Shown here: positions 1 to 64,000 of the stretch, piece after piece
Layout of the letters: every line of letters starts with the position of its first letter
Numbering within the stretch: the first letter of the stretch is position 1
The notes under the pieces: generated by a model
Database searches by the model: none
Seen by the model: only the letters and a program-made list of their open reading frames with translations
Told to the model about the DNA's origin: nothing
From: an uncultured bacterium
GTDB lineage: Bacteria; Armatimonadota; Hebobacteria; CAIYQO01
DNA: 64,000 nucleotides
Direction of reading: 5' to 3'
Assembly (NCBI GenBank): GCA_903928345.1
Contig: CAIYQO010000302.1
Span: 5,680-69,679 of the forward strand
Position numbers and translations under genes: made by a program

Positions 1-46
1 GGCGTTTGACAACGCCCGCCACAACGGCGCCACGTGGGGGACCGCC

Positions 47-1366
47 GTGGGCTGGCTGCGCGATGTCTTCTGCGGCGACACGACGACGGAGGGACTCTAC
101 GCCCCCGACGCGGGCATCTGCACCTACGCGGTGGGCTCGCGTCCCAAGGCCGGCGGTGACTACGGGTGGTTCTGGTGGCCGCAATGGGCGGGCCTGCTGC
201 ATTACCGCGCGCGCCTCACCGGCGACGCGGCGCTGGAAGCCCTATGCCTGCGCAACGACGACAAATTCGCCGCCTGGGCGGGCTCGCGCTCGCTGCAGCA
301 CGGCATCGCCGCCGGGGTGACCATCGCCCCGAGCATCTGGTGGGCCGCGGGCGGCGGTAAAGGCGGCGTACTCGCCGAGGCGCTGCGCGGGGTGCTGGAG
401 AACGCGTGTGCGGGTTCCGCCGCGGAGAACGGCACGCGCCGCAAGATGGACTACGGCGCGCAGGCCTCCATCGCGGAAGTGCTCCTCCTCGGCGCGCAGG
501 CCTACGACGCCCCGGCGATGCAAGCCCAGGCGCTGATCCTTCTCGACGAGATGGACACGCGGCTGGATGGGAATTTCTGGGAATTCAACATGGGCGAGGC
601 GGACAGCCTCATCCACGGCGGGCAGATTCGCAGCCTGGGCCACGGCCACGCGGTACTCGCCAACCTGCTGGCGCACCGCTGGCTGGGCGATGGGCGCTTC
701 CTGGCACAGGCGCACCGCTTTGCGCGCTACCTCCTCGCGGTGAGCTACGCCGCACACAACGGCTCTCACGACCCCGACTTCGACTGGCGCGGGTGGTGCA
801 ACGGCAGCAACGCCGGGCGCGACCAGATCGCCGAGTTCCCGCCCTGGGAGACGCAAAACGGCCTCCTCTGCCTGGCCTCGTTGATGGCGGAAACGGAGCT
901 GGAAGGCGGCTTCTACGACGTGCTGTGGTACATCGCGCGCACCGGCCTGGCGCAATTCCCCGCGGCGCGCAGCCTGAAGCGCGTGCTCGACGAGGAGATG
1001 GCGGTGCACTTCGTCCCGCGCGGGCAGATCGCCAGCGAGCGGGATTTCTACGACATCCTACCTTACCTGGCCTACGAAAACCCGCACGACCAGACGCTGC
1101 TGGCATCATATCAAGGCACCGACTGCGTGGTGGGAGAATTCGTCTACGGCGGCGGGTTGGCCCGCACCGACGACCCGCGCGTCGGGGTGGTCGTGCCCCG
1201 CGCCGCCCAACTCGACCTCGCCGAGTTGCACGAGCGCCGCGCCCACCTGTGGAACCCGACGCCGAACGTCATCACCACCACCCTCACCGCCGTCTGGCCC
1301 GGTGGGCGCACCACGTCGGCGCCCGTCACCGTGCCCCCGCGCGAGGTGGTGCGGGTGACGCTATGA
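47..1366 (+). CDS. Hypothetical protein, possibly (alpha/alpha)-toroid fold. It has LanC-like or glycosidase-like motifs (GHGH, WCNG). It may be 5'-partial at the window edge.
   Basis: Long ORF with coding-like composition. Its stop overlaps the next start (ATGA at 1363-1366). Motifs LGHGHAV and GWCNGSNAG are reminiscent of LanC-like or Cys-ligand toroid enzymes. I recognise no strong family. Confidence 0.45.
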   Translation: MGWLRDVFCGDTTTEGLYAPDAGICTYAVGSRPKAGGDYGWFWWPQWAGLLHYRARLTGDAALEALCLRNDDKFAAWAGSRSLQHGIAAGVTIAPSIWWAAGGGKGGVLAEALRGVLENACAGSAAENGTRRKMDYGAQASIAEVLLLGAQAYDAPAMQAQALILLDEMDTRLDGNFWEFNMGEADSLIHGGQIRSLGHGHAVLANLLAHRWLGDGRFLAQAHRFARYLLAVSYAAHNGSHDPDFDWRGWCNGSNAGRDQIAEFPPWETQNGLLCLASLMAETELEGGFYDVLWYIARTGLAQFPAARSLKRVLDEEMAVHFVPRGQIASERDFYDILPYLAYENPHDQTLLASYQGTDCVVGEFVYGGGLARTDDPRVGVVVPRAAQLDLAELHERRAHLWNPTPNVITTTLTAVWPGGRTTSAPVTVPPREVVRVTL

Positions 1367-2427
1367 GAAAGACTCATCCGTTAACCGAGCACGAAGCCGC
1401 CGTAGTGGCGAATTTGATCAGCGAGATTACTACGCGCCATCCCGGCGTTACTGGTGTGACATTAAAAGGTTCGGCGTGGAATCCGGCGCATCAGCTTCCC
1501 GAGGCGGATATCGATTTGAACTGGTGCGGGCAGGCGGATGCGGCCTTGGAAGATCCGCTGATGGGCTTTCGCGCCGTCTTCACCCGCGACGGCGTGCTGA
1601 TCGACTTGGCGACATGGTTCTGGAGCGATCTTGGCAAACCGGAGAGTTCCAGTCTCGCCACGGCAGTGAGCCTGGCGCGTAGCACCATCCTCTGGGAACG
1701 CGACGGAGCCTTCAGCGTCCCGCGCCGCGCAGTGCGTCGCCTACTTGCCGACCGGGCCTGGGTGTCCGAGAAGCTTGACAACGATTTCTCCGAATATCGC
1801 CGAACACTGACGTCCTGGCAGGATCCGGCGGCGCGGAACCCATTCGGGCACAACTGGGATTTCGCACGCCAAGTGTGCAATGTTTGGGGATTGGCCGCGT
1901 TGAGTTGCCTTCTGCTCCGCCCGCCGAGTGCCGGACGCAAGGGATTGATGGAAATCGTCGACTGTGCTAATCGGCTCGATGTCCCGTGGTACGGTGACAC
2001 GGTATTGCATGTGATGGGTGCGACGGATATCACCCCCAATGAGGCCGCATCCTGGATTGAGCGCGGTGCGGAGCTGCTGCAGGACGCCGAAGCCTTGCAT
2101 GCAGGCCTCGATCTCGGCCAGGGCTATTATTATCTCGCCGGGATACGCGCCATGGTGGAGCGCGGGTGCCACCGCGAAGCGGTATGGCCGTACTGGCGGG
2201 TGACGCATACGTTGGCGCGGGAGCTAGCCGCGACGCCGCTCGCGGTACTCGCCGACGAAACAGCACATGCACTGCGCGTACGCACCGGTCTGGTAGATGA
2301 TGGCGCCATCTCGGCGCGTCTGCCGTGGATTGCCGACGCGATCGATCGACTATACGCAGAAATACCGCGCCTGTTAGAGCGGTATTTCGCGGAATTGCCG
2401 ATGGTAAGCGCAACCTGGAAAGACTGA
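1363..2427 (+). CDS. Pol-beta superfamily nucleotidyltransferase-like protein (minimal NTase N-domain plus helical C-domain).
   Basis: The real ATG at 1363 follows the upstream stop (ATGA overlap). The motif G-S-x13-D-I-D (LKGSAWNPAHQLPEADIDL) fits the NTase fold signature. The listed 406..2427 ORF is a frame artefact upstream of 1363. Confidence 0.5.
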   Translation: MRKTHPLTEHEAAVVANLISEITTRHPGVTGVTLKGSAWNPAHQLPEADIDLNWCGQADAALEDPLMGFRAVFTRDGVLIDLATWFWSDLGKPESSSLATAVSLARSTILWERDGAFSVPRRAVRRLLADRAWVSEKLDNDFSEYRRTLTSWQDPAARNPFGHNWDFARQVCNVWGLAALSCLLLRPPSAGRKGLMEIVDCANRLDVPWYGDTVLHVMGATDITPNEAASWIERGAELLQDAEALHAGLDLGQGYYYLAGIRAMVERGCHREAVWPYWRVTHTLARELAATPLAVLADETAHALRVRTGLVDDGAISARLPWIADAIDRLYAEIPRLLERYFAELPMVSATWKD

Positions 2428-2485
2428 AGGGACGATATGAACGGTTTCCCTAACGTGACCAAGGAGAAGAGACAGGGAGGCGCGT

Positions 2486-3919
2486 ATGCCTGATCGTCGA
2501 TCCCTACCGCGCAGCACGCCCGAAGCTCAGGGTGTGGCCTCGGCGGCGGTGCTGGCCTTGCTCGCGGATATTGACGCGAACGTATCCGAGCTGCATAGCC
2601 TGATGCTGTTGCGGCACGGGCAGGTGATTGCCGAAGGCTGGTGGGCGCCGTATGCGTCCCACTCCCCGCACATGCTCTTCTCCCTGAGCAAGAGCTTCAC
2701 GTCCACCGCGGTGGGCATCGCGGTGGCGGAAGGCCGGCTGTCGGTCGACGATTGCGTGCTCTCCTTCTTCCCCGAGGACGCGCCGCCCGCGCCTGACGCC
2801 AATCTGCGCGCCATGCGCGTGCGCCACCTGCTGTCGATGTCGACCGGACACGACCACGACACCACGGACCACACACGCGCGCACGAGAACTGGGTGCAGG
2901 CGTTCCTCTCCCTGCCCGTCGAACACGTGCCCGGCACGCACTTCTGCTACAACACCGCGGCTACCTATATGCTCTCGGCCATCCTGCAAAAGTTGACCGG
3001 GGAGACGTTGCTCGACTACCTGCGCCCGCGCCTCTTCGCGCCACTCGGTATCACCGCGCCGACCTGGGAGACCTGCCCGCGCGGGATCAACACCGGCGGC
3101 TTCGGCCTGTCCGTCACTACCGAGGACATCGCACGCTTCGGGCAGCTTTATCTGAACAACGGGCTGTGGCATGGGCGGCGTTTGGTCAGCGCGGCCTGGA
3201 TCGCGGAAGCGACTACCGGGCAGGTCAGCAACGGCGACGACCCCAACAGCGATTGGCAACAGGGGTACGGGTATCAATTCTGGCGGTGCCGGCATAACTG
3301 CTACCGCGGCGACGGCGCGTTCGGGCAATATTGCGTGGTCATGCCCGACCAGGATGCCGTGCTGGCGATCACCGGCGGCCTCGGCGACATGCAGGCGGTG
3401 CTGACCAAGGTGTGGGACCACTTGCTGCCTGGCTTCGCCCCCGCGGCGTTGACCCCCGACTGCGACGCGCAGGCGCGTTTGTCCGACCGGCTGGCCGCCC
3501 TGCGTCACGATCCCCCCACCGGGCAGGCCACCTCGCCGTTGGCGGCACAGGTATCCGGGCGGGAGATACGCCTCGCGCCCAATGCCCCGGGCATCGATGC
3601 GCTGCAATGCACCTTCGGCGACGACGGCATCACGCTCACGTTCCAACAGGGGCGGCGGCGGCGGGCGGTCACCTGCGGCCTGAACGCATGGCAAACGAGC
3701 CGCATCGGCACCCCCCTGCTCCCACGCCCCGCGCAAGTGGCCGCCGCAGGTTGCTGGACCACCCCTGACACCGTGCAACTTGTCCTGCGCTACTACGAGA
3801 CGCCGTTCTACCAGACGCTCACGCTCCGCTTTACCGAGGCGGGTGCCGAGGTAGCCGTGGCGACCAATGTCTCCTTTGGGAGCAACGAAGCGTTGCAACT
3901 CGTGGGCACTTTCGCCTGA
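2486..3919 (+). CDS. Serine hydrolase of the beta-lactamase family (class C / esterase-like).
   Basis: SxxK motif (FSLSKSF) and Y-x-N motif (CYNTAA). Length 477 aa. Tightly packed in the same plus-strand operon. Confidence 0.75.
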   Translation: MPDRRSLPRSTPEAQGVASAAVLALLADIDANVSELHSLMLLRHGQVIAEGWWAPYASHSPHMLFSLSKSFTSTAVGIAVAEGRLSVDDCVLSFFPEDAPPAPDANLRAMRVRHLLSMSTGHDHDTTDHTRAHENWVQAFLSLPVEHVPGTHFCYNTAATYMLSAILQKLTGETLLDYLRPRLFAPLGITAPTWETCPRGINTGGFGLSVTTEDIARFGQLYLNNGLWHGRRLVSAAWIAEATTGQVSNGDDPNSDWQQGYGYQFWRCRHNCYRGDGAFGQYCVVMPDQDAVLAITGGLGDMQAVLTKVWDHLLPGFAPAALTPDCDAQARLSDRLAALRHDPPTGQATSPLAAQVSGREIRLAPNAPGIDALQCTFGDDGITLTFQQGRRRRAVTCGLNAWQTSRIGTPLLPRPAQVAAAGCWTTPDTVQLVLRYYETPFYQTLTLRFTEAGAEVAVATNVSFGSNEALQLVGTFA

Positions 3920-3939
3920 GACCGGAGAATGGATGCGCC

Positions 3940-5016
3940 ATGTCATCTGCGCTGACCCATCGCGAACGCGTTTTGCTGGCGCTGGACCACCGGGAGACGG
4001 ACCGCGTGCCGATCTCGATGATCGGCTCGTTCATCAACCCGCCGGCGCGGGCGCGGCTGGATGCCTACCTGCGCCGGGAGCGCGGGATGAGCAGCGACGC
4101 GTACCTGGCGGAGGCCGTTGATCTGCGCGCCGTGGCACCGCGCTACGTCGGCCCGACGCTTCCCACGGGCACGGATGAGTGGGGGGTGCACCGCACCGCG
4201 ATCTCCTTCGGCGCGGATGCCTACGACGAGATCGATAACTACCCGCTGGGTGAGATGACCGATATCGCCGACCTCGACGCCCACCGCTGGCCGCGTCCAG
4301 AGTGGTTCGACTACTCCGTGCTCCCCGAGCAGATCGCCGCCGCGCGCGCGGGGGGTGACTACGCCACCTGGCTTTATTTCCCGACGAACCCCTTCGAAGC
4401 GAGCTGGTACCTGTTCGGTTTCGAGCGCATCTTTGAAGCGATGCTCGAGACGCCCGAGCTGGTACACACCCTGCTGGAGCGCGTTACCGACTGTATGGCC
4501 GCCCGGCTACGTGCCGCGCTGGAGGCGGTGGACGGGGGATTCGACCTTGTCTACACCGGCGACGACATCGCCGGGCAGCAGGGGCTGCTCATGTCGTTGG
4601 GCATGTGGGAGACCTTCGTGAAGCCGTGCCACCAGCGGCTGAACGCCATCAGCCACGAGTTCGGCACGCGGGTCATCTACCACTCCGACGGCGCGGTGAC
4701 CGCCGCGGTGCCGGGGTTGCTGGACATGGGGATCGACGTGCTGGAAGCCCTGCAGTTCGACGCCGCGGGGATGGACCCCGCCGACCTGAAAACGCGCTTC
4801 GGCGACCGCCTGTGCTTCGCCGGCGGGGTCAGCGTGCAGCACACCCTCCCCTTCGGCACCCCGGACGACGTGCGCGCGGAAGTCCGCCACCTGCGCACCA
4901 CCCTCGGCCACCACGGCGGCTACCTCCTCGGCCCCTCGCACGCCATCCAGGCCGACACCTCAGCGGAAAATATCGTGGCGCTGTTCGACACGGCGCTGGA
5001 GACGGTCGCCGGGTGA
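3940..5016 (+). CDS. Uroporphyrinogen decarboxylase (URO-D) family protein, non-HemE type.
   Basis: URO-D-like N-terminus (RVPISMIG instead of the HemE PVWxMRQAGR) and conserved C-terminal block (VIYHSDG...GMDPADLK...FAGGV). Starts 21 nt after the upstream gene. Confidence 0.65.
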   Translation: MSSALTHRERVLLALDHRETDRVPISMIGSFINPPARARLDAYLRRERGMSSDAYLAEAVDLRAVAPRYVGPTLPTGTDEWGVHRTAISFGADAYDEIDNYPLGEMTDIADLDAHRWPRPEWFDYSVLPEQIAAARAGGDYATWLYFPTNPFEASWYLFGFERIFEAMLETPELVHTLLERVTDCMAARLRAALEAVDGGFDLVYTGDDIAGQQGLLMSLGMWETFVKPCHQRLNAISHEFGTRVIYHSDGAVTAAVPGLLDMGIDVLEALQFDAAGMDPADLKTRFGDRLCFAGGVSVQHTLPFGTPDDVRAEVRHLRTTLGHHGGYLLGPSHAIQADTSAENIVALFDTALETVAG

Positions 5017-5096
5017 GGTGCCGAATCAGGTTAACGACAACTTTGAGAGGGCGAGCGTACCCGCGAGCCGCGTCGGATGCACCGTTGTGAAAAGCG

Positions 5097-5148
5097 GAGA
5101 CGGCCTGTGCGTGTGAACAAATCGCACGTACAGGCCGTCTCTTTTTTT
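5097..5148 (+). terminator. Rho-independent terminator, likely bidirectional, nested inside an 18-nt outer inverted repeat.
   Basis: 12-bp perfect stem gagacggcctgt/acaggccgtctc followed by T7. Outer IR gcgagcgtacccgcgagc at 5051-5068 and 5171-5188. Confidence 0.65.
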
Positions 5149-5205
5149 ACCCACACCCGCCTCGCCCGTAGCTCGCGGGTACGCTCGCGCTCCCAAGTCA
5201 GGCAG

Positions 5206-6150
5206 TTACGCCTCCAGTACCGCCATCTCCCGCTCGCGGAAGTAGGTGGCGGTTTGCTGCACCAGGTGGCGCAGCAGGGCGGGGTCGGGTTTGCCGTGCA
5301 TGGCGGGGTACGGGTCGCCGCCGGGACCGAGGGGCTCGGGGGTGACGTAGCAGCCCGGGCGGTTGAAGCCGATAAGGTAGAGCACCATAATGACCGTGTC
5401 GATGTCCAGCGCGCCCTCGCCCAGCGCGCAGCGGTTGCTGTCCGCCAGGTGCAGGTTGGCGAGCATCGGCCCGGCGTCGAGCAGCGCCATGCCGAGGTGG
5501 CTCTCTTCACTCTGCATATGGTACAGGTCGGCGTTGATGTGCTGCACGCCGGGGTGGTTCAGCGCGGCGATGTACGTCTTCGCGTCGGCAATGGTGTGGC
5601 AGAAGCTCACCTCGGCGGAGCGGATAGGCTCCACGGCGCCCTGCACGCCCGCGGCGACGAAACGGTCGGCCACCAGGCTCAGCGTGGCGATGGAACGCTC
5701 GAACTCGGAGTCGTCATACGGGGTCGGGCGGCCTACCGCGCCGGGCACCACCAGGATGTACCCCGCCTTAACTTCGGCGGAGAAGTCGATGGTGCGCTTC
5801 AGGTAGTCCACCGCCGCCTGCCGCGTCAGCCCGCTGTTGCTCGAGAGGTCGCTCTCTTTGGAGAACATGCCGCAGATGCCCCCCACGGTGATGCCGTGCT
5901 CCGCCAGCACGCGCAGCGTCTCCGCCGGCTTATAGCCCAAATCGGCGCCGTAGTGGTTGCCGTGCAACTCGATAAAGCGGATGTCCGCCTCCGCGAGCCG
6001 CGCCGCCGACGCCGCCAGCGGCTCCATCCCGAACCCCCAGTTGCTCCACGACAGGTTCAGCCGCGCCCGCAACCGCCCCGGCTCCTGCGTCTTCAACAGC
6101 GCAAAGCGCGCCCGAATCTCGTCATTCTTCACCTGAAAATGCTGCTTCAT
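5206..6150 (-). CDS. Sugar phosphate isomerase/epimerase (xylose-isomerase-like TIM barrel).
   Basis: 314-aa ORF with TIM-barrel sugar isomerase-like blocks (IELHG...GITVGG...HLADSN). Confidence 0.7.
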   Translation of the reverse strand: MKQHFQVKNDEIRARFALLKTQEPGRLRARLNLSWSNWGFGMEPLAASAARLAEADIRFIELHGNHYGADLGYKPAETLRVLAEHGITVGGICGMFSKESDLSSNSGLTRQAAVDYLKRTIDFSAEVKAGYILVVPGAVGRPTPYDDSEFERSIATLSLVADRFVAAGVQGAVEPIRSAEVSFCHTIADAKTYIAALNHPGVQHINADLYHMQSEESHLGMALLDAGPMLANLHLADSNRCALGEGALDIDTVIMVLYLIGFNRPGCYVTPEPLGPGGDPYPAMHGKPDPALLRHLVQQTATYFREREMAVLEA

Positions 6151-6198
6151 CCCGTTTCTCCTCTGTGAAAATCTGTGAAATCTGTGGTTTCTCGTCCT

Positions 6199-7209
6199 CT
6201 ACCGCCCGTAAATTTCCTTGCTCAGCGCGAAGAACTCCTCGCACATCGCGTCGATGGCGGCGCGGGTGTGGCCGGCGCCGACGGGGTCGGTGTACCAGCG
6301 CGGGATGAGCCCGCCGGCGGGACGGCCCAGCGTCTGCGTCATCCGGCGGGCATAGGCGCGCACCTCCGGCAGCGAGCGCTGCATGCCCATCTGGATATCC
6401 ACCCCGCTGAAAAAGGTCAGGCGCCCCCCGAAACGTTTCCCGAGCAGCTCGAGGCCCATATTCTCCTGCTGGTCCATGTGGACGACATCCAGCCCGATCT
6501 CGATAAGGTCGTCCAGGATGTCCACGATATAGCCGCAACTATGCAAAAACGTGCGCAGGCCGCGCGCGTGGGCGGCAGCGAAGACGCGCGCATAAGCGGG
6601 CTTCCAGATTTCGCGCCAACTCGTCGGGGAGATCATCAACCGGTTCTGCAGCCCCCAGTCGTCGCAGAAGATCAGGGCGTCCGCGCCGGCAGCCGCGAAC
6701 TTCTCCACCGCGACCAGGTTCATCTCCACCAGGATATCCAGCAGCGCCTTCAACTCGTCGGGATACTCGTAGATATCCGTCCAGGTGTTCTCCAACCCGC
6801 GGATGAAGTGGATGCGCTCGTACAGGGAGACGCCGTAGGAGAGCAGAAACTTGTCCCCGGCGCGCTCGCGGGCACCCTCGAGGGCGGTCCAGCGCGACGG
6901 GTCGTGGATGTCGGGGATGTGGAGCTTGTCGAAATCCGCCCAGTCGAGCAGCGGGTAGACCTTCACCTCGCCGAGTTGCGTGGTGCCCAGATTCTCCCAC
7001 ACCGCGCCCCATTCGTCGGTACCGCTGGCCGGGCGCCCGTCGGGGCTGGGACTCATGCCCATCCCGGCAAAGTCGCTGCCGTAGGGGTCGGGAAAGTCGA
7101 AGGGGAAGCGGTCGGGCCCGGAAAAGGTGATCGCGGCGTGCACCACCTCGCGGCTGGTCATCATGGCGGAGTCTCCCATTGCGAAACTGCGCCGATGGTA
7201 ACAGCGCAC
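6199..7209 (-). CDS. URO-D family protein, second paralog.
   Basis: 336-aa ORF with URO-D-family architecture (LIFCDDWG, FFSGVD). Exact start uncertain (several in-frame Met). Confidence 0.6.
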   Translation of the reverse strand: MRCYHRRSFAMGDSAMMTSREVVHAAITFSGPDRFPFDFPDPYGSDFAGMGMSPSPDGRPASGTDEWGAVWENLGTTQLGEVKVYPLLDWADFDKLHIPDIHDPSRWTALEGARERAGDKFLLSYGVSLYERIHFIRGLENTWTDIYEYPDELKALLDILVEMNLVAVEKFAAAGADALIFCDDWGLQNRLMISPTSWREIWKPAYARVFAAAHARGLRTFLHSCGYIVDILDDLIEIGLDVVHMDQQENMGLELLGKRFGGRLTFFSGVDIQMGMQRSLPEVRAYARRMTQTLGRPAGGLIPRWYTDPVGAGHTRAAIDAMCEEFFALSKEIYGR

Positions 7210-7282
7210 GCGACCGCCGTCAAGGGGGATTACGGTTGCAGATTGGTTAGCAAGCGACTGTTTAAATTACCCAACCCTCGGT

Positions 7283-7288
7283 TATAAT
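7283..7288 (+). promoter_or_regulatory. Candidate -10 hexamer (TATAAT) upstream of rtcB.
   Basis: gttATAATagct sits 32 nt upstream of the rtcB ATG. AT hexamers are rare at this GC content. The same TATAATAG(CT) motif recurs at 44328 and 17159 (rc). Confidence 0.35.
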
Positions 7289-7320
7289 AGCTTTCCCTGG
7301 CGGGGAGAAAGAGCTTGGAG

Positions 7321-8769
7321 ATGTTGAAACAGGAGTTTGTGAAGATCACGGAGCAGATCTTCGAGGTGCCGGTGACGTATCGCGCGGGAATGCGCGTGCC
7401 GGCGCGGGTGGTGGCGGACGAGCGGATTTTGGAAGCCGCCCTCGGGGACAATTCGACCGAGCAGTTGGTGAACACCACCATGCTGCCCGGCGTGGTGCGC
7501 TACGCGCTGGCCATGCCGGACATCCACCAGGGGTACGGGCCGCCCATCGGCTGGGTGATTCCCATCGACGCCGCGACGGGCGTCATCTCCCCCGGCGCCA
7601 CGGGGTACGACATCAACTGCGGCGTGCGCCTGTTGCGCGCCGAGGTGGAAGCCGACGAGGTGGTGCCCTTCATGGACGGCCTGGTGCGCGCGCTCTTCAA
7701 CAACGTGCCAAGCGGCGTGGGCAAAGGCGGGGCACTGCGCCTCTCCGACCACGACATGGAAGGCGTGCTGGAAGACGGTGCGCGCTGGGCGGTGCGCAAA
7801 GGTTACGGCGTGCAGGAGGACCTGGAGGTTACCGAAGAAGGCGGCGCCATGCCCGGTGCCGACGCGACGACGGTCAGCCCCTCCGCCAAAGCGCGCGGGC
7901 GCGACCAACTCGGCACGCTGGGCAGCGGCAACCACTTCATCGAGGTGGGCAAGGTCACGGAAATCTTCGACCCCGCCATTGCGGAGGCCTTCGGTCTCTT
8001 CGCGGGGCAGGTGGTGGTGTGGATTCACTCCGGCTCGCGCGGGCTGGGGCACCAGGTCTGCACGGACTACGTGAAGCGCATGCAGAAGTCGGTACGCGAC
8101 TACGATATCACCCTCCCCGACCGCGAGCTGGTGTGCGCGCCCTTCACCTCCCCGGAGGGGCAGGAATACTTCGCGGCAATGGCGGCGGCGGCCAACTTCG
8201 CGTGGGCCAACCGCCAGGCGATGGCGCACCTGGTGCGCCAGACCTTCGACGACGCGCTGGCCGGCAAGGTGCGCCGCCGGGAGTTGCACCAGCTCTACGA
8301 CGTGACGCACAATATCGTAAAGCGCGAGACGTACGAGATCGACGGCGTCGCGCGTGACCTTATCGTGCACCGCAAAGGCGCCACACGGGCCTTCGGACCG
8401 GGGCGCGTCGAAGTGCCGCGCGCCTACCGCGCCGTCGGGCAGCCGGTGCTGGTGCCCGGCAACATGGGCACGGCGAGTTACATCCTGGTAGGCACCGAGA
8501 CAGCGATGACCACCACCTTCGGCAGCGCCTGCCACGGCGCCGGACGCGCCATGAGCCGCTCGAAAGCGCTCAAACAGGTGGACGGCCACATGCTGCAGGA
8601 GCGGCTGGCCCGCGCCGGCATCGTGGTGCGCGGCGGCAGTTGGGACGGCCTGGCCGAGGAAGCCCCGGAGGCGTACAAGAACGTCGACCTCGTGGTCAAC
8701 GTGGTGCACCAGGCCGGCATCGCCCGTAAAGTCGCCCGCACCGTGCCCCTCGGCGTCATCAAGGGGTAG
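7321..8769 (+). CDS. rtcB: RNA-splicing ligase RtcB (3'-phosphate/5'-OH RNA ligase).
   Basis: Hallmark motifs MPDIHQGYG, GYDINCGVR and GSGNHFIEV. The listed ORF begins at a TTG (7315). The ATG at 7321 aligns with archaeal and Thermus RtcB N-termini. Confidence 0.9.
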   Translation: MLKQEFVKITEQIFEVPVTYRAGMRVPARVVADERILEAALGDNSTEQLVNTTMLPGVVRYALAMPDIHQGYGPPIGWVIPIDAATGVISPGATGYDINCGVRLLRAEVEADEVVPFMDGLVRALFNNVPSGVGKGGALRLSDHDMEGVLEDGARWAVRKGYGVQEDLEVTEEGGAMPGADATTVSPSAKARGRDQLGTLGSGNHFIEVGKVTEIFDPAIAEAFGLFAGQVVVWIHSGSRGLGHQVCTDYVKRMQKSVRDYDITLPDRELVCAPFTSPEGQEYFAAMAAAANFAWANRQAMAHLVRQTFDDALAGKVRRRELHQLYDVTHNIVKRETYEIDGVARDLIVHRKGATRAFGPGRVEVPRAYRAVGQPVLVPGNMGTASYILVGTETAMTTTFGSACHGAGRAMSRSKALKQVDGHMLQERLARAGIVVRGGSWDGLAEEAPEAYKNVDLVVNVVHQAGIARKVARTVPLGVIKG

Positions 8770-8826
8770 CGAAAGGTCGGTTCGCTTACGGGAATCTCTC
8801 CTAGACGCGGCCCCCCACCACCCTGA

Positions 8827-8998
8827 CCCCCTCCCCCGTAACGTCCTGTGACAGGGGAGGGGGAATCGGAATAACAAGTGTAGGCGCAGGCTTTAGCCTG
8901 CGATAAGTACTGGTACCGCTTGCAATATCGAGCGCAGGCTGAAGCCTGCGGCTACATTTTCTCCCTTCCCCCCTCACAGGACGTTACGGGGGAAGGGT
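8827..8998. repeat. Composite palindromic element: two inverted copies of a ~38-nt hairpin module flank two REP-like units GCGCAGGCTnnnAGCCTGCGGCTAC.
   Basis: Hairpin cccctcccc/ggggagggg with loop gtaacgtcctgtgaca (8827-8864) and its inverse cccttccccc/gggggaaggg with loop ctcacaggacgttac (8963-8998). Between them are gcgcaggctttagcctgcg (8883-8902) and gcgcaggctgaagcctgcggctac (8932-8955). Confidence 0.6.
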
Positions 8999-9125
8999 CG
9001 GGGATGGGGGGGCGCGCCGACAGGCGCGGAACCGCAAAGTAAACCGGATTGGGTAGCGCCATATTTTAGTTTTTAGCTTTTGTCTTGCATGATAGCCGCA
9101 AGGGATGTCGAATACAGAGGTTGTT

Positions 9126-9452
9126 ATGATCACCTACGACAAGGGCACATTGCTTATCGACCGCGCGCAGGAAGGCGAGGATGTCCATCCCTTGCTGGAG
9201 ACCGGGCGGACGGAGCGCTGGTTTCTCGAGTTGCGCATCACCGAGCAGGCGGCGCTGGAATACCTGATCGACGCGGAGATCGTCGGCGACGACATCCCCG
9301 TGCGCTACATCGCACGCGACGGGCAAAGCTTCACCGGCATCGCGCAGGTGGAGGAATCCCTCTGCGCCGACGAGCAGAAGCTCTTCCTCCTCCGCGGCTA
9401 CGGCAAGCCCCCCGCCGTCTTCCTGGCCGACAGACCGGATAAAATGGGGTAA
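9126..9452 (+). CDS. Hypothetical small protein (~108 aa).
   Basis: ORF 9105..9452. The ATG at 9126 has a GAGGT RBS 5 nt upstream. An AT-rich promoter-like stretch lies at 9060-9100. No recognisable domain. Confidence 0.4.
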   Translation: MITYDKGTLLIDRAQEGEDVHPLLETGRTERWFLELRITEQAALEYLIDAEIVGDDIPVRYIARDGQSFTGIAQVEESLCADEQKLFLLRGYGKPPAVFLADRPDKMG

Positions 9453-9586
9453 CCATCCCGCGCGGTGAATCTTCTGTGATTCTCAGAAGGAATCCGCTCC
9501 ACCCCGTTGAAAAGTTCTACAAGGGCGTTATGCCGCAGCGTTGGCATGACGCCCGTCCATTGCTACCCTGAACACTGGAGTGGTTG

Positions 9587-10384
9587 ATGAAAATCGTCGT
9601 TTGTATCAAGCAGGTGCCGCAGACCACCAACGTCAAGATCGATCCGGTGACCAATACCCTCGTGCGCGAGGGCGTCGAGTCGCAGATCAATCCCTTTGAT
9701 CTCTATGCCCTGGAAGAGGCCGTGCGCGTGAAGGAACGGCTGGCCGCCGCCGGCACGGAGAGCACGGTCACGGTGATCTCCATGGGTCCGCCGCAGGTGG
9801 ACGCCGCGTTGCGCGAAGCGATTACCCTCGGCGCCGATGACGCGGTGCTCCTCTCCGACCGCGCGTATGCCGGCTCCGACACGTGGGCCACCTCGTACGC
9901 GCTGGCGATGGCGATCAAGCAGCTCGCCGCCGACCTGGTCTTCTGCGGCATGCAGGCCATCGATGGCGATACCGCGCAGACGGGCCCCGGCATCACCGTG
10001 CATATCGACCTGGCGCTGGCGGCCTATGTGGCGAAGATCGACGAGATCTCCCCCAAGCGCGCCACCGTCCGCCGCCTGCTCGAAGAGGGCTACGAAGTGT
10101 GCGAGGTGCAGTTGCCCGCCGTCTTCACCGTGGTGAAGGAGATCAACGAGCCGCGCACCCCCAGCCTGCGCGGCAAGATGAAGGCGAAGTCCGCCCAGAT
10201 CCCCGTGTGGACCGCCGCCTCCCTCGGCCTGGACCCCGACAAATGCGGCCTGAAGGGCAGCCCCACGCAAGTGGTCAAGATCTTCAGCCCCGAACACCGC
10301 GCCGGCGGCGAACGCTGGGACGGCGACGCCCCCGATCTGGCGGCCAAGCTGCTGGAAGTGATCCGGGAGCGGATTACCGTGTAA
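9587..10384 (+). CDS. etfB: Electron transfer flavoprotein beta subunit.
   Basis: MKIVVCIKQVPQTTNVKIDP... is a canonical EtfB N-terminus, and the length is ~265 aa. Confidence 0.85.
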   Translation: MKIVVCIKQVPQTTNVKIDPVTNTLVREGVESQINPFDLYALEEAVRVKERLAAAGTESTVTVISMGPPQVDAALREAITLGADDAVLLSDRAYAGSDTWATSYALAMAIKQLAADLVFCGMQAIDGDTAQTGPGITVHIDLALAAYVAKIDEISPKRATVRRLLEEGYEVCEVQLPAVFTVVKEINEPRTPSLRGKMKAKSAQIPVWTAASLGLDPDKCGLKGSPTQVVKIFSPEHRAGGERWDGDAPDLAAKLLEVIRERITV

Positions 10385-10491
10385 TGAAAAATGAAAATTG
10401 AAGAGTGAAAAATGCAAATTCCCGGTTCTCGGATACCGCATTTTTCATTTTCAATTTTTCATTTTCCACTTTTCATTCCAAAGGACCTATC
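10384..10491. repeat. AT-rich heptamer-repeat palindrome between etfB and etfA: TGAAAAA-like x5 then TTTTTCA-like x6.
   Basis: gtaATGAAAAATGAAAATTGAAGAGTGAAAAATGC ... GCATTTTTCATTTTCAATTTTTCATTTTCCACTTTTCAT. About 30% GC in a ~70% GC genome, with 7-nt periodicity. The two arms are reverse complements. Confidence 0.55.
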
Positions 10492-11694
10492 ATGTCAATT
10501 CGCGTACTCGAAGACAATTGCACCGGCTGCAAGCAGTGCGTCAAGGCCTGCCCGCAGATGGCGATCAGTATGGACGGGAAACTGGCGACGATCGCGCTGG
10601 ACAACTGCAACTTCTGCGGTTCCTGCGTGAGCACGTGCAAGTTCAAGGCCATCACCATCGAGATCGAAAAGCAGGCGCGGGAAGACCTGTCTGCTTACTC
10701 GGGCGTATGGGTGTTCGGCGAGCAGGACGGCGGCCACCTGGCCGGCGTGGTGCCCGAACTCATCGGCGCCGGACGCAAGCTGGCCGACAAGCGCGGCTGC
10801 AAGCTGGGCGTGGTGCTGCTCGGGGATAATATCGCCGAGTTGGCCGCCGCCGTGGCGAAGTATCCGGTAGACCTGGTCTACGTCTACGACCACCAAAAAC
10901 TCGCCCGCTATCGGCCCGAACCTTACTCCCGCGTGCTCTCCGCGCTGGTGCGCAAGTTCAAGCCGGAGATCGTGCTCGCCGGCGCCACCACCACCGGGCG
11001 CGGCTTCCTCTCCCGCGTGGCCGTCGACCTATACACCGGCCTCACAGCGGACTGCACGGGCCTCGAGATCGGCGACGACGGGCTGCTCTACCAGACCCGC
11101 CCGGCCTTCGGCGGCAACATCATGGCGACGATTCTCTGCCCGTATACCCGGCCGCAGATGTCCACCGTGCGCCATAAGGTGATGCCCGCCGTGCTGCCCG
11201 GCGACACGGTGCGCGCGGAGATCATCAACGTCGAGCCGCAGGAACAGCTCCTCGCCTCCCGCGTGAACATCACCGACTTCATCCGCGACGTCACGCAGAA
11301 GGTAAACCTTGTCGAAGCCGACGTGATCGTCTCCGGCGGGCGCGGCATGGGCAAGCCGGAAAACTTCGCCATCCTGCACGAGCTGGCCGACCTCCTCGGC
11401 GGCGCCGTCGGCTCCTCCCGCGCCGCGGTGGACGCCGGCTGGATGCCCTACCCGCATCAGGTAGGCCAGACGGGTAAAACGGTCTGCCCCAAGCTCTACA
11501 TCGCCTGCGGCATCTCCGGCGCCGTCCAGCACCTCGCCGGCATGCAATCCTCCGATTGCATCATCGCCATCAACCGCGATAAAGACGCCCCCATCTTCCA
11601 AGTCGCCGACTTCGGCTTCGTAGGCGACGCCCTGGAAGTGGTGCCCGAGCTGATCAAAGCCATCAAGGCCAGCAAGGTAGCGGTGGCGATCTAA
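10492..11694 (+). CDS. etfA: Electron transfer flavoprotein alpha subunit with N-terminal 2x[4Fe-4S] ferredoxin domain (FixB-like).
   Basis: [21 protein letters not shown]...[11 protein letters not shown] gives two CxxCxxCxxxC clusters, followed by the EtfA FAD-binding C-terminus ([11 protein letters not shown]). Start at 10492 chosen over the listed 10405. Confidence 0.85.
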
Positions 11695-11706
11695 AGCAGC
11701 GTAAAT

Positions 11707-11810
11707 TTGGAGTGCGGCGCGAAACGCCGCTTTCACTGGCACCGTTCTTCCCCTCGCTACGGTGAGGAAGGTCGAGACCAACGAAAGCGGCGTTTCGCGC
11801 CGCACTCCAA
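11707..11810. terminator. Large bidirectional hairpin with 28-bp perfect inverted repeats between convergent genes.
   Basis: ttggagtgcggcgcgaaacgccgctttc (11707-11734) is the exact reverse complement of gaaagcggcgtttcgcgccgcactccaa (11783-11810), with an inner sub-hairpin. Confidence 0.55.
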
Positions 11811-11830
11811 AACACCATCGAAGCGCGCTT

Positions 11831-12598
11831 CTACTCCGCCCCAACCTTCTCCAGCAACAACCCGATTTTATCGATCTCGATGCAGATCAATTCATCGATA
11901 ATCGCTTCGCTTGACCAACCACGGTCAAGCATGAAATGCTGTGGGCCGACCGAAGTGACTTTCCACCCTCGTGCCCGCAGCACGGCTGCCTTTTCCTCCC
12001 GTGCCAGTGACAGCGGAGCTAGTAACAGATCCACGGCTCGCTGGAATCCCCAAAGATAGGCCACGGTATGCTCCACGGTTTCGTACGCGTAAAACATGCC
12101 TGGCCGAACCCTCGTATGTTCCAGGTCGATAATGGATTGCCGTAGACGCATGGATAGCGGCAGATCGGCGGTGAAGTCCATAAATCGGATATACGCGGCA
12201 TCGTATCGCGGCTTCGATGGTATTTCCGTCCATTGATAAGTCGCCAATACGGCACGACTTGCCTGGCGCACGGCCGCCCATCCCGGTCGATGCAAAGTGG
12301 AAAGACGAGCTTCCGCATACGCCGTGCGCTCTTCTGGCGATGGAGGCTGCTTCCAGGGGATAGGTACCGACTCCACATGCGCGCAGGCATCCACTACCTG
12401 CTGCAATGCCGTCTGCTGCACCTCGGTTGGATGCCAATCATCCCGACCGACAAGGACAGTGCACCAGTGTTTCAATTCCGTACGCAGCACACCAGGGTCA
12501 GTGTCTTCCGGCATATATGCCACCAACGCCTCCGCCGGCAGCGCCAGCGCCTGCAAGGTGGTGATCAATTGCTCGAGTGGGGATTCGCAGTAGTTCAT
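11831..12598 (-). CDS. Hypothetical protein (~255 aa).
   Basis: Long ORF. Start at MNYCESPLEQL (12598) fits spacing with the upstream small gene (ends 12615). No recognised domain. Confidence 0.45.
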   Translation of the reverse strand: MNYCESPLEQLITTLQALALPAEALVAYMPEDTDPGVLRTELKHWCTVLVGRDDWHPTEVQQTALQQVVDACAHVESVPIPWKQPPSPEERTAYAEARLSTLHRPGWAAVRQASRAVLATYQWTEIPSKPRYDAAYIRFMDFTADLPLSMRLRQSIIDLEHTRVRPGMFYAYETVEHTVAYLWGFQRAVDLLLAPLSLAREEKAAVLRARGWKVTSVGPQHFMLDRGWSSEAIIDELICIEIDKIGLLLEKVGAE

Positions 12599-12614
12599 CT
12601 CCCCCCATTTCCCC

Positions 12615-12851
12615 TCAACGGTCCCGACGTGTGACAATATCCCGAAAGAGCGTAAACACGACCAGAAAATCGATGACACAGAAGCCGGCGATGGCAATGA
12701 CGGCGTTGTAGTAATACATCGCGGTGCCGAGGGTAAGGCCGACGGCGGCCAATATGGTGACAATCCACCCCGCACCCAGCTCCTCGGCGTTCATCACCAG
12801 CAGCACGAGCAGCACCACCGCAAACGGGAGGACAAACAGAAGGGATTCCAT
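12615..12851 (-). CDS. Small membrane protein (two predicted TM helices, ~78 aa).
   Basis: MESLLFVLPFAVVLLVLLV... and ...IVTILAAVGLTLG... are hydrophobic segments. Adjacent and co-directional with the downstream hypothetical. Confidence 0.4.
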   Translation of the reverse strand: MESLLFVLPFAVVLLVLLVMNAEELGAGWIVTILAAVGLTLGTAMYYYNAVIAIAGFCVIDFLVVFTLFRDIVTRRDR

Positions 12852-12957
12852 TCCTGTGCTGCCTTCCCTGCATGCGAGCCGGGCTCTTAGCCCCGTTCCA
12901 AACAGTGACCATCCACCCAACCTGAACGGTCGCCGCCTCACCACCCGGCCAAACTCA

Positions 12958-12992
12958 TTCTCTTCGCGCGTCCTTTGAGTCCTTTGTACCTT
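12958..12992. repeat. Half-copy of the GTCCTTTG-repeat arm also present at 49447-49482.
   Basis: gcgcgtcctttgagtcctttgtacctttgtggtt versus cgcgggtcctttgcgtcctttgtgtctttgcggtt (~85% identical). Confidence 0.4.
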
Positions 12993-13001
12993 TGTGGTTC
13001 G

Positions 13002-14825
13002 TTACTCCGTCGTCTTCGCCGCCCCCGCGTAGTATCCCGCCTCGTAGAAGGCGATCAGGCCCAGCAGGCCGCCCCAGTGGTAGAAGCGGTCGGAGTTGCC
13101 CACGCCGCACCCCTCGCCGGTGTCGCCGCTGTAGTTCTCGTGCACGTGGCCGTGCTCACGCCACTCTTTGAGGAGCAGGGCGACCGACTTCTCAGCCAGG
13201 TCACGCTTGGCGTCGGGCAGGTCGTACCCCTGCAGCGCCAGGTAGACCAGGAAGTTCATCGGCGCCCAGATGCGCCCCCGCCAGTAGTTCTGGTCGGGGT
13301 ATGCCGGGTCGTCGCGGGTGATCGACGGCATGATATACTCCCCCCAGAACTCGGCGGGGTTGTAGAAGTGCTCGGTGATCATGCGCTCCGCCTGCGCCTG
13401 GGTGGCGGTGCCGGCGAAGAGGGGGTAGAAGTTGGTGGGTGACAGCCGGTGGCTCACCTCCCCGGTGTCCGTGCGGCGGTTGCAGAAGATGCCCGTCGCC
13501 TCGTCCCACAGGGAGAGGACGTTCCGGGCGAACTGGTCGCCGCGCGCGCGCAGCTCCGCCTCTTCAGGTCGCCCGAGTACCGCGGCCAACTCCGCCAGCG
13601 CCCGGCAGTCCATCACGTACATGCCGGTGAGGCCGGCGTCGGCGAGCTGCAGCAGGTGCGTCTCGGGGTCGAAGGGCACGTCGTCATACATCGGCGAGTT
13701 GTCCAGTCCGCTCTCCAGCGCCGCGCCGAAGCGCGCGTTCACGCCCTCGTGCTCCCAGAAGTTGTCCACCACTGGCTCGTAGGGATCGGAGCCCCACGCC
13801 AGCAGGCCGTCGATGACGCGGTGCGCCAGCCACCAGCGGTTCCAGACCAGCAGGTCGTCGAAGAGCATCTCCGGCAGCCAGCGGTCGCCGAAGCGCTTGT
13901 ACAGCTCCAGCACCACGCGGCTACCCGCGGGCGGCTGCGAGCGGTCGCGGCTTTTCATGCCCGTCACCGAGGCGAAGTTGGGGATAAAACCGGCCTCGGT
14001 GTGCTCGCGCGTGATCTCGATGGCGTTGGCGTAGGCCAGCTCCTTGTTGTCGATGGAGGCGAGCAACCCGGCGAAGTAGGTGTCCCAGTCGAAGAGGATG
14101 TACCCGCCCGCGCCGCAGCTCCAGATGCGGCTGACGGGACTGATGACGCGGTCGTGTTGCGGATCATAGACGGTATCCCACGCCATGCACGTCTGCACCG
14201 CGGTGTAAACCTCGGCGAGGTCACCGAAGGTCGCGATACACGCCGCGCGCTCCGCCTGTGCCGCCGCCACGCGCGCCTGAATCTCCGCCAGCGTGCGTCG
14301 CTTGCCGGTGGCGATGCCCACCGGGCCGTCGAGGGGCAGCGCCAGGTAGGGGGTCTGCGCCCACACGTACGGCTCTTCCACGGGCGTCGTGGTTGCGTAG
14401 GCGTGAACGGTACCCTTCGGCGTCGTCGCGACCAGCGTGTCGCCGTCGCGTACCAGCGTGCCGGGGCGGTTCCACAACATGCCGCTCTCCACCACCAGCA
14501 GCGGCGTGCGGCGGTGCGTCGACTTCGGGGTGACGAGGAGGAGCAAGTCGTCGCCGTCCAGCGCGCTCTGCACCAGCACCTCGATCTTCTGCCAGGTGAG
14601 GGTCAACTCGGTGTAGCCATCGTCGTAGGTGCGCGGGCCGGGGTGGATTTGCTCCTCCTCACGCCCGATCAGCGCCTCCTTCAGATACCCGCCGCCGGCA
14701 TATTCCTTTAACCCCAGGTTCAGCGCGAACCCCGCCGGCAGCAGCACGTGCGACAGCACGCTGCGCGTATTCCACGTATTCCACCCACGCGCCAGGCGCG
14801 CTTTGAGAGCGTCATATTCGTGCAT
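13002..14825 (-). CDS. Glycoside hydrolase, (alpha/alpha)6-barrel, GH63/GH37-like (processing alpha-glucosidase / trehalase-like).
   Basis: 607-aa ORF with a GAGG RBS. C-terminal blocks (WAPMNFLVYLAL, DRFYHWGGLLG) resemble GH63 / debranching-type six-hairpin glycosidases. Confidence 0.6.
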   Translation of the reverse strand: MHEYDALKARLARGWNTWNTRSVLSHVLLPAGFALNLGLKEYAGGGYLKEALIGREEEQIHPGPRTYDDGYTELTLTWQKIEVLVQSALDGDDLLLLVTPKSTHRRTPLLVVESGMLWNRPGTLVRDGDTLVATTPKGTVHAYATTTPVEEPYVWAQTPYLALPLDGPVGIATGKRRTLAEIQARVAAAQAERAACIATFGDLAEVYTAVQTCMAWDTVYDPQHDRVISPVSRIWSCGAGGYILFDWDTYFAGLLASIDNKELAYANAIEITREHTEAGFIPNFASVTGMKSRDRSQPPAGSRVVLELYKRFGDRWLPEMLFDDLLVWNRWWLAHRVIDGLLAWGSDPYEPVVDNFWEHEGVNARFGAALESGLDNSPMYDDVPFDPETHLLQLADAGLTGMYVMDCRALAELAAVLGRPEEAELRARGDQFARNVLSLWDEATGIFCNRRTDTGEVSHRLSPTNFYPLFAGTATQAQAERMITEHFYNPAEFWGEYIMPSITRDDPAYPDQNYWRGRIWAPMNFLVYLALQGYDLPDAKRDLAEKSVALLLKEWREHGHVHENYSGDTGEGCGVGNSDRFYHWGGLLGLIAFYEAGYYAGAAKTTE

Positions 14826-14872
14826 TAAACTACCTCACTTGCCCCAATGTGGTGTGCGCAAAAGATCCAGAA

Positions 14873-15280
14873 TCACTTGCCCCACGCCGCGGCATCAAGC
14901 CACTGACGCAATTCGATGCCCAGGCCGTCGGGGTCGCGGATTTCGGCGCGGATGGAGGCGCCCAAGTTCATCGGGCCCCATACCACCGGCACGCCTTGCG
15001 CCGCCAGCGCGTCGATGGTCGCCGTCATGTCATCGACTTCCAGCGCGATGGAACGGTACGCCACCTGCTGCCCGCCGACGGGCGTGGTGTCGGGCTGCGC
15101 GTATCCGAGCAACTCGATCATCGTGTCGGCCAGCGTCATGAAGGCGATTTCGTGCAGCTCGCCCATATTGAGGACGTGCCGGCTGGTCAGCGTAAAGCCG
15201 ATGACATCCCGGTAAAAAGCGATGGTGCGGTCCATATCGGACGGCGCCAATTCGACGTGATCGATGCGACGGAACATGCG
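14873..15280 (-). CDS. VOC family protein (glyoxalase / bleomycin-resistance fold).
   Basis: MFRRIDHVELAPSDMDRTIAFYRDVIGF... is a typical VOC N-terminus. Start taken at MFRR rather than the listed 15358. Confidence 0.65.
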   Translation of the reverse strand, partial: RMFRRIDHVELAPSDMDRTIAFYRDVIGFTLTSRHVLNMGELHEIAFMTLADTMIELLGYAQPDTTPVGGQQVAYRSIALEVDDMTATIDALAAQGVPVVWGPMNLGASIRAEIRDPDGLGIELRQWLDAAAWGK

Positions 15281-15354
15281 GTATCCTCCATTATAGTCGT
15301 GCCTGAACCCGCCTGCGTGGGCAGGTCGCGGGAAGCCAGGGGAATTGTGTCTGG

Positions 15355-17139
15355 TCAATGCGCGCCGGGGTCGAGTTGCGCGAAGTAATCTTTTACGCGC
15401 TGGGTGTAGCTCGGGGGCACTTGCTCGGCTTCGATGGCGTGCTCGGCGCCCTTGTGGTAGTCGGAGTAGACCTCCGTATACGGCACCCCGGTGCGTCCGC
15501 CGCCGTCGCCACCGCGCACGTCTACCGTGCTCACGCCCGGGTCGCCCGCCGGAAGCGGGTGCTCGCCGACGCCGTAGCCGTTGCGCAGCCCGTGGTGCAA
15601 CGACTGCTGTCCGCCGCCCGCCACATAGGCCGGATCGCCGTCGTGCGTGCCGTAGAAGTTCGGGTTGGGATCTTCGTTCGGCTTGGAATCGTGCCCGGCG
15701 CCATTATTGCCGCCGGTGGCGTTGGGATGCCGGCCGGTGCCCCCACCGCCGGAGCCCTTCTTGCCGCCGGAGCCGCCGCCGCGACCGCCGTTGCGCCCGT
15801 TGCCGTTGCCGTTTTGGCCGCCCTTGCCATTCCCGTTGCCGTTGCCGCGGTTGTTGCCGGACTGGTTGTCCGCCATGGCGCGGCGCGCGTTCTCCATGTT
15901 GCCCATCGCCTGGTTGAGCATATCACCGGCGTCGCTCTGCCCACCGTTGCCGCCGGGCATGTTCGACATGCTGTTGCCCGCCTGCTGCTGCCCCTGCGAC
16001 GTGCCCTGCTGCAACTGTCCTGCGGCGTTGCGCATCGCCTGTGAACTCGCCGACGACCCGTTGCGCTGGGCGGCGTTCGCCATGTGGCGCATCGCCTGCG
16101 ACAGCGCCTGTTGCGCCTGGGGCGACAGGGCGCCGTTCTTCATCGGCACGCCCAACCGGCGCAGCGCGTCGGTGGCGGCAGCCATATTTCCCGCCGCCAG
16201 CGCGCGTTGCAGCGCCTGCATGGCCTCTTCACGCTCCAGCGCGTTGCGCTCTTGCGGGGTGAGCTGCTGCTTGGACAAACCGGCAGCCAGCCGCGCTTTC
16301 GCTTGTTGCGCGGCGGCCTTTTCCGCCTCCGAGCGGCTGTTCAGCGCGGCCTGCGCCTGCGCGGCGGCGTTTTGCAGCTCCTTCTGCGCCTGTTCGACAT
16401 CGTCGCGCACCTTCGCCTGCTGCAGGTGCTCCATCTCGTCGCGCAGCTTATTCCAGCGCTTCATCGCCTCTTTTTTGGGCAGACGGTTCTTTTCCATCTC
16501 CACCGCCAGCTTGCGTAAGCGGCGCACCAGCTGCTGGATTTCCGGGTCGTGGCGCAAGGCGTCGTGTTCGTCGAGCTTTTTCGCCGTCTCGTGCAATGTC
16601 ACCCCGGCGTCGTGCACCGCGGCCCGCTCAGCGCGCGCCATGGGGCTGTAAAACCAGGGTAAATTGGGCAGTAGACAGCCGAGGAGCACCGCCATCCACA
16701 CCGCCAGCGCGGCGCGATAAGGGCGGGCAAAGATGCGTGGAAAGAGCGCCTTGGGATCGAGGCCTTGCAGGTGCGCGACGGCGTCGTCGGTGACGAGGGT
16801 GCGGAATTCCGGGTGCGCCTGCGGATCGGCGAGCAGCGCCACCGCGGTGCTGGCGCGTTCCTGCAGCGCGCAGCGGCGCTCCACGGTAAGGGCAATGGAG
16901 AGTGCGTCGGGGCGGCGGACATAGGCGAGGCCCGCGCCGACCAGCGCGCCAAGGAGGCAGACGATGGTCAGTTCGAGGGGGGTAACGTACCAGATGGTGC
17001 AGAGGTCGATAAGGAGGAGCACCAGCCCCACCACACCGGCGCCGGCCACCCCCCAGCAGATCCAGCGCTCGCAGAAGAGCCACAGGATACGGCGACGGAA
17101 GGCCTGCAGTTGCGCGGCTAATGCGGTTGCGTGGTCCAT
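15355..17139 (-). CDS. Membrane-anchored coiled-coil protein with a long Gln/Asn/Gly-rich low-complexity region and a conserved C-terminal module.
   Basis: Two or three N-terminal TM segments. Long heptad-like coiled-coil (EMEKNRLPKKEAMKRWNKLRDEMEHLQQAK...). Then a ~200-aa N/G/Q-rich tract (NGNGNGKGGQNGNGNG...). C-terminus VPYTEVYSDYHKGAEHAIEAEQVPPSYTQRVKDYFAQL. GGAGG RBS. Start at MDHATAL (17139). Confidence 0.6.
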   Translation of the reverse strand: MDHATALAAQLQAFRRRILWLFCERWICWGVAGAGVVGLVLLLIDLCTIWYVTPLELTIVCLLGALVGAGLAYVRRPDALSIALTVERRCALQERASTAVALLADPQAHPEFRTLVTDDAVAHLQGLDPKALFPRIFARPYRAALAVWMAVLLGCLLPNLPWFYSPMARAERAAVHDAGVTLHETAKKLDEHDALRHDPEIQQLVRRLRKLAVEMEKNRLPKKEAMKRWNKLRDEMEHLQQAKVRDDVEQAQKELQNAAAQAQAALNSRSEAEKAAAQQAKARLAAGLSKQQLTPQERNALEREEAMQALQRALAAGNMAAATDALRRLGVPMKNGALSPQAQQALSQAMRHMANAAQRNGSSASSQAMRNAAGQLQQGTSQGQQQAGNSMSNMPGGNGGQSDAGDMLNQAMGNMENARRAMADNQSGNNRGNGNGNGKGGQNGNGNGRNGGRGGGSGGKKGSGGGGTGRHPNATGGNNGAGHDSKPNEDPNPNFYGTHDGDPAYVAGGGQQSLHHGLRNGYGVGEHPLPAGDPGVSTVDVRGGDGGGRTGVPYTEVYSDYHKGAEHAIEAEQVPPSYTQRVKDYFAQLDPGAH

Positions 17140-17155
17140 CACTTCCTCCCACCCG

Positions 17156-17206
17156 CGAGGTGTTTCTATTATACCACGACGCGGCCCCTCCCGCACGGGA
17201 GGGGCC
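17156..17206 (-). promoter_or_regulatory. Terminator hairpin of the PPIase gene followed by an extended -10 (TGgTATAAT) promoter for the coiled-coil gene.
   Basis: Minus strand reads cggcccctcccgtgcgggaggggccg (hairpin), then cgtGGTATAATag about 20 nt before the ATG at 17139. Confidence 0.4.
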
Positions 17207-17217
17207 GGTCAAGTCGG

Positions 17218-17826
17218 TTATTTAATATTCTCGTCCGCGTTGGGGATCGGCTCCTTGCCTTTGTACGGGGCCACGGTGACGGTCTTCATCACGTCGCCCT
17301 TCTTCACGGCCGCGACTTCGTCCATACCGCTCTTCACCCACCCGAACGCGGCGTAGCCGCCGTCCAGGTTCGGCGTGTCATCCGTGCAGATGAAGAACTG
17401 GCTGCCGGCGGTGTCGGGGGCATCGGTGCGCGCCATAGAGATGGTGCCCTTCTTATGGCGCAGCAGCGGGGAGATTTCCAGGTTGATGGTGTAGCCGGGG
17501 CCGCCCAGACCGGTGCCTTCGGGGTCGCCGCCCTGGATGACAAAGTGCTCGACCACGCGGTGGAAGGTGAGACCGTCGTAATATTTGGCCTTCGTCAGCT
17601 TCACGAAGTTCGCCACGGTGTAGGGCATTTCGGTGCCTTCTAGCACGACTTCGATCGCTTTCCCGTTCTGCATCGTGATCGTCACCAGGTAACGGCCCTC
17701 TTTGCGGGTCGCTTCCATTTCCGCGCGGGTCGGCGGGGCATACTTCGGCTTGTCGCCGGCCGCCACCGCGACCACGGCACCGAGCAGCAACAGCGCCATC
17801 AACCAGTAAAACGTGCGCATATCCAT
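17218..17826 (-). CDS. Peptidyl-prolyl cis-trans isomerase, cyclophilin type, secreted or membrane-anchored.
   Basis: HRVVEHFVIQGGDPEGTGLGGPGY and FFICTDDTPNLDGGYAAFG are cyclophilin signatures. AGGAGG RBS before MDMRT. N-terminal hydrophobic segment. Confidence 0.8.
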   Translation of the reverse strand: MDMRTFYWLMALLLLGAVVAVAAGDKPKYAPPTRAEMEATRKEGRYLVTITMQNGKAIEVVLEGTEMPYTVANFVKLTKAKYYDGLTFHRVVEHFVIQGGDPEGTGLGGPGYTINLEISPLLRHKKGTISMARTDAPDTAGSQFFICTDDTPNLDGGYAAFGWVKSGMDEVAAVKKGDVMKTVTVAPYKGKEPIPNADENIK

Positions 17827-17941
17827 CCTCCTGTTGACCTGAATTCGCTTCGTATCATACCGGCAACGGCCTTCCTTGTCCAGTAGCAAGGAGGTGACGT
17901 GGGGCGGGACGAAATAGGAAAGAAAGACGAGGGAGTACCCC

Positions 17942-18382
17942 ATGGATACCATTGAGATCGCCATCGAACTGTGCCGGCCCGGCGCCGTGCTGCCCCGGTA
18001 TGCCCACCCGACGGATGGGGGGATGGACGTGTCGCTCGCGGAGGCCGTGACGCTGGCGCCCGGTGAGAAGCGCATCGCGCCCACGGGGCTGAAAGTGGCG
18101 GTGCCGAAGGGGTGGATGCTGCTTGTCTTCCCGCGCTCCGGGTTGAGCGCGAAGACGGGCCTGCGCGTGGCGAACAGCCCCGGCCTGATCGACGCCGGCT
18201 ACCGTGACGAGGTGGGGGTGATCCTGCACAACACCGGCACGGAGGCGGTGACGCTGGACGCCGGCGCCCGCGTGGCGCAATTCGTAGTGGTGCGCCGCAC
18301 CGCCATCGCCTTCGTTCCCGTGCCCAGCGTCGCGGACATCGGCGAGAACCGCGGCGGCGGCTTCGGCCACACGGGGGCGTAG
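17942..18382 (+). CDS. dut: dUTP diphosphatase.
   Basis: MDVSLAE...PRSGLSAKTGLRVANSPGLIDAGYRDEVGVILHNTG carries dUTPase motifs I-V. Confidence 0.85.
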   Translation: MDTIEIAIELCRPGAVLPRYAHPTDGGMDVSLAEAVTLAPGEKRIAPTGLKVAVPKGWMLLVFPRSGLSAKTGLRVANSPGLIDAGYRDEVGVILHNTGTEAVTLDAGARVAQFVVVRRTAIAFVPVPSVADIGENRGGGFGHTGA

Positions 18383-18399
18383 AGAACCGGGTCTACCAA

Positions 18400-18445
18400 C
18401 GTCAACGGGACGGGGCCCCGTTCTACCCCGTCCCGTCAACTCTCC
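18400..18445. terminator. Bidirectional hairpin between convergent dut and thyX.
   Basis: gtcaacgggacgggg...ccccgtcccgtcaac is an imperfect 14-bp stem. Confidence 0.4.
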
Positions 18446-18676
18446 TTGCGGAGGTGCTCCCGTTCTCTGGTTGTCTTCTGCCTGAAGGCGGGCTCTCTGG
18501 TTGCCCGTGCCGATATCTTACGCGTTCCGCGGGGGGCGCGAGGGTCGGAAAACGCACGTCTGTGCAGATTTCACGACACCGCACTGCCCTTTTCCGCAAA
18601 ACCCCCTACCCGGGATAGACGGACTTCCGCTCTCAGCAGACGCCGGCGTTGCCGGTTGTGTGCGCCGACGCACAGG

Positions 18677-19414
18677 CTACCACCCCGGTTGCTTCTTATA
18701 CTCCGCCGCCAACGCACAGCCACCTTCGTGACAGGGCCCCCAGGCGCATTCGGCGCCCATGTTTTCAAAGACCACCGGCACCTGCACCTGTACCAGCGTG
18801 CGGATCGCGCGGAAGAGGGCGCGGATCTCCCATTGCGCACGGCTGCAGAGGCGTTGGCGCGCCATCTCCAGCAATTGACGGGCGTTGACGGTCATCACCA
18901 GCTCCGTCTCGCACGCGTTAGGCAGCAGGAAGCGCGCATCTTCGTTCACCGCTTCCGCGTTGGCCGCCGGGTCGGCGTCGTGGAGCAGTGCCTGCAGCGC
19001 CGCGTAGTTCTCCGTGAGCGTGCCCATCACGTCGCGGTAGCGCGCCAGTGCTTCCGGGCAGGCGCGCACGCGCTCCGGCACCACGAAGCGGAAACCCGCC
19101 TTGTCCACGTAGCGCTGGCTCTGCTGAGCGTATGAAGCGATGCGGTGGCGCACGAGCTGGTGCGAACAGGCGCGTGAGATGCCGCGGATGGCGAAGGTGA
19201 AGGTGAGGTGTTCCAGGATGCCCCAGTGTCCGCGTGCGAGCACCCGGTCGCGCAGCCAGGCGCCCATGTCCGCCTCAGTGTCCAGCGGCGTCACGGCGGG
19301 GTAGCCGTCTTTGCTGTAGCAGATGCGTGCGGCGGCGTAAGCGGGAAAAAGGGTTCCCGTCCAGTGCACCAGTTCGACGTGCAAGGACGTCTCGCGGCTC
19401 GTATCGGCGGTCAT
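18677..19414 (-). CDS. thyX: FAD-dependent thymidylate synthase ThyX.
   Basis: ThyX motif RHRIASYAQQSQRY (RHRxxxxxxxSxR). ~245 aa. Confidence 0.85.
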   Translation of the reverse strand: MTADTSRETSLHVELVHWTGTLFPAYAAARICYSKDGYPAVTPLDTEADMGAWLRDRVLARGHWGILEHLTFTFAIRGISRACSHQLVRHRIASYAQQSQRYVDKAGFRFVVPERVRACPEALARYRDVMGTLTENYAALQALLHDADPAANAEAVNEDARFLLPNACETELVMTVNARQLLEMARQRLCSRAQWEIRALFRAIRTLVQVQVPVVFENMGAECAWGPCHEGGCALAAEYKKQPGW

Positions 19415-19612
19415 GGCGGCTCCCGTGCGCTAAATATGTGGCAGGGACAATTGTAGCACACTAGCAGCGGTCTGCATAGCGGCGGCGAGGAATGGGAAGT
19501 CGTGCGGAGGCTAGCAACACGACTTCGCCCCCCACCACGCAACGACCAACGGCAAACGGGGTGTCTCCACGGAAGGAAACACCCCGAACGCGGGCCGTGC
19601 GTAGCGGGCCGG

Positions 19613-19891
19613 TTACTGGGCGGCGTTGAGTCGCTTCATCAACCGGGACTTGCGGCGGGCGGCGGTATTCTTGTGAATGATCCCCTTGGTCGCGGCGCTG
19701 TCGATTTCCTTCAACGCCAGCTTCACCTTGTCGACACTGGCAGCAGCATCGGTGGTGATCGCGGCGAGCGCCTTGGTGCGCAGCGTCTTGAGCTTGGACT
19801 TGACGGACTGATTCCGCAGACGGTTGCGCTCATGGATCAGCAGATCTTTTTTTGCCGATTTGGTATTGGGCACAGCAGGCTCCTTTGCCAT
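19613..19891 (-). CDS. rpsT: 30S ribosomal protein S20.
   Basis: MAKE...KSAKK...GIIHKNTAARRKSRL matches S20. Confidence 0.8.
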   Translation of the reverse strand: MAKEPAVPNTKSAKKDLLIHERNRLRNQSVKSKLKTLRTKALAAITTDAAASVDKVKLALKEIDSAATKGIIHKNTAARRKSRLMKRLNAAQ

Positions 19892-19918
19892 AGCTCGCGC
19901 TTGCGAGCGGTCGAAAAA

Positions 19919-20317
19919 CTAGCGCTTGGAGAACTGGAAGCCGCGGCGGGCGCGCTTGCGACCGTACTTCTTCCGCTCTTTGACGCGGGCGTCGCGCGTC
20001 AGCATCCCGTATTGACGCAGCAGCTTGCGCAGCGCCTCATCGAATTGCACCAGCGCGCGGGCGATGCCGTGGCGCATCGCGCCGGCTTGCCCGGAGTTGC
20101 CGCCGCCCAGACACTTGACGGTCACGTCGAAGCGGTCGGTTAGATTGGAAATTGCCAACGGGGACATCGCCATGATCTCCAGCGTCGGACGGCACATGTA
20201 CCCGTGCAGGGTCGTGCCATTGACGACGACCTTGCCGGTGCCTTCCCGCAGCCACACCTTAGCGGTGGCGTTTTTTCGATGCCCGGTCCCGTAGAAAAAT
20301 TCGTCAACCAAGGTCAT
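19919..20317 (-). CDS. rpsI: 30S ribosomal protein S9.
   Basis: YYGTGHRKNATAKVWL...KYGRKRARRGFQFSKR is the S9 C-terminus. Confidence 0.9.
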   Translation of the reverse strand: MTLVDEFFYGTGHRKNATAKVWLREGTGKVVVNGTTLHGYMCRPTLEIMAMSPLAISNLTDRFDVTVKCLGGGNSGQAGAMRHGIARALVQFDEALRKLLRQYGMLTRDARVKERKKYGRKRARRGFQFSKR

Positions 20318-20335
20318 GCCTCCTCATCGACAGGG

Positions 20336-20776
20336 CTACTGCCGAAACGACTCCGTGATATTCACCGGCTGTTGCGCCGCATGGGGATGCGTGTCGCCTG
20401 CGTAAATCTTCAGCTTCAGCGCCATCTTGCGGCCGAGTGCGTTCTTCGGCAGCATCCCTTTGATGACGCGGCGCACCGCCTCAGCGGCGTTCTTTTCCAT
20501 TGCGCGGCCCAGGGGTTCGGCCTTCTGCCCGCCGGGATACCGGCTGTGCGTTAAGCGGATCTTCGTTGCCATTTTGTCCGCGGTCACGCGCACTTTGTGG
20601 GCATTGACGATGATGACAAAATCACCGGTGTCCACGTTGGGCGTAAAGATCGGTTTATGCTTGCCGCGCAGCAGGGACGCCACCCGCGCCGACATCCGGC
20701 CCAGCACCAGGTCCGTCGCGTCGACCAGCAGCCAACTGTGGTCAACTTCCTGCGATTTCGCCAGAAAACTCTTCAT
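20336..20776 (-). CDS. rplM: 50S ribosomal protein L13.
   Basis: HSWLLVDATDLVLGRMSARVASLLRGKHKP is the L13 N-terminus. Confidence 0.9.
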   Translation of the reverse strand: MKSFLAKSQEVDHSWLLVDATDLVLGRMSARVASLLRGKHKPIFTPNVDTGDFVIIVNAHKVRVTADKMATKIRLTHSRYPGGQKAEPLGRAMEKNAAEAVRRVIKGMLPKNALGRKMALKLKIYAGDTHPHAAQQPVNITESFRQ

Positions 20777-21557
20777 CGGTTAACTCTCCACCATACACCC
20801 CCAGCGGGGGCGCGTCTCCGATCGGGGGATACCCGATTCGCATCAAACACAGGCCGTGGGGCGGCGCCCCGTAGCCGGCGAGATCGCGGTTGCGCGAGGC
20901 CAGCACTTCCGCCGGCCAGCTCTCGGGCCGCACTCCGCGGCCCACCTGCACCAGGGTGCCCACCAGCAGGCGGACCATGCGGCGCAGAAAGGCGTCTGCC
21001 TGGATATCCAGCAGCACCAGCCCCGGGCGTTGCCGCACCACGAGCCGTTGCAGCGTACGCACCGATCCTCCGAGCGCTTTGCCACCGTGGCAGAAGGCTG
21101 CGAAGTCATGTCGGCCGATCAGCGCCGTAGCGGCCCGTGCCATCGCTTCCGCATCCAACGCCGGCACCTGCCAGCAGAAGCGGCCCCGCAGTGGATCGGA
21201 CCGACGTGTCGGCTGCAGCACGTAGACGTAGCGACGATACCCGGCGGACAGGCGCGCGTGGAACCAGGGTTCCCGCTCTACTGCCGCGCGCAGCCGGATA
21301 CTCGGCGGCAATTCGCGGTTCGTCACCCACGGTACCCGTTCCACCGGAATGGTGCTCGTGGTGCGCAGGCTGATCACCTGTCCCAGCGCATGCACCCCGG
21401 CATCCGTGCGTCCGGCACCGGTCACTGTCGTCGGCTGTCGCAGCACCGTCGTCAGGGCAGTTTCCAACGCGGCCTGGAGCGACGGGTAACGCGACTGTCG
21501 CTGAAATCCCGCCCACTCCGTGCCATCGTACGCGACGGTCACGGCGAGGGTGCGCAT
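20742..21557 (-). CDS. truA: tRNA pseudouridine(38-40) synthase TruA.
   Basis: VAYDGTEWAGFQRQ...GAGRTDAGVHALGQV is the TruA catalytic Asp motif. Its 3' end overlaps the rplM start by ~34 nt. Bacillus-like truA-rplM-rpsI arrangement. Confidence 0.85.
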   Translation of the reverse strand: MRTLAVTVAYDGTEWAGFQRQSRYPSLQAALETALTTVLRQPTTVTGAGRTDAGVHALGQVISLRTTSTIPVERVPWVTNRELPPSIRLRAAVEREPWFHARLSAGYRRYVYVLQPTRRSDPLRGRFCWQVPALDAEAMARAATALIGRHDFAAFCHGGKALGGSVRTLQRLVVRQRPGLVLLDIQADAFLRRMVRLLVGTLVQVGRGVRPESWPAEVLASRNRDLAGYGAPPHGLCLMRIGYPPIGDAPPLGVYGGELTDEEFSGEIAGS

Positions 21558-21560
21558 CGA

Positions 21561-22058
21561 CTAATCCACGAACTCGAGCTTGACCATGGCCGAGGCGTCG
21601 CCGCGGCGCGCACCTCGCGCGGTCAGCTCACCCTTGGTATTCACGTGCGGCTCGCCACCGAGGCGTGTCAGGCGCGTATACCCACCGTTACGCTCTTTGA
21701 ACTGCGGCCCAAGTTCCTCGAACAGGATGCGGATCAGACGCTCGCCACTCGGCGCCATATCCTTGCCCTTCAGGTGTCCCTTATAATCGGGCGCGTCGCC
21801 GTGCACATTCTCGAACTTCTCGCGCGTGGTGATGCGTCGGCCCATCGGGATCCAGCGGCGCGCCAGGCGCCGATTCGTCAGCGTGTCCTCGCGTCCCAGG
21901 GTGATAATGCGCTCGACGATGGGCCGGGCTTCTTTCGCGCGGGTTTCGGTAGTGATGATGCTGCGGTGATCTAGCATCCCCGCCACCAGCGATTTAAGAA
22001 TCGCCAAGCGTTGATCGGTCGGTCGACCGAGTTTTTTCATGCCGGAACGGTGTCTCAT
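21561..22058 (-). CDS. rplQ: 50S ribosomal protein L17.
   Basis: MRHRSGMKKLGRPTDQRLAILKSL matches L17. Confidence 0.9.
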   Translation of the reverse strand: MRHRSGMKKLGRPTDQRLAILKSLVAGMLDHRSIITTETRAKEARPIVERIITLGREDTLTNRRLARRWIPMGRRITTREKFENVHGDAPDYKGHLKGKDMAPSGERLIRILFEELGPQFKERNGGYTRLTRLGGEPHVNTKGELTARGARRGDASAMVKLEFVD

Positions 22059-22114
22059 GATCTATCCCTTTTCCTTCGGCATCCGGGGAGCGGACGCCGC
22101 ACGGTCACCGAGCG

Positions 22115-23131
22115 TCAGTCTTCCTCGGTGTCGCTGCCCGGGACGTATTCCCCGGACTCGCGCAAACTCAGGCTCATCTCCTGCAGCTTGTCCTTCACTT
22201 CGTTGAGGGACTTGCGACCGAAGTTCTTGATCGCCATCAACTCCGATTCGGAGTGCGCGATGAGTTCGCCCACGGTGGAGATGCCCACCTTGCGCAGGCA
22301 GTTGAAGGTGCGCACGGAGAAGTCCAGATCCTTGATCTTCTTCTCCGCCCCCGGCAGCGACGCGGTGATGTCGGTAAAGAGACCGTGCTCTTCCTGCTCA
22401 CCGAAGTCGAAGAAGAGGATCAGATAGCGGTCGAGAATCTTCGCGCTGTCGCTGATCGCCTCCTGCGGACTGATCGTGCCGTTGGTGCGTACTTCCAGCG
22501 TCAGCCGATCGAGGTCGGTGGCGCTGCCCACGCGCGTGGGATCCACGCGGTACGCGACGTGGCGCACCGGCGTGTAGATGGAGTCCATCGGAATGGTGCC
22601 GATGGGCATACGAGTGCGGTCCTGGTGTTCAGCGGCAACGAAGCCGGTGCCGAACTGCACCTCCATTTTTATATCCAGCGTGGCGCTCTCGCCCGACAGG
22701 GAGGCGATGTGGTGGCCGGGATTGGCGATTTCGATGTCGGGCGGCAATTCGATGTCCGCCGCGGTCACTTCGCCGGGGCCTACACGGTAGAGCGTTACTT
22801 CTCGCGGCTCTTCGGTCCCACGGTCATCGCTGCCCGGGAGGATGCGGAAGGCGATCTCCTTCATATTGAGCAGCAGGTCGGTGGTGTCTTCCACCACGCC
22901 GGGGATCGTGCCAAATTCGTGCAATACGCCTTCGATGCGGACAAATTTGAGCGCGGCTCCGGGGATAGAGGAGAGCAACACGCGGCGCAAGGCGGCGCCC
23001 AGCGTGGTCCCATAGCCCCGTTCCAACGGCTCGACCACAAACTTCCCGTACGACGGGTCGCTGCGGTCGTCGATCCGCTCGATTTTCGGCGTCTGATTCG
23101 TCATAACAAACATAATTCGCTCCTGCGACAA
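22115..23131 (-). CDS. rpoA: DNA-directed RNA polymerase subunit alpha.
   Basis: N-terminal dimerisation domain plus C-terminal CTD (VRTFNCLRKVGISTVGELI). Exact start ambiguous (MSQERIMFVMTN). Confidence 0.9.
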   Translation of the reverse strand: MSQERIMFVMTNQTPKIERIDDRSDPSYGKFVVEPLERGYGTTLGAALRRVLLSSIPGAALKFVRIEGVLHEFGTIPGVVEDTTDLLLNMKEIAFRILPGSDDRGTEEPREVTLYRVGPGEVTAADIELPPDIEIANPGHHIASLSGESATLDIKMEVQFGTGFVAAEHQDRTRMPIGTIPMDSIYTPVRHVAYRVDPTRVGSATDLDRLTLEVRTNGTISPQEAISDSAKILDRYLILFFDFGEQEEHGLFTDITASLPGAEKKIKDLDFSVRTFNCLRKVGISTVGELIAHSESELMAIKNFGRKSLNEVKDKLQEMSLSLRESGEYVPGSDTEED

Positions 23132-23159
23132 GGTCGCGCGAGGGGGACACGCATACGAG

Positions 23160-23780
23160 TTAGCGCGAGTAATACTCTACGACGAGCTGCTCGTGCATTT
23201 CCGGGACATCCATTTCGCCGCGGCTCGGGACCGACAGCACCTGGATGCGCTTGCCCTCCGTATCGACGGACAGCCAGCTCGCGGCGCGGCGGACGGTGCC
23301 GCTGTGTGCAAAGACTTCACGGGTCTTCGACTTCGCCTTGACTTCGATGTTCATCCCCGGCTTCACCTGGAAGGACGGCACGTTGACGATGTGCCCGTCG
23401 ACCAGGAAGTGGCGGTGGGTGATGAGCTGGCGAGCCTCCGCGCGGGAGGACACCAACCCGGAGCGGAAGACCACGTTATCGAGCCGCAGTTCCAGTCCTT
23501 GCAACATCGCTTCACCGGTCACGCCGCGGCTGCGCGTCGCTTCGGTGTAGTAGCGCCGGAACTGCTTTTCATACACGCCGTAGAAACGACGCGTCTTCTG
23601 CTTTTCACGCAGCTGCAGGCCGTAGTCGGATACCTTCTTGCGTCCCTGGCCGTGCTGACCCGGGGGATACGCGCGATCTTCCATCGGGCACTTGGGTCCC
23701 AGGCAGCGCGCGCCCTTCAAAAAGAGTTTCAAAGCCTCCCGGCGGCAGAGTTTGCACACCGGACCGGTATAACGTCCCAT
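23160..23780 (-). CDS. rpsD: 30S ribosomal protein S4.
   Basis: MGRYTGPVCKLCRREALKLFLKGARC matches S4. Confidence 0.9.
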   Translation of the reverse strand: MGRYTGPVCKLCRREALKLFLKGARCLGPKCPMEDRAYPPGQHGQGRKKVSDYGLQLREKQKTRRFYGVYEKQFRRYYTEATRSRGVTGEAMLQGLELRLDNVVFRSGLVSSRAEARQLITHRHFLVDGHIVNVPSFQVKPGMNIEVKAKSKTREVFAHSGTVRRAASWLSVDTEGKRIQVLSVPSRGEMDVPEMHEQLVVEYYSR

Positions 23781-23801
23781 GGGTGGTTCTCCTTGCTGTA
23801 C

Positions 23802-24191
23802 TTACACGCGACGGCGTTTCGGCGGGCGGCAGCCGTTATGCGGCACCGCGGTGACATCCTTGATGGACACCACCTGCACTCCGGCCGCGCCGATGGCGCG
23901 AATGGCGGTCTCGCGGCCGCTGCCCGGGCCGTTCACGAAGACGTTGATACGGCGCATCCCCTGATCCGCCGCGCGACGCGTGGCGTTTTCTGCGGCGAGT
24001 TGCGCCGCGAACGGGGTACCTTTCTTCGTGCCCTTGAAGCCGACGGACCCGGAACTCGCCCAGGTCACCACATCGCCGTTCAAGTCGGTCACCGTCACGA
24101 TCGTATTGTTGAAGGTGGACTGGATGTAGGCATTCCCTTCCACCACGGCGCGTTTTTCACGCTTCTTAGTCTTGCTGACTTTACGAGCCAT
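23802..24191 (-). CDS. rpsK: 30S ribosomal protein S11.
   Basis: [24 protein letters not shown] matches S11. Confidence 0.9.
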
Positions 24192-24224
24192 CGATTTCCT
24201 CCGCGGCGCTACGCGCCCGTCACG

Positions 24225-24605
24225 TTACTTCTTCGCCGCTTTTTTCTTCCCGGCGATGGTGCGCTTCGGCCCTTTGCGGGTGCGCGCATTGGTGCGGGTG
24301 CGCTGACCGCGACACGGCAAACCGCGGCGATGGCGCAGGCCGCGATAGCAGCCAATCTCGATCAAGCGCTTGATGCTGGCGCTCACCTGGCGGCGCAGAT
24401 CGCCCTCCACGGTGTATTGGCGCTCGATCACTTCGCGCAGACGGGCAATTTCTTCTTCCGTCAGGTCGCGCACCCGGGTAGCCGGGCTGATGCCGCTCTC
24501 TTCCAGGATGAGCTGACTGGACGGCAGCCCGATCCCGTAAATATACGTGAGCGCGATCTCGACTCGTTTGTCTCGGGGCAAATCGACGCCCGCAATTCTG
24601 GCCAT
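24225..24605 (-). CDS. rpsM: 30S ribosomal protein S13.
   Basis: [26 protein letters not shown] matches S13. Confidence 0.9.
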
Positions 24606-24627
24606 GCGTTACTCCTCTATCTCGCCG

Positions 24628-24741
24628 TTACCCCTGCACCTGCTTGTGCTTGGGGGTCACGCAAATGACGCGCACCTTGCCTTCGCGTCGAATGATCTTG
24701 CACTTATCGCAGATCCGTTTCACCGATGCCCGTACTTTCAT
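24628..24741 (-). CDS. rpmJ: 50S ribosomal protein L36.
   Basis: Not in the ORF track (<60 aa). Manual translation of the minus strand gives [37 protein letters not shown]. Confidence 0.85.
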
Positions 24742-24753
24742 CGTCCCTCTCCG

Positions 24754-25008
24754 TTACTTGTAGCGATATACGATGCGGCCGCGCGTCAAATCGTACGGCG
24801 ACAGCTCCATCTTCACCCGGTCGCCCGGAAGGATGCGGATGAAATTCAACCGAATCTTCCCCGACACCGTGGCCAGCACGATCGTCGGCTTGCCGTCCGG
24901 CCCGGGCATGCTGTCCACCCGTACGCGGAAGGTCGCGTTCGGCAGCGCTTCCGCTACCACGCCTTCCATTTCGATGACATTCTCTTTGGCCACTCGTCGC
25001 TCCCCCAC
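24754..25008 (-). CDS. infA: Translation initiation factor IF-1.
   Basis: [12 protein letters not shown]...[17 protein letters not shown] is the IF-1 S1-like fold. True start may be the GTG at 24993 (VAKENV). Confidence 0.85.
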
Positions 25009-25014
25009 CGTCGC

Positions 25015-25791
25015 TCACCGCAACAGCGTAATGATCTCCGGCCCCTCGGGCTGGATGAGCACCGTGTGCTCGAAATGGACCGAAAGCGACCCGTCCAGCG
25101 TGACAAAGGTCCAGCCGTCGTTCAAAATGCGCACCCCGGCGCCCCCGGCGTTCACCATCGGTTCGATGGCCAGCGCCATCCCGGCGCTCAACACCTGCTC
25201 GCCACCCGGCGCCGGATAGTTCGGCACCTGCGGCGGTTCGTGCATCGACCGGCCCACCCCATGTCCGCACAGGTCGCGCACGACCGTGTAGCCTTGCGCC
25301 TTCGTAAACCCTTCGATCGCGGCGCCGATGTCGCGGATCCGGTTGCCCGGGCGCGCCATGGCGATCCCCGCGGCCAGCGCGCCCTGCCCGGCCTCGAGCA
25401 AGCGCGTTGTTTCGGCACTTACCACGCCCACGGGGAAGGTGAAGGCCCCATCGGCGACCCATCCCTCTACTGTCGCGCCCAGATCGACGCCCAGTATATC
25501 CCCTTCACGCAACGGGCGCGGCCCGGGAATCCCGTGTACCACTTCCTGATTCACCGATAGACACGCCGTCGCCGGATAGCCCTGGTAGCCAAGAAAGGTG
25601 GGCACGGCGCCCAGTCCGCGGATCGTCTGTTCCGCCAGTGCGTCCAGCTCCCCGGTGGTAATCCCGGGGCGCAATGCTTCGCCTACCTTGGCAAGCGCGA
25701 GCGCGACGATGCGCCCGGCCCGCCGCATCGTTGCCTGAGCCCGCGCATCCTTCAGCGGGATCTGCGGCTGGCCGGAGCGATGCCGTGCCAT
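25015..25791 (-). CDS. map: Type I methionine aminopeptidase.
   Basis: Metal-ligand blocks (GDILGVDLG, CGHGVGRSMHE, HFEHTV). Confidence 0.9.
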   Translation of the reverse strand: MARHRSGQPQIPLKDARAQATMRRAGRIVALALAKVGEALRPGITTGELDALAEQTIRGLGAVPTFLGYQGYPATACLSVNQEVVHGIPGPRPLREGDILGVDLGATVEGWVADGAFTFPVGVVSAETTRLLEAGQGALAAGIAMARPGNRIRDIGAAIEGFTKAQGYTVVRDLCGHGVGRSMHEPPQVPNYPAPGGEQVLSAGMALAIEPMVNAGGAGVRILNDGWTFVTLDGSLSVHFEHTVLIQPEGPEIITLLR

Positions 25792-26466
25792 TTAATTTAC
25801 CTCTCCGCAAAGCGCAGTGCGAATCTTTTCGCCGACTTGCGCGACCCCGATCGTCCCGTCGATGACCACCAGCAGCCCGCGCGTCTGGTAGAAGTCGATC
25901 AGCGGTTGCGTCTGCGACTTATATACGGCCAACCGATTCGTAATCGCCTCGATCTGGTCGTCCTTGCGCTGGATGAGCGCGCTGCCGCACACATCGCAGA
26001 TCCCGTCGACCTTCGGCTTCATCGTATCGATATGGTACACTGCATTACAGTTCGGGCACACGCGGCGCCCGGTGAGCCGACGAATGAGTTCAGGATCGGC
26101 CACATCGATGTTTACCACGGCGTTGAGCGTATGCCCAATGCGCTCGAGCATCGCCTGCAGGGCTTCCGCCTGCGCCACGGTGCGCGGGAAGCCGTCCAAC
26201 ACGTACCCCGTCTCCGCGCCCAGCTTGCCCAGCCGCTCTTCCATCATGCGGATGATCAAGTCGTCCGGGACGAGCGCGCCGCTCTCCATGTACCCTTTGG
26301 CTTCGAGTCCGAGGGCAGTGCCTTCACGGACTTCGGCGCGCAGGATATCCCCGGTCGAGATGTGCACCAGGCCCCACTGCTCACGCAGGTAGGAGGCTTG
26401 TGTGCCTTTCCCGGCGCCCGGGGCGCCCAACAGAATCAAATGCATTGTACGGACATCGACGGCCAT
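25792..26466 (-). CDS. adk: Adenylate kinase with zinc-binding lid.
   Basis: GAPGAGKGTQA P-loop. CPNC...CDVC lid. AGGGAG RBS. Confidence 0.9.
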   Translation of the reverse strand: MAVDVRTMHLILLGAPGAGKGTQASYLREQWGLVHISTGDILRAEVREGTALGLEAKGYMESGALVPDDLIIRMMEERLGKLGAETGYVLDGFPRTVAQAEALQAMLERIGHTLNAVVNIDVADPELIRRLTGRRVCPNCNAVYHIDTMKPKVDGICDVCGSALIQRKDDQIEAITNRLAVYKSQTQPLIDFYQTRGLLVVIDGTIGVAQVGEKIRTALCGEVN

Positions 26467-26475
26467 GCAGTCTCC

Positions 26476-27885
26476 CTATTTAATGAACCCCTCGTAATGG
26501 CGCATCACCAGGTGCGCCTCGATCTGTTTCATCGTTTCCAACGCCACCCCCACTACGATGAGCAGCGAAGTGCCGCCCCATAACGGGAAGATGTTCGCGT
26601 TGGCGTCGGGGGGCAGCAGCGACGGGATGATATACGGCAACAACGCGACGATTCCGAGGAAGAGCGCCCCCGCAAAGGTAATGCGGGTGAGCACGTTGTC
26701 GATATACTTCTCCGTCTGTTTGCCCGGGCGCAAGCCCGGCACGAAGCTACCCTGTTTCTTCAAGTTGTCCGAGATATCCTGCACGTTATACACAATCGCT
26801 GTGTAAAAGTACGTAAAGAAGACGACGAGCAGGAAGTAGACCAGACCGCCGATAACCGCCCCCAGGTGCCAGGTATGTGACTTAATGGTCCACGCGAGCA
26901 AGTCGCCGTTATACCCCGGCGAGAGCACTTTCAGCAGTTCGAGTACCTTGACGTTACCGAGCATCAAATTCGCAGCGCTCGTCTTGGCCATGAACTGGGC
27001 AGCCGTGGTCGGCAGCATCACTAGCGAAATGGCGAAGATGATCGGGATCACGCCGGCGGTGGCGATCTTCAACGGCAGGTAGGTGTTCGCCGACGAGAAG
27101 ACCCGCGCCCCGACCACGCGCTTGGCGTGCTGGATGGGGATCTGCCGCGTCGCCTGGTTCACCCAGGTGATGAAGACCACGATGGCCACGAAGATCGCGA
27201 CGATCAGCGCGATGCTGAACAGCGCCGCGATGAGACTCGACTGCGCGTTCTGCCAGGCCAGCGCGAAGATCTTGCCCATCGTGTCGGGCAGGCGGATCAA
27301 AATGCCCGCGAAGATGATCAACGATACGCCGTTGCCGATACCACGGTCGGTGAGCTGCTCACCCATCCACATCAGGAAGGAGGTGCCCGCCGCCATCACG
27401 ATGATGAGCGGCACCATGGAAAAGATCCCGAGCGTACTCTCGTCGATAGCGCCCGCGCTGCGCAGATAGAAGCTGAACCCGGCCGCCTGGAGGAAGGCCA
27501 GCACGACGGTGCCGATGCGTGTGTACATCGACAGGGTCTTGCGCCCGTTCTCCCCCTCTTTTTGCATGCGCTGAATGGAGGGCACCGCGATGCCCAACAA
27601 CTGCATGATGATGGAGGCGTTGATATACGGCACGATGCCCAGCGCCAGGATGGAGAGGCGACGGAAGGCGCCCCCGGACATGATGTCCAGGAAGCCGAAC
27701 ACGCCGGTGCTCGCCAGCTCTTTCATCTTATCAGGGTTCACGAAGGGTGCCGGAATGTGCAGCCCCGCGACGAACATGAGCAACATCGCCCCGATAAAGA
27801 TCAGGCGTTGGCGCAGCTCCGGCACCTGAACGGCCCGGCTCAACCGCGTTAATGACTCTCTCCAGTTGGCGTCATGATTTGCCAC
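26476..27885 (-). CDS. secY: Protein translocase subunit SecY.
   Basis: 469-aa multi-pass membrane protein at the canonical position after rplO. Confidence 0.9.
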   Translation of the reverse strand: MANHDANWRESLTRLSRAVQVPELRQRLIFIGAMLLMFVAGLHIPAPFVNPDKMKELASTGVFGFLDIMSGGAFRRLSILALGIVPYINASIIMQLLGIAVPSIQRMQKEGENGRKTLSMYTRIGTVVLAFLQAAGFSFYLRSAGAIDESTLGIFSMVPLIIVMAAGTSFLMWMGEQLTDRGIGNGVSLIIFAGILIRLPDTMGKIFALAWQNAQSSLIAALFSIALIVAIFVAIVVFITWVNQATRQIPIQHAKRVVGARVFSSANTYLPLKIATAGVIPIIFAISLVMLPTTAAQFMAKTSAANLMLGNVKVLELLKVLSPGYNGDLLAWTIKSHTWHLGAVIGGLVYFLLVVFFTYFYTAIVYNVQDISDNLKKQGSFVPGLRPGKQTEKYIDNVLTRITFAGALFLGIVALLPYIIPSLLPPDANANIFPLWGGTSLLIVVGVALETMKQIEAHLVMRHYEGFIK

Positions 27886-28340
27886 TACAGAACCTCCGTG
27901 CTCCCCCCGGCGGCACTGATTTTACCCGCCGCACTGGAGCTAAAATGATGAGCGTGCACGGTGAGCGGTTTCGTCAGCTCGCCGTCGCCCAGCACCCGCA
28001 ACCCCGTATGAAGGTCGCGGATGACGCGCGTTTTCAGCAGTAGGTCGGGGGTGACCACGGTATTCGCGTCAAAGACGTCGAGTTGACCGACGTTGACGAT
28101 GGCATACTCCTTGCGGAAGATGCCGATGTTCATCGCGTTCTTGCTGATGCCCTTGAGTTTGCGCATCTGGCGTTGCAGCGGGGTCTGTCCGCCCTCGAAC
28201 CCGGGGCGGATATTACCCTTCGAAAGCCGCCCCTTGTGCCCACGGGTGGAAGTCTTTCCATGCCCGGAGCCGGTGCCGCGTCCGATGCGTTTTGCCTTCT
28301 TAAATGCCCCCGCGGGGGCGGACAGTGTCTCGAGTCGCAT
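27885..28340 (-). CDS. rplO: 50S ribosomal protein L15.
   Basis: KRIGRGTGSGHGKTSTRGHKG matches L15. Confidence 0.9.
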   Translation of the reverse strand: MRLETLSAPAGAFKKAKRIGRGTGSGHGKTSTRGHKGRLSKGNIRPGFEGGQTPLQRQMRKLKGISKNAMNIGIFRKEYAIVNVGQLDVFDANTVVTPDLLLKTRVIRDLHTGLRVLGDGELTKPLTVHAHHFSSSAAGKISAAGGSTEVL

Positions 28341-28384
28341 GTCGCTATCCTCACGCCGCGTCGCGGCGAATCGTCGCCCGCAGC

Positions 28385-28582
28385 CTACTCGGCCGCTGCC
28401 TCCAGCACCGCGACCGTCACCAGGTGGCGCACCTTGAGGGCAGCGCCGCGAGTGGACGGATTGTCCGGCAGCACCACCGTATGGTGCAGCTTGCGCAGGC
28501 CGAGAGCCTCCACCGTAGCGCGCTGCTTCGGCGGACAGCCGTTCGGACTATGAATCAGGGTAATGGCCAGTTGACCGCTCAC
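28385..28582 (-). CDS. rpmD: 50S ribosomal protein L30.
   Basis: [27 protein letters not shown] matches L30. Confidence 0.85.
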
Positions 28583-29106
28583 GCTACTTCTCCTTGCCGG
28601 GGTGCGCGACCGAGAATTTCCTCGACCGTCTTCCCGCGTACGCTCGCTACCTCTTCAGGGGTGCGCAGCGCCTTTAAGCTTTTCACCGTCGCCCAGGCGA
28701 TATTGATCGCGTTAGCGGAACCCAGCGACTTGGTGAGAATGTCGCGAATGCCGGCGACTTCCACGATGGCGCGCACCGCTCCGCCGGCGATGACGCCGGT
28801 ACCGGGCGCCGCGGGCTTCAACAGCACGCTCGCCGCCCCGAGCTGTTCCTGCACCTGATGCGGGATGGTGTGCTCGGCCATGGCGATGGTGAAGATCGCC
28901 TTCTTAGCGGCTTCGGCGCCTTTGCGAATCGCTTCCGGCACTTCAGACGCCTTACCGAGCCCGACGCCGACGTGGCCATGACTGTCACCGACCACCACCA
29001 ACGCGCTCCAGCGCAGCGTGCGCCCGCCTTTATGGACCTTCTGCACGCGGTTGAGGGAGATAACTTTCTCCTCAAGCTGCAGCGCCGCAACATCTACTTT
29101 CGCCAT
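28579..29106 (-). CDS. rpsE: 30S ribosomal protein S5.
   Basis: [27 protein letters not shown] matches S5. Confidence 0.9.
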
Positions 29107-29136
29107 CCGGTCTACTCCGTCTCCCGCTTCACGCGG

Positions 29137-29508
29137 TTAAAATACCAATCCGCCTTCGCGTGCGCCGTCAGCCACCGCCTTGATGCGGCCGTGGTACGGA
29201 TATCCGCCCCGATCGAACACCACCTGTGTAATCCCAGCGGCTTTCGCGCGCTCGGCTACCAGGGCGCCGACGAGTTTCGCGCCGGCCACGGTGCCACCCT
29301 TCACGGTCTCCGTCACCTGGGTGCGGAAGGCCGGTTCGTTGCTCGACGCGGCCGCCACCGTATGGCCGGCCAAGTCGTCGATGACCTGGGCATAAATATG
29401 CTGCAGGCTCCGGTGTACCGCCAGGCGTGGTCGCTCCGGGCTGCCGTTCACTTTGGCGCGGACGCGGCGGTGACGCCGCGCGAGTGCCGCTGTTTTGTTC
29501 AGTTTCAT
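29137..29508 (-). CDS. rplR: 50S ribosomal protein L18.
   Basis: [20 protein letters not shown]...[14 protein letters not shown] matches L18. Confidence 0.9.
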
Positions 29509-29539
29509 CGCCTATTCCTCCGCCCTGCACGGGCGTCCG

Positions 29540-30124
29540 TTATTTCTTCCCCTTGCCGGCCTTGGCCGCCTTGCCGGCCTTGCGGCGGATCGTTTCGCCT
29601 AGATAGCGGAACCCTTTGCCTTTGTACGGCTCGGGCTTCTTCAGATCGCGGATCTTCGCCGCCACCTGGCCGACGATTTCCTTATCGATCCCGCTCACCA
29701 GCAGGCGCGCGGTGCACTGTTGATTGTCCACGTTCGGCGACGAGGTTTCCACCGTAATCGCGACCCCCGTAGGGGGAATCACGAAGACGTCGTGCGAGAA
29801 ACCCAGGTTCAGCAGCACGCGGTCGCCTTGCAATTGCGCGCGAAAGCCGATGCCGTGCAGGGTGAGCCGCTTCGAAAATCCCTCAGTGACGCCGGCGACC
29901 ATATTGGCCACCAGCGAACGCGTCAGGCCGTGCAGCGCCTTGTGCAGCTTCAGATCGCTCGGGCGTTCGACCAATAGCTGCCCGTCCGCTTCGCGCACGG
30001 TGATCGGGGCGGGGAGCGAACGCGACAGCGTCCCCTTCGGCCCGTTCACCGTGAGCAGTGATTCCGTTTGCGTGACCGTCACCCCGCCGGGCAGCGGGAT
30101 GGGCATGCGTCCAATTCGCGACAT
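29540..30124 (-). CDS. rplF: 50S ribosomal protein L6.
   Basis: MSRIGRMPIPLPGGVTV matches L6. Confidence 0.9.
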   Translation of the reverse strand: MSRIGRMPIPLPGGVTVTQTESLLTVNGPKGTLSRSLPAPITVREADGQLLVERPSDLKLHKALHGLTRSLVANMVAGVTEGFSKRLTLHGIGFRAQLQGDRVLLNLGFSHDVFVIPPTGVAITVETSSPNVDNQQCTARLLVSGIDKEIVGQVAAKIRDLKKPEPYKGKGFRYLGETIRRKAGKAAKAGKGKK

Positions 30125-30161
30125 GGTGCGATCCCTTCACGGGCGTACCGCCCGGTTTCCT

Positions 30162-30566
30162 TTACCACACGTAGCAGAGCAGCTCGCCGCCCACATGCTC
30201 GCCCCGCGCCTGGCGGTCGGTCATGACCCCGCGCGAGGTGGTGAGGATGGCGATACCGAGCCCGCCCTGCACCTTGGGAATCTCGCGACTGCCGACGTAC
30301 AGTCGGCGGCCGGGCTTACTGGCACGCTGGATGCCCCGGATGACCGGGGTACGGCGCGTGCTGTACTTCAGCGTGATACGCAGCGTGGCCGTGGGCAGCT
30401 CAGTATCGGTGATCTCGAACTTTCCGATGTACCCCTCGTCCTTCAGCAGGCGCGCGAGGTCGACCTTCAGCTTCGAGGTCGGCATGGCCACGGTGTCGTG
30501 ACCGGCGGAGGCGGCGTTCCGCACCCGTGTTAGCATATCCGCAATCGGATCGGTGATCGGCTTCAT
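30162..30566 (-). CDS. rpsH: 30S ribosomal protein S8.
   Basis: [15 protein letters not shown] is the S8 N-terminus. Confidence 0.9.
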
Positions 30567-30575
30567 GGCGTCCCC

Positions 30576-30761
30576 CTACCAGCTCGACTTCGTCACACCG
30601 GGCAACAGGCCCTGGTGTGCAAAGGAGCGCAGGCAAATACGGCACATGCCGAACTTGCGGAAATACGCGCGCGGACGGCCGCAGATGTTGCACCGGTTAT
30701 AGGCGCGTACGGCGAACTTGGGCTTCCGCTTCCAGCTCTCGATTTTCGATGTCTTGGCCAC
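30576..30761 (-). CDS. rpsZ: 30S ribosomal protein S14, zinc-binding type Z.
   Basis: 61 aa with CNICGRP...CRIC zinc ribbon. Confidence 0.9.
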
Positions 30762-30770
30762 GTGTTTCTC

Positions 30771-31448
30771 CTAGCCTTTGCGCAGCGGCAATCCGAGCTT
30801 GCCGAGCAGTGCGCGCGCTTCTTCGTCGCTCGCGGCGCTGGTGACGATGGTGACGTCCATCCCGCGCACGCGGTCGATCGTATCGATATTGATCTCCGGG
30901 AAGATCGTCTGCTCCTTCACACCGAAGGAGTAGTTCCCCCGACCGTCCAGCGATTTCGCCGGCAGTCCCTGGAAGTCGCGAATACGCGGCAGCGCCACGG
31001 AAAAGAGGCGATCCAGGAATTCCCACATGCGCGGCCCGCGCAGCGTCACCTTGGCGCCGATCGGGTTGCCTTCGCGCAATTTGAAGGCGGCGATTGACTT
31101 CGTCGCTTTGGTCACCAGCGGCTTCTGCCCGGTGATCATCGCCATTTCGCGCACGGCATGGTCTAGCGTTTTGGCATCCTGAAGCGCCTCGCCCACGCCC
31201 ATGTTGACCACTACCTTCAGCACCCGCGGCACCTGCATCACGTTGGCATAGTTGAACTGTGCCTGCAGGGCAGGGGCCACTTCCTCGGCATAGCGCGCCT
31301 TCAGGCGCGGGGCCGGCCCCTTCTCCTCGACGCCGCCGAATTGCTGCGCGCCGGCTGCCGCATCCTTGGATTTGCCCGTGACGGCCTTGCCGCCCTTGGC
31401 CCCCTTGGCCGGCGGGACAGCACTCTTTTTCGTCTCTTGCTTGGCCAC
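30771..31448 (-). CDS. rplE: 50S ribosomal protein L5 with a Lys/Ala/Gly-rich N-terminal extension (~45 aa).
   Basis: Core [32 protein letters not shown] start at 31448 preceded by a perfect AAGGAG SD. The listed ATG at 31520 would overlap rplX by 31 nt. Confidence 0.8.
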
Positions 31449-31488
31449 AACTCGCTCCTTGTATCTGCTCCGCGGCGTGCCGCGTGTC

Positions 31489-32013
31489 TTAGCGGATGGC
31501 GCTGCGCGCCTCGGCGTCATGCGTGGTCGGGCGCTCGATGATCTCGCCGCACTGCTTGCACACGCGTTCGCGAATCGGTTGCGTCCGCGTGCCGGTTACG
31601 GTGTTCAACGTGCGCGTACCGACCAGCTTGCTACCCACGCGCGTCGGCTTGTCGCAATGCGGACAGACCAGCATCACACGGGACACCGGCAGCGCTGCTT
31701 CCATTTGGATGCGCCCGCCTTGCTGAATCTGCGCAGCCCCGCTACTGGCACTCGGCTTTTTATGCTTCGTCACCATGTTCTTGCCGCGCACGACCACCTT
31801 GCCATCTTTCGGGAGCACGCGGATAACTTCGCCGCGCACGCCCTTCACCTTGTTCGCCTCCGCGATCTGATCGGCCATCGGCATGGCCTCGCGCTTGCTC
31901 TGGAAGGTGGCCTCGTCGGCCTTGTCCATGTCCAGTGCTTCGCGTAGACGCGAGATGCCAGCGGCATCGCGTCCGGCGCGGATGTAGACGATATCACCCT
32001 TAACAATTTTCAT
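31489..32013 (-). CDS. rplX: 50S ribosomal protein L24 with C-terminal zinc ribbon and a ~35-aa internal insertion.
   Basis: MKIVKGD...; CPHC...CKQC as in Thermus L24. Insertion [41 protein letters not shown] inside the KOW region. Confidence 0.85.
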
Positions 32014-32073
32014 AGCACCCACCAACACAGGGTGCCACGCACAGGGGCACTGTACGGTGGCACACGATCCGTA

Positions 32074-32102
32074 ATTTTAGAGAGGTCGGACGCGCCTGTC
32101 AA
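32074..32102 (-). promoter_or_regulatory. Sigma-70-like promoter (TTGACA-17-TAAAAT) upstream of rplX, inside the 124-nt rplN-rplX gap.
   Basis: Minus strand reads TTGACAggcgcgtccgacctctcTAAAATtacgg. The -35 is complementary to 32097-32102 and the -10 to 32074-32079. Confidence 0.4.
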
Positions 32103-32137
32103 GGCCTTGCGGCCTGTTTTTGCGTACCGAGCAAGCG

Positions 32138-32506
32138 TCAGAGTACCTCCGGGGCAAGACTGACGATCTTCATGAAGTCGCGGTCGCGCAATTCGCGCGC
32201 CACCGGGCCGAAGATGCGCGTCCCGCGCGGGTTCTTCTGCTCGTTGATAAGGACGGCGGCGTTCTCGTCGAAACGGATATACGAGCCGTCCGGCCGGCGC
32301 AGCGGCTTCTTGGTGCGCACGACGACCGCCTTGGCTACGTCGCCCTTTTTCACCGCCGAGCCCGGCGTGACTGTCTTGACCGCCACCACGATGACATCGC
32401 CGATATTGGCGGTACTGCCGGTGGACCCTTTGAGGACGCGGATGCATTCCACCACGCGCGCTCCGGAATTATCGGCTACGTTGAGCCGTGTGCGTAACCC
32501 AATCAT
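32138..32506 (-). CDS. rplN: 50S ribosomal protein L14.
   Basis: [17 protein letters not shown] matches L14. Confidence 0.9.
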
Positions 32507-32515
32507 CTCTTCTCC

Positions 32516-34600
32516 TTACCGCTCTTCCTCGGCGCGCCGCTTCGCATCGGCGATAATCCCTTCGGCGGCGTGCGGCGGCACCTCTTCGTAGTGCGAGAGG
32601 CTCATGGTGAAGCTCCCGCGTCCCTGGGTGAGCGCGCGCAATTCGTTGGAATATTGGAACATCTCCGCCTGCGGTACCTGCGCCTTCACGGTGGACATGC
32701 CGCCGCCGGATGCCTCGGTCCCCTGCACGCGGCCTCGCTTGCTCGACATACCGCCGATGATGTCGCCGATGTATTCGTCCGGTACAGTGACCTCGACGTT
32801 CACGTACGGCTCCAGCAGCACGGGCATGGCCCGCGTGATGGCATCCTGAAAGCCTAGACGCGCCGCGCTCTGGAAGGCTATATCCTTCGAGTCCACCGGG
32901 TGGTACTGGCCATCGTAGAGCGTGACGCGCACGTCGACGACGGGGTAGCCGGCCAGCGGGCCGTGCTTGATCGTCTCGCGGATGCCCTTTTCGACCGACG
33001 GGATGTACTGCCGGGGCACGACGCCGCCGACGACGGCGTCGACAAATTCGAAGCCGACGCCACGCTCCAGCGGTTCGAGCTTGATCTTCACGTCGCCGAA
33101 CTGCCCGGAGCCGCCGGTCTGCTTCTTATGCCGCCCGTGGCCGTCCGCCGCGGCGCGCACCGTTTCGCGGTAGGCGACCACCGGGTTGCCGGTGACCGTT
33201 TCGACGTTGAACTTGCGCTTCAGGCGATCCTGAATCACCCCCAGGTGCAGCTCGCCCATGCAGGCGATGATCGCTTCGTGGGTCTCCGGATCCTGCTCGA
33301 AGTGCAGGGTGGGATCCTCTTCGACAAAACGATGGAGCCCCTGGGCCATCTTATCCTCTTCCCCCTTGTTCGTCGGGGCGATAGAGAAGTTGAGCATCGG
33401 GATCGGATAAGCAGGCGGGATGACGATGACGCGCTCGGTCGCGGTGGCGAGGGTATCCGCGGTCGCGGAGGCGTGCAACTTGGCGACGAGGACAATGTCC
33501 CCCGCCTTGGCCGTCTCAATCGGCTCCTGCTGCTTGCCGATGAAGGCAAACAGGTTGCCGACGCGCTCCCTGGCTTCCTTATTCGAATTATACGCTTCTG
33601 AGCCCGAAGGCAAAGTGCCGGCGTAGACACGCAAAAATGTGATGCGCCCCGCGAAGGGGTCGGCCGTAGTTTTGAACGCGTAGGCGACGAGTGCCCCCGC
33701 GCTGTTGGACTTCACCGTGACTTCCGCATCGCCCTTCGTCGCCGCGACCGGCGCCACCTGGTTGGGGGCGGGGGTGCTGGAGACGAGCAGGTCGAGCAGG
33801 GCGGTGGTACCGAAATTCTTTACCGCGGCACCGAGTAGTACCGGGAAAATGCGCCCGGCACGCACCCCTTCCTGCAAGCCGAGGATGATCTCCTCGTCGG
33901 AGAGATCGCCTTCTTCCAGATACTTCAGGGTCAGGTCGTCATTCGCCTCGGCGGCGGCTTCCACCACCGCTTCGCGCAGCGACGCGGCCTTGCTCTGCAA
34001 TTCGGCAGGGATGGCCTCTACTTTCGGCGCGGCCAGGTCTTCGGTTTCTAGGAGCGCGTGCATGGAGATCAGATCCACCATACCGTGGAAACCGGTTTGC
34101 TCGCCGATGGGGAGCTGCAACGCGACGACGCCGGAGCCGAAGCGCGCCTTGAGGGCGGCCAGCGTGTTGTCGAAGTTGGCGTGCTCTTTATCCATCTTAT
34201 TGACATAGAGTACACGCGCCAGCCCGCGGGCATCGGCCATGCGCCAGTAGCGTTCCGTCTGCACCTCGATGCCGTTCACCGCATCGATGACCATCAGCGC
34301 GGTATCCGCCACGTGCAGGGCGCCGACGACCTCACCGACGAAGTCGGCAAAGCCCGGCGTATCCAGCACGTTTAGTTTCACGCCATTATACTGCACGGGC
34401 AGCAGCGATGTACTGATGGAGATCTGACGCTGAATCTCGTCCACGTCGATGTCGGACAAGGTGGTGCCGGCGTCAACGCGCCCCATGCGGCCGATTACGC
34501 CCGTCTGGTACATCATCGCTTCTGCCAGCGTGGTCTTACCCGCGCCGCCGTGGCCAATGAGCGCCACGTTGCGCAGTGATTCGGTTTCATAGGTCTTCAT
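32516..34600 (-). CDS. Elongation factor G paralog (EF-G2 / EF-G-like translational GTPase) embedded between rpsQ and rplN.
   Basis: 694 aa. G1 [10 protein letters not shown]3 DTPG, G4 NKMD. Domain IV loop YHPVDS. Domain V present. Only ~35-40% identical by eye to the canonical fusA at 40798-42866. Intergenic gaps to the flanking ribosomal genes are 24 nt and 9 nt. Confidence 0.8.
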
Positions 34601-34624
34601 GCGTCTCTCCTCGCCGGGACTATC

Positions 34625-34888
34625 CTACTTCGCGCGTTCGAGAATCGCTTCTATGCGCCAGCACTTGTCCTTGCTCAGCGGGCGGGTCTCCATGATGCGT
34701 ACTTTGTCGCCGACCTTGCAGTCGTTCGCTTCATCGTGCGCTTTGAACTTCGCGGTCCGCTTGAGAACGCGTTTGTACAGCGGGTGTTGCACCAGGTCTT
34801 TGACCTGCACCACTACTGTCTTATCCATCTTATCGCTGATTACAATCCCTTCGCGCATTTTGCGCGCGTTGCGGGGTGTCGTCTCCAT
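34625..34888 (-). CDS. rpsQ: 30S ribosomal protein S17.
   Basis: [18 protein letters not shown] matches S17. The start may be the internal MREG at 34858. Confidence 0.85.
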
Positions 34889-34905
34889 CGTTGCTCTCCC
34901 GTTGC

Positions 34906-35190
34906 CTAACGGCCGTTGCGGGCGTGGTACGCCTCGCGCTCGGCCTGCTTATAGGCCTTGTATTCATCCATCGTGGCGAAGCTGTGCTCCGCCATCAACG
35001 CCTTTTCGCGGATGAGCGTCTTGAGCCGGGCAATCTGCTTGCGCGTTTGGTGCAGCAGCGCCGGGTTCGTCAGCTTATTGAGGCCGGCGTCGAAGCGATG
35101 CGTCATCAGCTCCCGCTCAGCCGTGGCCAGCTCGGCGTCGAGCTGCTCAGGCGTCTTCTTCTGATATTCCTGGCGTTCGGTCAGCTTCAC
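34906..35190 (-). CDS. rpmC: 50S ribosomal protein L29 with C-terminal extension.
   Basis: [39 protein letters not shown] matches L29. Confidence 0.85.
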
Positions 35191-35618
35191 AGCTCCTCGC
35201 CTCCTTCCGTTTCCTCGCGGGTGACGAAGCGCGTTTTGATGGGCAGCTTGTAGGCCGCCAGCTGCATCGCTTCTTTGGCGATCTTCTCCGGGATGCCGCC
35301 CATTTCGAAGAGGACGCGACCCGGCTTGATGACGGCCACCCAGTATTCCGGAGCGCCCTTGCCGGAACCCATGCGGGTTTCCGCCGGCTTTGCGGTAACA
35401 CTCTTATCGGGGAAGATGCGAATCCACACCTTGCCCTGGCGTTTGATATGACGGGTCATGGCGACGCGCGCCGCTTCGATCTGGCGATTCGTCATCCAAC
35501 AGTGCTCGGTGGCCATTAACCCGAACTCCCCCATGGCCACGGTATTGCCGCGTGTCGCTTTGCCCTTCATCCGGCCGCGATGCAGCTTGCGGAATTTGAC
35601 CTTGGCGGGCATTAACAT
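35187..35618 (-). CDS. rplP: 50S ribosomal protein L16.
   Basis: [19 protein letters not shown] matches L16. Confidence 0.9.
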
Positions 35619-35631
35619 GATCGTTCCTCCT

Positions 35632-36672
35632 CTAGGCGTCGGCCTGCTCGTCCGCCGGGCTTTCCGCTACCGGGGTCTCGTCGAGAGTCGCGTCCGGGGT
35701 GGTCAGCGGGGCCGTGCCCGCTGCTTCCGGGGCAATCTCTTCCACACCTTCGATGACCGCGCTCACCGCGTCGATCGCTTCCGCGACCGACTCTTCACGC
35801 GGCACGCGGCGCCAGCCCTTCTTCTTTTCCGCCGCGGCCTGCGCGGCGGTCTGGGCGGCGACCGGCGCGGCGGCTTGCGTCGGACCGGCGGTCGGGAGCG
35901 GCACTTCGCGGCGCATCGGGCGCGCCACGGGCAACTCGGAAGCGCCGGGGAGGATTTCCCCGCGGTAAATCCAGACCTTCACGCCGATGTTCCCATACTG
36001 TGTGCGTGCTTCGCTCAGTCCATAATCGATGTCGGCGCGCAGTGTATGCAGCGGAACTTTGCCGTCTTTATCCGAATACGAGCGTGCGATTTCCGCGCCA
36101 CCCAGGCGACCGGACACGATCACCTTGATCCCCTTGCCGCCGCGCTGCATGGTGCGCGCAATGGCCAGGCGAATGGCGCGCTTAAAGGAGACGCGACGCT
36201 CGATCTGATTGGCCACGGAATCCGCCACCAGCAGGGCATCGAGTTCCGGTTGCTTGATCTCGAGCACATTGAGCTGAATTTTGCGCGGGGTGAGCTTTTC
36301 GAGTTCGGCACGCAGCTCGTCGATGCCGCGTCCGCCGCGCCCGATGATCAACCCCGGACGCGCGGTATGCATCGTCACCTTGATGATATTGGCCATGCGT
36401 TCGATTTCGATCTGCGAGACCCCGGCGTCCATGCCGCGACCGCCACGCCCACCGGAGTTACGTCCGCCGCCACCGCCACCACGTCCGCCGGACCCACCGC
36501 GACGTGCGCCGCCGGCACCGGCCAGCAGCACGGGTAAGCGCGCGCGGAGGTATTTGCGGATCGTGTGGTCCTCGATCACAAAAGCCTTATACTCTTTGTC
36601 CGCGAACCAGCGGCTTTGCCAGTCGCGAATGATGCCGAGACGGAATCCGTAAGGATGAACCTTCTGCCCCAT
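35632..36672 (-). CDS. rpsC: 30S ribosomal protein S3 with an internal Gly/Arg-rich insertion and a long acidic/Ala-rich C-terminal tail.
   Basis: [20 protein letters not shown]...KH domain. Insertion [39 protein letters not shown] before VSQIEIER. 346 aa versus ~230 typical. Confidence 0.9.
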
Positions 36673-37112
36673 TATTTACTCCCTCCCGCGCGCGCCATGC
36701 GGACACGCGGTCGTTCGGCGACCTGCACGGTGATGTGGCTGGTGCGCCGTTTGATGACGCGCGCGCGGCCCTGCGTCGTGGGGTGCATGCGCTTGAAGGC
36801 GAACCCGCAGTCGACATAACAAACCTTCACGTACAGCCGTCCCGGATCGAGCCCCATCTGGTTGGGGTCTTCCGCGTTGGCGGCCGCCGACTCTACCACC
36901 TTCTTAATCGGTTCGGCGGCGAGACTCGGGGTGAAGGTGAGGATCGCCAGCGCCTCCGCCAGGTCCTTGCCGCGAATCAGGTCGACGACGCGGCGCGCTT
37001 TCAGCGGCGACACACGGATATTGCGGGCGATCGCTTGCGCAATCCCCTCCGCGCGCCGCTGCTCGATGCGTGCACGCCGCCGTGACCCTCGTTCATTAGC
37101 ATTCTTGCCCAT
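36672..37112 (-). CDS. rplV: 50S ribosomal protein L22.
   Basis: RVSPLKARRVVDLIRGK matches L22. Confidence 0.9.
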   Translation of the reverse strand: MGKNANERGSRRRARIEQRRAEGIAQAIARNIRVSPLKARRVVDLIRGKDLAEALAILTFTPSLAAEPIKKVVESAAANAEDPNQMGLDPGRLYVKVCYVDCGFAFKRMHPTTQGRARVIKRRTSHITVQVAERPRVRMARAGGSK

Positions 37113-37172
37113 TATCGTCCTCCCCCATCGGGGTGCGGTTCGCCGTCAACGCGCGTCGCGCGCCGAAGCGGA

Positions 37173-37454
37173 CTAGCGTACTTTCGAAGATCGATCGCCG
37201 CCCGCGTGACCGCGGAAGGTGCGCGTCGGGGCGAATTCGCCCAGCTTGTGTCCCACCATATTTTCGGTGATGAACACCGGCACGTGCTTACGCCCGTCGT
37301 GCACGGCAATGGTATGCCCGATCATGTCCGGCAGCACCGTAGAGCGCCGCGACCAGGTCTTGATGATGCGCTTCTCGCCGCGGCGATTCAGCTCGTCAAT
37401 CTTTTTCGTCAGGTGCTCGTCCGCAAACGGCCCCTTCTTTAGTGAACGTCCCAT
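37173..37454 (-). CDS. rpsS: 30S ribosomal protein S19.
   Basis: [15 protein letters not shown]...[15 protein letters not shown] matches S19. Confidence 0.9.
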
Positions 37455-37469
37455 CGTCTCCTCCTCGGC

Positions 37470-38303
37470 CTATTTCGCGCCGCGGCGCTTCACGATAAAC
37501 CGGTCGGTGCGTTTGTTGGTGCGTGTCTTTTTGCCCAACGCGGCCTTCCCCCACGGGGTGGAGGGACCCTTTTTACGGCCGACGGGGCTGTGCCCCTCGC
37601 CACCGCCGTGCGGATGATCGCACGGGTTCATCGCGACGCCCAGCACGTGGCCTTTGTGCCCGAGATGGCGCATACGGCCCGCGGTACCCAGGCGGATATT
37701 CTCGTGTTCGACGTTGCCCACCTGCCCGATGGTGGCGCGGCAGTCTTTGTTCACCTGGCGCATTTCCCCGGAGGGCAACACGAGGGTGGCAAACTTGCCT
37801 TCCTTCGCCATCAACTGCGCGTAGGTGCCGGCGCTGCGGCACATCTGTGCGCCTTTGCCTTCGTGCAGCTCAACGGCGTGCACGGTGCTGCCCACCGGAA
37901 TAGAACTCAGCGGGAGGGCGTTGCCGGGCTTGATGTCCGACTTCGGACCGCTCTCCACCACCGTACCGACCTTCAGCCCGAGGGGGGCGAGGATGTAGGT
38001 CCTCTCACCATCCGCGTACTGCAGCAGCGCGATGCGCGCCGAGCGGTTCGGATCGTATTCGAGCGCGATGACCGTTGCCGGCATGTCATCCTTGCGCCGC
38101 TTAAAATCGATGACGCGGTACGCCCGCTTGGCGCCGCCGCCGCGGAAGCGCGAGCTGATCTTCCCGGTGTTATCGCGGCCGCCCGACTTCTTCAGCGGAC
38201 GCGTCAGCGATTTCTCCGGTTCCTTTTTCGTCAACTCGCTGAAGTCGGCCACGGTCATCGTGCGCCGTCCCGGCGACGTGGGCCGGTAACTCTTCAGTGC
38301 CAT
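37470..38303 (-). CDS. rplB: 50S ribosomal protein L2.
   Basis: [14 protein letters not shown]...HPHGGGEG matches L2. Start at 38303 rather than the listed 38321. Confidence 0.9.
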
Positions 38304-38371
38304 GATCCTGTCTCCTGCCACACTTCGCGGTGGTGGCGCACCTTACGGCGGGTCGACGACCCGCGTCAACC

Positions 38372-38716
38372 CTACGCGCCTTCGAGCAGCGGGATCGTCG
38401 GCGAGGTTTTGCGAATGGTGACGATCGCCTTCTTCCAGGTCGGCGTAGTGCCGTAGCTGGCTGCCTGTTTGCTGTGCGCCTTGCCCAGCGTCCGCTTTTT
38501 GCGGCCACGCACGTGCAGGGTATTGACCGCCTCAACCTTCACCTTTTCCTTGGTAAAGTAGGCTTCCACCGCCTTGGCAATCTCGATTTTGTTCGCATTG
38601 AGTGCCACGGCGAAGATGTATTTCACCAGGGACTGGTCGGCGCTCGGTTGTGTGAGCGCGACGCTTTTTTCGGTGAGCAACGGGCGAATGAGAATTTGAT
38701 GCAGCGGTTTCGTCAA
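38372..38716 (-). CDS. rplW: 50S ribosomal protein L23.
   Basis: ILIRPLLTEKS matches L23. Confidence 0.85.
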   Translation of the reverse strand: MTKPLHQILIRPLLTEKSVALTQPSADQSLVKYIFAVALNANKIEIAKAVEAYFTKEKVKVEAVNTLHVRGRKKRTLGKAHSKQAASYGTTPTWKKAIVTIRKTSPTIPLLEGA

Positions 38717-39387
38717 GCCACACCCCCTTGGTTGGCCATCCAGCGCGCGATCCCCAGCGGCCGTTGTTTCAGTGCGGTCAGCGCGTCGAGGCTCGTGCGG
38801 GTAAAGAGCAGGCAGTCCGCCAACAGCGTTTCGTAGGTGCCCACCGACTCGGGGGTGGTCACCGCCACTTGCGGCAGGTTGCGGAAGGAGAGCACCACCT
38901 CGGCGGTGAGCGTCTCCGTCACCACCAGCACGCGCTTGTCCGCGATCTCCAGCGCCTGGAGCAGCGCCGCGGCGTCGCGGGTGCGGGGAGCGGTGAAGGT
39001 AAAGGCGTCGATGACGCGGATAGCGTTCTCCTGTGCTTTCGCGGAGAGCACGGAGAGGAGCGCCTTGCGCCGCATCTTCTTATTCAACGACTGGCGGTAA
39101 TCGCGGGGATGCGGCCCAAAGACCACGCCGCCGCCCTTCCAATGGGGGGCGCTCTTCATCCCCTGGCGAGCACGACCGGTGCCCTTCTGGCGGAAGAGTT
39201 TGCGCGTGGTATGATGGACTTCGCCGCGGGTTTTGGTGTCCGCGGTCCCCTGGCGCTGATTGGCCAGCGTCGCCCGCACGGCCTGATGGACCAGCGCTTC
39301 ATGGGGCTCGATGCCGAACACGTCGGCCGCCAGCTCGATTTCACCCGCCGGCTGCCCGGCGGCCGTATACACAGGTATGGTGGCCAT
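38713..39387 (-). CDS. rplD: 50S ribosomal protein L4.
   Basis: [31 protein letters not shown] matches L4. Confidence 0.9.
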
Positions 39388-40172
39388 CAGTCTTTCTCCA
39401 ATGCGGTAAAGGTCACGTACTTGCCCTTGCCGCGCTCGATGACGGGACGATCAGGCAGGGTCACCACGACGAGGCTGCCGTTGGCCCCGGGCACGGCGCC
39501 CTTGAGGACAAGCATGTTCTTTTCGGCGTCGGCGCGCACCACGGTCAGGCCCTTCACGGTTACCTGTTCGTTGCCCATGTGGCCCGGGCGGCGGGCGCCG
39601 GGGAAGACGCGGGCGGCATCGGTGGCGCCGCCGGAAGCCGGCTTGCGGTGGAACATGGAACCGTGGGAAGCCTTGCCACCCTTGAAGCCGTAGCGTTTCA
39701 TGACGCCGGCGAAGCCGCGGCCTTTGGAGGTGCCCGCCACGTTGACCTTCTCACCGGCGGTGAAGAGGTCGGCGCGCAGAATGGCGCCTTCGGCGAAATC
39801 GTCCGGGACGGCGACGGTGAATTCCTGCAGGTAGCGCAGCGGTGGCACATTGTGCTTGGTGAAGTGCCCGAGGGCGGCCAGGGTAATGCGGCGCTGCTTG
39901 CCACGGGGATCCGTGTCAATGGAGGTGCGCGTATTCGTTTTGCGGCGCTGGTCGTGTTCGCGGCGCAGCTCTTCGGCATGCTTCACGTCGCGCTCTTCGA
40001 ACTCGAGATACCCGAGCTGGACGGCTTCGTAGCCGTCGCGCTGTTTCGTGCGCCGCTGTACCACATAGCAGGGTCCGACTTCCAACACCGTCACCGGCAC
40101 GGCCTTGCCGTCCGGATCGAAGAGCTGCGTCATGCCCACCTTGCGTCCCATGATCATCTTGCGAACTGCCAT
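39387..40172 (-). CDS. rplC: 50S ribosomal protein L3 with a ~60-aa internal insertion.
   Basis: MAVRKMIMGRKVGMTQLF...; FKGGKASHGSMFHRKPASGG. Start at 40172 (MAVRK) rather than 40238. Confidence 0.85.
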   Translation of the reverse strand: MAVRKMIMGRKVGMTQLFDPDGKAVPVTVLEVGPCYVVQRRTKQRDGYEAVQLGYLEFEERDVKHAEELRREHDQRRKTNTRTSIDTDPRGKQRRITLAALGHFTKHNVPPLRYLQEFTVAVPDDFAEGAILRADLFTAGEKVNVAGTSKGRGFAGVMKRYGFKGGKASHGSMFHRKPASGGATDAARVFPGARRPGHMGNEQVTVKGLTVVRADAEKNMLVLKGAVPGANGSLVVVTLPDRPVIERGKGKYVTFTALEKD

Positions 40173-40271
40173 GGTTGTGTCCTTATCCTTTCCCGTCCCT
40201 AGCGGAGTCGTGAGCGGACTCATAGGGTTCCGGCGCAACCTGCGCCGGGTCCCGGCCCGCGGAGGGAGGGC

Positions 40272-40601
40272 CTAGATCTTGATCTCGATGTTTACACCGC
40301 CCGGCAGGTCGATACGCATGAGCGCGTCGATCGTCTTCGGATTCGGCTCCAGGATGTCGATGAGCCGCTTGTGCGTGCGCATCTCGAAGTGCTCCATCGA
40401 CTCTTTGTCGATGTGCGGCGAGCGGATCACGCAAAAGCGATTGATCTCGGTGGGCAGCGGCACGGGGCCCGCGATACGGGCGCCGGTGCGGCGGGCCGTC
40501 TCCACGATCTTCACGGCCGACTGGTCCAGAATCCGGTGGTCGAACGACTTCAGTCGGATACGAATTTTGTCGCTCGGCACGTTGCGAGTTTGTTTACGCA
40601 T
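40272..40601 (-). CDS. rpsJ: 30S ribosomal protein S10.
   Basis: [22 protein letters not shown] matches S10. Confidence 0.9.
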
Positions 40602-40688
40602 GGACGGTATGCCTCCGCTTGAAACAACGTATGCGCTGTTTCGGGCTTCTTGTCACGGTACATGTATCCCTGGGGACACACAGTTGAG

Positions 40689-40718
40689 AATTATAAGGTT
40701 TTCGCCCGCTCAAGTCAA
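40689..40718 (-). promoter_or_regulatory. Consensus sigma-70 promoter (TTGACT-17-TATAAT) for the S10 operon, with ~80-nt leader.
   Basis: Minus strand reads TTGACTtgagcgggcgaaaacctTATAATtctcaactg. Lies between the fusA stop and the rpsJ start. Confidence 0.5.
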
Positions 40719-40797
40719 CAGGTTGGACGAAAATAGTTGTCGGCGGTGAATCTGCTGTCGGCACATCCGGTTTCCGACTGCCGCACCGCGCCGTCCC

Positions 40798-42866
40798 TCA
40801 CTTGCCGATCACTTCTTCGGCAATGGATTTCGGCACTTCCTGGTAATGCGACGGCTCCATCGCATAGTTGGCGCGGCCTTGCGACAGCGAGCGCACGGTG
40901 GTGGCGTAGCCGAACATTTCGGAGAGCGGCACCTTGGAGCGAATGGCTTGCAGGCCGCCCGGTTGTGCTTCCAGGCCGTCGATATGCGCGCGACGCGAAC
41001 TCAGGTCGCCCATGATCTCGCCCATGTTCAATTCCGGGCAGATCACTTCCACGCGCATGATCGGTTCCAGCAGGATCGGCTTCGCTTTCCGCATCGCCTC
41101 TTTGAAGGCAATGGAGCCGGCGAACTTGAAGGACATCTCGTCGGAGTCCACTTCGTGGTAGGAACCGTCGTAGAGCGTCACCTGCAGGTCGATCACCGGG
41201 TAGCCGCCGAGGACGCCGTTGTCCAGCGCCTCGCGGATCCCCTGTTCCACCGCGGGGATGTACTCACGCGGCACTACGCCGCCCACCACGCCGTCGACGA
41301 AGCGGAAACCGGCGCCGGTCTCCAACGGGGCGATTTCGATGCGGACGTGGCCGTACTTGCCGCGGCCCCCCGTCTGGCGGATGTAGCGCCCTTCGGCCTT
41401 CGCGATCTGCGTGACCGTCTCACGGTACGCAACCTGCGGCCGACCGATGTTCGCTTCGACGCGCGATTCGCGGCGCAGCCGGTCCACGATGATCTCCAGG
41501 TGCAATTCGCCCATGCCGGAGATGATCGTCTGCCCGGTTTCGGCATCGGTGTATTGGCGGAAGGTGGGGTCCTCCGCGGCCAGGCGCACCAACCCGTTGG
41601 TCAACTTCTCCTCGTCCACCTTCGTCTTCGGCTCGATCGCCACCGAGATGACGGGTTCGGGGAAGTGGATCTTTTCCAGCAGCACCTGGTCCGCATGTCC
41701 GGTGAGGGTATCGCCCGTCGTGGTGGTGTCGAGACCGACGACGGCCACGATATCGCCGGCACGCACTTCCTCCACCTCTTCGCGGTGGTTGGCGTGCATG
41801 CGCAGGACACGGCCCAGGCGCTCGCGCTTGCCCTTGCTGACGTTCATCGCGCGGTGCCCTTGGCGACGGTGCCGCTGTAGCAGCGCAGGTAGGTGATGCG
41901 GCCCACGTAGGGGTCGGACATAATCTTAAACGCGAGGGCGCTGAAGGGGGCGTCGTCACTCGGCTCGCGCCAGAGTTCTTCGCCCGTGTGCGGGTCTTCC
42001 CCGCGTACGGCGCCGACGTCCAGCGGCGAGGGGAGGTATTCCACCACGGCGTCCATCAGCGGCTGCACGCCCTTGTTGCGGAAGGAGGCGCCGCAGAGCA
42101 CGGGGACGATCTCGATGCGCAGCGTGCCCGCACGGATTCCCGCGCGGATCTCCTCTTCGCTAAACGTCCCGCCCTCGAGATATTTGTGCATCAGCGTGTC
42201 GCTGCCGTCGGCGGCCGCCTCGATGACGTGCTCGCGATGCTCCAGGGCCAGGGCCATCAGGTCGGCGGGGATCTCCGTTTCGATCATCTGTTGACCCAAC
42301 TCGTCGGGGTACAGCAGCGCGACCATGCGCACCAGGTCAATGACGCCCTTGAACTCGCCCTCTTCGCCGATGGGGAGCTGCAGCGGCACCGGGCGGATGC
42401 CCAGCCGCTCGCGCATGGATTCCAGCACGCGGAAGAAGCTGGCGCCGGTGCGATCCATCTTATTGATGAAGGCGATGCGCGGCACCTTATAGCGATTGGC
42501 CTGCCGCCACACCGTCTCCGATTGCGGCTGCACGCCGCCCACGGCGCAGAACAGGCCGATGACGCCGTCGAGCACGCGCATGGAGCGTTCCACTTCCATG
42601 GTGAAGTCGACGTGTCCCGGCGTGTCGATGATGGTAATCAGGTGGTCGCGCCAGTGGCAGGACGTGGCCGCGGAGGTGATGGTGATGCCGCGTTCCTGCT
42701 CCTGCGGCATCCAGTCCATGGTGGCGGCGCCATCATGCACCTCACCCATGCGATGCAGCCGTCCGGTGTAGAACAGCATGCGCTCGGTGGTCGTGGTCTT
42801 GCCGGCGTCGATGTGCGCGGCGATTCCGATATTACGTGTACGTTCCAGTGGGTATTCTCGTGCCAT
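40798..42866 (-). CDS. fusA: Elongation factor G (canonical fusA), split into two ORFs by an apparent 1-nt indel near 41845.
   Basis: N-terminal half: [27 protein letters not shown]-terminal half: YHEVDS, domain V. The two ORFs abut at 41844/41847. Inserting one nucleotide in gcgcgATGaac restores ...[18 protein letters not shown]..., which is co-linear with Thermus EF-G (TLTSGSYVYNTTKGRKER). Confidence 0.85.
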
Positions 42867-43007
42867 AGTATTCTCAAGCTCCGCGTCCTGCGTGCGCGCC
42901 CTGGGCGCGTCCTGGATCGGCCCGGTTCCCCGAGCAGGCATCCGGGACAGACGAAGTCCCATCCCTATGAACGGGATGGGACTCGTACATGTACCGGAAA
43001 GGGTGTC

Positions 43008-43478
43008 TTAGTACCGGTAGTGGGCGAAGGCCTTGTTGGCTTCGGCCATGCGGTGCGTGTCGTCGCGCTTTTTCACCGAGGCGCCGCTATTATTGGCGGC
43101 GTCCATCAGCTCGCCGGCGAGCTTTTCGCTCATCGTCTTGCCGCCGCGCTTGCGCGCGTTGCTGATGATCCAGCGCATGCCCAGGTCGAGTTTGCGCACG
43201 GCGCGCACTTCCATCGGCACCTGGTAGGTAGCGCCGCCCACGCGGCGAGGACGTACCTCGACGGCGGGGATGACGTTGCGCATGGCAACTTCGAGCACTT
43301 CCAGCGGATCTTTGCTCGTGCGCTTGTTAATCAGATCCAGCGCGCGGTAGAAGATCCCCTCGGCGATGCTTTTCTTGCCGCCGTGCATCATCTTATTGAT
43401 GAAGCGGCTGATCAGCTCACTGTTGTAGACGGCGTCCGGCACGATCAAGCGGCGCGGCGCAGGTCCTTTTCTCGGCAT
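43008..43478 (-). CDS. rpsG: 30S ribosomal protein S7.
   Basis: [22 protein letters not shown] matches S7. Confidence 0.9.
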
Positions 43479-43530
43479 AGTGGTTCAACCCTCACGATGC
43501 GATCTCCGCCCACGGCGGACACACTATTTA

Positions 43531-43980
43531 TTACTTGCGGCCCTTCGCCGCGGCCTGGCCGGGCTTCGGGCGCTTGGCGCCGTATTTCGAACGCCCCTGC
43601 TTACGATTCGCCACGCCGGCGGTATCGAGCACGCCACGGACGATGTGGTAGCGGATCCCCGGCAGGTCCTTCACGCGGCCGCCGCGAATCATCACGACGG
43701 AGTGTTCCTGCAGGTTGTGCCCCTCGCCCGGAATGTAGGCGGTGACTTCGATGCGGTTGGTGAGGCGGACGCGCGCCACTTTGCGCAGCGCCGAGTTCGG
43801 CTTCTTCGGGGTCACGGTCCAGACACGCGTGCAGACGCCGCGCTTCAGCGGGCCCTCGGTCATGACGTACTTGCGCTTATTGCTGTTAAAGTTCCAGCTC
43901 AACGCCCAACGCACGGTCGGGGTGATCTTCACGTGCGCCCGCTGACGCCCCTTACGAACTAATTGATTGATGGTCGGCAC
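43531..43980 (-). CDS. rpsL: 30S ribosomal protein S12 (GTG start).
   Basis: [13 protein letters not shown]...[16 protein letters not shown] matches S12. GGAGAG SD before the GTG at 43980. Confidence 0.9.
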
Positions 43981-44063
43981 GCAGGCCTCTCCTTCATCGG
44001 AAAATCGCGACGGTGGGCCGGAAAATTCTCGGCACACGCAACGCCGCTCCGCGCGTCACGCCG

Positions 44064-44093
44064 AGCGGTTCACACAGCGGGTGATTGTAACAA
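44064..44093 (-). promoter_or_regulatory. Sigma-70-like promoter (TTGACA-17-TACAAT) for rpsL-rpsG-fusA.
   Basis: Minus strand reads TTGACAaagcctgcgtcgctttgTTACAATcacc. Leader ~75 nt. Confidence 0.45.
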
Positions 44094-44327
44094 AGCGACG
44101 CAGGCTTTGTCAACAGATACGCGTGGTTTTTTTCCCTACCGCGTAACTTAGCGGGCCATGCGCTCCGTCGCACGGGCGATTCAGGTCCGCCGCGCGGTTT
44201 TCGCGGAGGGCTTCCGCCCCCGAAAACCTCGGTCGTCGCGCATCCCCATCTCTCATTTCCACCTCTCCCGCCTCTTCCCCTTCCCACCCTGCCCCTTATT
44301 CGCCTGTTAACACGGCGTTTGTTGGGG

Positions 44328-44333
44328 TATAAT
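44328..44333 (+). promoter_or_regulatory. TATAAT -10 element 8 nt upstream of the LptD-like ATG (near-leaderless transcript).
   Basis: gttggggTATAATAGCTgccATG shares the TATAATAGCT motif with the rtcB upstream region. Confidence 0.35.
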
Positions 44334-44340
44334 AGCTGCC

Positions 44341-46563
44341 ATGTCCACCTTTTCGCTGCACCGCTCGGGTCGTCTACTGGGCGCCCTGGCGCTGCTGTTG
44401 TGCGTGGGCGCCTCAGGCGCGCACGCGACGGCGGCGAATTATAATATCCAGGCCACCGCGCAGCCCAAGCGTCTGACCTACGGCGACGACAACCGGGTGA
44501 CGTTGTCCGTGCACGTACTCGACGGGAAAACGGGGGGGCCGGCCGCCGACGGCACGTCGGTCTTCCTCTACACCACGCTGGGCACCCTCTCCGCCACCAC
44601 CTGCTATACGCAGCATGGGGAGATCAGCGCGCTGCTGGACAACACCACCGGCCCGGGCAAGGCGTACGTCACCGTGACCGTGGGGGATACGCAGGAGACA
44701 CTGCTGGTGGAATACCTGGGGGCCGGCGGCACGGCGTCGGGCACGCCGGTGGCGCAGACGCGCCCCAACTATCGGCTGGATGCCGGACAGGTGTATTTCA
44801 GCGCCGACAAACGCATCTTCGACTTGCGCGATACCGCCAAATTCACCGCCCTCGCCTTCACCATCACCGCGGGAGCGATCCAGTACGACGTGGCGAACAA
44901 CATCATCACCGCGCAGAGCGACGTGGTGGTCAACGCGGGGAGCAGCACGATCTCCGGCGAGAAGATGCGCCTGGACCTGGTGACGGGGCGCGGGGCGATC
45001 GTGGTCGTCAACCCGAGCATCGCCTACCTCTCCCTCACGCTGCCCGCGCTGAACGCCCACGAAGACGACGACGCGAAGAGCACCGACTTCACCCCGCTCA
45101 ATCCGTTGCCCACGCACACCTGGATCGTCTGCCACCCGGCGACGATGGCGCCATCCGCGCCGACGCCCCCCCCACCCTACCCCGGTTTTGCCACCTACAA
45201 GGTCGACAAACAGGTCAGCGGCGCACTGCCGGCGGGGATGCGGCCTCCCAAGCTGTGGAAGATGCCCGACTACCAGGTGATCGTCTATCCGAACGACATG
45301 GTGCTCTTCCACCAGCCGTCCTTTTACCTCAACGAATTCGACCATCCGCTTTTTTCCCTCCCCTACCACGTGCTCGACCTGCGCACGCCGCAGGGGGGCA
45401 CCTTCTTCAACAGCGACATCAGCCTGGCGTCGGACGCCGGGTTGAACATTGACTTTCCCTTCTACTACATCGCCACGGGCAACCGCACCGGGGCGCTGCA
45501 CTTCCGCCGCGTCACGCCCGGGTCGCAATACTTCCGTGGGGAATCCGGCTTCCAGTTGGATATGGAGGAAGAGTACCTGGTGGGCAACAAAACGGGGGAC
45601 GGCGGCGTCTACTTCGACGACCTGACCAACCCCACGCGCAGTATTTCGTGGGATCACAACCAGACGTTCGGATCGAATACGCACCTCAGCATGAACGCCT
45701 CCTATAGCCGCTACACCGCCGATACGCCCTACACGGCGCGCGGAGGGTTTGACTACTCACGCTCCTTCGGGCCCATCAACACCAACCTGCGCGCCACGGT
45801 GTCGCAGTTCCAGGAGCACCAGAACGGCGTCTACGAGCTGTACGTCACCCCCCCGGCGGTACCGTTGTTGCGCAACAAGATAACGCTGAGCTTCTCGCCT
45901 TATATCGGGTTCGAGCACGACAGCGACGTGAACGCCACCACCAACGAAAAGACGGCGACAAACAGCTTCTACCAGGGGTTGGGCACCTCGCTGGGGCTGC
46001 CTTCCTTCTCGAAGTGGGGCTGCGGCATCACGGAGAACGTGAGCAACGAACTCTCGCGTGACGGCGCCGGCACGGTGACCGACTACATCGACCTGGGCGC
46101 CAGCCTGCGGCGCGACCTGATCGACTCCTTCACCACCTCGTTGACCTACGGGTATAGCATTACGCGCACCTTCATCGCGGCGCCCGGCATCATGCCGGCG
46201 TCCACCCAGCCCAGCCAGCATCTCAGCGTGGACCTGACCGGCGGGCGGGCGCAGCGGTGGAGCTTCTACGCGTATTCGTCATATACCATCGAGTCAAAGT
46301 CGTTGTACAATTCCCTGACCTACACCTATTACCCGCCCTTCGACCGCGCGAAGGACGGCACCCCGCGTTTGTTTATCCGCTTCACCGCCCACCAGACCAC
46401 CGGCGATGTCAGCACCACCGACCAGCTCATCTCCGTCGGGCGCAATATCGGCCTGTACACCGTGGTGTGCCACTTCTCCCCCACCGGCAACACCGGCGTC
46501 TCCGGCATCGGCTCCGCCACCGGCCAGTCCTTCGCGGTGGAGCTGCAACGGCAGGGGTTCTGA
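44341..46563 (+). CDS. LptD/OstA-like outer-membrane LPS-assembly protein (signal peptide, OstA-like N-domain, beta-barrel, C-terminal Phe).
   Basis: Signal peptide LLGALALLLCVGASGAHA. OstA-like beta-jellyroll block (YFSADKRIFDLRDTA...ITAQSDVVVNAGSSTISGEKM). Y/G/S/T-rich alternating C-terminal 400 aa ending ...LQRQGF. Confidence 0.6.
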   Translation: MSTFSLHRSGRLLGALALLLCVGASGAHATAANYNIQATAQPKRLTYGDDNRVTLSVHVLDGKTGGPAADGTSVFLYTTLGTLSATTCYTQHGEISALLDNTTGPGKAYVTVTVGDTQETLLVEYLGAGGTASGTPVAQTRPNYRLDAGQVYFSADKRIFDLRDTAKFTALAFTITAGAIQYDVANNIITAQSDVVVNAGSSTISGEKMRLDLVTGRGAIVVVNPSIAYLSLTLPALNAHEDDDAKSTDFTPLNPLPTHTWIVCHPATMAPSAPTPPPPYPGFATYKVDKQVSGALPAGMRPPKLWKMPDYQVIVYPNDMVLFHQPSFYLNEFDHPLFSLPYHVLDLRTPQGGTFFNSDISLASDAGLNIDFPFYYIATGNRTGALHFRRVTPGSQYFRGESGFQLDMEEEYLVGNKTGDGGVYFDDLTNPTRSISWDHNQTFGSNTHLSMNASYSRYTADTPYTARGGFDYSRSFGPINTNLRATVSQFQEHQNGVYELYVTPPAVPLLRNKITLSFSPYIGFEHDSDVNATTNEKTATNSFYQGLGTSLGLPSFSKWGCGITENVSNELSRDGAGTVTDYIDLGASLRRDLIDSFTTSLTYGYSITRTFIAAPGIMPASTQPSQHLSVDLTGGRAQRWSFYAYSSYTIESKSLYNSLTYTYYPPFDRAKDGTPRLFIRFTAHQTTGDVSTTDQLISVGRNIGLYTVVCHFSPTGNTGVSGIGSATGQSFAVELQRQGF

Positions 46564-46564
46564 C

Positions 46565-46598
46565 GATTGCGGATTTTGGATTGCGGATTGCGGATTGA
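46565..46598. repeat. Tandem heptamer repeat (GATTGCG)n, ~5 units.
   Basis: cGATTGCGGATTTTGGATTGCGGATTGCGGATTGAag lies immediately after the LptD-like stop. Confidence 0.5.
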
Positions 46599-46608
46599 AG
46601 CCGGAGAA

Positions 46609-46686
46609 GGCGGGACAGCCACCACTTTTCCGCAACTAGCGTGCAATAACGGAGCCCGGGGTTGGAAAAGTGGTGGCAGTCCCGCC
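46609..46686 (+). terminator. Long hairpin (26-28-bp near-perfect inverted repeat) after the LptD-like gene.
   Basis: ggcgggacagccaccacttttccgcaac ... gttggaaaagtggtggcagtcccgcc (2 mismatches), 24-nt loop. Confidence 0.5.
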
Positions 46687-46708
46687 TTTCCCGGGGTATG
46701 AGGTGACT

Positions 46709-47647
46709 ATGACGGCGCCGGTACGGGAAGGCATGGCGGAGGCGGAGTGGGCGCGGGCGCGGGCGACGGCGGAGCGGCAACGCGCGGGGCTGCTGCGTCG
46801 CACGCGGGTCCGTACGGACATCGGCGGGGTGGCGCGCCTGTGGCGCCGCACCGGCGCGCCGACGCAGGTGCTCATTCAGCCGGGCATGGCCGACGATCTG
46901 CCCGCGCTCCTCTCCGCGCTGGCGGTCGAGCTGGCGTGGCCGGGGGCGGCGGCGACGGGGCATGCGGATATCGTGGCCGTGTGGGCGTGCGCGTGGCAGG
47001 TGCGCGAAGACGCCGACCTGCGCCTAGCCTGCGGGTGGAACCCCGCGGGCGCCTTCCAGGGCGCGGCGTGGCTGCAGCCGGTGGAGGGGCCGACGCGCCC
47101 GTTGCTCGCCGACGGCGCGCTGGTCGCCGCGCTGGACACCTACGCCGCGGCGCCGGTGCACAGCGCCTCCCCCCACGGGCAACTGCTCGACGCCAACGCG
47201 GCGATGCAGGCGGGGGAGTACGCCGCGGCGCGCGACCTGTATCTGCACGCGGTGGAAGCGCTGCCCGACCATCCGCAGGCGCGGCACAACCTGGCCATCG
47301 CGCTGGCGCGCCTGGGGGCATGGGAGGAAGCCGCGGCGGCGATGCTCCGTGCGCGCGAGTTGGCCCCCCGTGACGCGCAGCTCGGGATGGAATACCTGGC
47401 GCTGGAGACGGATGCCGGGGTGCAGGCCGTGCAGGAGGACGCGCTGGAGCGTGCCGCGGGCCATTTTCTGCGCGTGCTGGCGCTGTGGCCGGAAGAGCCC
47501 ACCGCGCTGGCGAACCTGGGCAACATCCGCCTGCGGGAAGGCCGCGGCGCCGAGGCCCGCGCCATCTTTCGCCGCTTCCTGCGCCGCTACCCCGACCACC
47601 CCATCGCCGAACGCCTGACGCAGGCGCTGCACGACATCGGGGAGTAA
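46709..47647 (+). CDS. TPR-repeat protein.
   Basis: Repeated A-x-x-L/Y helical-pair pattern (AMQAGEYAAARDLYLHAVEALPDHPQARHNLAIALARLGAWEEAAAAM...). Start uncertain (46670 or 46709). Confidence 0.55.
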   Translation: MTAPVREGMAEAEWARARATAERQRAGLLRRTRVRTDIGGVARLWRRTGAPTQVLIQPGMADDLPALLSALAVELAWPGAAATGHADIVAVWACAWQVREDADLRLACGWNPAGAFQGAAWLQPVEGPTRPLLADGALVAALDTYAAAPVHSASPHGQLLDANAAMQAGEYAAARDLYLHAVEALPDHPQARHNLAIALARLGAWEEAAAAMLRARELAPRDAQLGMEYLALETDAGVQAVQEDALERAAGHFLRVLALWPEEPTALANLGNIRLREGRGAEARAIFRRFLRRYPDHPIAERLTQALHDIGE

Positions 47648-47707
47648 GGTGGCATGGCCGTCCCGGCCATGGGTTCACGGGCGAGACACCCGTGCCACGT
47701 GCCGGCG

Positions 47708-48418
47708 CTATTCCTGCAGCATGGGCTCGTCCGTCGGCGGGGCGGGGGGCACGGGGACGGCGTGGAGGTCGTCTTCGATGCGCTTGCTGACGTAGAAGTT
47801 GTTGCCGACGATGCGAGTGATGCGCACGGCGGCGAAGCGCGGGATGAGCACCGCTTCGTTGCTGCGCGCCGGGGCGGTGATGCGCTGCCCCATAGCCACG
47901 TAGGCGATTTCGCCGAAGCCCTGCTCGGGAATCGCCACCGTCACCTCGGCCTCTTCGCCCACCAGCGCACTCAGGCGCACCTCGCTGCTCGACTGCAGGT
48001 TGCCCAGCACCTTGTTGAAGAAGTTGAGGAGCAGCCATGCCAGGACCGTGCCCGCGGCCAGCGCACACACGATCGCCAGCACGCCGAAGAAGCCCAGCTT
48101 GGTAAGGATGATCCCGGTGGCGCCGAAGCAGGTGAGGAAGAAGGCGATCACCAGCGGCGAGAAGGGGCCGAAGATGGCGCTGTCGCTCTGGTCGGCGCCG
48201 ATCGACTTACCCACGCCCTGGCCGTGCTGCCCGGAGCCGTGTACGCCGTAGGTATGGGAGACCTGCCCCACGTGCCCGCCGCCGTGGCCGAAATGCCCGA
48301 CGTGCAGGTGGCCGACGTGGCCGAAGGCCCCGCCGACTTCGCCCAGGATGAAGGACAGGATCGTGTAGCCGATGCCCACGATCAAGCAAATCCAATATGC
48401 GGTGATGACCCACTCCAT
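47708..48418 (-). CDS. NfeD-family membrane protein with His/Gly-rich loop.
   Basis: N-terminal TM segments, His-rich HVGHLHVGHFGHGGGHVGQVSHTYGVHGSGQHGQG, and C-terminal OB-fold-like SEVRLSALVGEEAEVTVAIPEQGFGEIAYVAMGQRITAPA. Confidence 0.6.
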   Translation of the reverse strand: MEWVITAYWICLIVGIGYTILSFILGEVGGAFGHVGHLHVGHFGHGGGHVGQVSHTYGVHGSGQHGQGVGKSIGADQSDSAIFGPFSPLVIAFFLTCFGATGIILTKLGFFGVLAIVCALAAGTVLAWLLLNFFNKVLGNLQSSSEVRLSALVGEEAEVTVAIPEQGFGEIAYVAMGQRITAPARSNEAVLIPRFAAVRITRIVGNNFYVSKRIEDDLHAVPVPPAPPTDEPMLQE

Positions 48419-48578
48419 GTCGCTACCCTCACTGGTTAAACCAATACTATTTTATTCCCACCCTCGCGATTACGCAAGCGGTTGCGCAAGAAAATCCCCC
48501 CACGGCGTCGCCCCGCGCCGGCAGGAGTTTCCCCGGGGCGACGGGAACTGAGCAGTAGCCCGCAACCCGGAGGCGCAG

Positions 48579-49319
48579 ATGGCGATTATCGATTGCTACG
48601 GTCAGCTCGGACCGCAACCCTACCCCACGCAGGCCACGACGCCCGACGACCTGGAGCGCCTGATGACGCGCTTCGGCGTGGATATGACCTTTGTGGCGGC
48701 CACCGAGGCGCTGCGCGGCTCGATGAGCGCCGGCAACGCGTGGCTGGCCGAGCAGATCGAAAACCGCCCACGCTTCCGCGGCTACTGCGTGGTGAACCCG
48801 CTCATGCTGGAAACCTCGCAGGAGGACATGCGCCGCCATCTGTCGCGCGAACTGTTCGTGGGGGCGATGCTCTCCGAGGGGTACGTCCGCCGCCCGCTTA
48901 ACGCGGAGCCGATGCTGGCGCTGGTGAAGAGCCTGTTGCGCTACGACCGCCCGCTGCTGCTGCAAATCTCCGACCCGCGGGAGATCAACGACCTGTGGGA
49001 GGTCGCCAAGCAATACACCACACAGCGCTTCATCATCCTGCACATGGCCAACGAGCACTGGCCCATGGCGGTGTCGCTGGCGTCGAAGATCACCAACGTA
49101 TACCTGGAGACGGGCGGCATGGTGGCGGACTACGACAAACTGGCCGAGGCGCTGGAGATCATCGGCGGCCACCGCCTCCTCTTCGGCTCCGGCATGCCCC
49201 TCATCAACCCCGTCTACGCCCTCGGCATGGTGCGCGACTCCGCCATCCCCGCGATGGAAAAAGAGCGTATCCTGGCGAAGAACGCGCGGAAGGTGTTCAA
49301 CCTGGATCAGACGGGATAA
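48579..49319 (+). CDS. Amidohydrolase-2 family (TIM-barrel metal-dependent hydrolase).
   Basis: MAIIDCYGQLGP... N-terminal beta-strand plus His motifs; FIILHMANEHWP; ~246 aa. Confidence 0.6.
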   Translation: MAIIDCYGQLGPQPYPTQATTPDDLERLMTRFGVDMTFVAATEALRGSMSAGNAWLAEQIENRPRFRGYCVVNPLMLETSQEDMRRHLSRELFVGAMLSEGYVRRPLNAEPMLALVKSLLRYDRPLLLQISDPREINDLWEVAKQYTTQRFIILHMANEHWPMAVSLASKITNVYLETGGMVADYDKLAEALEIIGGHRLLFGSGMPLINPVYALGMVRDSAIPAMEKERILAKNARKVFNLDQTG

Positions 49320-49328
49320 GGGACGGGA

Positions 49329-49482
49329 ACCGCAAAGACGCAAAGAGCGCAAAGAACACGCAAAGAGATCGCGTAAGGGCCGGGTGGAAAATCGGCAGCC
49401 CAATCTGTTTGGGTACCGATCTTGCATCCGGCCCTTTGCCAATCCCTTCGCGGGTCCTTTGCGTCCTTTGTGTCTTTGCGGT
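49329..49482. repeat. Complex multi-stem palindromic element with GCAAAG / CTTTG direct repeats. Bidirectional terminator-like, between the amidohydrolase and darA.
   Basis: ccgcaaagacgcaaagagcgcaaagaacacgcaaagag ... gggccgg...ccggccc ... gggtcctttgcgtcctttgtgtctttgcgg. The right arm is related to 12958-12992. Confidence 0.5.
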
Positions 49483-49491
49483 TATTCCGTC

Positions 49492-49821
49492 TCAGATCTT
49501 CTCGAACCGCTCCACGTCGAGCACAAATACAATCGCCCCGCCGACGAGGACTTTGACGGGGCTGGGGATCACGGTGCCGACGGGCTCCATGGTGGGGGGC
49601 ATCACGTTGACGTACTGCTCGCGGGTCTGGCAGCTTTCACGGATGACATCGATGGCCTGCTCGACCTGATCTTCGTCGACGCCGATGAGGAGGGTGACGT
49701 TGCCTTCGCGCAGGAAGCCGCCGGTGCTGGCCACGTTGGTGAATTGGAAGGCGCTTTCGAGCAGGCTGTCCTGCACGTGCCGCTGATCCTTTTCATGAAC
49801 CACCGCGATCACCAGTTTCAT
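49492..49821 (-). CDS. darA: PII-like c-di-AMP receptor DarA (YaaQ family).
   Basis: MKLVIAVVHEKDQRHVQDSLLESAFQFTNVASTGGFLREGNVTLLIGVDEDQVEQAIDVIRESCQTREQ closely parallels Bacillus YaaQ/DarA. Confidence 0.8.
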   Translation of the reverse strand: MKLVIAVVHEKDQRHVQDSLLESAFQFTNVASTGGFLREGNVTLLIGVDEDQVEQAIDVIRESCQTREQYVNVMPPTMEPVGTVIPSPVKVLVGGAIVFVLDVERFEKI

Positions 49822-50462
49822 CTCATGCCTCCCATCGCCATCGTCGTTTCCACCGCCCGGCGCACCGCCGTCTGCACGGCGTCCACCGTGCCCGTGCCGT
49901 CGATCACCGCCATGTGCATCTCCGCCGCCAGCGCCCGGTAGCCATCCACCACGCGCTGCAAAAAGGCGCGGCCCTCGCCTTCGAACCGATCCTGCCGCGC
50001 GCCGATGCGCGCTAGCGCGGCCTCCAGCGGCACGTCGATGAGCAGCGTCAGGTCAGGGGTCACCCCCTGCGTCGCCACCGCGTCGACGGCGCGAATCTCG
50101 TCCACCGGCAGTCCGCGCCCGAACCCCTGGTACGCCAGCGAGGAGGGCGAGAAGCGGTCGGAGACCACCGTCACGCCGTCGCGCAGTGCGGGGGCAATCA
50201 CCTCCGCCACGTGCTGGGCGCGCGCCGCCTCGATGAGCAGCAGTTCGGCGCGCGGGTCGCAGGCTACCGTGCCGTGCAAAATCGTCTCGCGGAGCCGCTC
50301 CCCCAGCGCCGTGCCGCCCGGCTCGCGCGTGAGCAGCACCCGCCGCCCCTCCGCGCGCAGCCAGTCCGCCAGCAACGCCGCCTGCGTCGATTTACCGCTG
50401 CCATCCACGCCTTCCACCACGAGAAACCACGCGGGAAGGGCGGCAAAGGAGGGCTCGATCAT
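49818..50462 (-). CDS. tmk: Thymidylate kinase.
   Basis: VVEGVDGSGKSTQ P-loop and DRF motif, 214 aa. It is the 3' part of the listed 49818..51398 ORF. Start ATG at 50462. tmk-darA order as in Bacillus. Confidence 0.85.
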   Translation of the reverse strand: MIEPSFAALPAWFLVVEGVDGSGKSTQAALLADWLRAEGRRVLLTREPGGTALGERLRETILHGTVACDPRAELLLIEAARAQHVAEVIAPALRDGVTVVSDRFSPSSLAYQGFGRGLPVDEIRAVDAVATQGVTPDLTLLIDVPLEAALARIGARQDRFEGEGRAFLQRVVDGYRALAAEMHMAVIDGTGTVDAVQTAVRRAVETTMAMGGMR

Positions 50463-50630
50463 GTACTCATTGTAGCCTTGCCGCCCGGCGGCGTCAAGGC
50501 GAACGGGAGCAAGGGGGAGGGCCGGGTGAGCCGGGCATTCACCAAGCGTGCTTGATCTTCCACCCGGCCCTCCCCCATTCTCCGACCGCAGTTGCACGAC
50601 GGGCGGAATTCCGGTTACAATGCCGCGCGT

Positions 50631-51419
50631 ATGGCATACAACACGGGGACATATCTGGATCGCATTCTGGCGGACACGGCGGCGGGACTGGCGGCGCGGG
50701 GGGATTTGCCCATGGCGCCTCCGGCGGTGATTCCGGCGGCACGCGGGTTCGCGCAGGCGCTGGCCGGGCCGGAGATCGCGCTCATCGCCGAGGTGAAGAA
50801 GGCTTCGCCGTCGCGCGGGCTGATCCGGGCGGACTTCCACCCGGCGGAAATCGCTCGCGCCTACGCCTCCGCCGGCGCCGCGGCCATCTCCGTGCTCACA
50901 GAGGAGCGGTATTTCCAGGGACGGCTGAGCTACCTGGACGACGTGCGCGCGGCGGCGCCGCTTCCGCTGCTGCGCAAGGACTTCATCATCCATCCCGCGC
51001 AGATTTTCGAAGCCGTGGGGCACGCCGACGCCGTGCTGCTCATCGTGGCGGCGCTCTGCCCCGGCGAACTGCGCGACCTGCGGGCGGTGGCCACGGCATG
51101 TGGGCTGGACACGCTCGTGGAAGTGCACGACCGCGCGGAGCTGGAGATCGCGCTGGAGATCGGCGCGCCGGTCATCGGCATCAACAACCGCGACCTGCGC
51201 ACCTTCACCATCAACCTGCAAACCACCTTCGCCTTGCGCCCGCACATCCCCGCCGGCACGCGCGTGGTGAGCGAGAGCGGCATCACCACCCACGCCCAGG
51301 TGGCCGCGCTGGCGGACGCCGGGGTGGACGGCATCCTGGTCGGCGAGGCGTTTATGCGTGCGGCGGACATCGCCGGCGCGGTGCGCACGCTGCTGCACGG
51401 GCCGTCAACGGACGGGTAA
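50631..51419 (+). CDS. trpC: Indole-3-glycerol phosphate synthase.
   Basis: LDRILADT...ALIAEVKKASPSRG...ISVLTEERYFQG...LLRKDFII...NNRDL match TrpC motifs. Confidence 0.85.
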   Translation: MAYNTGTYLDRILADTAAGLAARGDLPMAPPAVIPAARGFAQALAGPEIALIAEVKKASPSRGLIRADFHPAEIARAYASAGAAAISVLTEERYFQGRLSYLDDVRAAAPLPLLRKDFIIHPAQIFEAVGHADAVLLIVAALCPGELRDLRAVATACGLDTLVEVHDRAELEIALEIGAPVIGINNRDLRTFTINLQTTFALRPHIPAGTRVVSESGITTHAQVAALADAGVDGILVGEAFMRAADIAGAVRTLLHGPSTDG

Positions 51420-51505
51420 TCGCCCAATTTCAGGCGTGTGCGACTTTTTTTCCCTGCCGCAGAAGGAATATTGTAGGAAAAATCGACGCATCCCCCCAGA
51501 AGCCC

Positions 51506-51535
51506 TTGACGCTCCCTTGCCCGTACCCCTATAAT
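51506..51535 (+). promoter_or_regulatory. Sigma-70-like promoter (TTGACG-18-TATAAT) with ~120-nt structured leader, upstream of the SigH-like gene.
   Basis: cccTTGACGctcccttgcccgtacccCTATAATcc. The leader contains gtgat/atcac and gtgcc-ac-ggcac palindromes. Confidence 0.45.
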
Positions 51536-51660
51536 CCACTTGTGATTCGTTCGAGGGATCACACGAACAGGCTTCCCCTGGTCAGAACGAGAGACTATCC
51601 TCCCTGTGCCACGGCACGTGTGCCGCGCGAGTGCAGCAGGATAGTGTGGAGGGCGAATCG

Positions 51661-52308
51661 ATGCAGACGATGGCGCGCGACCACTTCGTCAACTTTCATG
51701 GCATGGGCGATGAAGAGGTCGTTATCTACGCAAAGGAAGGGTCTCAGCTCGCCACCGAGCACCTGTTGTGCAAGTATCGGAGCATCGTCGAGGGGAAGGC
51801 GCGCTCGTACTTTTTGGTGGGGGCGGACCATGAAGATATCGTACAGGAAGGGATGATCGGACTCTTTAAAGCGATCCGTGACTTCCGTAACGACCGTATG
51901 CTCCCCTTCCGCGCCTTTGCCGAGTTGTGTATCAGCCGGCAGATCTTCACCGCGATCAAAGCCGCCACGCGGCAGAAACATATCCCGCTCAACTCCTACG
52001 TGAGCCTGCACACTAACCTCTTCGACACCGACTCCGACCGCACCCTGCTCGACACCATCGCCGAAACCGCCACCAGCGACCCCGAAGAAGTGGTGATCAC
52101 CCAGCAATTCTCCGACGACCTGCGCCGCCGCATCAAGCGCGACCTCTCCAGCCTGGAAAGCGCCGTGCTGCGCAGCCACCTGGAAGGCAAGTCGTACCAG
52201 GAAATCGCCTGCGAACTCAACCGCCGCGTGAAATCCATCGACAACGCCCTGCAGCGCGCCAAACGCAAAATCGGCAAGTCGCTGAAGTGCATGATGGCGG
52301 TCGGGTAA
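51661..52308 (+). CDS. RNA polymerase sigma factor, SigH-like (sigma-70 family group 3).
   Basis: ARSYFLVGADHEDIVQEGMIGLFKAIRDFRNDRMLPFRAFAELCISRQIFTAIKAATRQKHIPLNSYVSL and SYQEIACELNRRVKSIDNALQRAKRK are near co-linear with B. subtilis SigH. GGAGGG RBS before the ATG at 51661. Confidence 0.8.
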   Translation: MQTMARDHFVNFHGMGDEEVVIYAKEGSQLATEHLLCKYRSIVEGKARSYFLVGADHEDIVQEGMIGLFKAIRDFRNDRMLPFRAFAELCISRQIFTAIKAATRQKHIPLNSYVSLHTNLFDTDSDRTLLDTIAETATSDPEEVVITQQFSDDLRRRIKRDLSSLESAVLRSHLEGKSYQEIACELNRRVKSIDNALQRAKRKIGKSLKCMMAVG

Positions 52309-52330
52309 GCGCTCCGCACCGTAATCGAAA

Positions 52331-52360
52331 GGCCGGGCGCCATGCGCCCGGCCTTTTTTG
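52331..52360 (+). terminator. Canonical rho-independent terminator.
   Basis: ggccgggcgc-catg-gcgcccggcc then TTTTTT. Confidence 0.7.
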
Positions 52361-52402
52361 GTGCCGTTGCCGTCCGGTGAGACGTGATGTAAAATACCGA
52401 TT

Positions 52403-52950
52403 ATGTATAACACAACGGTTGATGAATACTTCCGCATTGAAGAAGCCGTTGAAGTCAAACATGAATACGTCGAGGGTGTCGTGTATCCGATGACCGGGTT
52501 TACCGAGAACCACTGCCTCATCATCGGCAACGTGATGGTCGACCTGATGAATCGACTCGATGACACACCATGCCATGTCTATTCCAGTCACTTTCGACTG
52601 AAGATCGCGGCCGACACGATCTATACATATCCCGATGGCTCGGTTGTCTGTGAAAAACCCTTGTTGGCCGACGGACGAGATGATGTATTTCTCAATCCCA
52701 CCGTTGTCTATGATGTGCTCTCGGATTACCTGGAAGCGTTTGATCGTCGAAAGAAGCCGTCTATTACCGCAATATCTCGACCCTACAGGAATATTTGCTA
52801 ATCTCCGTAGACCACCCCCACATCGAACACTATCGCCGGCATGGCCGCGGCTGGATTTTGACGGACATCTCCGTGTTGGACGATCAGGTCGTCCTCGATT
52901 CCATCGGCTGTACCCTGTCCTTGATGGACATCTACCGCCGGGTGCGCTTC
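52403..52950 (+). pseudogene. Uma2-family (DUF820) putative endonuclease, interrupted by a 1-nt frameshift near 52765-52775.
   Basis: N-terminal part ...VYDVLSDYLEAFDRRKK stops at 52801. The C-terminal part (...YYRNISTLQEYLLISVDHPHIEHYRRHGRGWILTD...) continues in another frame to 52950. Confidence 0.6.
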
Positions 52951-52965
52951 TGAACTACACGTCCC

Positions 52966-53976
52966 CTACCCCTCACCCAGCGGCGGCATATCCGCGGTGT
53001 GAGGGTGCTCGCTGCCGGTGAGGCGTTTCAGCGCGGTGCGCATCTGCCCGGGTTCGCCGAGGAGGATCAGGGTGTCGCCCGCTTGCACGCTGTATTGCGC
53101 CAGGCCGTGCAACAACATGCGGCCGTCGCGCGTGTGCACCCCAAGCATGTGCACGCCGATGCTCTCCACGTCGTTCTCCGCCGTCAGGCACTTGCCGCAT
53201 ACGCGCGTGGCGTCGGTGACGCGCACTTCCTCCAGCACCATCTCCATCTGCTCGCCGTTAATGATGGCGTCCAGGAACTCCACCACGGTGGGCCGCAGCA
53301 CCGCCTCCGCCATGCGCCGTCCGCCGATGACGTACGGGGAGAAGACGCGGTCGGCACCGGCGCGCAGCAGCTTGGCCTCCCCGCTGGCGTGCGAGGAACG
53401 GGTGACGATGTACAGCTTCGGGTTGAGCACGCGCGCGGAGAGGGTGATGTAGACGTTCTCCTCGTCGGTGGCATACACCGCGATGAGCCCCTTGGCGCGC
53501 TTGATGCCCGCGCGCAGCAGTTGCTCGTCCTCACGCGCGTCCCCTTCGACGTAGAGGAACCCCTCGGCGTCGAGGCTGGGCAACTGCTCCGGGTTGTGCT
53601 CCACCACCACGAAGGCGCGGTGCGAACGCGACAACTGGCGCGCGATCTCCTGCCCCATGCGCCCGAAGCCGCAGATGATGTAGTGCCGGGATAGCGATGC
53701 GATGCGTTGTTCCATACGACGGGTACCCCAATAGTAGACCAGCTCCCCTTTGACCGTGGCTTCGACCAGCAGGGTGACGCCCCAGAGGACGACGAAGAGG
53801 ATGGTGACGATGAAGAAGATGTCGAACCATTGCGAGGTGACCAGCTTCGCGGGGGGGACCTTTCCCACATCGCCGCCCAGCGTGGTCACCGTCTCCACGA
53901 TCTTCAGCAGCGACTCCCGAAATGTCCAGCTCAGATACGTACAGTAGAACGCCACCCCGATGCCGGTGAGAATCAC
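52966..53976 (-). CDS. Two-TM cation-channel protein with tandem RCK/TrkA (NAD-binding plus TrkA-C) domains; atypical selectivity filter TTLGGD.
   Basis: Pore region ESLLKIVETVTTLGGDV; RCK Rossmann IICGFGRMGQEIA. The start is uncertain: the in-frame ORF continues upstream to ~54100 without an ATG. Confidence 0.6.
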   Translation of the reverse strand: MILTGIGVAFYCTYLSWTFRESLLKIVETVTTLGGDVGKVPPAKLVTSQWFDIFFIVTILFVVLWGVTLLVEATVKGELVYYWGTRRMEQRIASLSRHYIICGFGRMGQEIARQLSRSHRAFVVVEHNPEQLPSLDAEGFLYVEGDAREDEQLLRAGIKRAKGLIAVYATDEENVYITLSARVLNPKLYIVTRSSHASGEAKLLRAGADRVFSPYVIGGRRMAEAVLRPTVVEFLDAIINGEQMEMVLEEVRVTDATRVCGKCLTAENDVESIGVHMLGVHTRDGRMLLHGLAQYSVQAGDTLILLGEPGQMRTALKRLTGSEHPHTADMPPLGEG

Positions 53977-54155
53977 CAGCAGCAGGATGACGATCTTTAA
54001 CTGAAACAGCGGGGAGCGCCATTGCAGGCGAATATGATGTTCCCACTCGCGATGCTCGGAAATAGGCTCGCCTCCGGTGCGAAGTAGGATGATCGTATCA
54101 AAATACCGTTAATAACGCAATGCAGTCGGTCGGGTGCCCGGGGAACGCGCCCCGT

Positions 54156-55094
54156 TCACCCCTTCTCCTCCGGGTCGTCCTTCGCCGTAAACGTCTTGAG
54201 CAGATGCGACCATTCGATGGGGAAGAGCACCACGGTGTTGGAGGGGTTGGGGCCCAGGCCGTCGATGGTTTGCAGCGAGCGGAGCTGCATGGCACCGGGG
54301 CTTTGCAGCATGGTGGCGGCGGCGGCGGCCAGGTTGACGGCGGCGTCTTTGTCCCCTTCCGCCTTGGTGATGGTGGCGCGCTTCTCGCGCTCCGCCGACG
54401 CCTGGCGGGACATCATGCGCTTCAGATCCTCCGGCAGCTCGATGTCCAGCAGGCGGATCGACTCGATGTGCAATCCCCAGACGACGATGTGCTTTTCCAC
54501 GATCTCCCCGATGCGCAGTTGGATCTGCTCGCGTTCGGTGAGCAACTCGTCCAGCGTAAGGCCGCCCACCACGTCGCGCATGGCGCCTTGCGCGGTCTGC
54601 GAGATGGCGAACGGGTACTCCTGCACCTGGGTGATGGCCGCTTCCGGGTCGGCAATGCGAAAGAAGACGGCGCCGTCGATCTCCGCCGGCACGTTGTCAC
54701 GCGTGATGACGCGCTGCCGCGGGATATTGAGCACCAGCGTACGCGTGTCGACGAAGCGGATGTAGTCGAGCACCGGCACCACGTAGATCAATCCCGGCCC
54801 TTTCACCGCCTGAAAGCTGCCCAGCCGCAGCAGGATGCCGCGCTCCCATTGCGCCGCCACGCGGATACCCGACAGCACGAAGCGCACCAGGAAGCCGTAG
54901 ATGATGAGCAGGACGATGAGCAGCGGGGTGAAGCTGCCGACCACCAGGTAGCCGATGATCACCCCCGCGCCGGTGAGCACGAGCCAGAGCAGCCCGCGCA
55001 CCGGTGCTCCGAGGGAGATATGTTGCCAGGTCGGCACCGCGAACTGCCGCGAAGGCGCGGGGCTCGTCGTAGGGGAAAAGGGCATATCCGGCAT
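54156..55094 (-). CDS. SPFH/Band-7 (stomatin-like) membrane protein.
   Basis: N-terminal TM, then SPFH core (TRTLVLNIPRQRVITRDNVPAEIDGAVFFRIADPEAA...) and coiled-coil tail. GGAGGTG RBS. Confidence 0.75.
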   Translation of the reverse strand: MPDMPFSPTTSPAPSRQFAVPTWQHISLGAPVRGLLWLVLTGAGVIIGYLVVGSFTPLLIVLLIIYGFLVRFVLSGIRVAAQWERGILLRLGSFQAVKGPGLIYVVPVLDYIRFVDTRTLVLNIPRQRVITRDNVPAEIDGAVFFRIADPEAAITQVQEYPFAISQTAQGAMRDVVGGLTLDELLTEREQIQLRIGEIVEKHIVVWGLHIESIRLLDIELPEDLKRMMSRQASAEREKRATITKAEGDKDAAVNLAAAAATMLQSPGAMQLRSLQTIDGLGPNPSNTVVLFPIEWSHLLKTFTAKDDPEEKG

Positions 55095-55191
55095 ACGTCA
55101 CCTCCGTCGAAGGGTATACCCGCCCGCCCGCGGCGTTGTTATAGGCGTTTGTTGTCATCCCGAGCTATCGTATTAGTTGACCGGTAAGATA

Positions 55192-55220
55192 TTGACATTT
55201 GCGTGATGCTTTGTTATCTT
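55192..55220 (+). promoter_or_regulatory. Sigma-70-like promoter (TTGACA-17-TATCTT) for the first H-X9-DG gene.
   Basis: atTTGACAtttgcgtgatgctttgtTATCTTtg, about 50 nt upstream of the ATG at 55273 (RBS AAGGAGA). Confidence 0.45.
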
Positions 55221-55272
55221 TGTGTTGTTACGGTGGTCACCGTCACCACTCTGTCCCCCAAAGGAGATACGC

Positions 55273-56382
55273 ATGAAACGCTCGGGTTTTACTTTAATTG
55301 AGTTGCTAGTCGTAATTGCGATCATAGCGATCCTTGCTGCCATCCTCTTCCCCGTCTTCGCCAAGGCCCGCGAAAAGGCCCGGCAGACCGCCTGTCTGAA
55401 CAATCAGAAACAGCTCGCCCTGGCCGCGCAGATGTTCGCGCAGGATCACAATGAGTTGCTCCCCACGTCAGACACCGTCTGGGGTGACCTGAATATGGAC
55501 AAAGGCGTGCTGATCTGCCCCACCGCCGGCACCAAGATCAAGAACGGCTACGGGTATAACCAATTCCTGTCCGGGGTGGCGCTGGGTGAAGTTACCTCCC
55601 CCACCACGACCCCGATGTTCGCGGACAGCGACAGTGCCACCAACATCCTGACCAGTTGGCTCGATTGTGCCAAGCGGCATTCCGGGAAGACCATCCAGGT
55701 GTTCGTGGATGGCCATGTCGAGCCGACCGCTACCCCGCGCTCACTGGTCGTTGCGCCGCCGAGTGATCCCCTCGATGGCCTGACCAATCCCTTGTATACC
55801 AATGGCGCCACCTCCACCAACGCGCTGGGCACCTGGAGCATGCTGATTCAAGGCAACCTGGGCTACAACATCATCCAGCAGGACACCACGACGGGGAACC
55901 CCGCCCCCTGCTTCCGTGTGTCCTCGAACGGTACCTACACCGGGGCGACGTTAACCCTTTCTCCGGTACCCACCGTCAACACCAGTTGGGCCATCACCGG
56001 CGACGTCCGGTTTACGCAAGGCGGTTCGGCAACGGGCTACTTCCAGTGCTTTGACGGCGCCAATGAAATGTGCCGCATGGAACTACGTTCCAGCACGTTC
56101 GTGGGGGCGCGCAATTTTGTCCTGAACAATACCTTAAGCGTCTACGGTTCCGGTACGGCGGCGACCGATGCCACGATCGATGCCGCCGTAGATACGACAT
56201 TCCATCCGTTTAAGATCACCGTGGCGAACGGGAAAGTGCTCTACGAACTCAATAGCGACATCATCTACGAGGCGCCGGTCATGGCAGGCAGTTGGAAGCA
56301 TCTCACAAGCATCGTCCTGTGCGGCAACGGCGGCCATGGCGCGACGGTGCGCGTCGACAACGTACGCTTCGGCGCCTGGTAA
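55273..56382 (+). CDS. Prepilin-type N-terminal cleavage/methylation-domain protein of the H-X9-DG (DUF1559-like) family with C-terminal lectin/jelly-roll-like domain.
   Basis: [50 protein letters not shown]9-DG motif ...FVDGHVE. ~200-aa beta-rich C-domain. Confidence 0.8.
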
Positions 56383-56400
56383 GCAGTCGCTGCGACGGAA

Positions 56401-56447
56401 AGGCCACGCCCTCGGACCTGTGTCCGGGGGCGTGGCGTTTGGTACGC
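56401..56447 (+). terminator. Hairpin terminator after the first H-X9-DG gene.
   Basis: ggccacgccc-tcggacctgtgtccgg-gggcgtggc then gttt. Confidence 0.45.
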
Positions 56448-56544
56448 GCCACGGGCTACCGCAGCGCATGCGCCTAAACAAATGACCATTTAAGGAAGCG
56501 CCTGGCCCCCTAGCGAGCAAGGCCTTTTGTATTCCAGAAGAGTA

Positions 56545-56573
56545 TTGACAAATCGCCGGCGGATGCATACTAT
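56545..56573 (+). promoter_or_regulatory. Sigma-70-like promoter (TTGACA-17-TACTAT) for the second H-X9-DG gene.
   Basis: agtaTTGACAaatcgccggcggatgcaTACTATtatac. The RBS AAGGAGA is identical to the first paralog. Confidence 0.45.
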
Positions 56574-56621
56574 TATACTTGAGACGATGCAAGTCGCCCA
56601 TTTTCCTCCAAGGAGATATGT

Positions 56622-57791
56622 ATGAAACGCTCAGGCTTTACTTTGATCGAGTTGCTAGTCGTAATCGCGATAATAGCGATCCTTGCCGCCATCCTCTTTC
56701 CCGTCTTCGCCAAAGCGCGTGAGAAGGCCCGCCAGACCTCCTGCCTGAACAATCAGAAGCAGATCTGCACCGCGACGCTCATCTACGCGCAGGACAACAG
56801 TGAACTGCTCCCCCCGTCCGATGGGTACTGGGGCTACGTCAACCTGGACAAAGGCGCACTGATCTGCCCCACCGCGGGCACCAAGCGCACCTACGGGTAC
56901 GGCTACAACAGCAACATCGCCGGGATGGCGCTGGGCGAACTCAGCCCGCCGGAAACGACGTTGCTCACCGCCGACACCACCTCCGCCACCGGCATCCTCG
57001 TCGCGATGTCCGACATCGACAAGCGCCACGGGATCTCGACCATTGCCTCCTTCCTCGACGGCCACGTGGAGATCACCAGCAGCCTGCCCACCATCGCCAT
57101 CGCGAACATCGACCTGATGGCCTCTGCCGTGCTGCCGGCGACGGGCGACACTATCTCGAACAACACCCCGGTCGGCAGCCCGGTGTGGACACGCAGCCCC
57201 GCCACCGACAGCAACTGGCGCACCCCCACCACGGGCATCGCCGGGGCCTGGGGCGCGAGCGTGGTGGGTGGCTACACCTGCAGCATGGACCCCAACGACG
57301 GCAAGGCGGCGCCGTGCATCTACGTCGGGCAGTACGGCGGCGGCACGACAGTGAACCTGTACCGCTCGATGGGCACCAACACCAATCTCTCAGAGTGGAT
57401 CATCGAAGGCGATGTCTGCTTCCAGCCAGGCGGCAACCGCGGACTCTACGTCAACGTCCAGGATGCCAGCGGCAATGATATTACCTCGATCAAGCGCGAA
57501 TCCGTCACCACGGCCGGTACGCAAAAGCTCGCCTTCAACGGCACCTACCTGTATCCGTTCGGCACCTCCCAGACTGACGCCGCGCTGAACGCCATCACCA
57601 ATATCTGGCAGCACTTCAAAGTCTCCTGCTATGCGGGCAAAGCGCTGTTCGAATACAACGGCGGCCGTTGGGAATACGGCACCATCGGCGGGGTGTGGAA
57701 CAGCCCCTCCCGGGTGTGTATTCGCAGCGAAGACTGGGGCCACGGCGGCGACGTACTCGTCGACAACCTGAAGATGGGTGTGTCGAAATAA
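56622..57791 (+). CDS. Prepilin-type H-X9-DG family protein, second paralog, with homologous C-terminal lectin-like domain.
   Basis: The N-terminal 45 aa are nearly identical to the first paralog. It has ...SFLDGHVE. The C-domains align ([20 protein letters not shown]; [30 protein letters not shown]; [18 protein letters not shown]). Confidence 0.8.
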
Positions 57792-57826
57792 TAGGGGTAT
57801 GGCCGAGACGACCATGCCACAACGCC

Positions 57827-57866
57827 AAACGCCCCGCGTCGCACGACGCGGGGCGTTTCTTTTACT
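57827..57866 (+). terminator. Rho-independent terminator (13-14-bp stem, T-rich tail) between convergent H-X9-DG-2 and dnaJ.
   Basis: aaacgccccgcgtcg-cac-gacgcggggcgttt then cttttact. Confidence 0.6.
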
Positions 57867-57934
57867 GGTTACAGAACCGTGGCACGGGCTTCTCGCCCGT
57901 GACGTTCATGGCCGGGACGGCCAGGCCACAAACC

Positions 57935-59098
57935 CTACCCGCCGAAGGCTTCCTTCGCCCGGTCGCGGTATTCATCCACCACGTCGCCCACGACATCCTT
58001 CACCTTCTGGAAGACGCCTTTGTGCTTGTGGTCGATATTCTCCCCGCGCGCGTCGGCCAGCTCACGCAGCAGTTCGCGCTGTTTCGGGTCCAAATCGGTA
58101 GGTACGGCGATGCCGACCACGATGTGCTGGTCGCCGCGATGCGCGCCGCGCTGGGTGGGCATCCCTTTGCCCTTGAGGTGGAAGATGTGGCCGGGTTGCG
58201 TGCCGGGCGGCACGTCGATCTCCGCCTGCCCGTCCAGCGTGGGCACGGACACCTTGCCGCCCAGGGCGGCGGTGGTGAAGGGCAGCGCGGTTTCACAGAT
58301 GAGGTCGGCGCCCTTGCGGGTAAAGACGGGGTGCGCCTTCACGTGAAAAACCACCGCCAGGTCGCCTGCGGGCCCACTGTGCGGCCCGGCGTCGCCCTTG
58401 CCGCCGAATTCCATGTACATCCCGCTGTCGACGCCTTGCGGCACGGTGATGGACAGCTCGTCCATCGTGCGCGTGCGCCCCGCGCCGTGGCACGCCGTGC
58501 ATGGATTGGTGATAATCTGCCCGGTGGCTCCGCAGCGCTCGCAGGGGGTGACGGTGGTGAACTGCATGCCGAGGAAGCCGGCATTGGCCTGCCGTTGCCC
58601 GGTGCCGCCGCACGCCACGCAGGTGGTCACACGGCCGTTTTCCGACCCCGTGCCATGGCAGGTGCCACAGGTCGCCTGATGGGGAAAACGGATGGTGCGT
58701 TCGCCGCCGAACGCGGCCTCTTCCAGCGTGATCTCCAGGTCGTAGCGCAGATCGTTGCCGCGGTTGGTGGGACGTCCGCCGCCCATGCCGCCCACGTTGA
58801 AAAAACCGCCGAGGATATCGCCGAACATGTCGTCGAAGCCCGCGCCGCGCCCGCCGCCCCCCGCGGCACCGGACAGCCCCGCGTGGCCGAAACGGTCATA
58901 CGCGGCCCGTTTTTGCGGGTCGCTGACGGCATCGTACGCTTCGCCGAGTTCTTTGAACTGCTCCTCGGCGTGGGGATCCTCGCGGTTCACGTCCGGATGG
59001 AGCTGGCGTGCCTTTTGCCGGTAGGCCTTCTTGATCTCCTCCGGCGACGCGTCGCGTTCGACACCCAGTACTTCGTAATAGTCACGCTTATTGGCCAT
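57935..59098 (-). CDS. dnaJ: Molecular chaperone DnaJ (J domain, G/F region, 4x CxxCxGxG zinc finger, C-terminal domains).
   Basis: KRDYYEVLGV...HPD; CGTCHGTG, CVACGGTG, CERCGATG, CTACHGAG. Start ATG at 59098 with GAAGG RBS. The listed ORF extends to 59206 through a partial duplication of the start. Confidence 0.9.
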   Translation of the reverse strand: MANKRDYYEVLGVERDASPEEIKKAYRQKARQLHPDVNREDPHAEEQFKELGEAYDAVSDPQKRAAYDRFGHAGLSGAAGGGGRGAGFDDMFGDILGGFFNVGGMGGGRPTNRGNDLRYDLEITLEEAAFGGERTIRFPHQATCGTCHGTGSENGRVTTCVACGGTGQRQANAGFLGMQFTTVTPCERCGATGQIITNPCTACHGAGRTRTMDELSITVPQGVDSGMYMEFGGKGDAGPHSGPAGDLAVVFHVKAHPVFTRKGADLICETALPFTTAALGGKVSVPTLDGQAEIDVPPGTQPGHIFHLKGKGMPTQRGAHRGDQHIVVGIAVPTDLDPKQRELLRELADARGENIDHKHKGVFQKVKDVVGDVVDEYRDRAKEAFGG

Positions 59099-59235
59099 AT
59101 GCCTTCGATCGTTGTCGCGCGCGCGAGACCCCGGGTCGTTGCGTCGTCGGGCATTTCGCGCAGCATCACCGTTGCGGTAGTAGTCACGTTTAGGGGCCAT
59201 CGGCACTCGCTCGTCACCGCATACCCGTGACCCGT

Positions 59236-59472
59236 TTACTCTTCTTCAGCGGGCACTTCGAGCAGCTTCACCTTCGCTTCGGAAATTTCCACTAGGGCGC
59301 GCCCGATCAGATTGGCGGGGGTGATGTCCCCGATGCGGCTCTGACGGTCCTTCAGCTCGCGCGCACGCTGCGACACGGCCACCACCAGCCCGTATTTGCC
59401 CAACCGGTGGGCCAGTCGTTCCAGGTTGACCCGCACATGCCCGCCCAGCCGCGGCTCTTCTGCTCTTACCAT
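59236..59472 (-). CDS. Possible RNA polymerase omega subunit (RpoZ-like).
   Basis: 78 aa. LGKYGLVVAVSQRARELK resembles the omega core (RFxLVxxAxxRARQL). Assignment is tentative. Confidence 0.45.
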   Translation of the reverse strand: MVRAEEPRLGGHVRVNLERLAHRLGKYGLVVAVSQRARELKDRQSRIGDITPANLIGRALVEISEAKVKLLEVPAEEE

Positions 59473-59590
59473 AATCCCATTACCTCAAATCCCATTGAAA
59501 ATCCATGCAATTATACGTACCTACGCCGTCGCGGTCAAGGCCGCCTCACGCCGGGATGTCCGCCGCAGTGCGAGGTGGAGTCAACACCGG

Positions 59591-59666
59591 TAGCCGCAGG
59601 TCTTCAGCCTGCGCCATGTGCCGGTGCCGGAAGGAAGATCGAACGCAGGCTAAAGCCTGCGGCTAC
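59591..59666. repeat. Two REP-like GCAGGCT-NNN-AGCCTGC-GGCTAC palindromic units, one of them inverted. Same family as 8883-8955.
   Basis: gtagccgcaggtcttcagcctgcgc (59591-59615, inverted orientation) and cgcaggctaaagcctgcggctac (59644-59666). Confidence 0.55.
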
Positions 59667-59680
59667 GTTCAATCGCCCCG

Positions 59681-60772
59681 TCACTTGCTGCCGAAGCAGA
59701 AGATCGCCCCGTCGCTGGTACCGAGGACCAGGCGACCCTGGGCGATGGCGGGGGAAGCTTTGATCTCGCCGCCGAGGGTAAAGTGCCAGATTTCCGCGCC
59801 GGTGTGCAGGTTGAGGCCGTAGAGCACGCCGTCGCCGGAGCCGGCGTAGACCGTGGCGCCGGCGATGGCGGGCGGCGCGTCGGTGCCGCCTTTCAGCGCA
59901 AACCGCCAGCCGATCTTCCCGGTATCCCGATGCACGCCGACGACCTTTTGCCCCTGCGTGCTGAACACCACCATCTCCCCGTCCACCGCGGCGCCGGCGT
60001 AGCAATTGCCCAGGTTCTCCTCGTTGGCGATGCGCCATGCCACACCGCCGGTCTGCGTGTGCACGGCCAGGTATTCCCCCGTCAGCGCGCCGACATACAC
60101 CGTGCCGTCGGCATAGGCGGGGGAGGCGGCGAAGTTAGTGCTCTCCAGCGCCACATGGGTGATCTGCTTGCCCGTCGCCAGGTTAATCATACGCACCTTG
60201 CCGTCGCAGCCGGCGATGACCACCGCGTTGCCCGCCACGCACGGAGAGCAATGCACCTGCGCGTCCGCCTTGAACTTCCAGCGCGGCGTGTGCTTTTTCA
60301 GATCGAGGCAGTACAGCGTGTCGTCGTAGGAGCCCACCAGCACCACGCCCGGCGCCGGGGTAGCCGAGGAGATGATCTTATCTCCCGTTTTGAAGCGCCA
60401 CAGCCGCTTGCCGGTGGCGCAGTTCACCGCGTGAAAGACCCCGTTCTCGTCGCCCACGTACACCGCGCCACCCACCACGCACGGCGAGGCGGCAATGGAG
60501 GAGCCGGTGGTGTATTTCCACTTCAGCTTGCCCGTCTTCAGCCCGATCGCCAGCAGCGCGCCGGTGGTGGTGCCCACGTAGACGGTGTCCCCGACGATAG
60601 CCGCGGTGGACTCCACCCCGGAGCCGGTTTCATATGTCCACAGCACCTTGGGCACCGGCGGCAACGCGCACCCCGCCACGCCGGTCATCGCCGCGTTGCC
60701 GCGAAACGACGCCCAGTCGTCGGCCAGCGCCGGCGAGAGGAGGAGGAGGGATATGAGAAGGTATTTCAGCAT
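59681..60772 (-). CDS. Secreted PQQ-like beta-propeller repeat protein (BamB-like).
   Basis: Signal peptide MLKYLLISLLLLSPALA. Repeated GxVYxGxxDGxLxAxDxxTGKxxW blades. Confidence 0.7.
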   Translation of the reverse strand: MLKYLLISLLLLSPALADDWASFRGNAAMTGVAGCALPPVPKVLWTYETGSGVESTAAIVGDTVYVGTTTGALLAIGLKTGKLKWKYTTGSSIAASPCVVGGAVYVGDENGVFHAVNCATGKRLWRFKTGDKIISSATPAPGVVLVGSYDDTLYCLDLKKHTPRWKFKADAQVHCSPCVAGNAVVIAGCDGKVRMINLATGKQITHVALESTNFAASPAYADGTVYVGALTGEYLAVHTQTGGVAWRIANEENLGNCYAGAAVDGEMVVFSTQGQKVVGVHRDTGKIGWRFALKGGTDAPPAIAGATVYAGSGDGVLYGLNLHTGAEIWHFTLGGEIKASPAIAQGRLVLGTSDGAIFCFGSK

Positions 60773-60793
60773 GGAATGGCTCCGTAAAGTCTG

Positions 60794-63700
60794 TTAATCG
60801 CCGCGCAACCCGTCGAGCAGCCGCCCGCGGGTGGCGGGCCAGGCGGTGAAGGCGGTGGCGGCGATGCCCAGTGCCAGGTTGCCTCCGAGCATGACGGCCA
60901 CGCCGCCCCAGGCCACGTGGGCGGTACCGAGTTGCGGCGCCACCGCCGCGAGGGCGGCGACGGCCCCGAGAAGCTGCCCGGCAACGAGCAGGCCGATGTT
61001 TTCCAGCAGCAGCAGGCGCACGAGCTGGGCGCGCGTGAAACCGACCGCGAGGAGCAGCGCGAACTCCCGCCGGCGCTCCAGCGCGTTGCGCAGCAGCACC
61101 ACCACCAGTCCCAGCGTGCCCAGCAACAAGCCCAGCCCGCCGAGAGCGAGGAAGCAGGCGAGGTAGGTATTTTCCACCCGCGCGTAGTCGGCCAGCACCT
61201 CGCGCGTCGGATGCACTTCCAGCCCCAGGTCACCCAGTGTGCGCCGCAGGGAAGCCGCCACCGCGTCGGCCTTTTCCCTCGGCGCCGAAATGAGAAAGTA
61301 CCGCGGCGCTGAGATGCCCGGGTACAGCGTGCGGAAGTTGGTGTCGGAGACGAGCAGCGCGTTGGCGAAGAGGCTGCCGGGCAGCACGCCCACGATATGC
61401 AGCGGTGCCGGCGCCCCCGCCAGCGGCACCCGCCCGCCCAACTCCGCGTGCAGCGACCACTCCACGCTATCGGCGTCGCCGAAGGCGGGGAAGGCGTCAT
61501 TTTCCGTCAGCAGCGCCCACGGCTGCGCCGTCGGTTTCGCGGTATTGATGGTGAAGCCGCCGCGTGCGCGCAGCGCGTCCGGCACCCCGAGCAGGCGCGG
61601 GGCGGCGCTCTTCGCCAGGTTCAAACAGCTCACTTCGTCGCCGGGGCTCTCCAGGAAGGGGTAGACCTGTACGCCGGCAAAAAGCGGTTCGTCCTCCGGC
61701 GCGAAACCGAGTTTCTCGCGCCCCGTCGGTGTGCCGAAGTCGTAGAGGATGGGCAGCGAGGCGGTAGCGAGCAGCGTGAAGCCCCCGGCGCCGGAGCGCG
61801 GGTCGCTGACATCGAAGCGCGAGAAGTCACGCACGCTGGCCGCCACGGTGATGAGCAGGAAGCTCGCGCACGCCAGCAGGCCGATCACCAGCACGCTGCG
61901 CCCGCGGTTAGCCGCCGCGTTGCGCAGCGCCAGGCGGGGGAAGGTGGGCACGCCGGGAGTCAACGCGCGCGCGAGCAACTGCCCGCACCCGAGCAACCCC
62001 GCCACGAGCAGCGCCGCGCCGCCGCAGAAGAAGGCCTCCAGCGGGGAGAGGGCGTGCGCCGCGCCGGCGGCAAAGCAGCCGACCGCCAACACCGCGCTGC
62101 CACCCAGCGCCCAGGCGCCGCGCGGTGGGGCGGGCAGCATCGCCAGCGCCTGCGCGCCGCCGAGGAGATCCGTCACCCGCGCCTTTTTCAACGCGCGCGT
62201 CCCCCACCAGGCTGCGGGCAGGCCGATCACAAAGCCCGACACCGCACCAATCCACAGGCTGCCCGGCGTGGCGTGGAACCACAGCGGGGTATCCGCCACC
62301 GCGCCCGCCCACCAGGTGGTCAGCGCGTGCACCACACCCCAGCCGTACAGCGCGCCCAACGGCACACCGATAACGGCCCCAAGCGCTGCCAGTGCGGCGC
62401 CTTCCGCCAGCAAGATACCTGTCACCGTGCGCGGCGCAATGCCCACCGCCAGCAGCAGCCCCACCTCGGCGGCGCGACGGTCGATCAACAAGCGCATGGT
62501 CATCGCCGCCAGCCCGACCGCCGCGGCGATGAGGAAAAAGCCCAGCGCCAGGAAGAGTCCCGCGAAGTCGGTGGCGCCTTCCGAGGCCGCCAGCGCCTGC
62601 GTGCGCACCGGCAGCGTCGGCACCCCCGCGGCTTCCGGGGGCAGCACCGCCGAGAGCGCGGTGGTGAAGCGCCGTGCCTGCGCCGCAAAATCGCCGGCGG
62701 GCACGCTGACGCGCACTCCCGTCACCCAATCCGCCTGTGCCCCCTCCGGCCCGCGCGCCCACAGCGCCCGCGCCGTTTCCAGGCTTACGAAGGCTTTCGG
62801 CGTGGTGCGGTAGCGCTGCCAGTACGTCTCGTCGCGCGGGGTGACGCGGTGCATGTCAACGGGGAAGGGCGGCGCCCATTCGTCGATGCGCTCCGCCGTG
62901 CTGATGCCGCGCAGCGGAGGCACGCAGGCGGTATCCGGCACCGTCGGCACCACGCCGCGCACGGTAAGGGGCCTCGTTTCCGTGCGGTAGACACCGTCCC
63001 ACGCGGGCACCAGGTAGCTGAGCGTCAGCACATCACCCGGCTTTGCGGCCAGATCCTCCGCGCTCCACGTGCTCAACCAGACCCCGTCCCCGTGCGCCTC
63101 CACCCCCGGCGGGGGCGCACCGAGCAGGGCGTAGGACGTGCCGTGCGCCGCGCCGGTGAGTTCGGCAGCGAGGTAAAACGAGGTCGGCGCCGCGCGCACG
63201 CCCGCGCGATCCGCCGCGTCGGCGATGGCCTTCACCATGGGCCGACGCAGCAGCAGGTCGGTGCTCTGCACGGTGAGGGTGCGTGCCGCGGGGTTGGTTT
63301 TCAGTGTCAGGCCCAGGTCGTCGAGGGTGGCGTGCGTCCGTACCGCTTCCGCCAGCTCCGTGCCGTGGGAGACGATTACATTCGCCAGCCCCGCGTCGTC
63401 GAGCTGCCCCTGCAACCAGTGCAAATCGATGAACACGTTGCGCGGGGTTTGCGAAGAGGCCGTCAGCGCGAAGCCCCCCACCCCGCGGTCGGGCAGGATG
63501 GCCGCCACGGTAAGGCGTACCGTACGCAGCGCCGCTTGCCGGGAGCGCTGCGCGAAGAGGGAATCCGCCGGCCCGGCCCCCGCGCGCGGCACGTGGAGAA
63601 TTACGTCGTCCCCCACCGCCACGCCCAGGTCGCGCGCCAGCGCCGCATTCACCGCCGCCTGCCGCCCGTTCACCGGGTTCGCGGTACCGAAGAGCGCCCA

Positions 63701-63961
63701 GAAGCGTCCCTCCACGCCATACACCTGCACGCGGGGCACGGTGGCGTCGTTCTCCGCCGTCAGCGCGCCGCGCGTCTGCAGCAGGGGGGCGTCCGACCCG
63801 GCCAACGCCTCGCGGAAGGCATGGCTGCCGACGGTCGCCGTGGATATAGCGCCCAGCCGTGCCAGCGCGGTGTCGCGCAGGCTGCCGCGCACGGAATCAC
63901 CCACCAGTAGCGAACCGGTGATCACCGCCGTGGCCGTCGCCAGCGCCAGTGCCACGGCCAT
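60794..63961 (-). CDS. Large ABC-transporter permease with duplicated FtsX/MacB-type domains (LolE/MacB-like).
   Basis: 1055 aa. Two sets of 4-TM FtsX-like modules (ALGFFLIAAAVGLAAMTM... and LGGLGLLLGTLGLVVVLLRNALERRREFALLLAVGF...) with large periplasmic loops. N-terminus close to the window end. Confidence 0.7.
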   Translation of the reverse strand: MAVALALATATAVITGSLLVGDSVRGSLRDTALARLGAISTATVGSHAFREALAGSDAPLLQTRGALTAENDATVPRVQVYGVEGRFWALFGTANPVNGRQAAVNAALARDLGVAVGDDVILHVPRAGAGPADSLFAQRSRQAALRTVRLTVAAILPDRGVGGFALTASSQTPRNVFIDLHWLQGQLDDAGLANVIVSHGTELAEAVRTHATLDDLGLTLKTNPAARTLTVQSTDLLLRRPMVKAIADAADRAGVRAAPTSFYLAAELTGAAHGTSYALLGAPPPGVEAHGDGVWLSTWSAEDLAAKPGDVLTLSYLVPAWDGVYRTETRPLTVRGVVPTVPDTACVPPLRGISTAERIDEWAPPFPVDMHRVTPRDETYWQRYRTTPKAFVSLETARALWARGPEGAQADWVTGVRVSVPAGDFAAQARRFTTALSAVLPPEAAGVPTLPVRTQALAASEGATDFAGLFLALGFFLIAAAVGLAAMTMRLLIDRRAAEVGLLLAVGIAPRTVTGILLAEGAALAALGAVIGVPLGALYGWGVVHALTTWWAGAVADTPLWFHATPGSLWIGAVSGFVIGLPAAWWGTRALKKARVTDLLGGAQALAMLPAPPRGAWALGGSAVLAVGCFAAGAAHALSPLEAFFCGGAALLVAGLLGCGQLLARALTPGVPTFPRLALRNAAANRGRSVLVIGLLACASFLLITVAASVRDFSRFDVSDPRSGAGGFTLLATASLPILYDFGTPTGREKLGFAPEDEPLFAGVQVYPFLESPGDEVSCLNLAKSAAPRLLGVPDALRARGGFTINTAKPTAQPWALLTENDAFPAFGDADSVEWSLHAELGGRVPLAGAPAPLHIVGVLPGSLFANALLVSDTNFRTLYPGISAPRYFLISAPREKADAVAASLRRTLGDLGLEVHPTREVLADYARVENTYLACFLALGGLGLLLGTLGLVVVLLRNALERRREFALLLAVGFTRAQLVRLLLLENIGLLVAGQLLGAVAALAAVAPQLGTAHVAWGGVAVMLGGNLALGIAATAFTAWPATRGRLLDGLRGD

Positions 63962-64000
63962 GCCGGTCCGCGCAAAGCCGCACAGGTTGCGGGCTATCAG

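Follow-up and report, generated by a model that had tools for sequence, protein, structure and literature searches.

The canonical elongation factor G gene (fusA) of the 64-kb window, by which we mean the whole stretch of DNA analysed here, occupies 40798-42866 on the minus strand and is split, in the ORF list and its translations, between an ORF of 340 codons and one of 349. Our analysis indicates that fusA is probably intact in the organism and that the base missing between the two ORFs is an assembly or polishing consensus error in one metagenome-assembled contig. In other words, we infer that sequencing or assembly, rather than an event in the cell, produced the gap. The features on which the argument draws are listed in Table 1.

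Table 1 Features of the fusA region, the EF-G2-like paralog and the Uma2-family gene (positions in the window).
Feature	Position	Strand	Description
rpsL	43531-44037 (longest ORF)	-	with rpsG, str operon context
rpsG (S7)	43008-43478	-	directly upstream of fusA; from the ORF list
fusA, N-terminal piece	41844-42866	-	340 codons from MAREYP plus TGA stop; G domain, G' and first part of domain II
AAGG, Shine-Dalgarno-like tetramer	41858-41861	-	14 nt upstream of the C-terminal piece's ATG; from a survey of upstream motifs
Junction	41844-41855	-	ACC GCG CGA TGA
fusA, C-terminal piece	40798-41847	-	349 codons, starting MNVSKGK; rest of domain II and domains III, IV and V
rpsJ (S10)	40272-40601	-	directly downstream of fusA, with no tuf between
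EF-G2-like paralog	32516-34600	-	694 aa; between rpsQ (S17) and rplN (L14); five-domain EF-G architecture (Pfam)
Uma2-family gene	52403-52953	+	second 1-nt deletion, near 52755/52756 (AAGAA/GCC)

The preliminary description of this DNA had reported that fusA is divided into two abutting ORFs by a single-nucleotide indel, and profile searches bear this out. Against TIGR00484, the NCBIfam equivalog model for EF-G, the N-terminal piece matches profile positions 1-338 with 529 bits and the C-terminal piece positions 341-687 with 545 bits. Each piece alone scores below the cut-off of 659.4 bits, and the two sum to ~1,074 bits. Because the matches meet at 338/341, the pieces represent one EF-G gene cut in two and not a chance pair of ORFs. 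The N-terminal piece has a Pfam GTP_EFTU match and carries all four G motifs, the catalytic His included. The C-terminal piece matches GTP_EFTU_D2 from profile position 24 of 73, indicating that the cut lies inside domain II, and continues through EFG_III, EFG_IV and EFG_C. Its earlier length of 349 codons stands, but the 356 codons given for the N-terminal piece do not: counted from the conserved MAREYP start at 42866 this piece has 340 codons, and as the longest ORF (41844-42962) it has 372. The MAREYP start is also the one recorded for a public protein, P0241, to which the N-terminal piece is identical. In the minus-strand context of the junction, ...GGC ACC GCG CGA TGA ACG..., the TGA stop of the first ORF (41846-41844) overlaps the ATG start of the second (41847-41845), forming an ATGA at 41847-41844. 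The gene is thus not a single uninterrupted frame, owing to a 1-nt gap at 41848/41849.

Nucleotide alignment with three intact homologues located the missing base. These were L001, a JGI metagenome contig and the best match (87.6% nucleotide identity), and L002 and L003 (75% nucleotide and 86% protein identity). Over its 2,070 nt the window fusA has exactly one internal gap, 1 nt in length, and it falls at the junction. L001 reads GGC ACG GCG CTG ATG AAC and L002 ...GCG CTC ATG AAT, where the window has GGC ACC GCG C-G ATG AAC. At the affected codon, each of the best 120 homologues has L, V or I and none has R; the closest relatives use CTG or CTC. The base lost between 41849 and 41848 is therefore most likely the T of a CTG (Leu) codon, which makes ...GTALMNVSK... 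the most likely restored peptide. It had been claimed that adding one base restores a peptide that aligns with Thermus EF-G. Around the junction, the repaired peptide and Thermus thermophilus EF-G (PDB 4myt_A 274-469) do align without a gap, but the version put forward at the time, ...GTARMNVSK..., is most likely wrong at the affected codon. Dropping this T would convert GCG CTG ATG AAC into GCG CGA TGA, an immediate stop, with Met as the next codon of the true frame. The tidy abutment of the two ORFs follows from the base being lost right before an existing ATG AAC: the shifted frame reads TGA and the true frame resumes at Met. Most of the closest relatives likewise have M, or else L, at this position.

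The finding of one 1-nt gap in 2,070 nt, with the two pieces meeting at positions 338 and 341 of TIGR00484, argues for a consensus error. The context of the gap argues against one. Homopolymers are the usual place of long-read indel errors, and the deletion site, GCGC[T]GATG, contains no homopolymer. The homopolymer error proposed in the preliminary description is accordingly not supported.

The two halves of the gene are in good condition. Downstream of the break, the frame runs for 349 codons with no further stop or indel and has a coding-type GC3 of 0.83. Values of dN/dS were low on both sides: 0.115 for the N-terminal and 0.072 for the C-terminal piece in comparison with L001, 0.045 and 0.030 with L002, and 0.087 and 0.101 with a further relative, L012 (GCA_964472305.1). 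The signs of a decaying pseudogene, namely several lesions and relaxed dN/dS, were not found in fusA; the lesion is a lone one and both halves are constrained. The equal constraint upstream and downstream of the break, together with the open 349-codon frame, excludes an old pseudogene, and the fusA lesion is either extremely recent or absent from the cell. The absence of decay and the constraint on both halves are further reasons to favor a consensus error.

The homologues point in the same direction. The best 120 are all single ORFs, nearly all of 688-717 aa with one 661-aa partial sequence, and this uniformity likewise supports a consensus error. The closest are Armatimonadota EF-Gs, the best of which is 92% identical to the repaired protein, and intact relatives at 92% and 84-86% identity keep the order rpsL-rpsG-fusA-rpsJ. 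Public assemblies often contain broken fusA calls, the fragments of which end at scattered positions; a hot spot of ~340-aa N-terminal fragments in other assemblies was looked for and not found. In one Armatimonadota contig, L093 (ENA ERZ25039519 contig_71567), fusA is in three pieces and rpsG, tuf, gap and rplC are split too, a damage pattern characteristic of an indel-prone assembly. The frequency of such broken calls, L093 among them, adds to the case for an error.

We also asked whether the split allele is seen elsewhere. The two half-proteins, P0241 and P0361, form one-member clusters among ~15 billion proteins and come from one 113,001-bp contig (NCBI and ENA). S7, the paralog and the Uma2 fragment are assigned to this contig too, which is evidently where the window comes from. 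Their singleton status on one contig, without independent support, is consistent with a consensus error. No intact EF-G of the same species was present in the protein collection, where the best match was the 92%-identical one. Searches for the exact junction sequence, either as it stands or with one base added, gave 0 matches in the genome contig collection and the JGI metagenomes, and in DNA scans of the JGI metagenomes a wobble-degenerate pattern for the species-specific peptide had 0 matches as well. With a 148-aa query centred on the junction, we found no same-species fragment that crosses it: none exceeded 79% identity, among matches listed that stop at 259 aa. A 279-aa one-sided query matched only the source's own N-terminal piece, and a related-locus search of genome contigs gave, among the matches listed, mostly distant phyla, with a best identity of 76%. 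Looking up S10 and L3 by exact match identified short ENA contigs from other assemblies. Four of these (L007-L010; ENA ERZ18625109, ERZ18626558, ERZ27313079 and ERZ27313096) are 99.9-100% identical to the window and a fifth (L011; ERZ27313095) is 97.9% identical. Together they cover 39170-40993 of the window, ending ~850 nt short of the junction, and there are 0 indels in the 1,824 bp shared with the window. L009 and L010 match the fusA-rpsJ spacer at 99.9-100% identity.

The presence of near-identical and 97.9%-identical strains in related samples bears on an alternative in which the fusA of the lineage is intact and the gap reflects either a real minority or dead-end variant or strain heterogeneity that led the assembler or polisher to emit it. 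The affected codon is variable among relatives (CTG or CTC; L, V or I), as would suit such heterogeneity, and the gene shows no decay. However, a consensus normally follows the majority allele, and we consider this explanation quite unlikely.

A different possibility is that the deletion is genuine and recent and that EF-G is made as two polypeptides. Ribosomes stopping at the UGA would then re-initiate at the AUGA, aided by the AAGG at -14, and a 340-aa fragment (G, G' and the first domain II strands) and a 349-aa fragment (the rest of domain II and domains III-V) would reassemble via the domain II beta-barrel. Re-initiation would be permitted by the ATGA stop/start overlap and the AAGG tetramer; rplF and rplW both have a similar AAGG with much the same spacing, at -13. 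A real split gene would therefore not be absurd. Both halves are intact and constrained, the site is an atypical context for an error, and the break presumably lies just after the KGTA turn of Thermus EF-G, where a strand begins, rather than in mid-strand. What counts most in favor of a genuine recent deletion is that the site is no homopolymer and that the window is otherwise clean.

Several observations weigh against two polypeptides. The AAGG tetramer, which is relevant only if the deletion is genuine, is part of the codons for a Lys-Gly dipeptide found in nearly all listed homologues, and the ATG encodes an internal Met. The closest relatives carry both in their intact genes, so that neither is an adaptation to a split gene. 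No other genome is split at this position, the fragments in other assemblies end at scattered sites and the allele is a singleton. In addition, the cut is inside a domain and not between domains. Known natural splits of essential genes are located at domain boundaries and shared within a clade, and a two-piece EF-G has, to our knowledge, no precedent. We therefore regard two-piece EF-G as unlikely. If true, it would be, as far as we know, the first natural one and an unusual instance of an essential GTPase of translation that works in two pieces.

Programmed recoding, in which a -1 ribosomal frameshift or transcriptional slippage would restore full-length EF-G from the sequence as it stands, is extremely improbable. 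Slipping back one base (-1) at CGA-UGA would bring the ribosome into the right frame, and shifting can be stimulated when the A site contains a stop codon. However, there is neither an X XXY YYZ heptamer nor a homopolymer for slippage, re-pairing of the CGA-bound Arg tRNA with GCG is impossible, and the 100 nt downstream fold no better than shuffled sequences (z = -0.98). Furthermore, a shift at this position is found in 0 of the 120 best relatives. On these grounds of heptamer, re-pairing, structure and conservation, we rejected a programmed -1 frameshift.

The preliminary description had also suggested that the break, if real, is tolerated thanks to an EF-G2 paralog, and we examined the second EF-G-like gene of the window with this in mind. 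Its product is 42% identical to the canonical EF-G of the window. The catalytic His is replaced by Phe (DTPGFADF vs DTPGHVDF) and switch I is altered (RQISI vs RGITI). Among the family models, NF009381 (an "elongation factor G" subfamily) scores best, at 899 bits, and the protein exceeds the TIGR00484 cut-off (701 vs 659 bits); it lies below the cut-offs of the EF-G2 models NF009377 (657 vs 890 bits) and NF058620 (584 vs 1000 bits). The location between rpsQ and rplN is unusual for an EF-G2-like factor. In L012, the orthologue at 18565-20649 is 76% identical, has Tyr at the His position (DTPGY) and resides in the same rpsQ-rplN slot, and fusA is intact. Its presence in the same slot beside an intact fusA indicates that the paralog is a long-standing co-resident and not a replacement.

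Could fusA nevertheless be truly inactivated, with translocation carried out by this paralog? The paralog is full length with five EF-G domains, scores above the EF-G cut-off and lies inside a ribosomal protein operon. Moreover, the Bacteroides thetaiotaomicron EF-G2 reportedly supports slow translocation, and Thermus EF-G2 is reported to have translocation activity. Against this, the paralog has lost the catalytic His and has an altered switch I, L012 keeps it together with an intact fusA, and the broken fusA is under no relaxed selection. The EF-G2 of Mycobacterium smegmatis, in which His is similarly changed to Tyr, cannot replace EF-G, and the H88Y substitution nearly abolishes the GTPase of M. 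smegmatis EF-G1. Compensation by the paralog is thus unlikely, the takeover of translocation after a true loss of fusA is very unlikely, and the suggestion that the break is tolerated on account of EF-G2 is not sustained. In the bolder variant of a real deletion, the cell would live on the His-less paralog alone. The gene for EF-G is essential in bacteria. This essentiality, in combination with a paralog that lacks the His and co-exists with an intact fusA in L012, again favors a consensus error.

A second 1-nt deletion is present within the same 64 kb, in the Uma2-family gene, and counts toward the error interpretation of fusA. The Uma2 pieces (52403-52801 and 52795-52953) are joined by one added base, and the repaired protein matches PF05685 over positions 1-164 of 172 with 78.8 bits, compared to 50.8 bits for the truncated ORF. 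The frameshift described earlier is therefore there, but the weight placed on it as a sign of sequencing indels has to be reduced. The gene lies in surroundings of ~50-52% GC, as against ~65% for the window (64.7% overall), which suggests acquired DNA. A genuine Uma2 pseudogene is plausible in such DNA, and the frameshift therefore backs the error interpretation weakly. The site, AAGAA[.]GCC, could also be the contraction of a short run. If Uma2 is a real pseudogene in foreign DNA, fusA would be left as the only clear error.

A frame-plot and Pfam survey of ~60 genes across the window found no frameshifts besides those in fusA and Uma2. The intactness of these other genes, like the 1,824 comparable bp without an indel, argues against an error-prone consensus. 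Two further candidates in the survey were rejected: an apparent frame change at ~49.8 kb is where tmk/darA adjoins a divergent trpC, and an overlap at 3.8-3.9 kb represents two separate genes. The survey also left some stretches that stand out. Strong coding signal without a Pfam match was found at 2-1366 (plus strand, 454 aa, running off the start of the window), 15355-17196 (minus strand, 613 aa) and 9105-9452 (plus strand, 115 aa). A 314-aa ORF at 11831-12775 (minus strand) falls within an 11.7-13.0 kb stretch left empty by the coding-signal gene picker. ARAGORN called a 93-nt tRNA-Thr(GGT) at 62257-62349 (minus strand) inside a long FtsX-domain ORF (60794-64000), and this call is probably a false positive.

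The surroundings of fusA are those of a canonical EF-G gene. On the minus strand, the order is rpsL, rpsG, fusA, rpsJ, rplC, rplD, rplW, rplB, rpsS, rplV, rpsC, rplP, rpmC, rpsQ, the EF-G-like gene and rplN onward. The rpsL-rpsG-fusA-rpsJ order is common to L001, L002 and L012 and places the gene in the str operon position of EF-G. Unlike in the classical str operon, tuf is absent between fusA and rpsJ (40602-40797), and tblastn located none in the 64 kb. The closer relatives L001, L002 and L012 also have fusA-rpsJ without tuf, and the more distant L093 has fusA-tuf-rpsJ. One of the short contigs, L007 (ERZ18626558), has 952 nt of rpsJ-rplC that are 100% identical to the window. In its positions 1-661 (against 40617-40797 of the window), the 3' end of a tuf gene, 85% identical to the tuf of L093, stands in place of fusA upstream of the rpsJ Shine-Dalgarno sequence. 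Possible explanations of this tuf end are chimerism of the scaffold, another strain in which the order is fusA-tuf-rpsJ, and an additional copy of rpsJ.

Some of the ribosomal proteins encoded in the cluster are enlarged. S3 (35632-36672, minus strand) has 346 aa, with a Gly/Arg-rich insertion and a long Ala/Pro/Glu-rich C-terminal tail; since the S3 of L012 has 365 aa, the enlargement seems to be a trait of the lineage. L24 (31489-32028, minus strand; 179 aa) has an internal insertion and a C-terminal extension with a zinc-ribbon-like CxxC...CxxC pattern. L5 (30771-31520, minus strand; 249 aa) has a Lys/Ala-rich N-terminal extension of ~70 aa, and the ORFs of L24 and L5 overlap by ~30 nt.

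Taken together, the earlier leaning toward a sequencing indel is supported circumstantially, by the lone lesion, the constraint on both halves, the intact relatives and the singleton half-proteins, and weakly by the Uma2 frameshift. If the gap is an artefact, the two ORFs should be merged as one fusA with a base added at 41848/41849, as a matter of annotation hygiene. The source assembly should likewise be treated as carrying occasional 1-nt deletions, and no biology should be rested on a "lost" EF-G or on compensation by EF-G2.

Comparison with known systems places the window fusA as follows. Like prfB (+1 at CUU UGA) and dnaX (-1 at A AAA AAG), the gene has a point of frame change, here with a stop codon directly at it. 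Unlike them, it would need a -1 shift without a slippery heptamer, a well-spaced stimulatory Shine-Dalgarno sequence, downstream structure or conservation. With split essential genes coupled through ATGA, it shares the ATGA overlap and a Shine-Dalgarno-like motif upstream, but its cut is inside domain II and unique to one contig. The EF-G1/EF-G2 pairs of Mycobacterium, Thermus and Bacteroides resemble the window in combining a str-operon EF-G with a second factor, here a His-less paralog of 42% identity. The window paralog differs from them in being embedded between rpsQ and rplN in the S10-spc cluster and in scoring below the NF009377 cut-off. Finally, single-base indel errors reportedly split genes in long-read or low-coverage metagenome assemblies. 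The window departs from such indel-split genes in that the fusA site is no homopolymer and in that there are 2 events in 64 kb and the rest is clean. It agrees with them in that fusA is one base short, its ORFs together make up the full protein and the split is present in one assembly only. A second 1-nt deletion lies near it, and in L093 the same kind of damage has occurred many times over.
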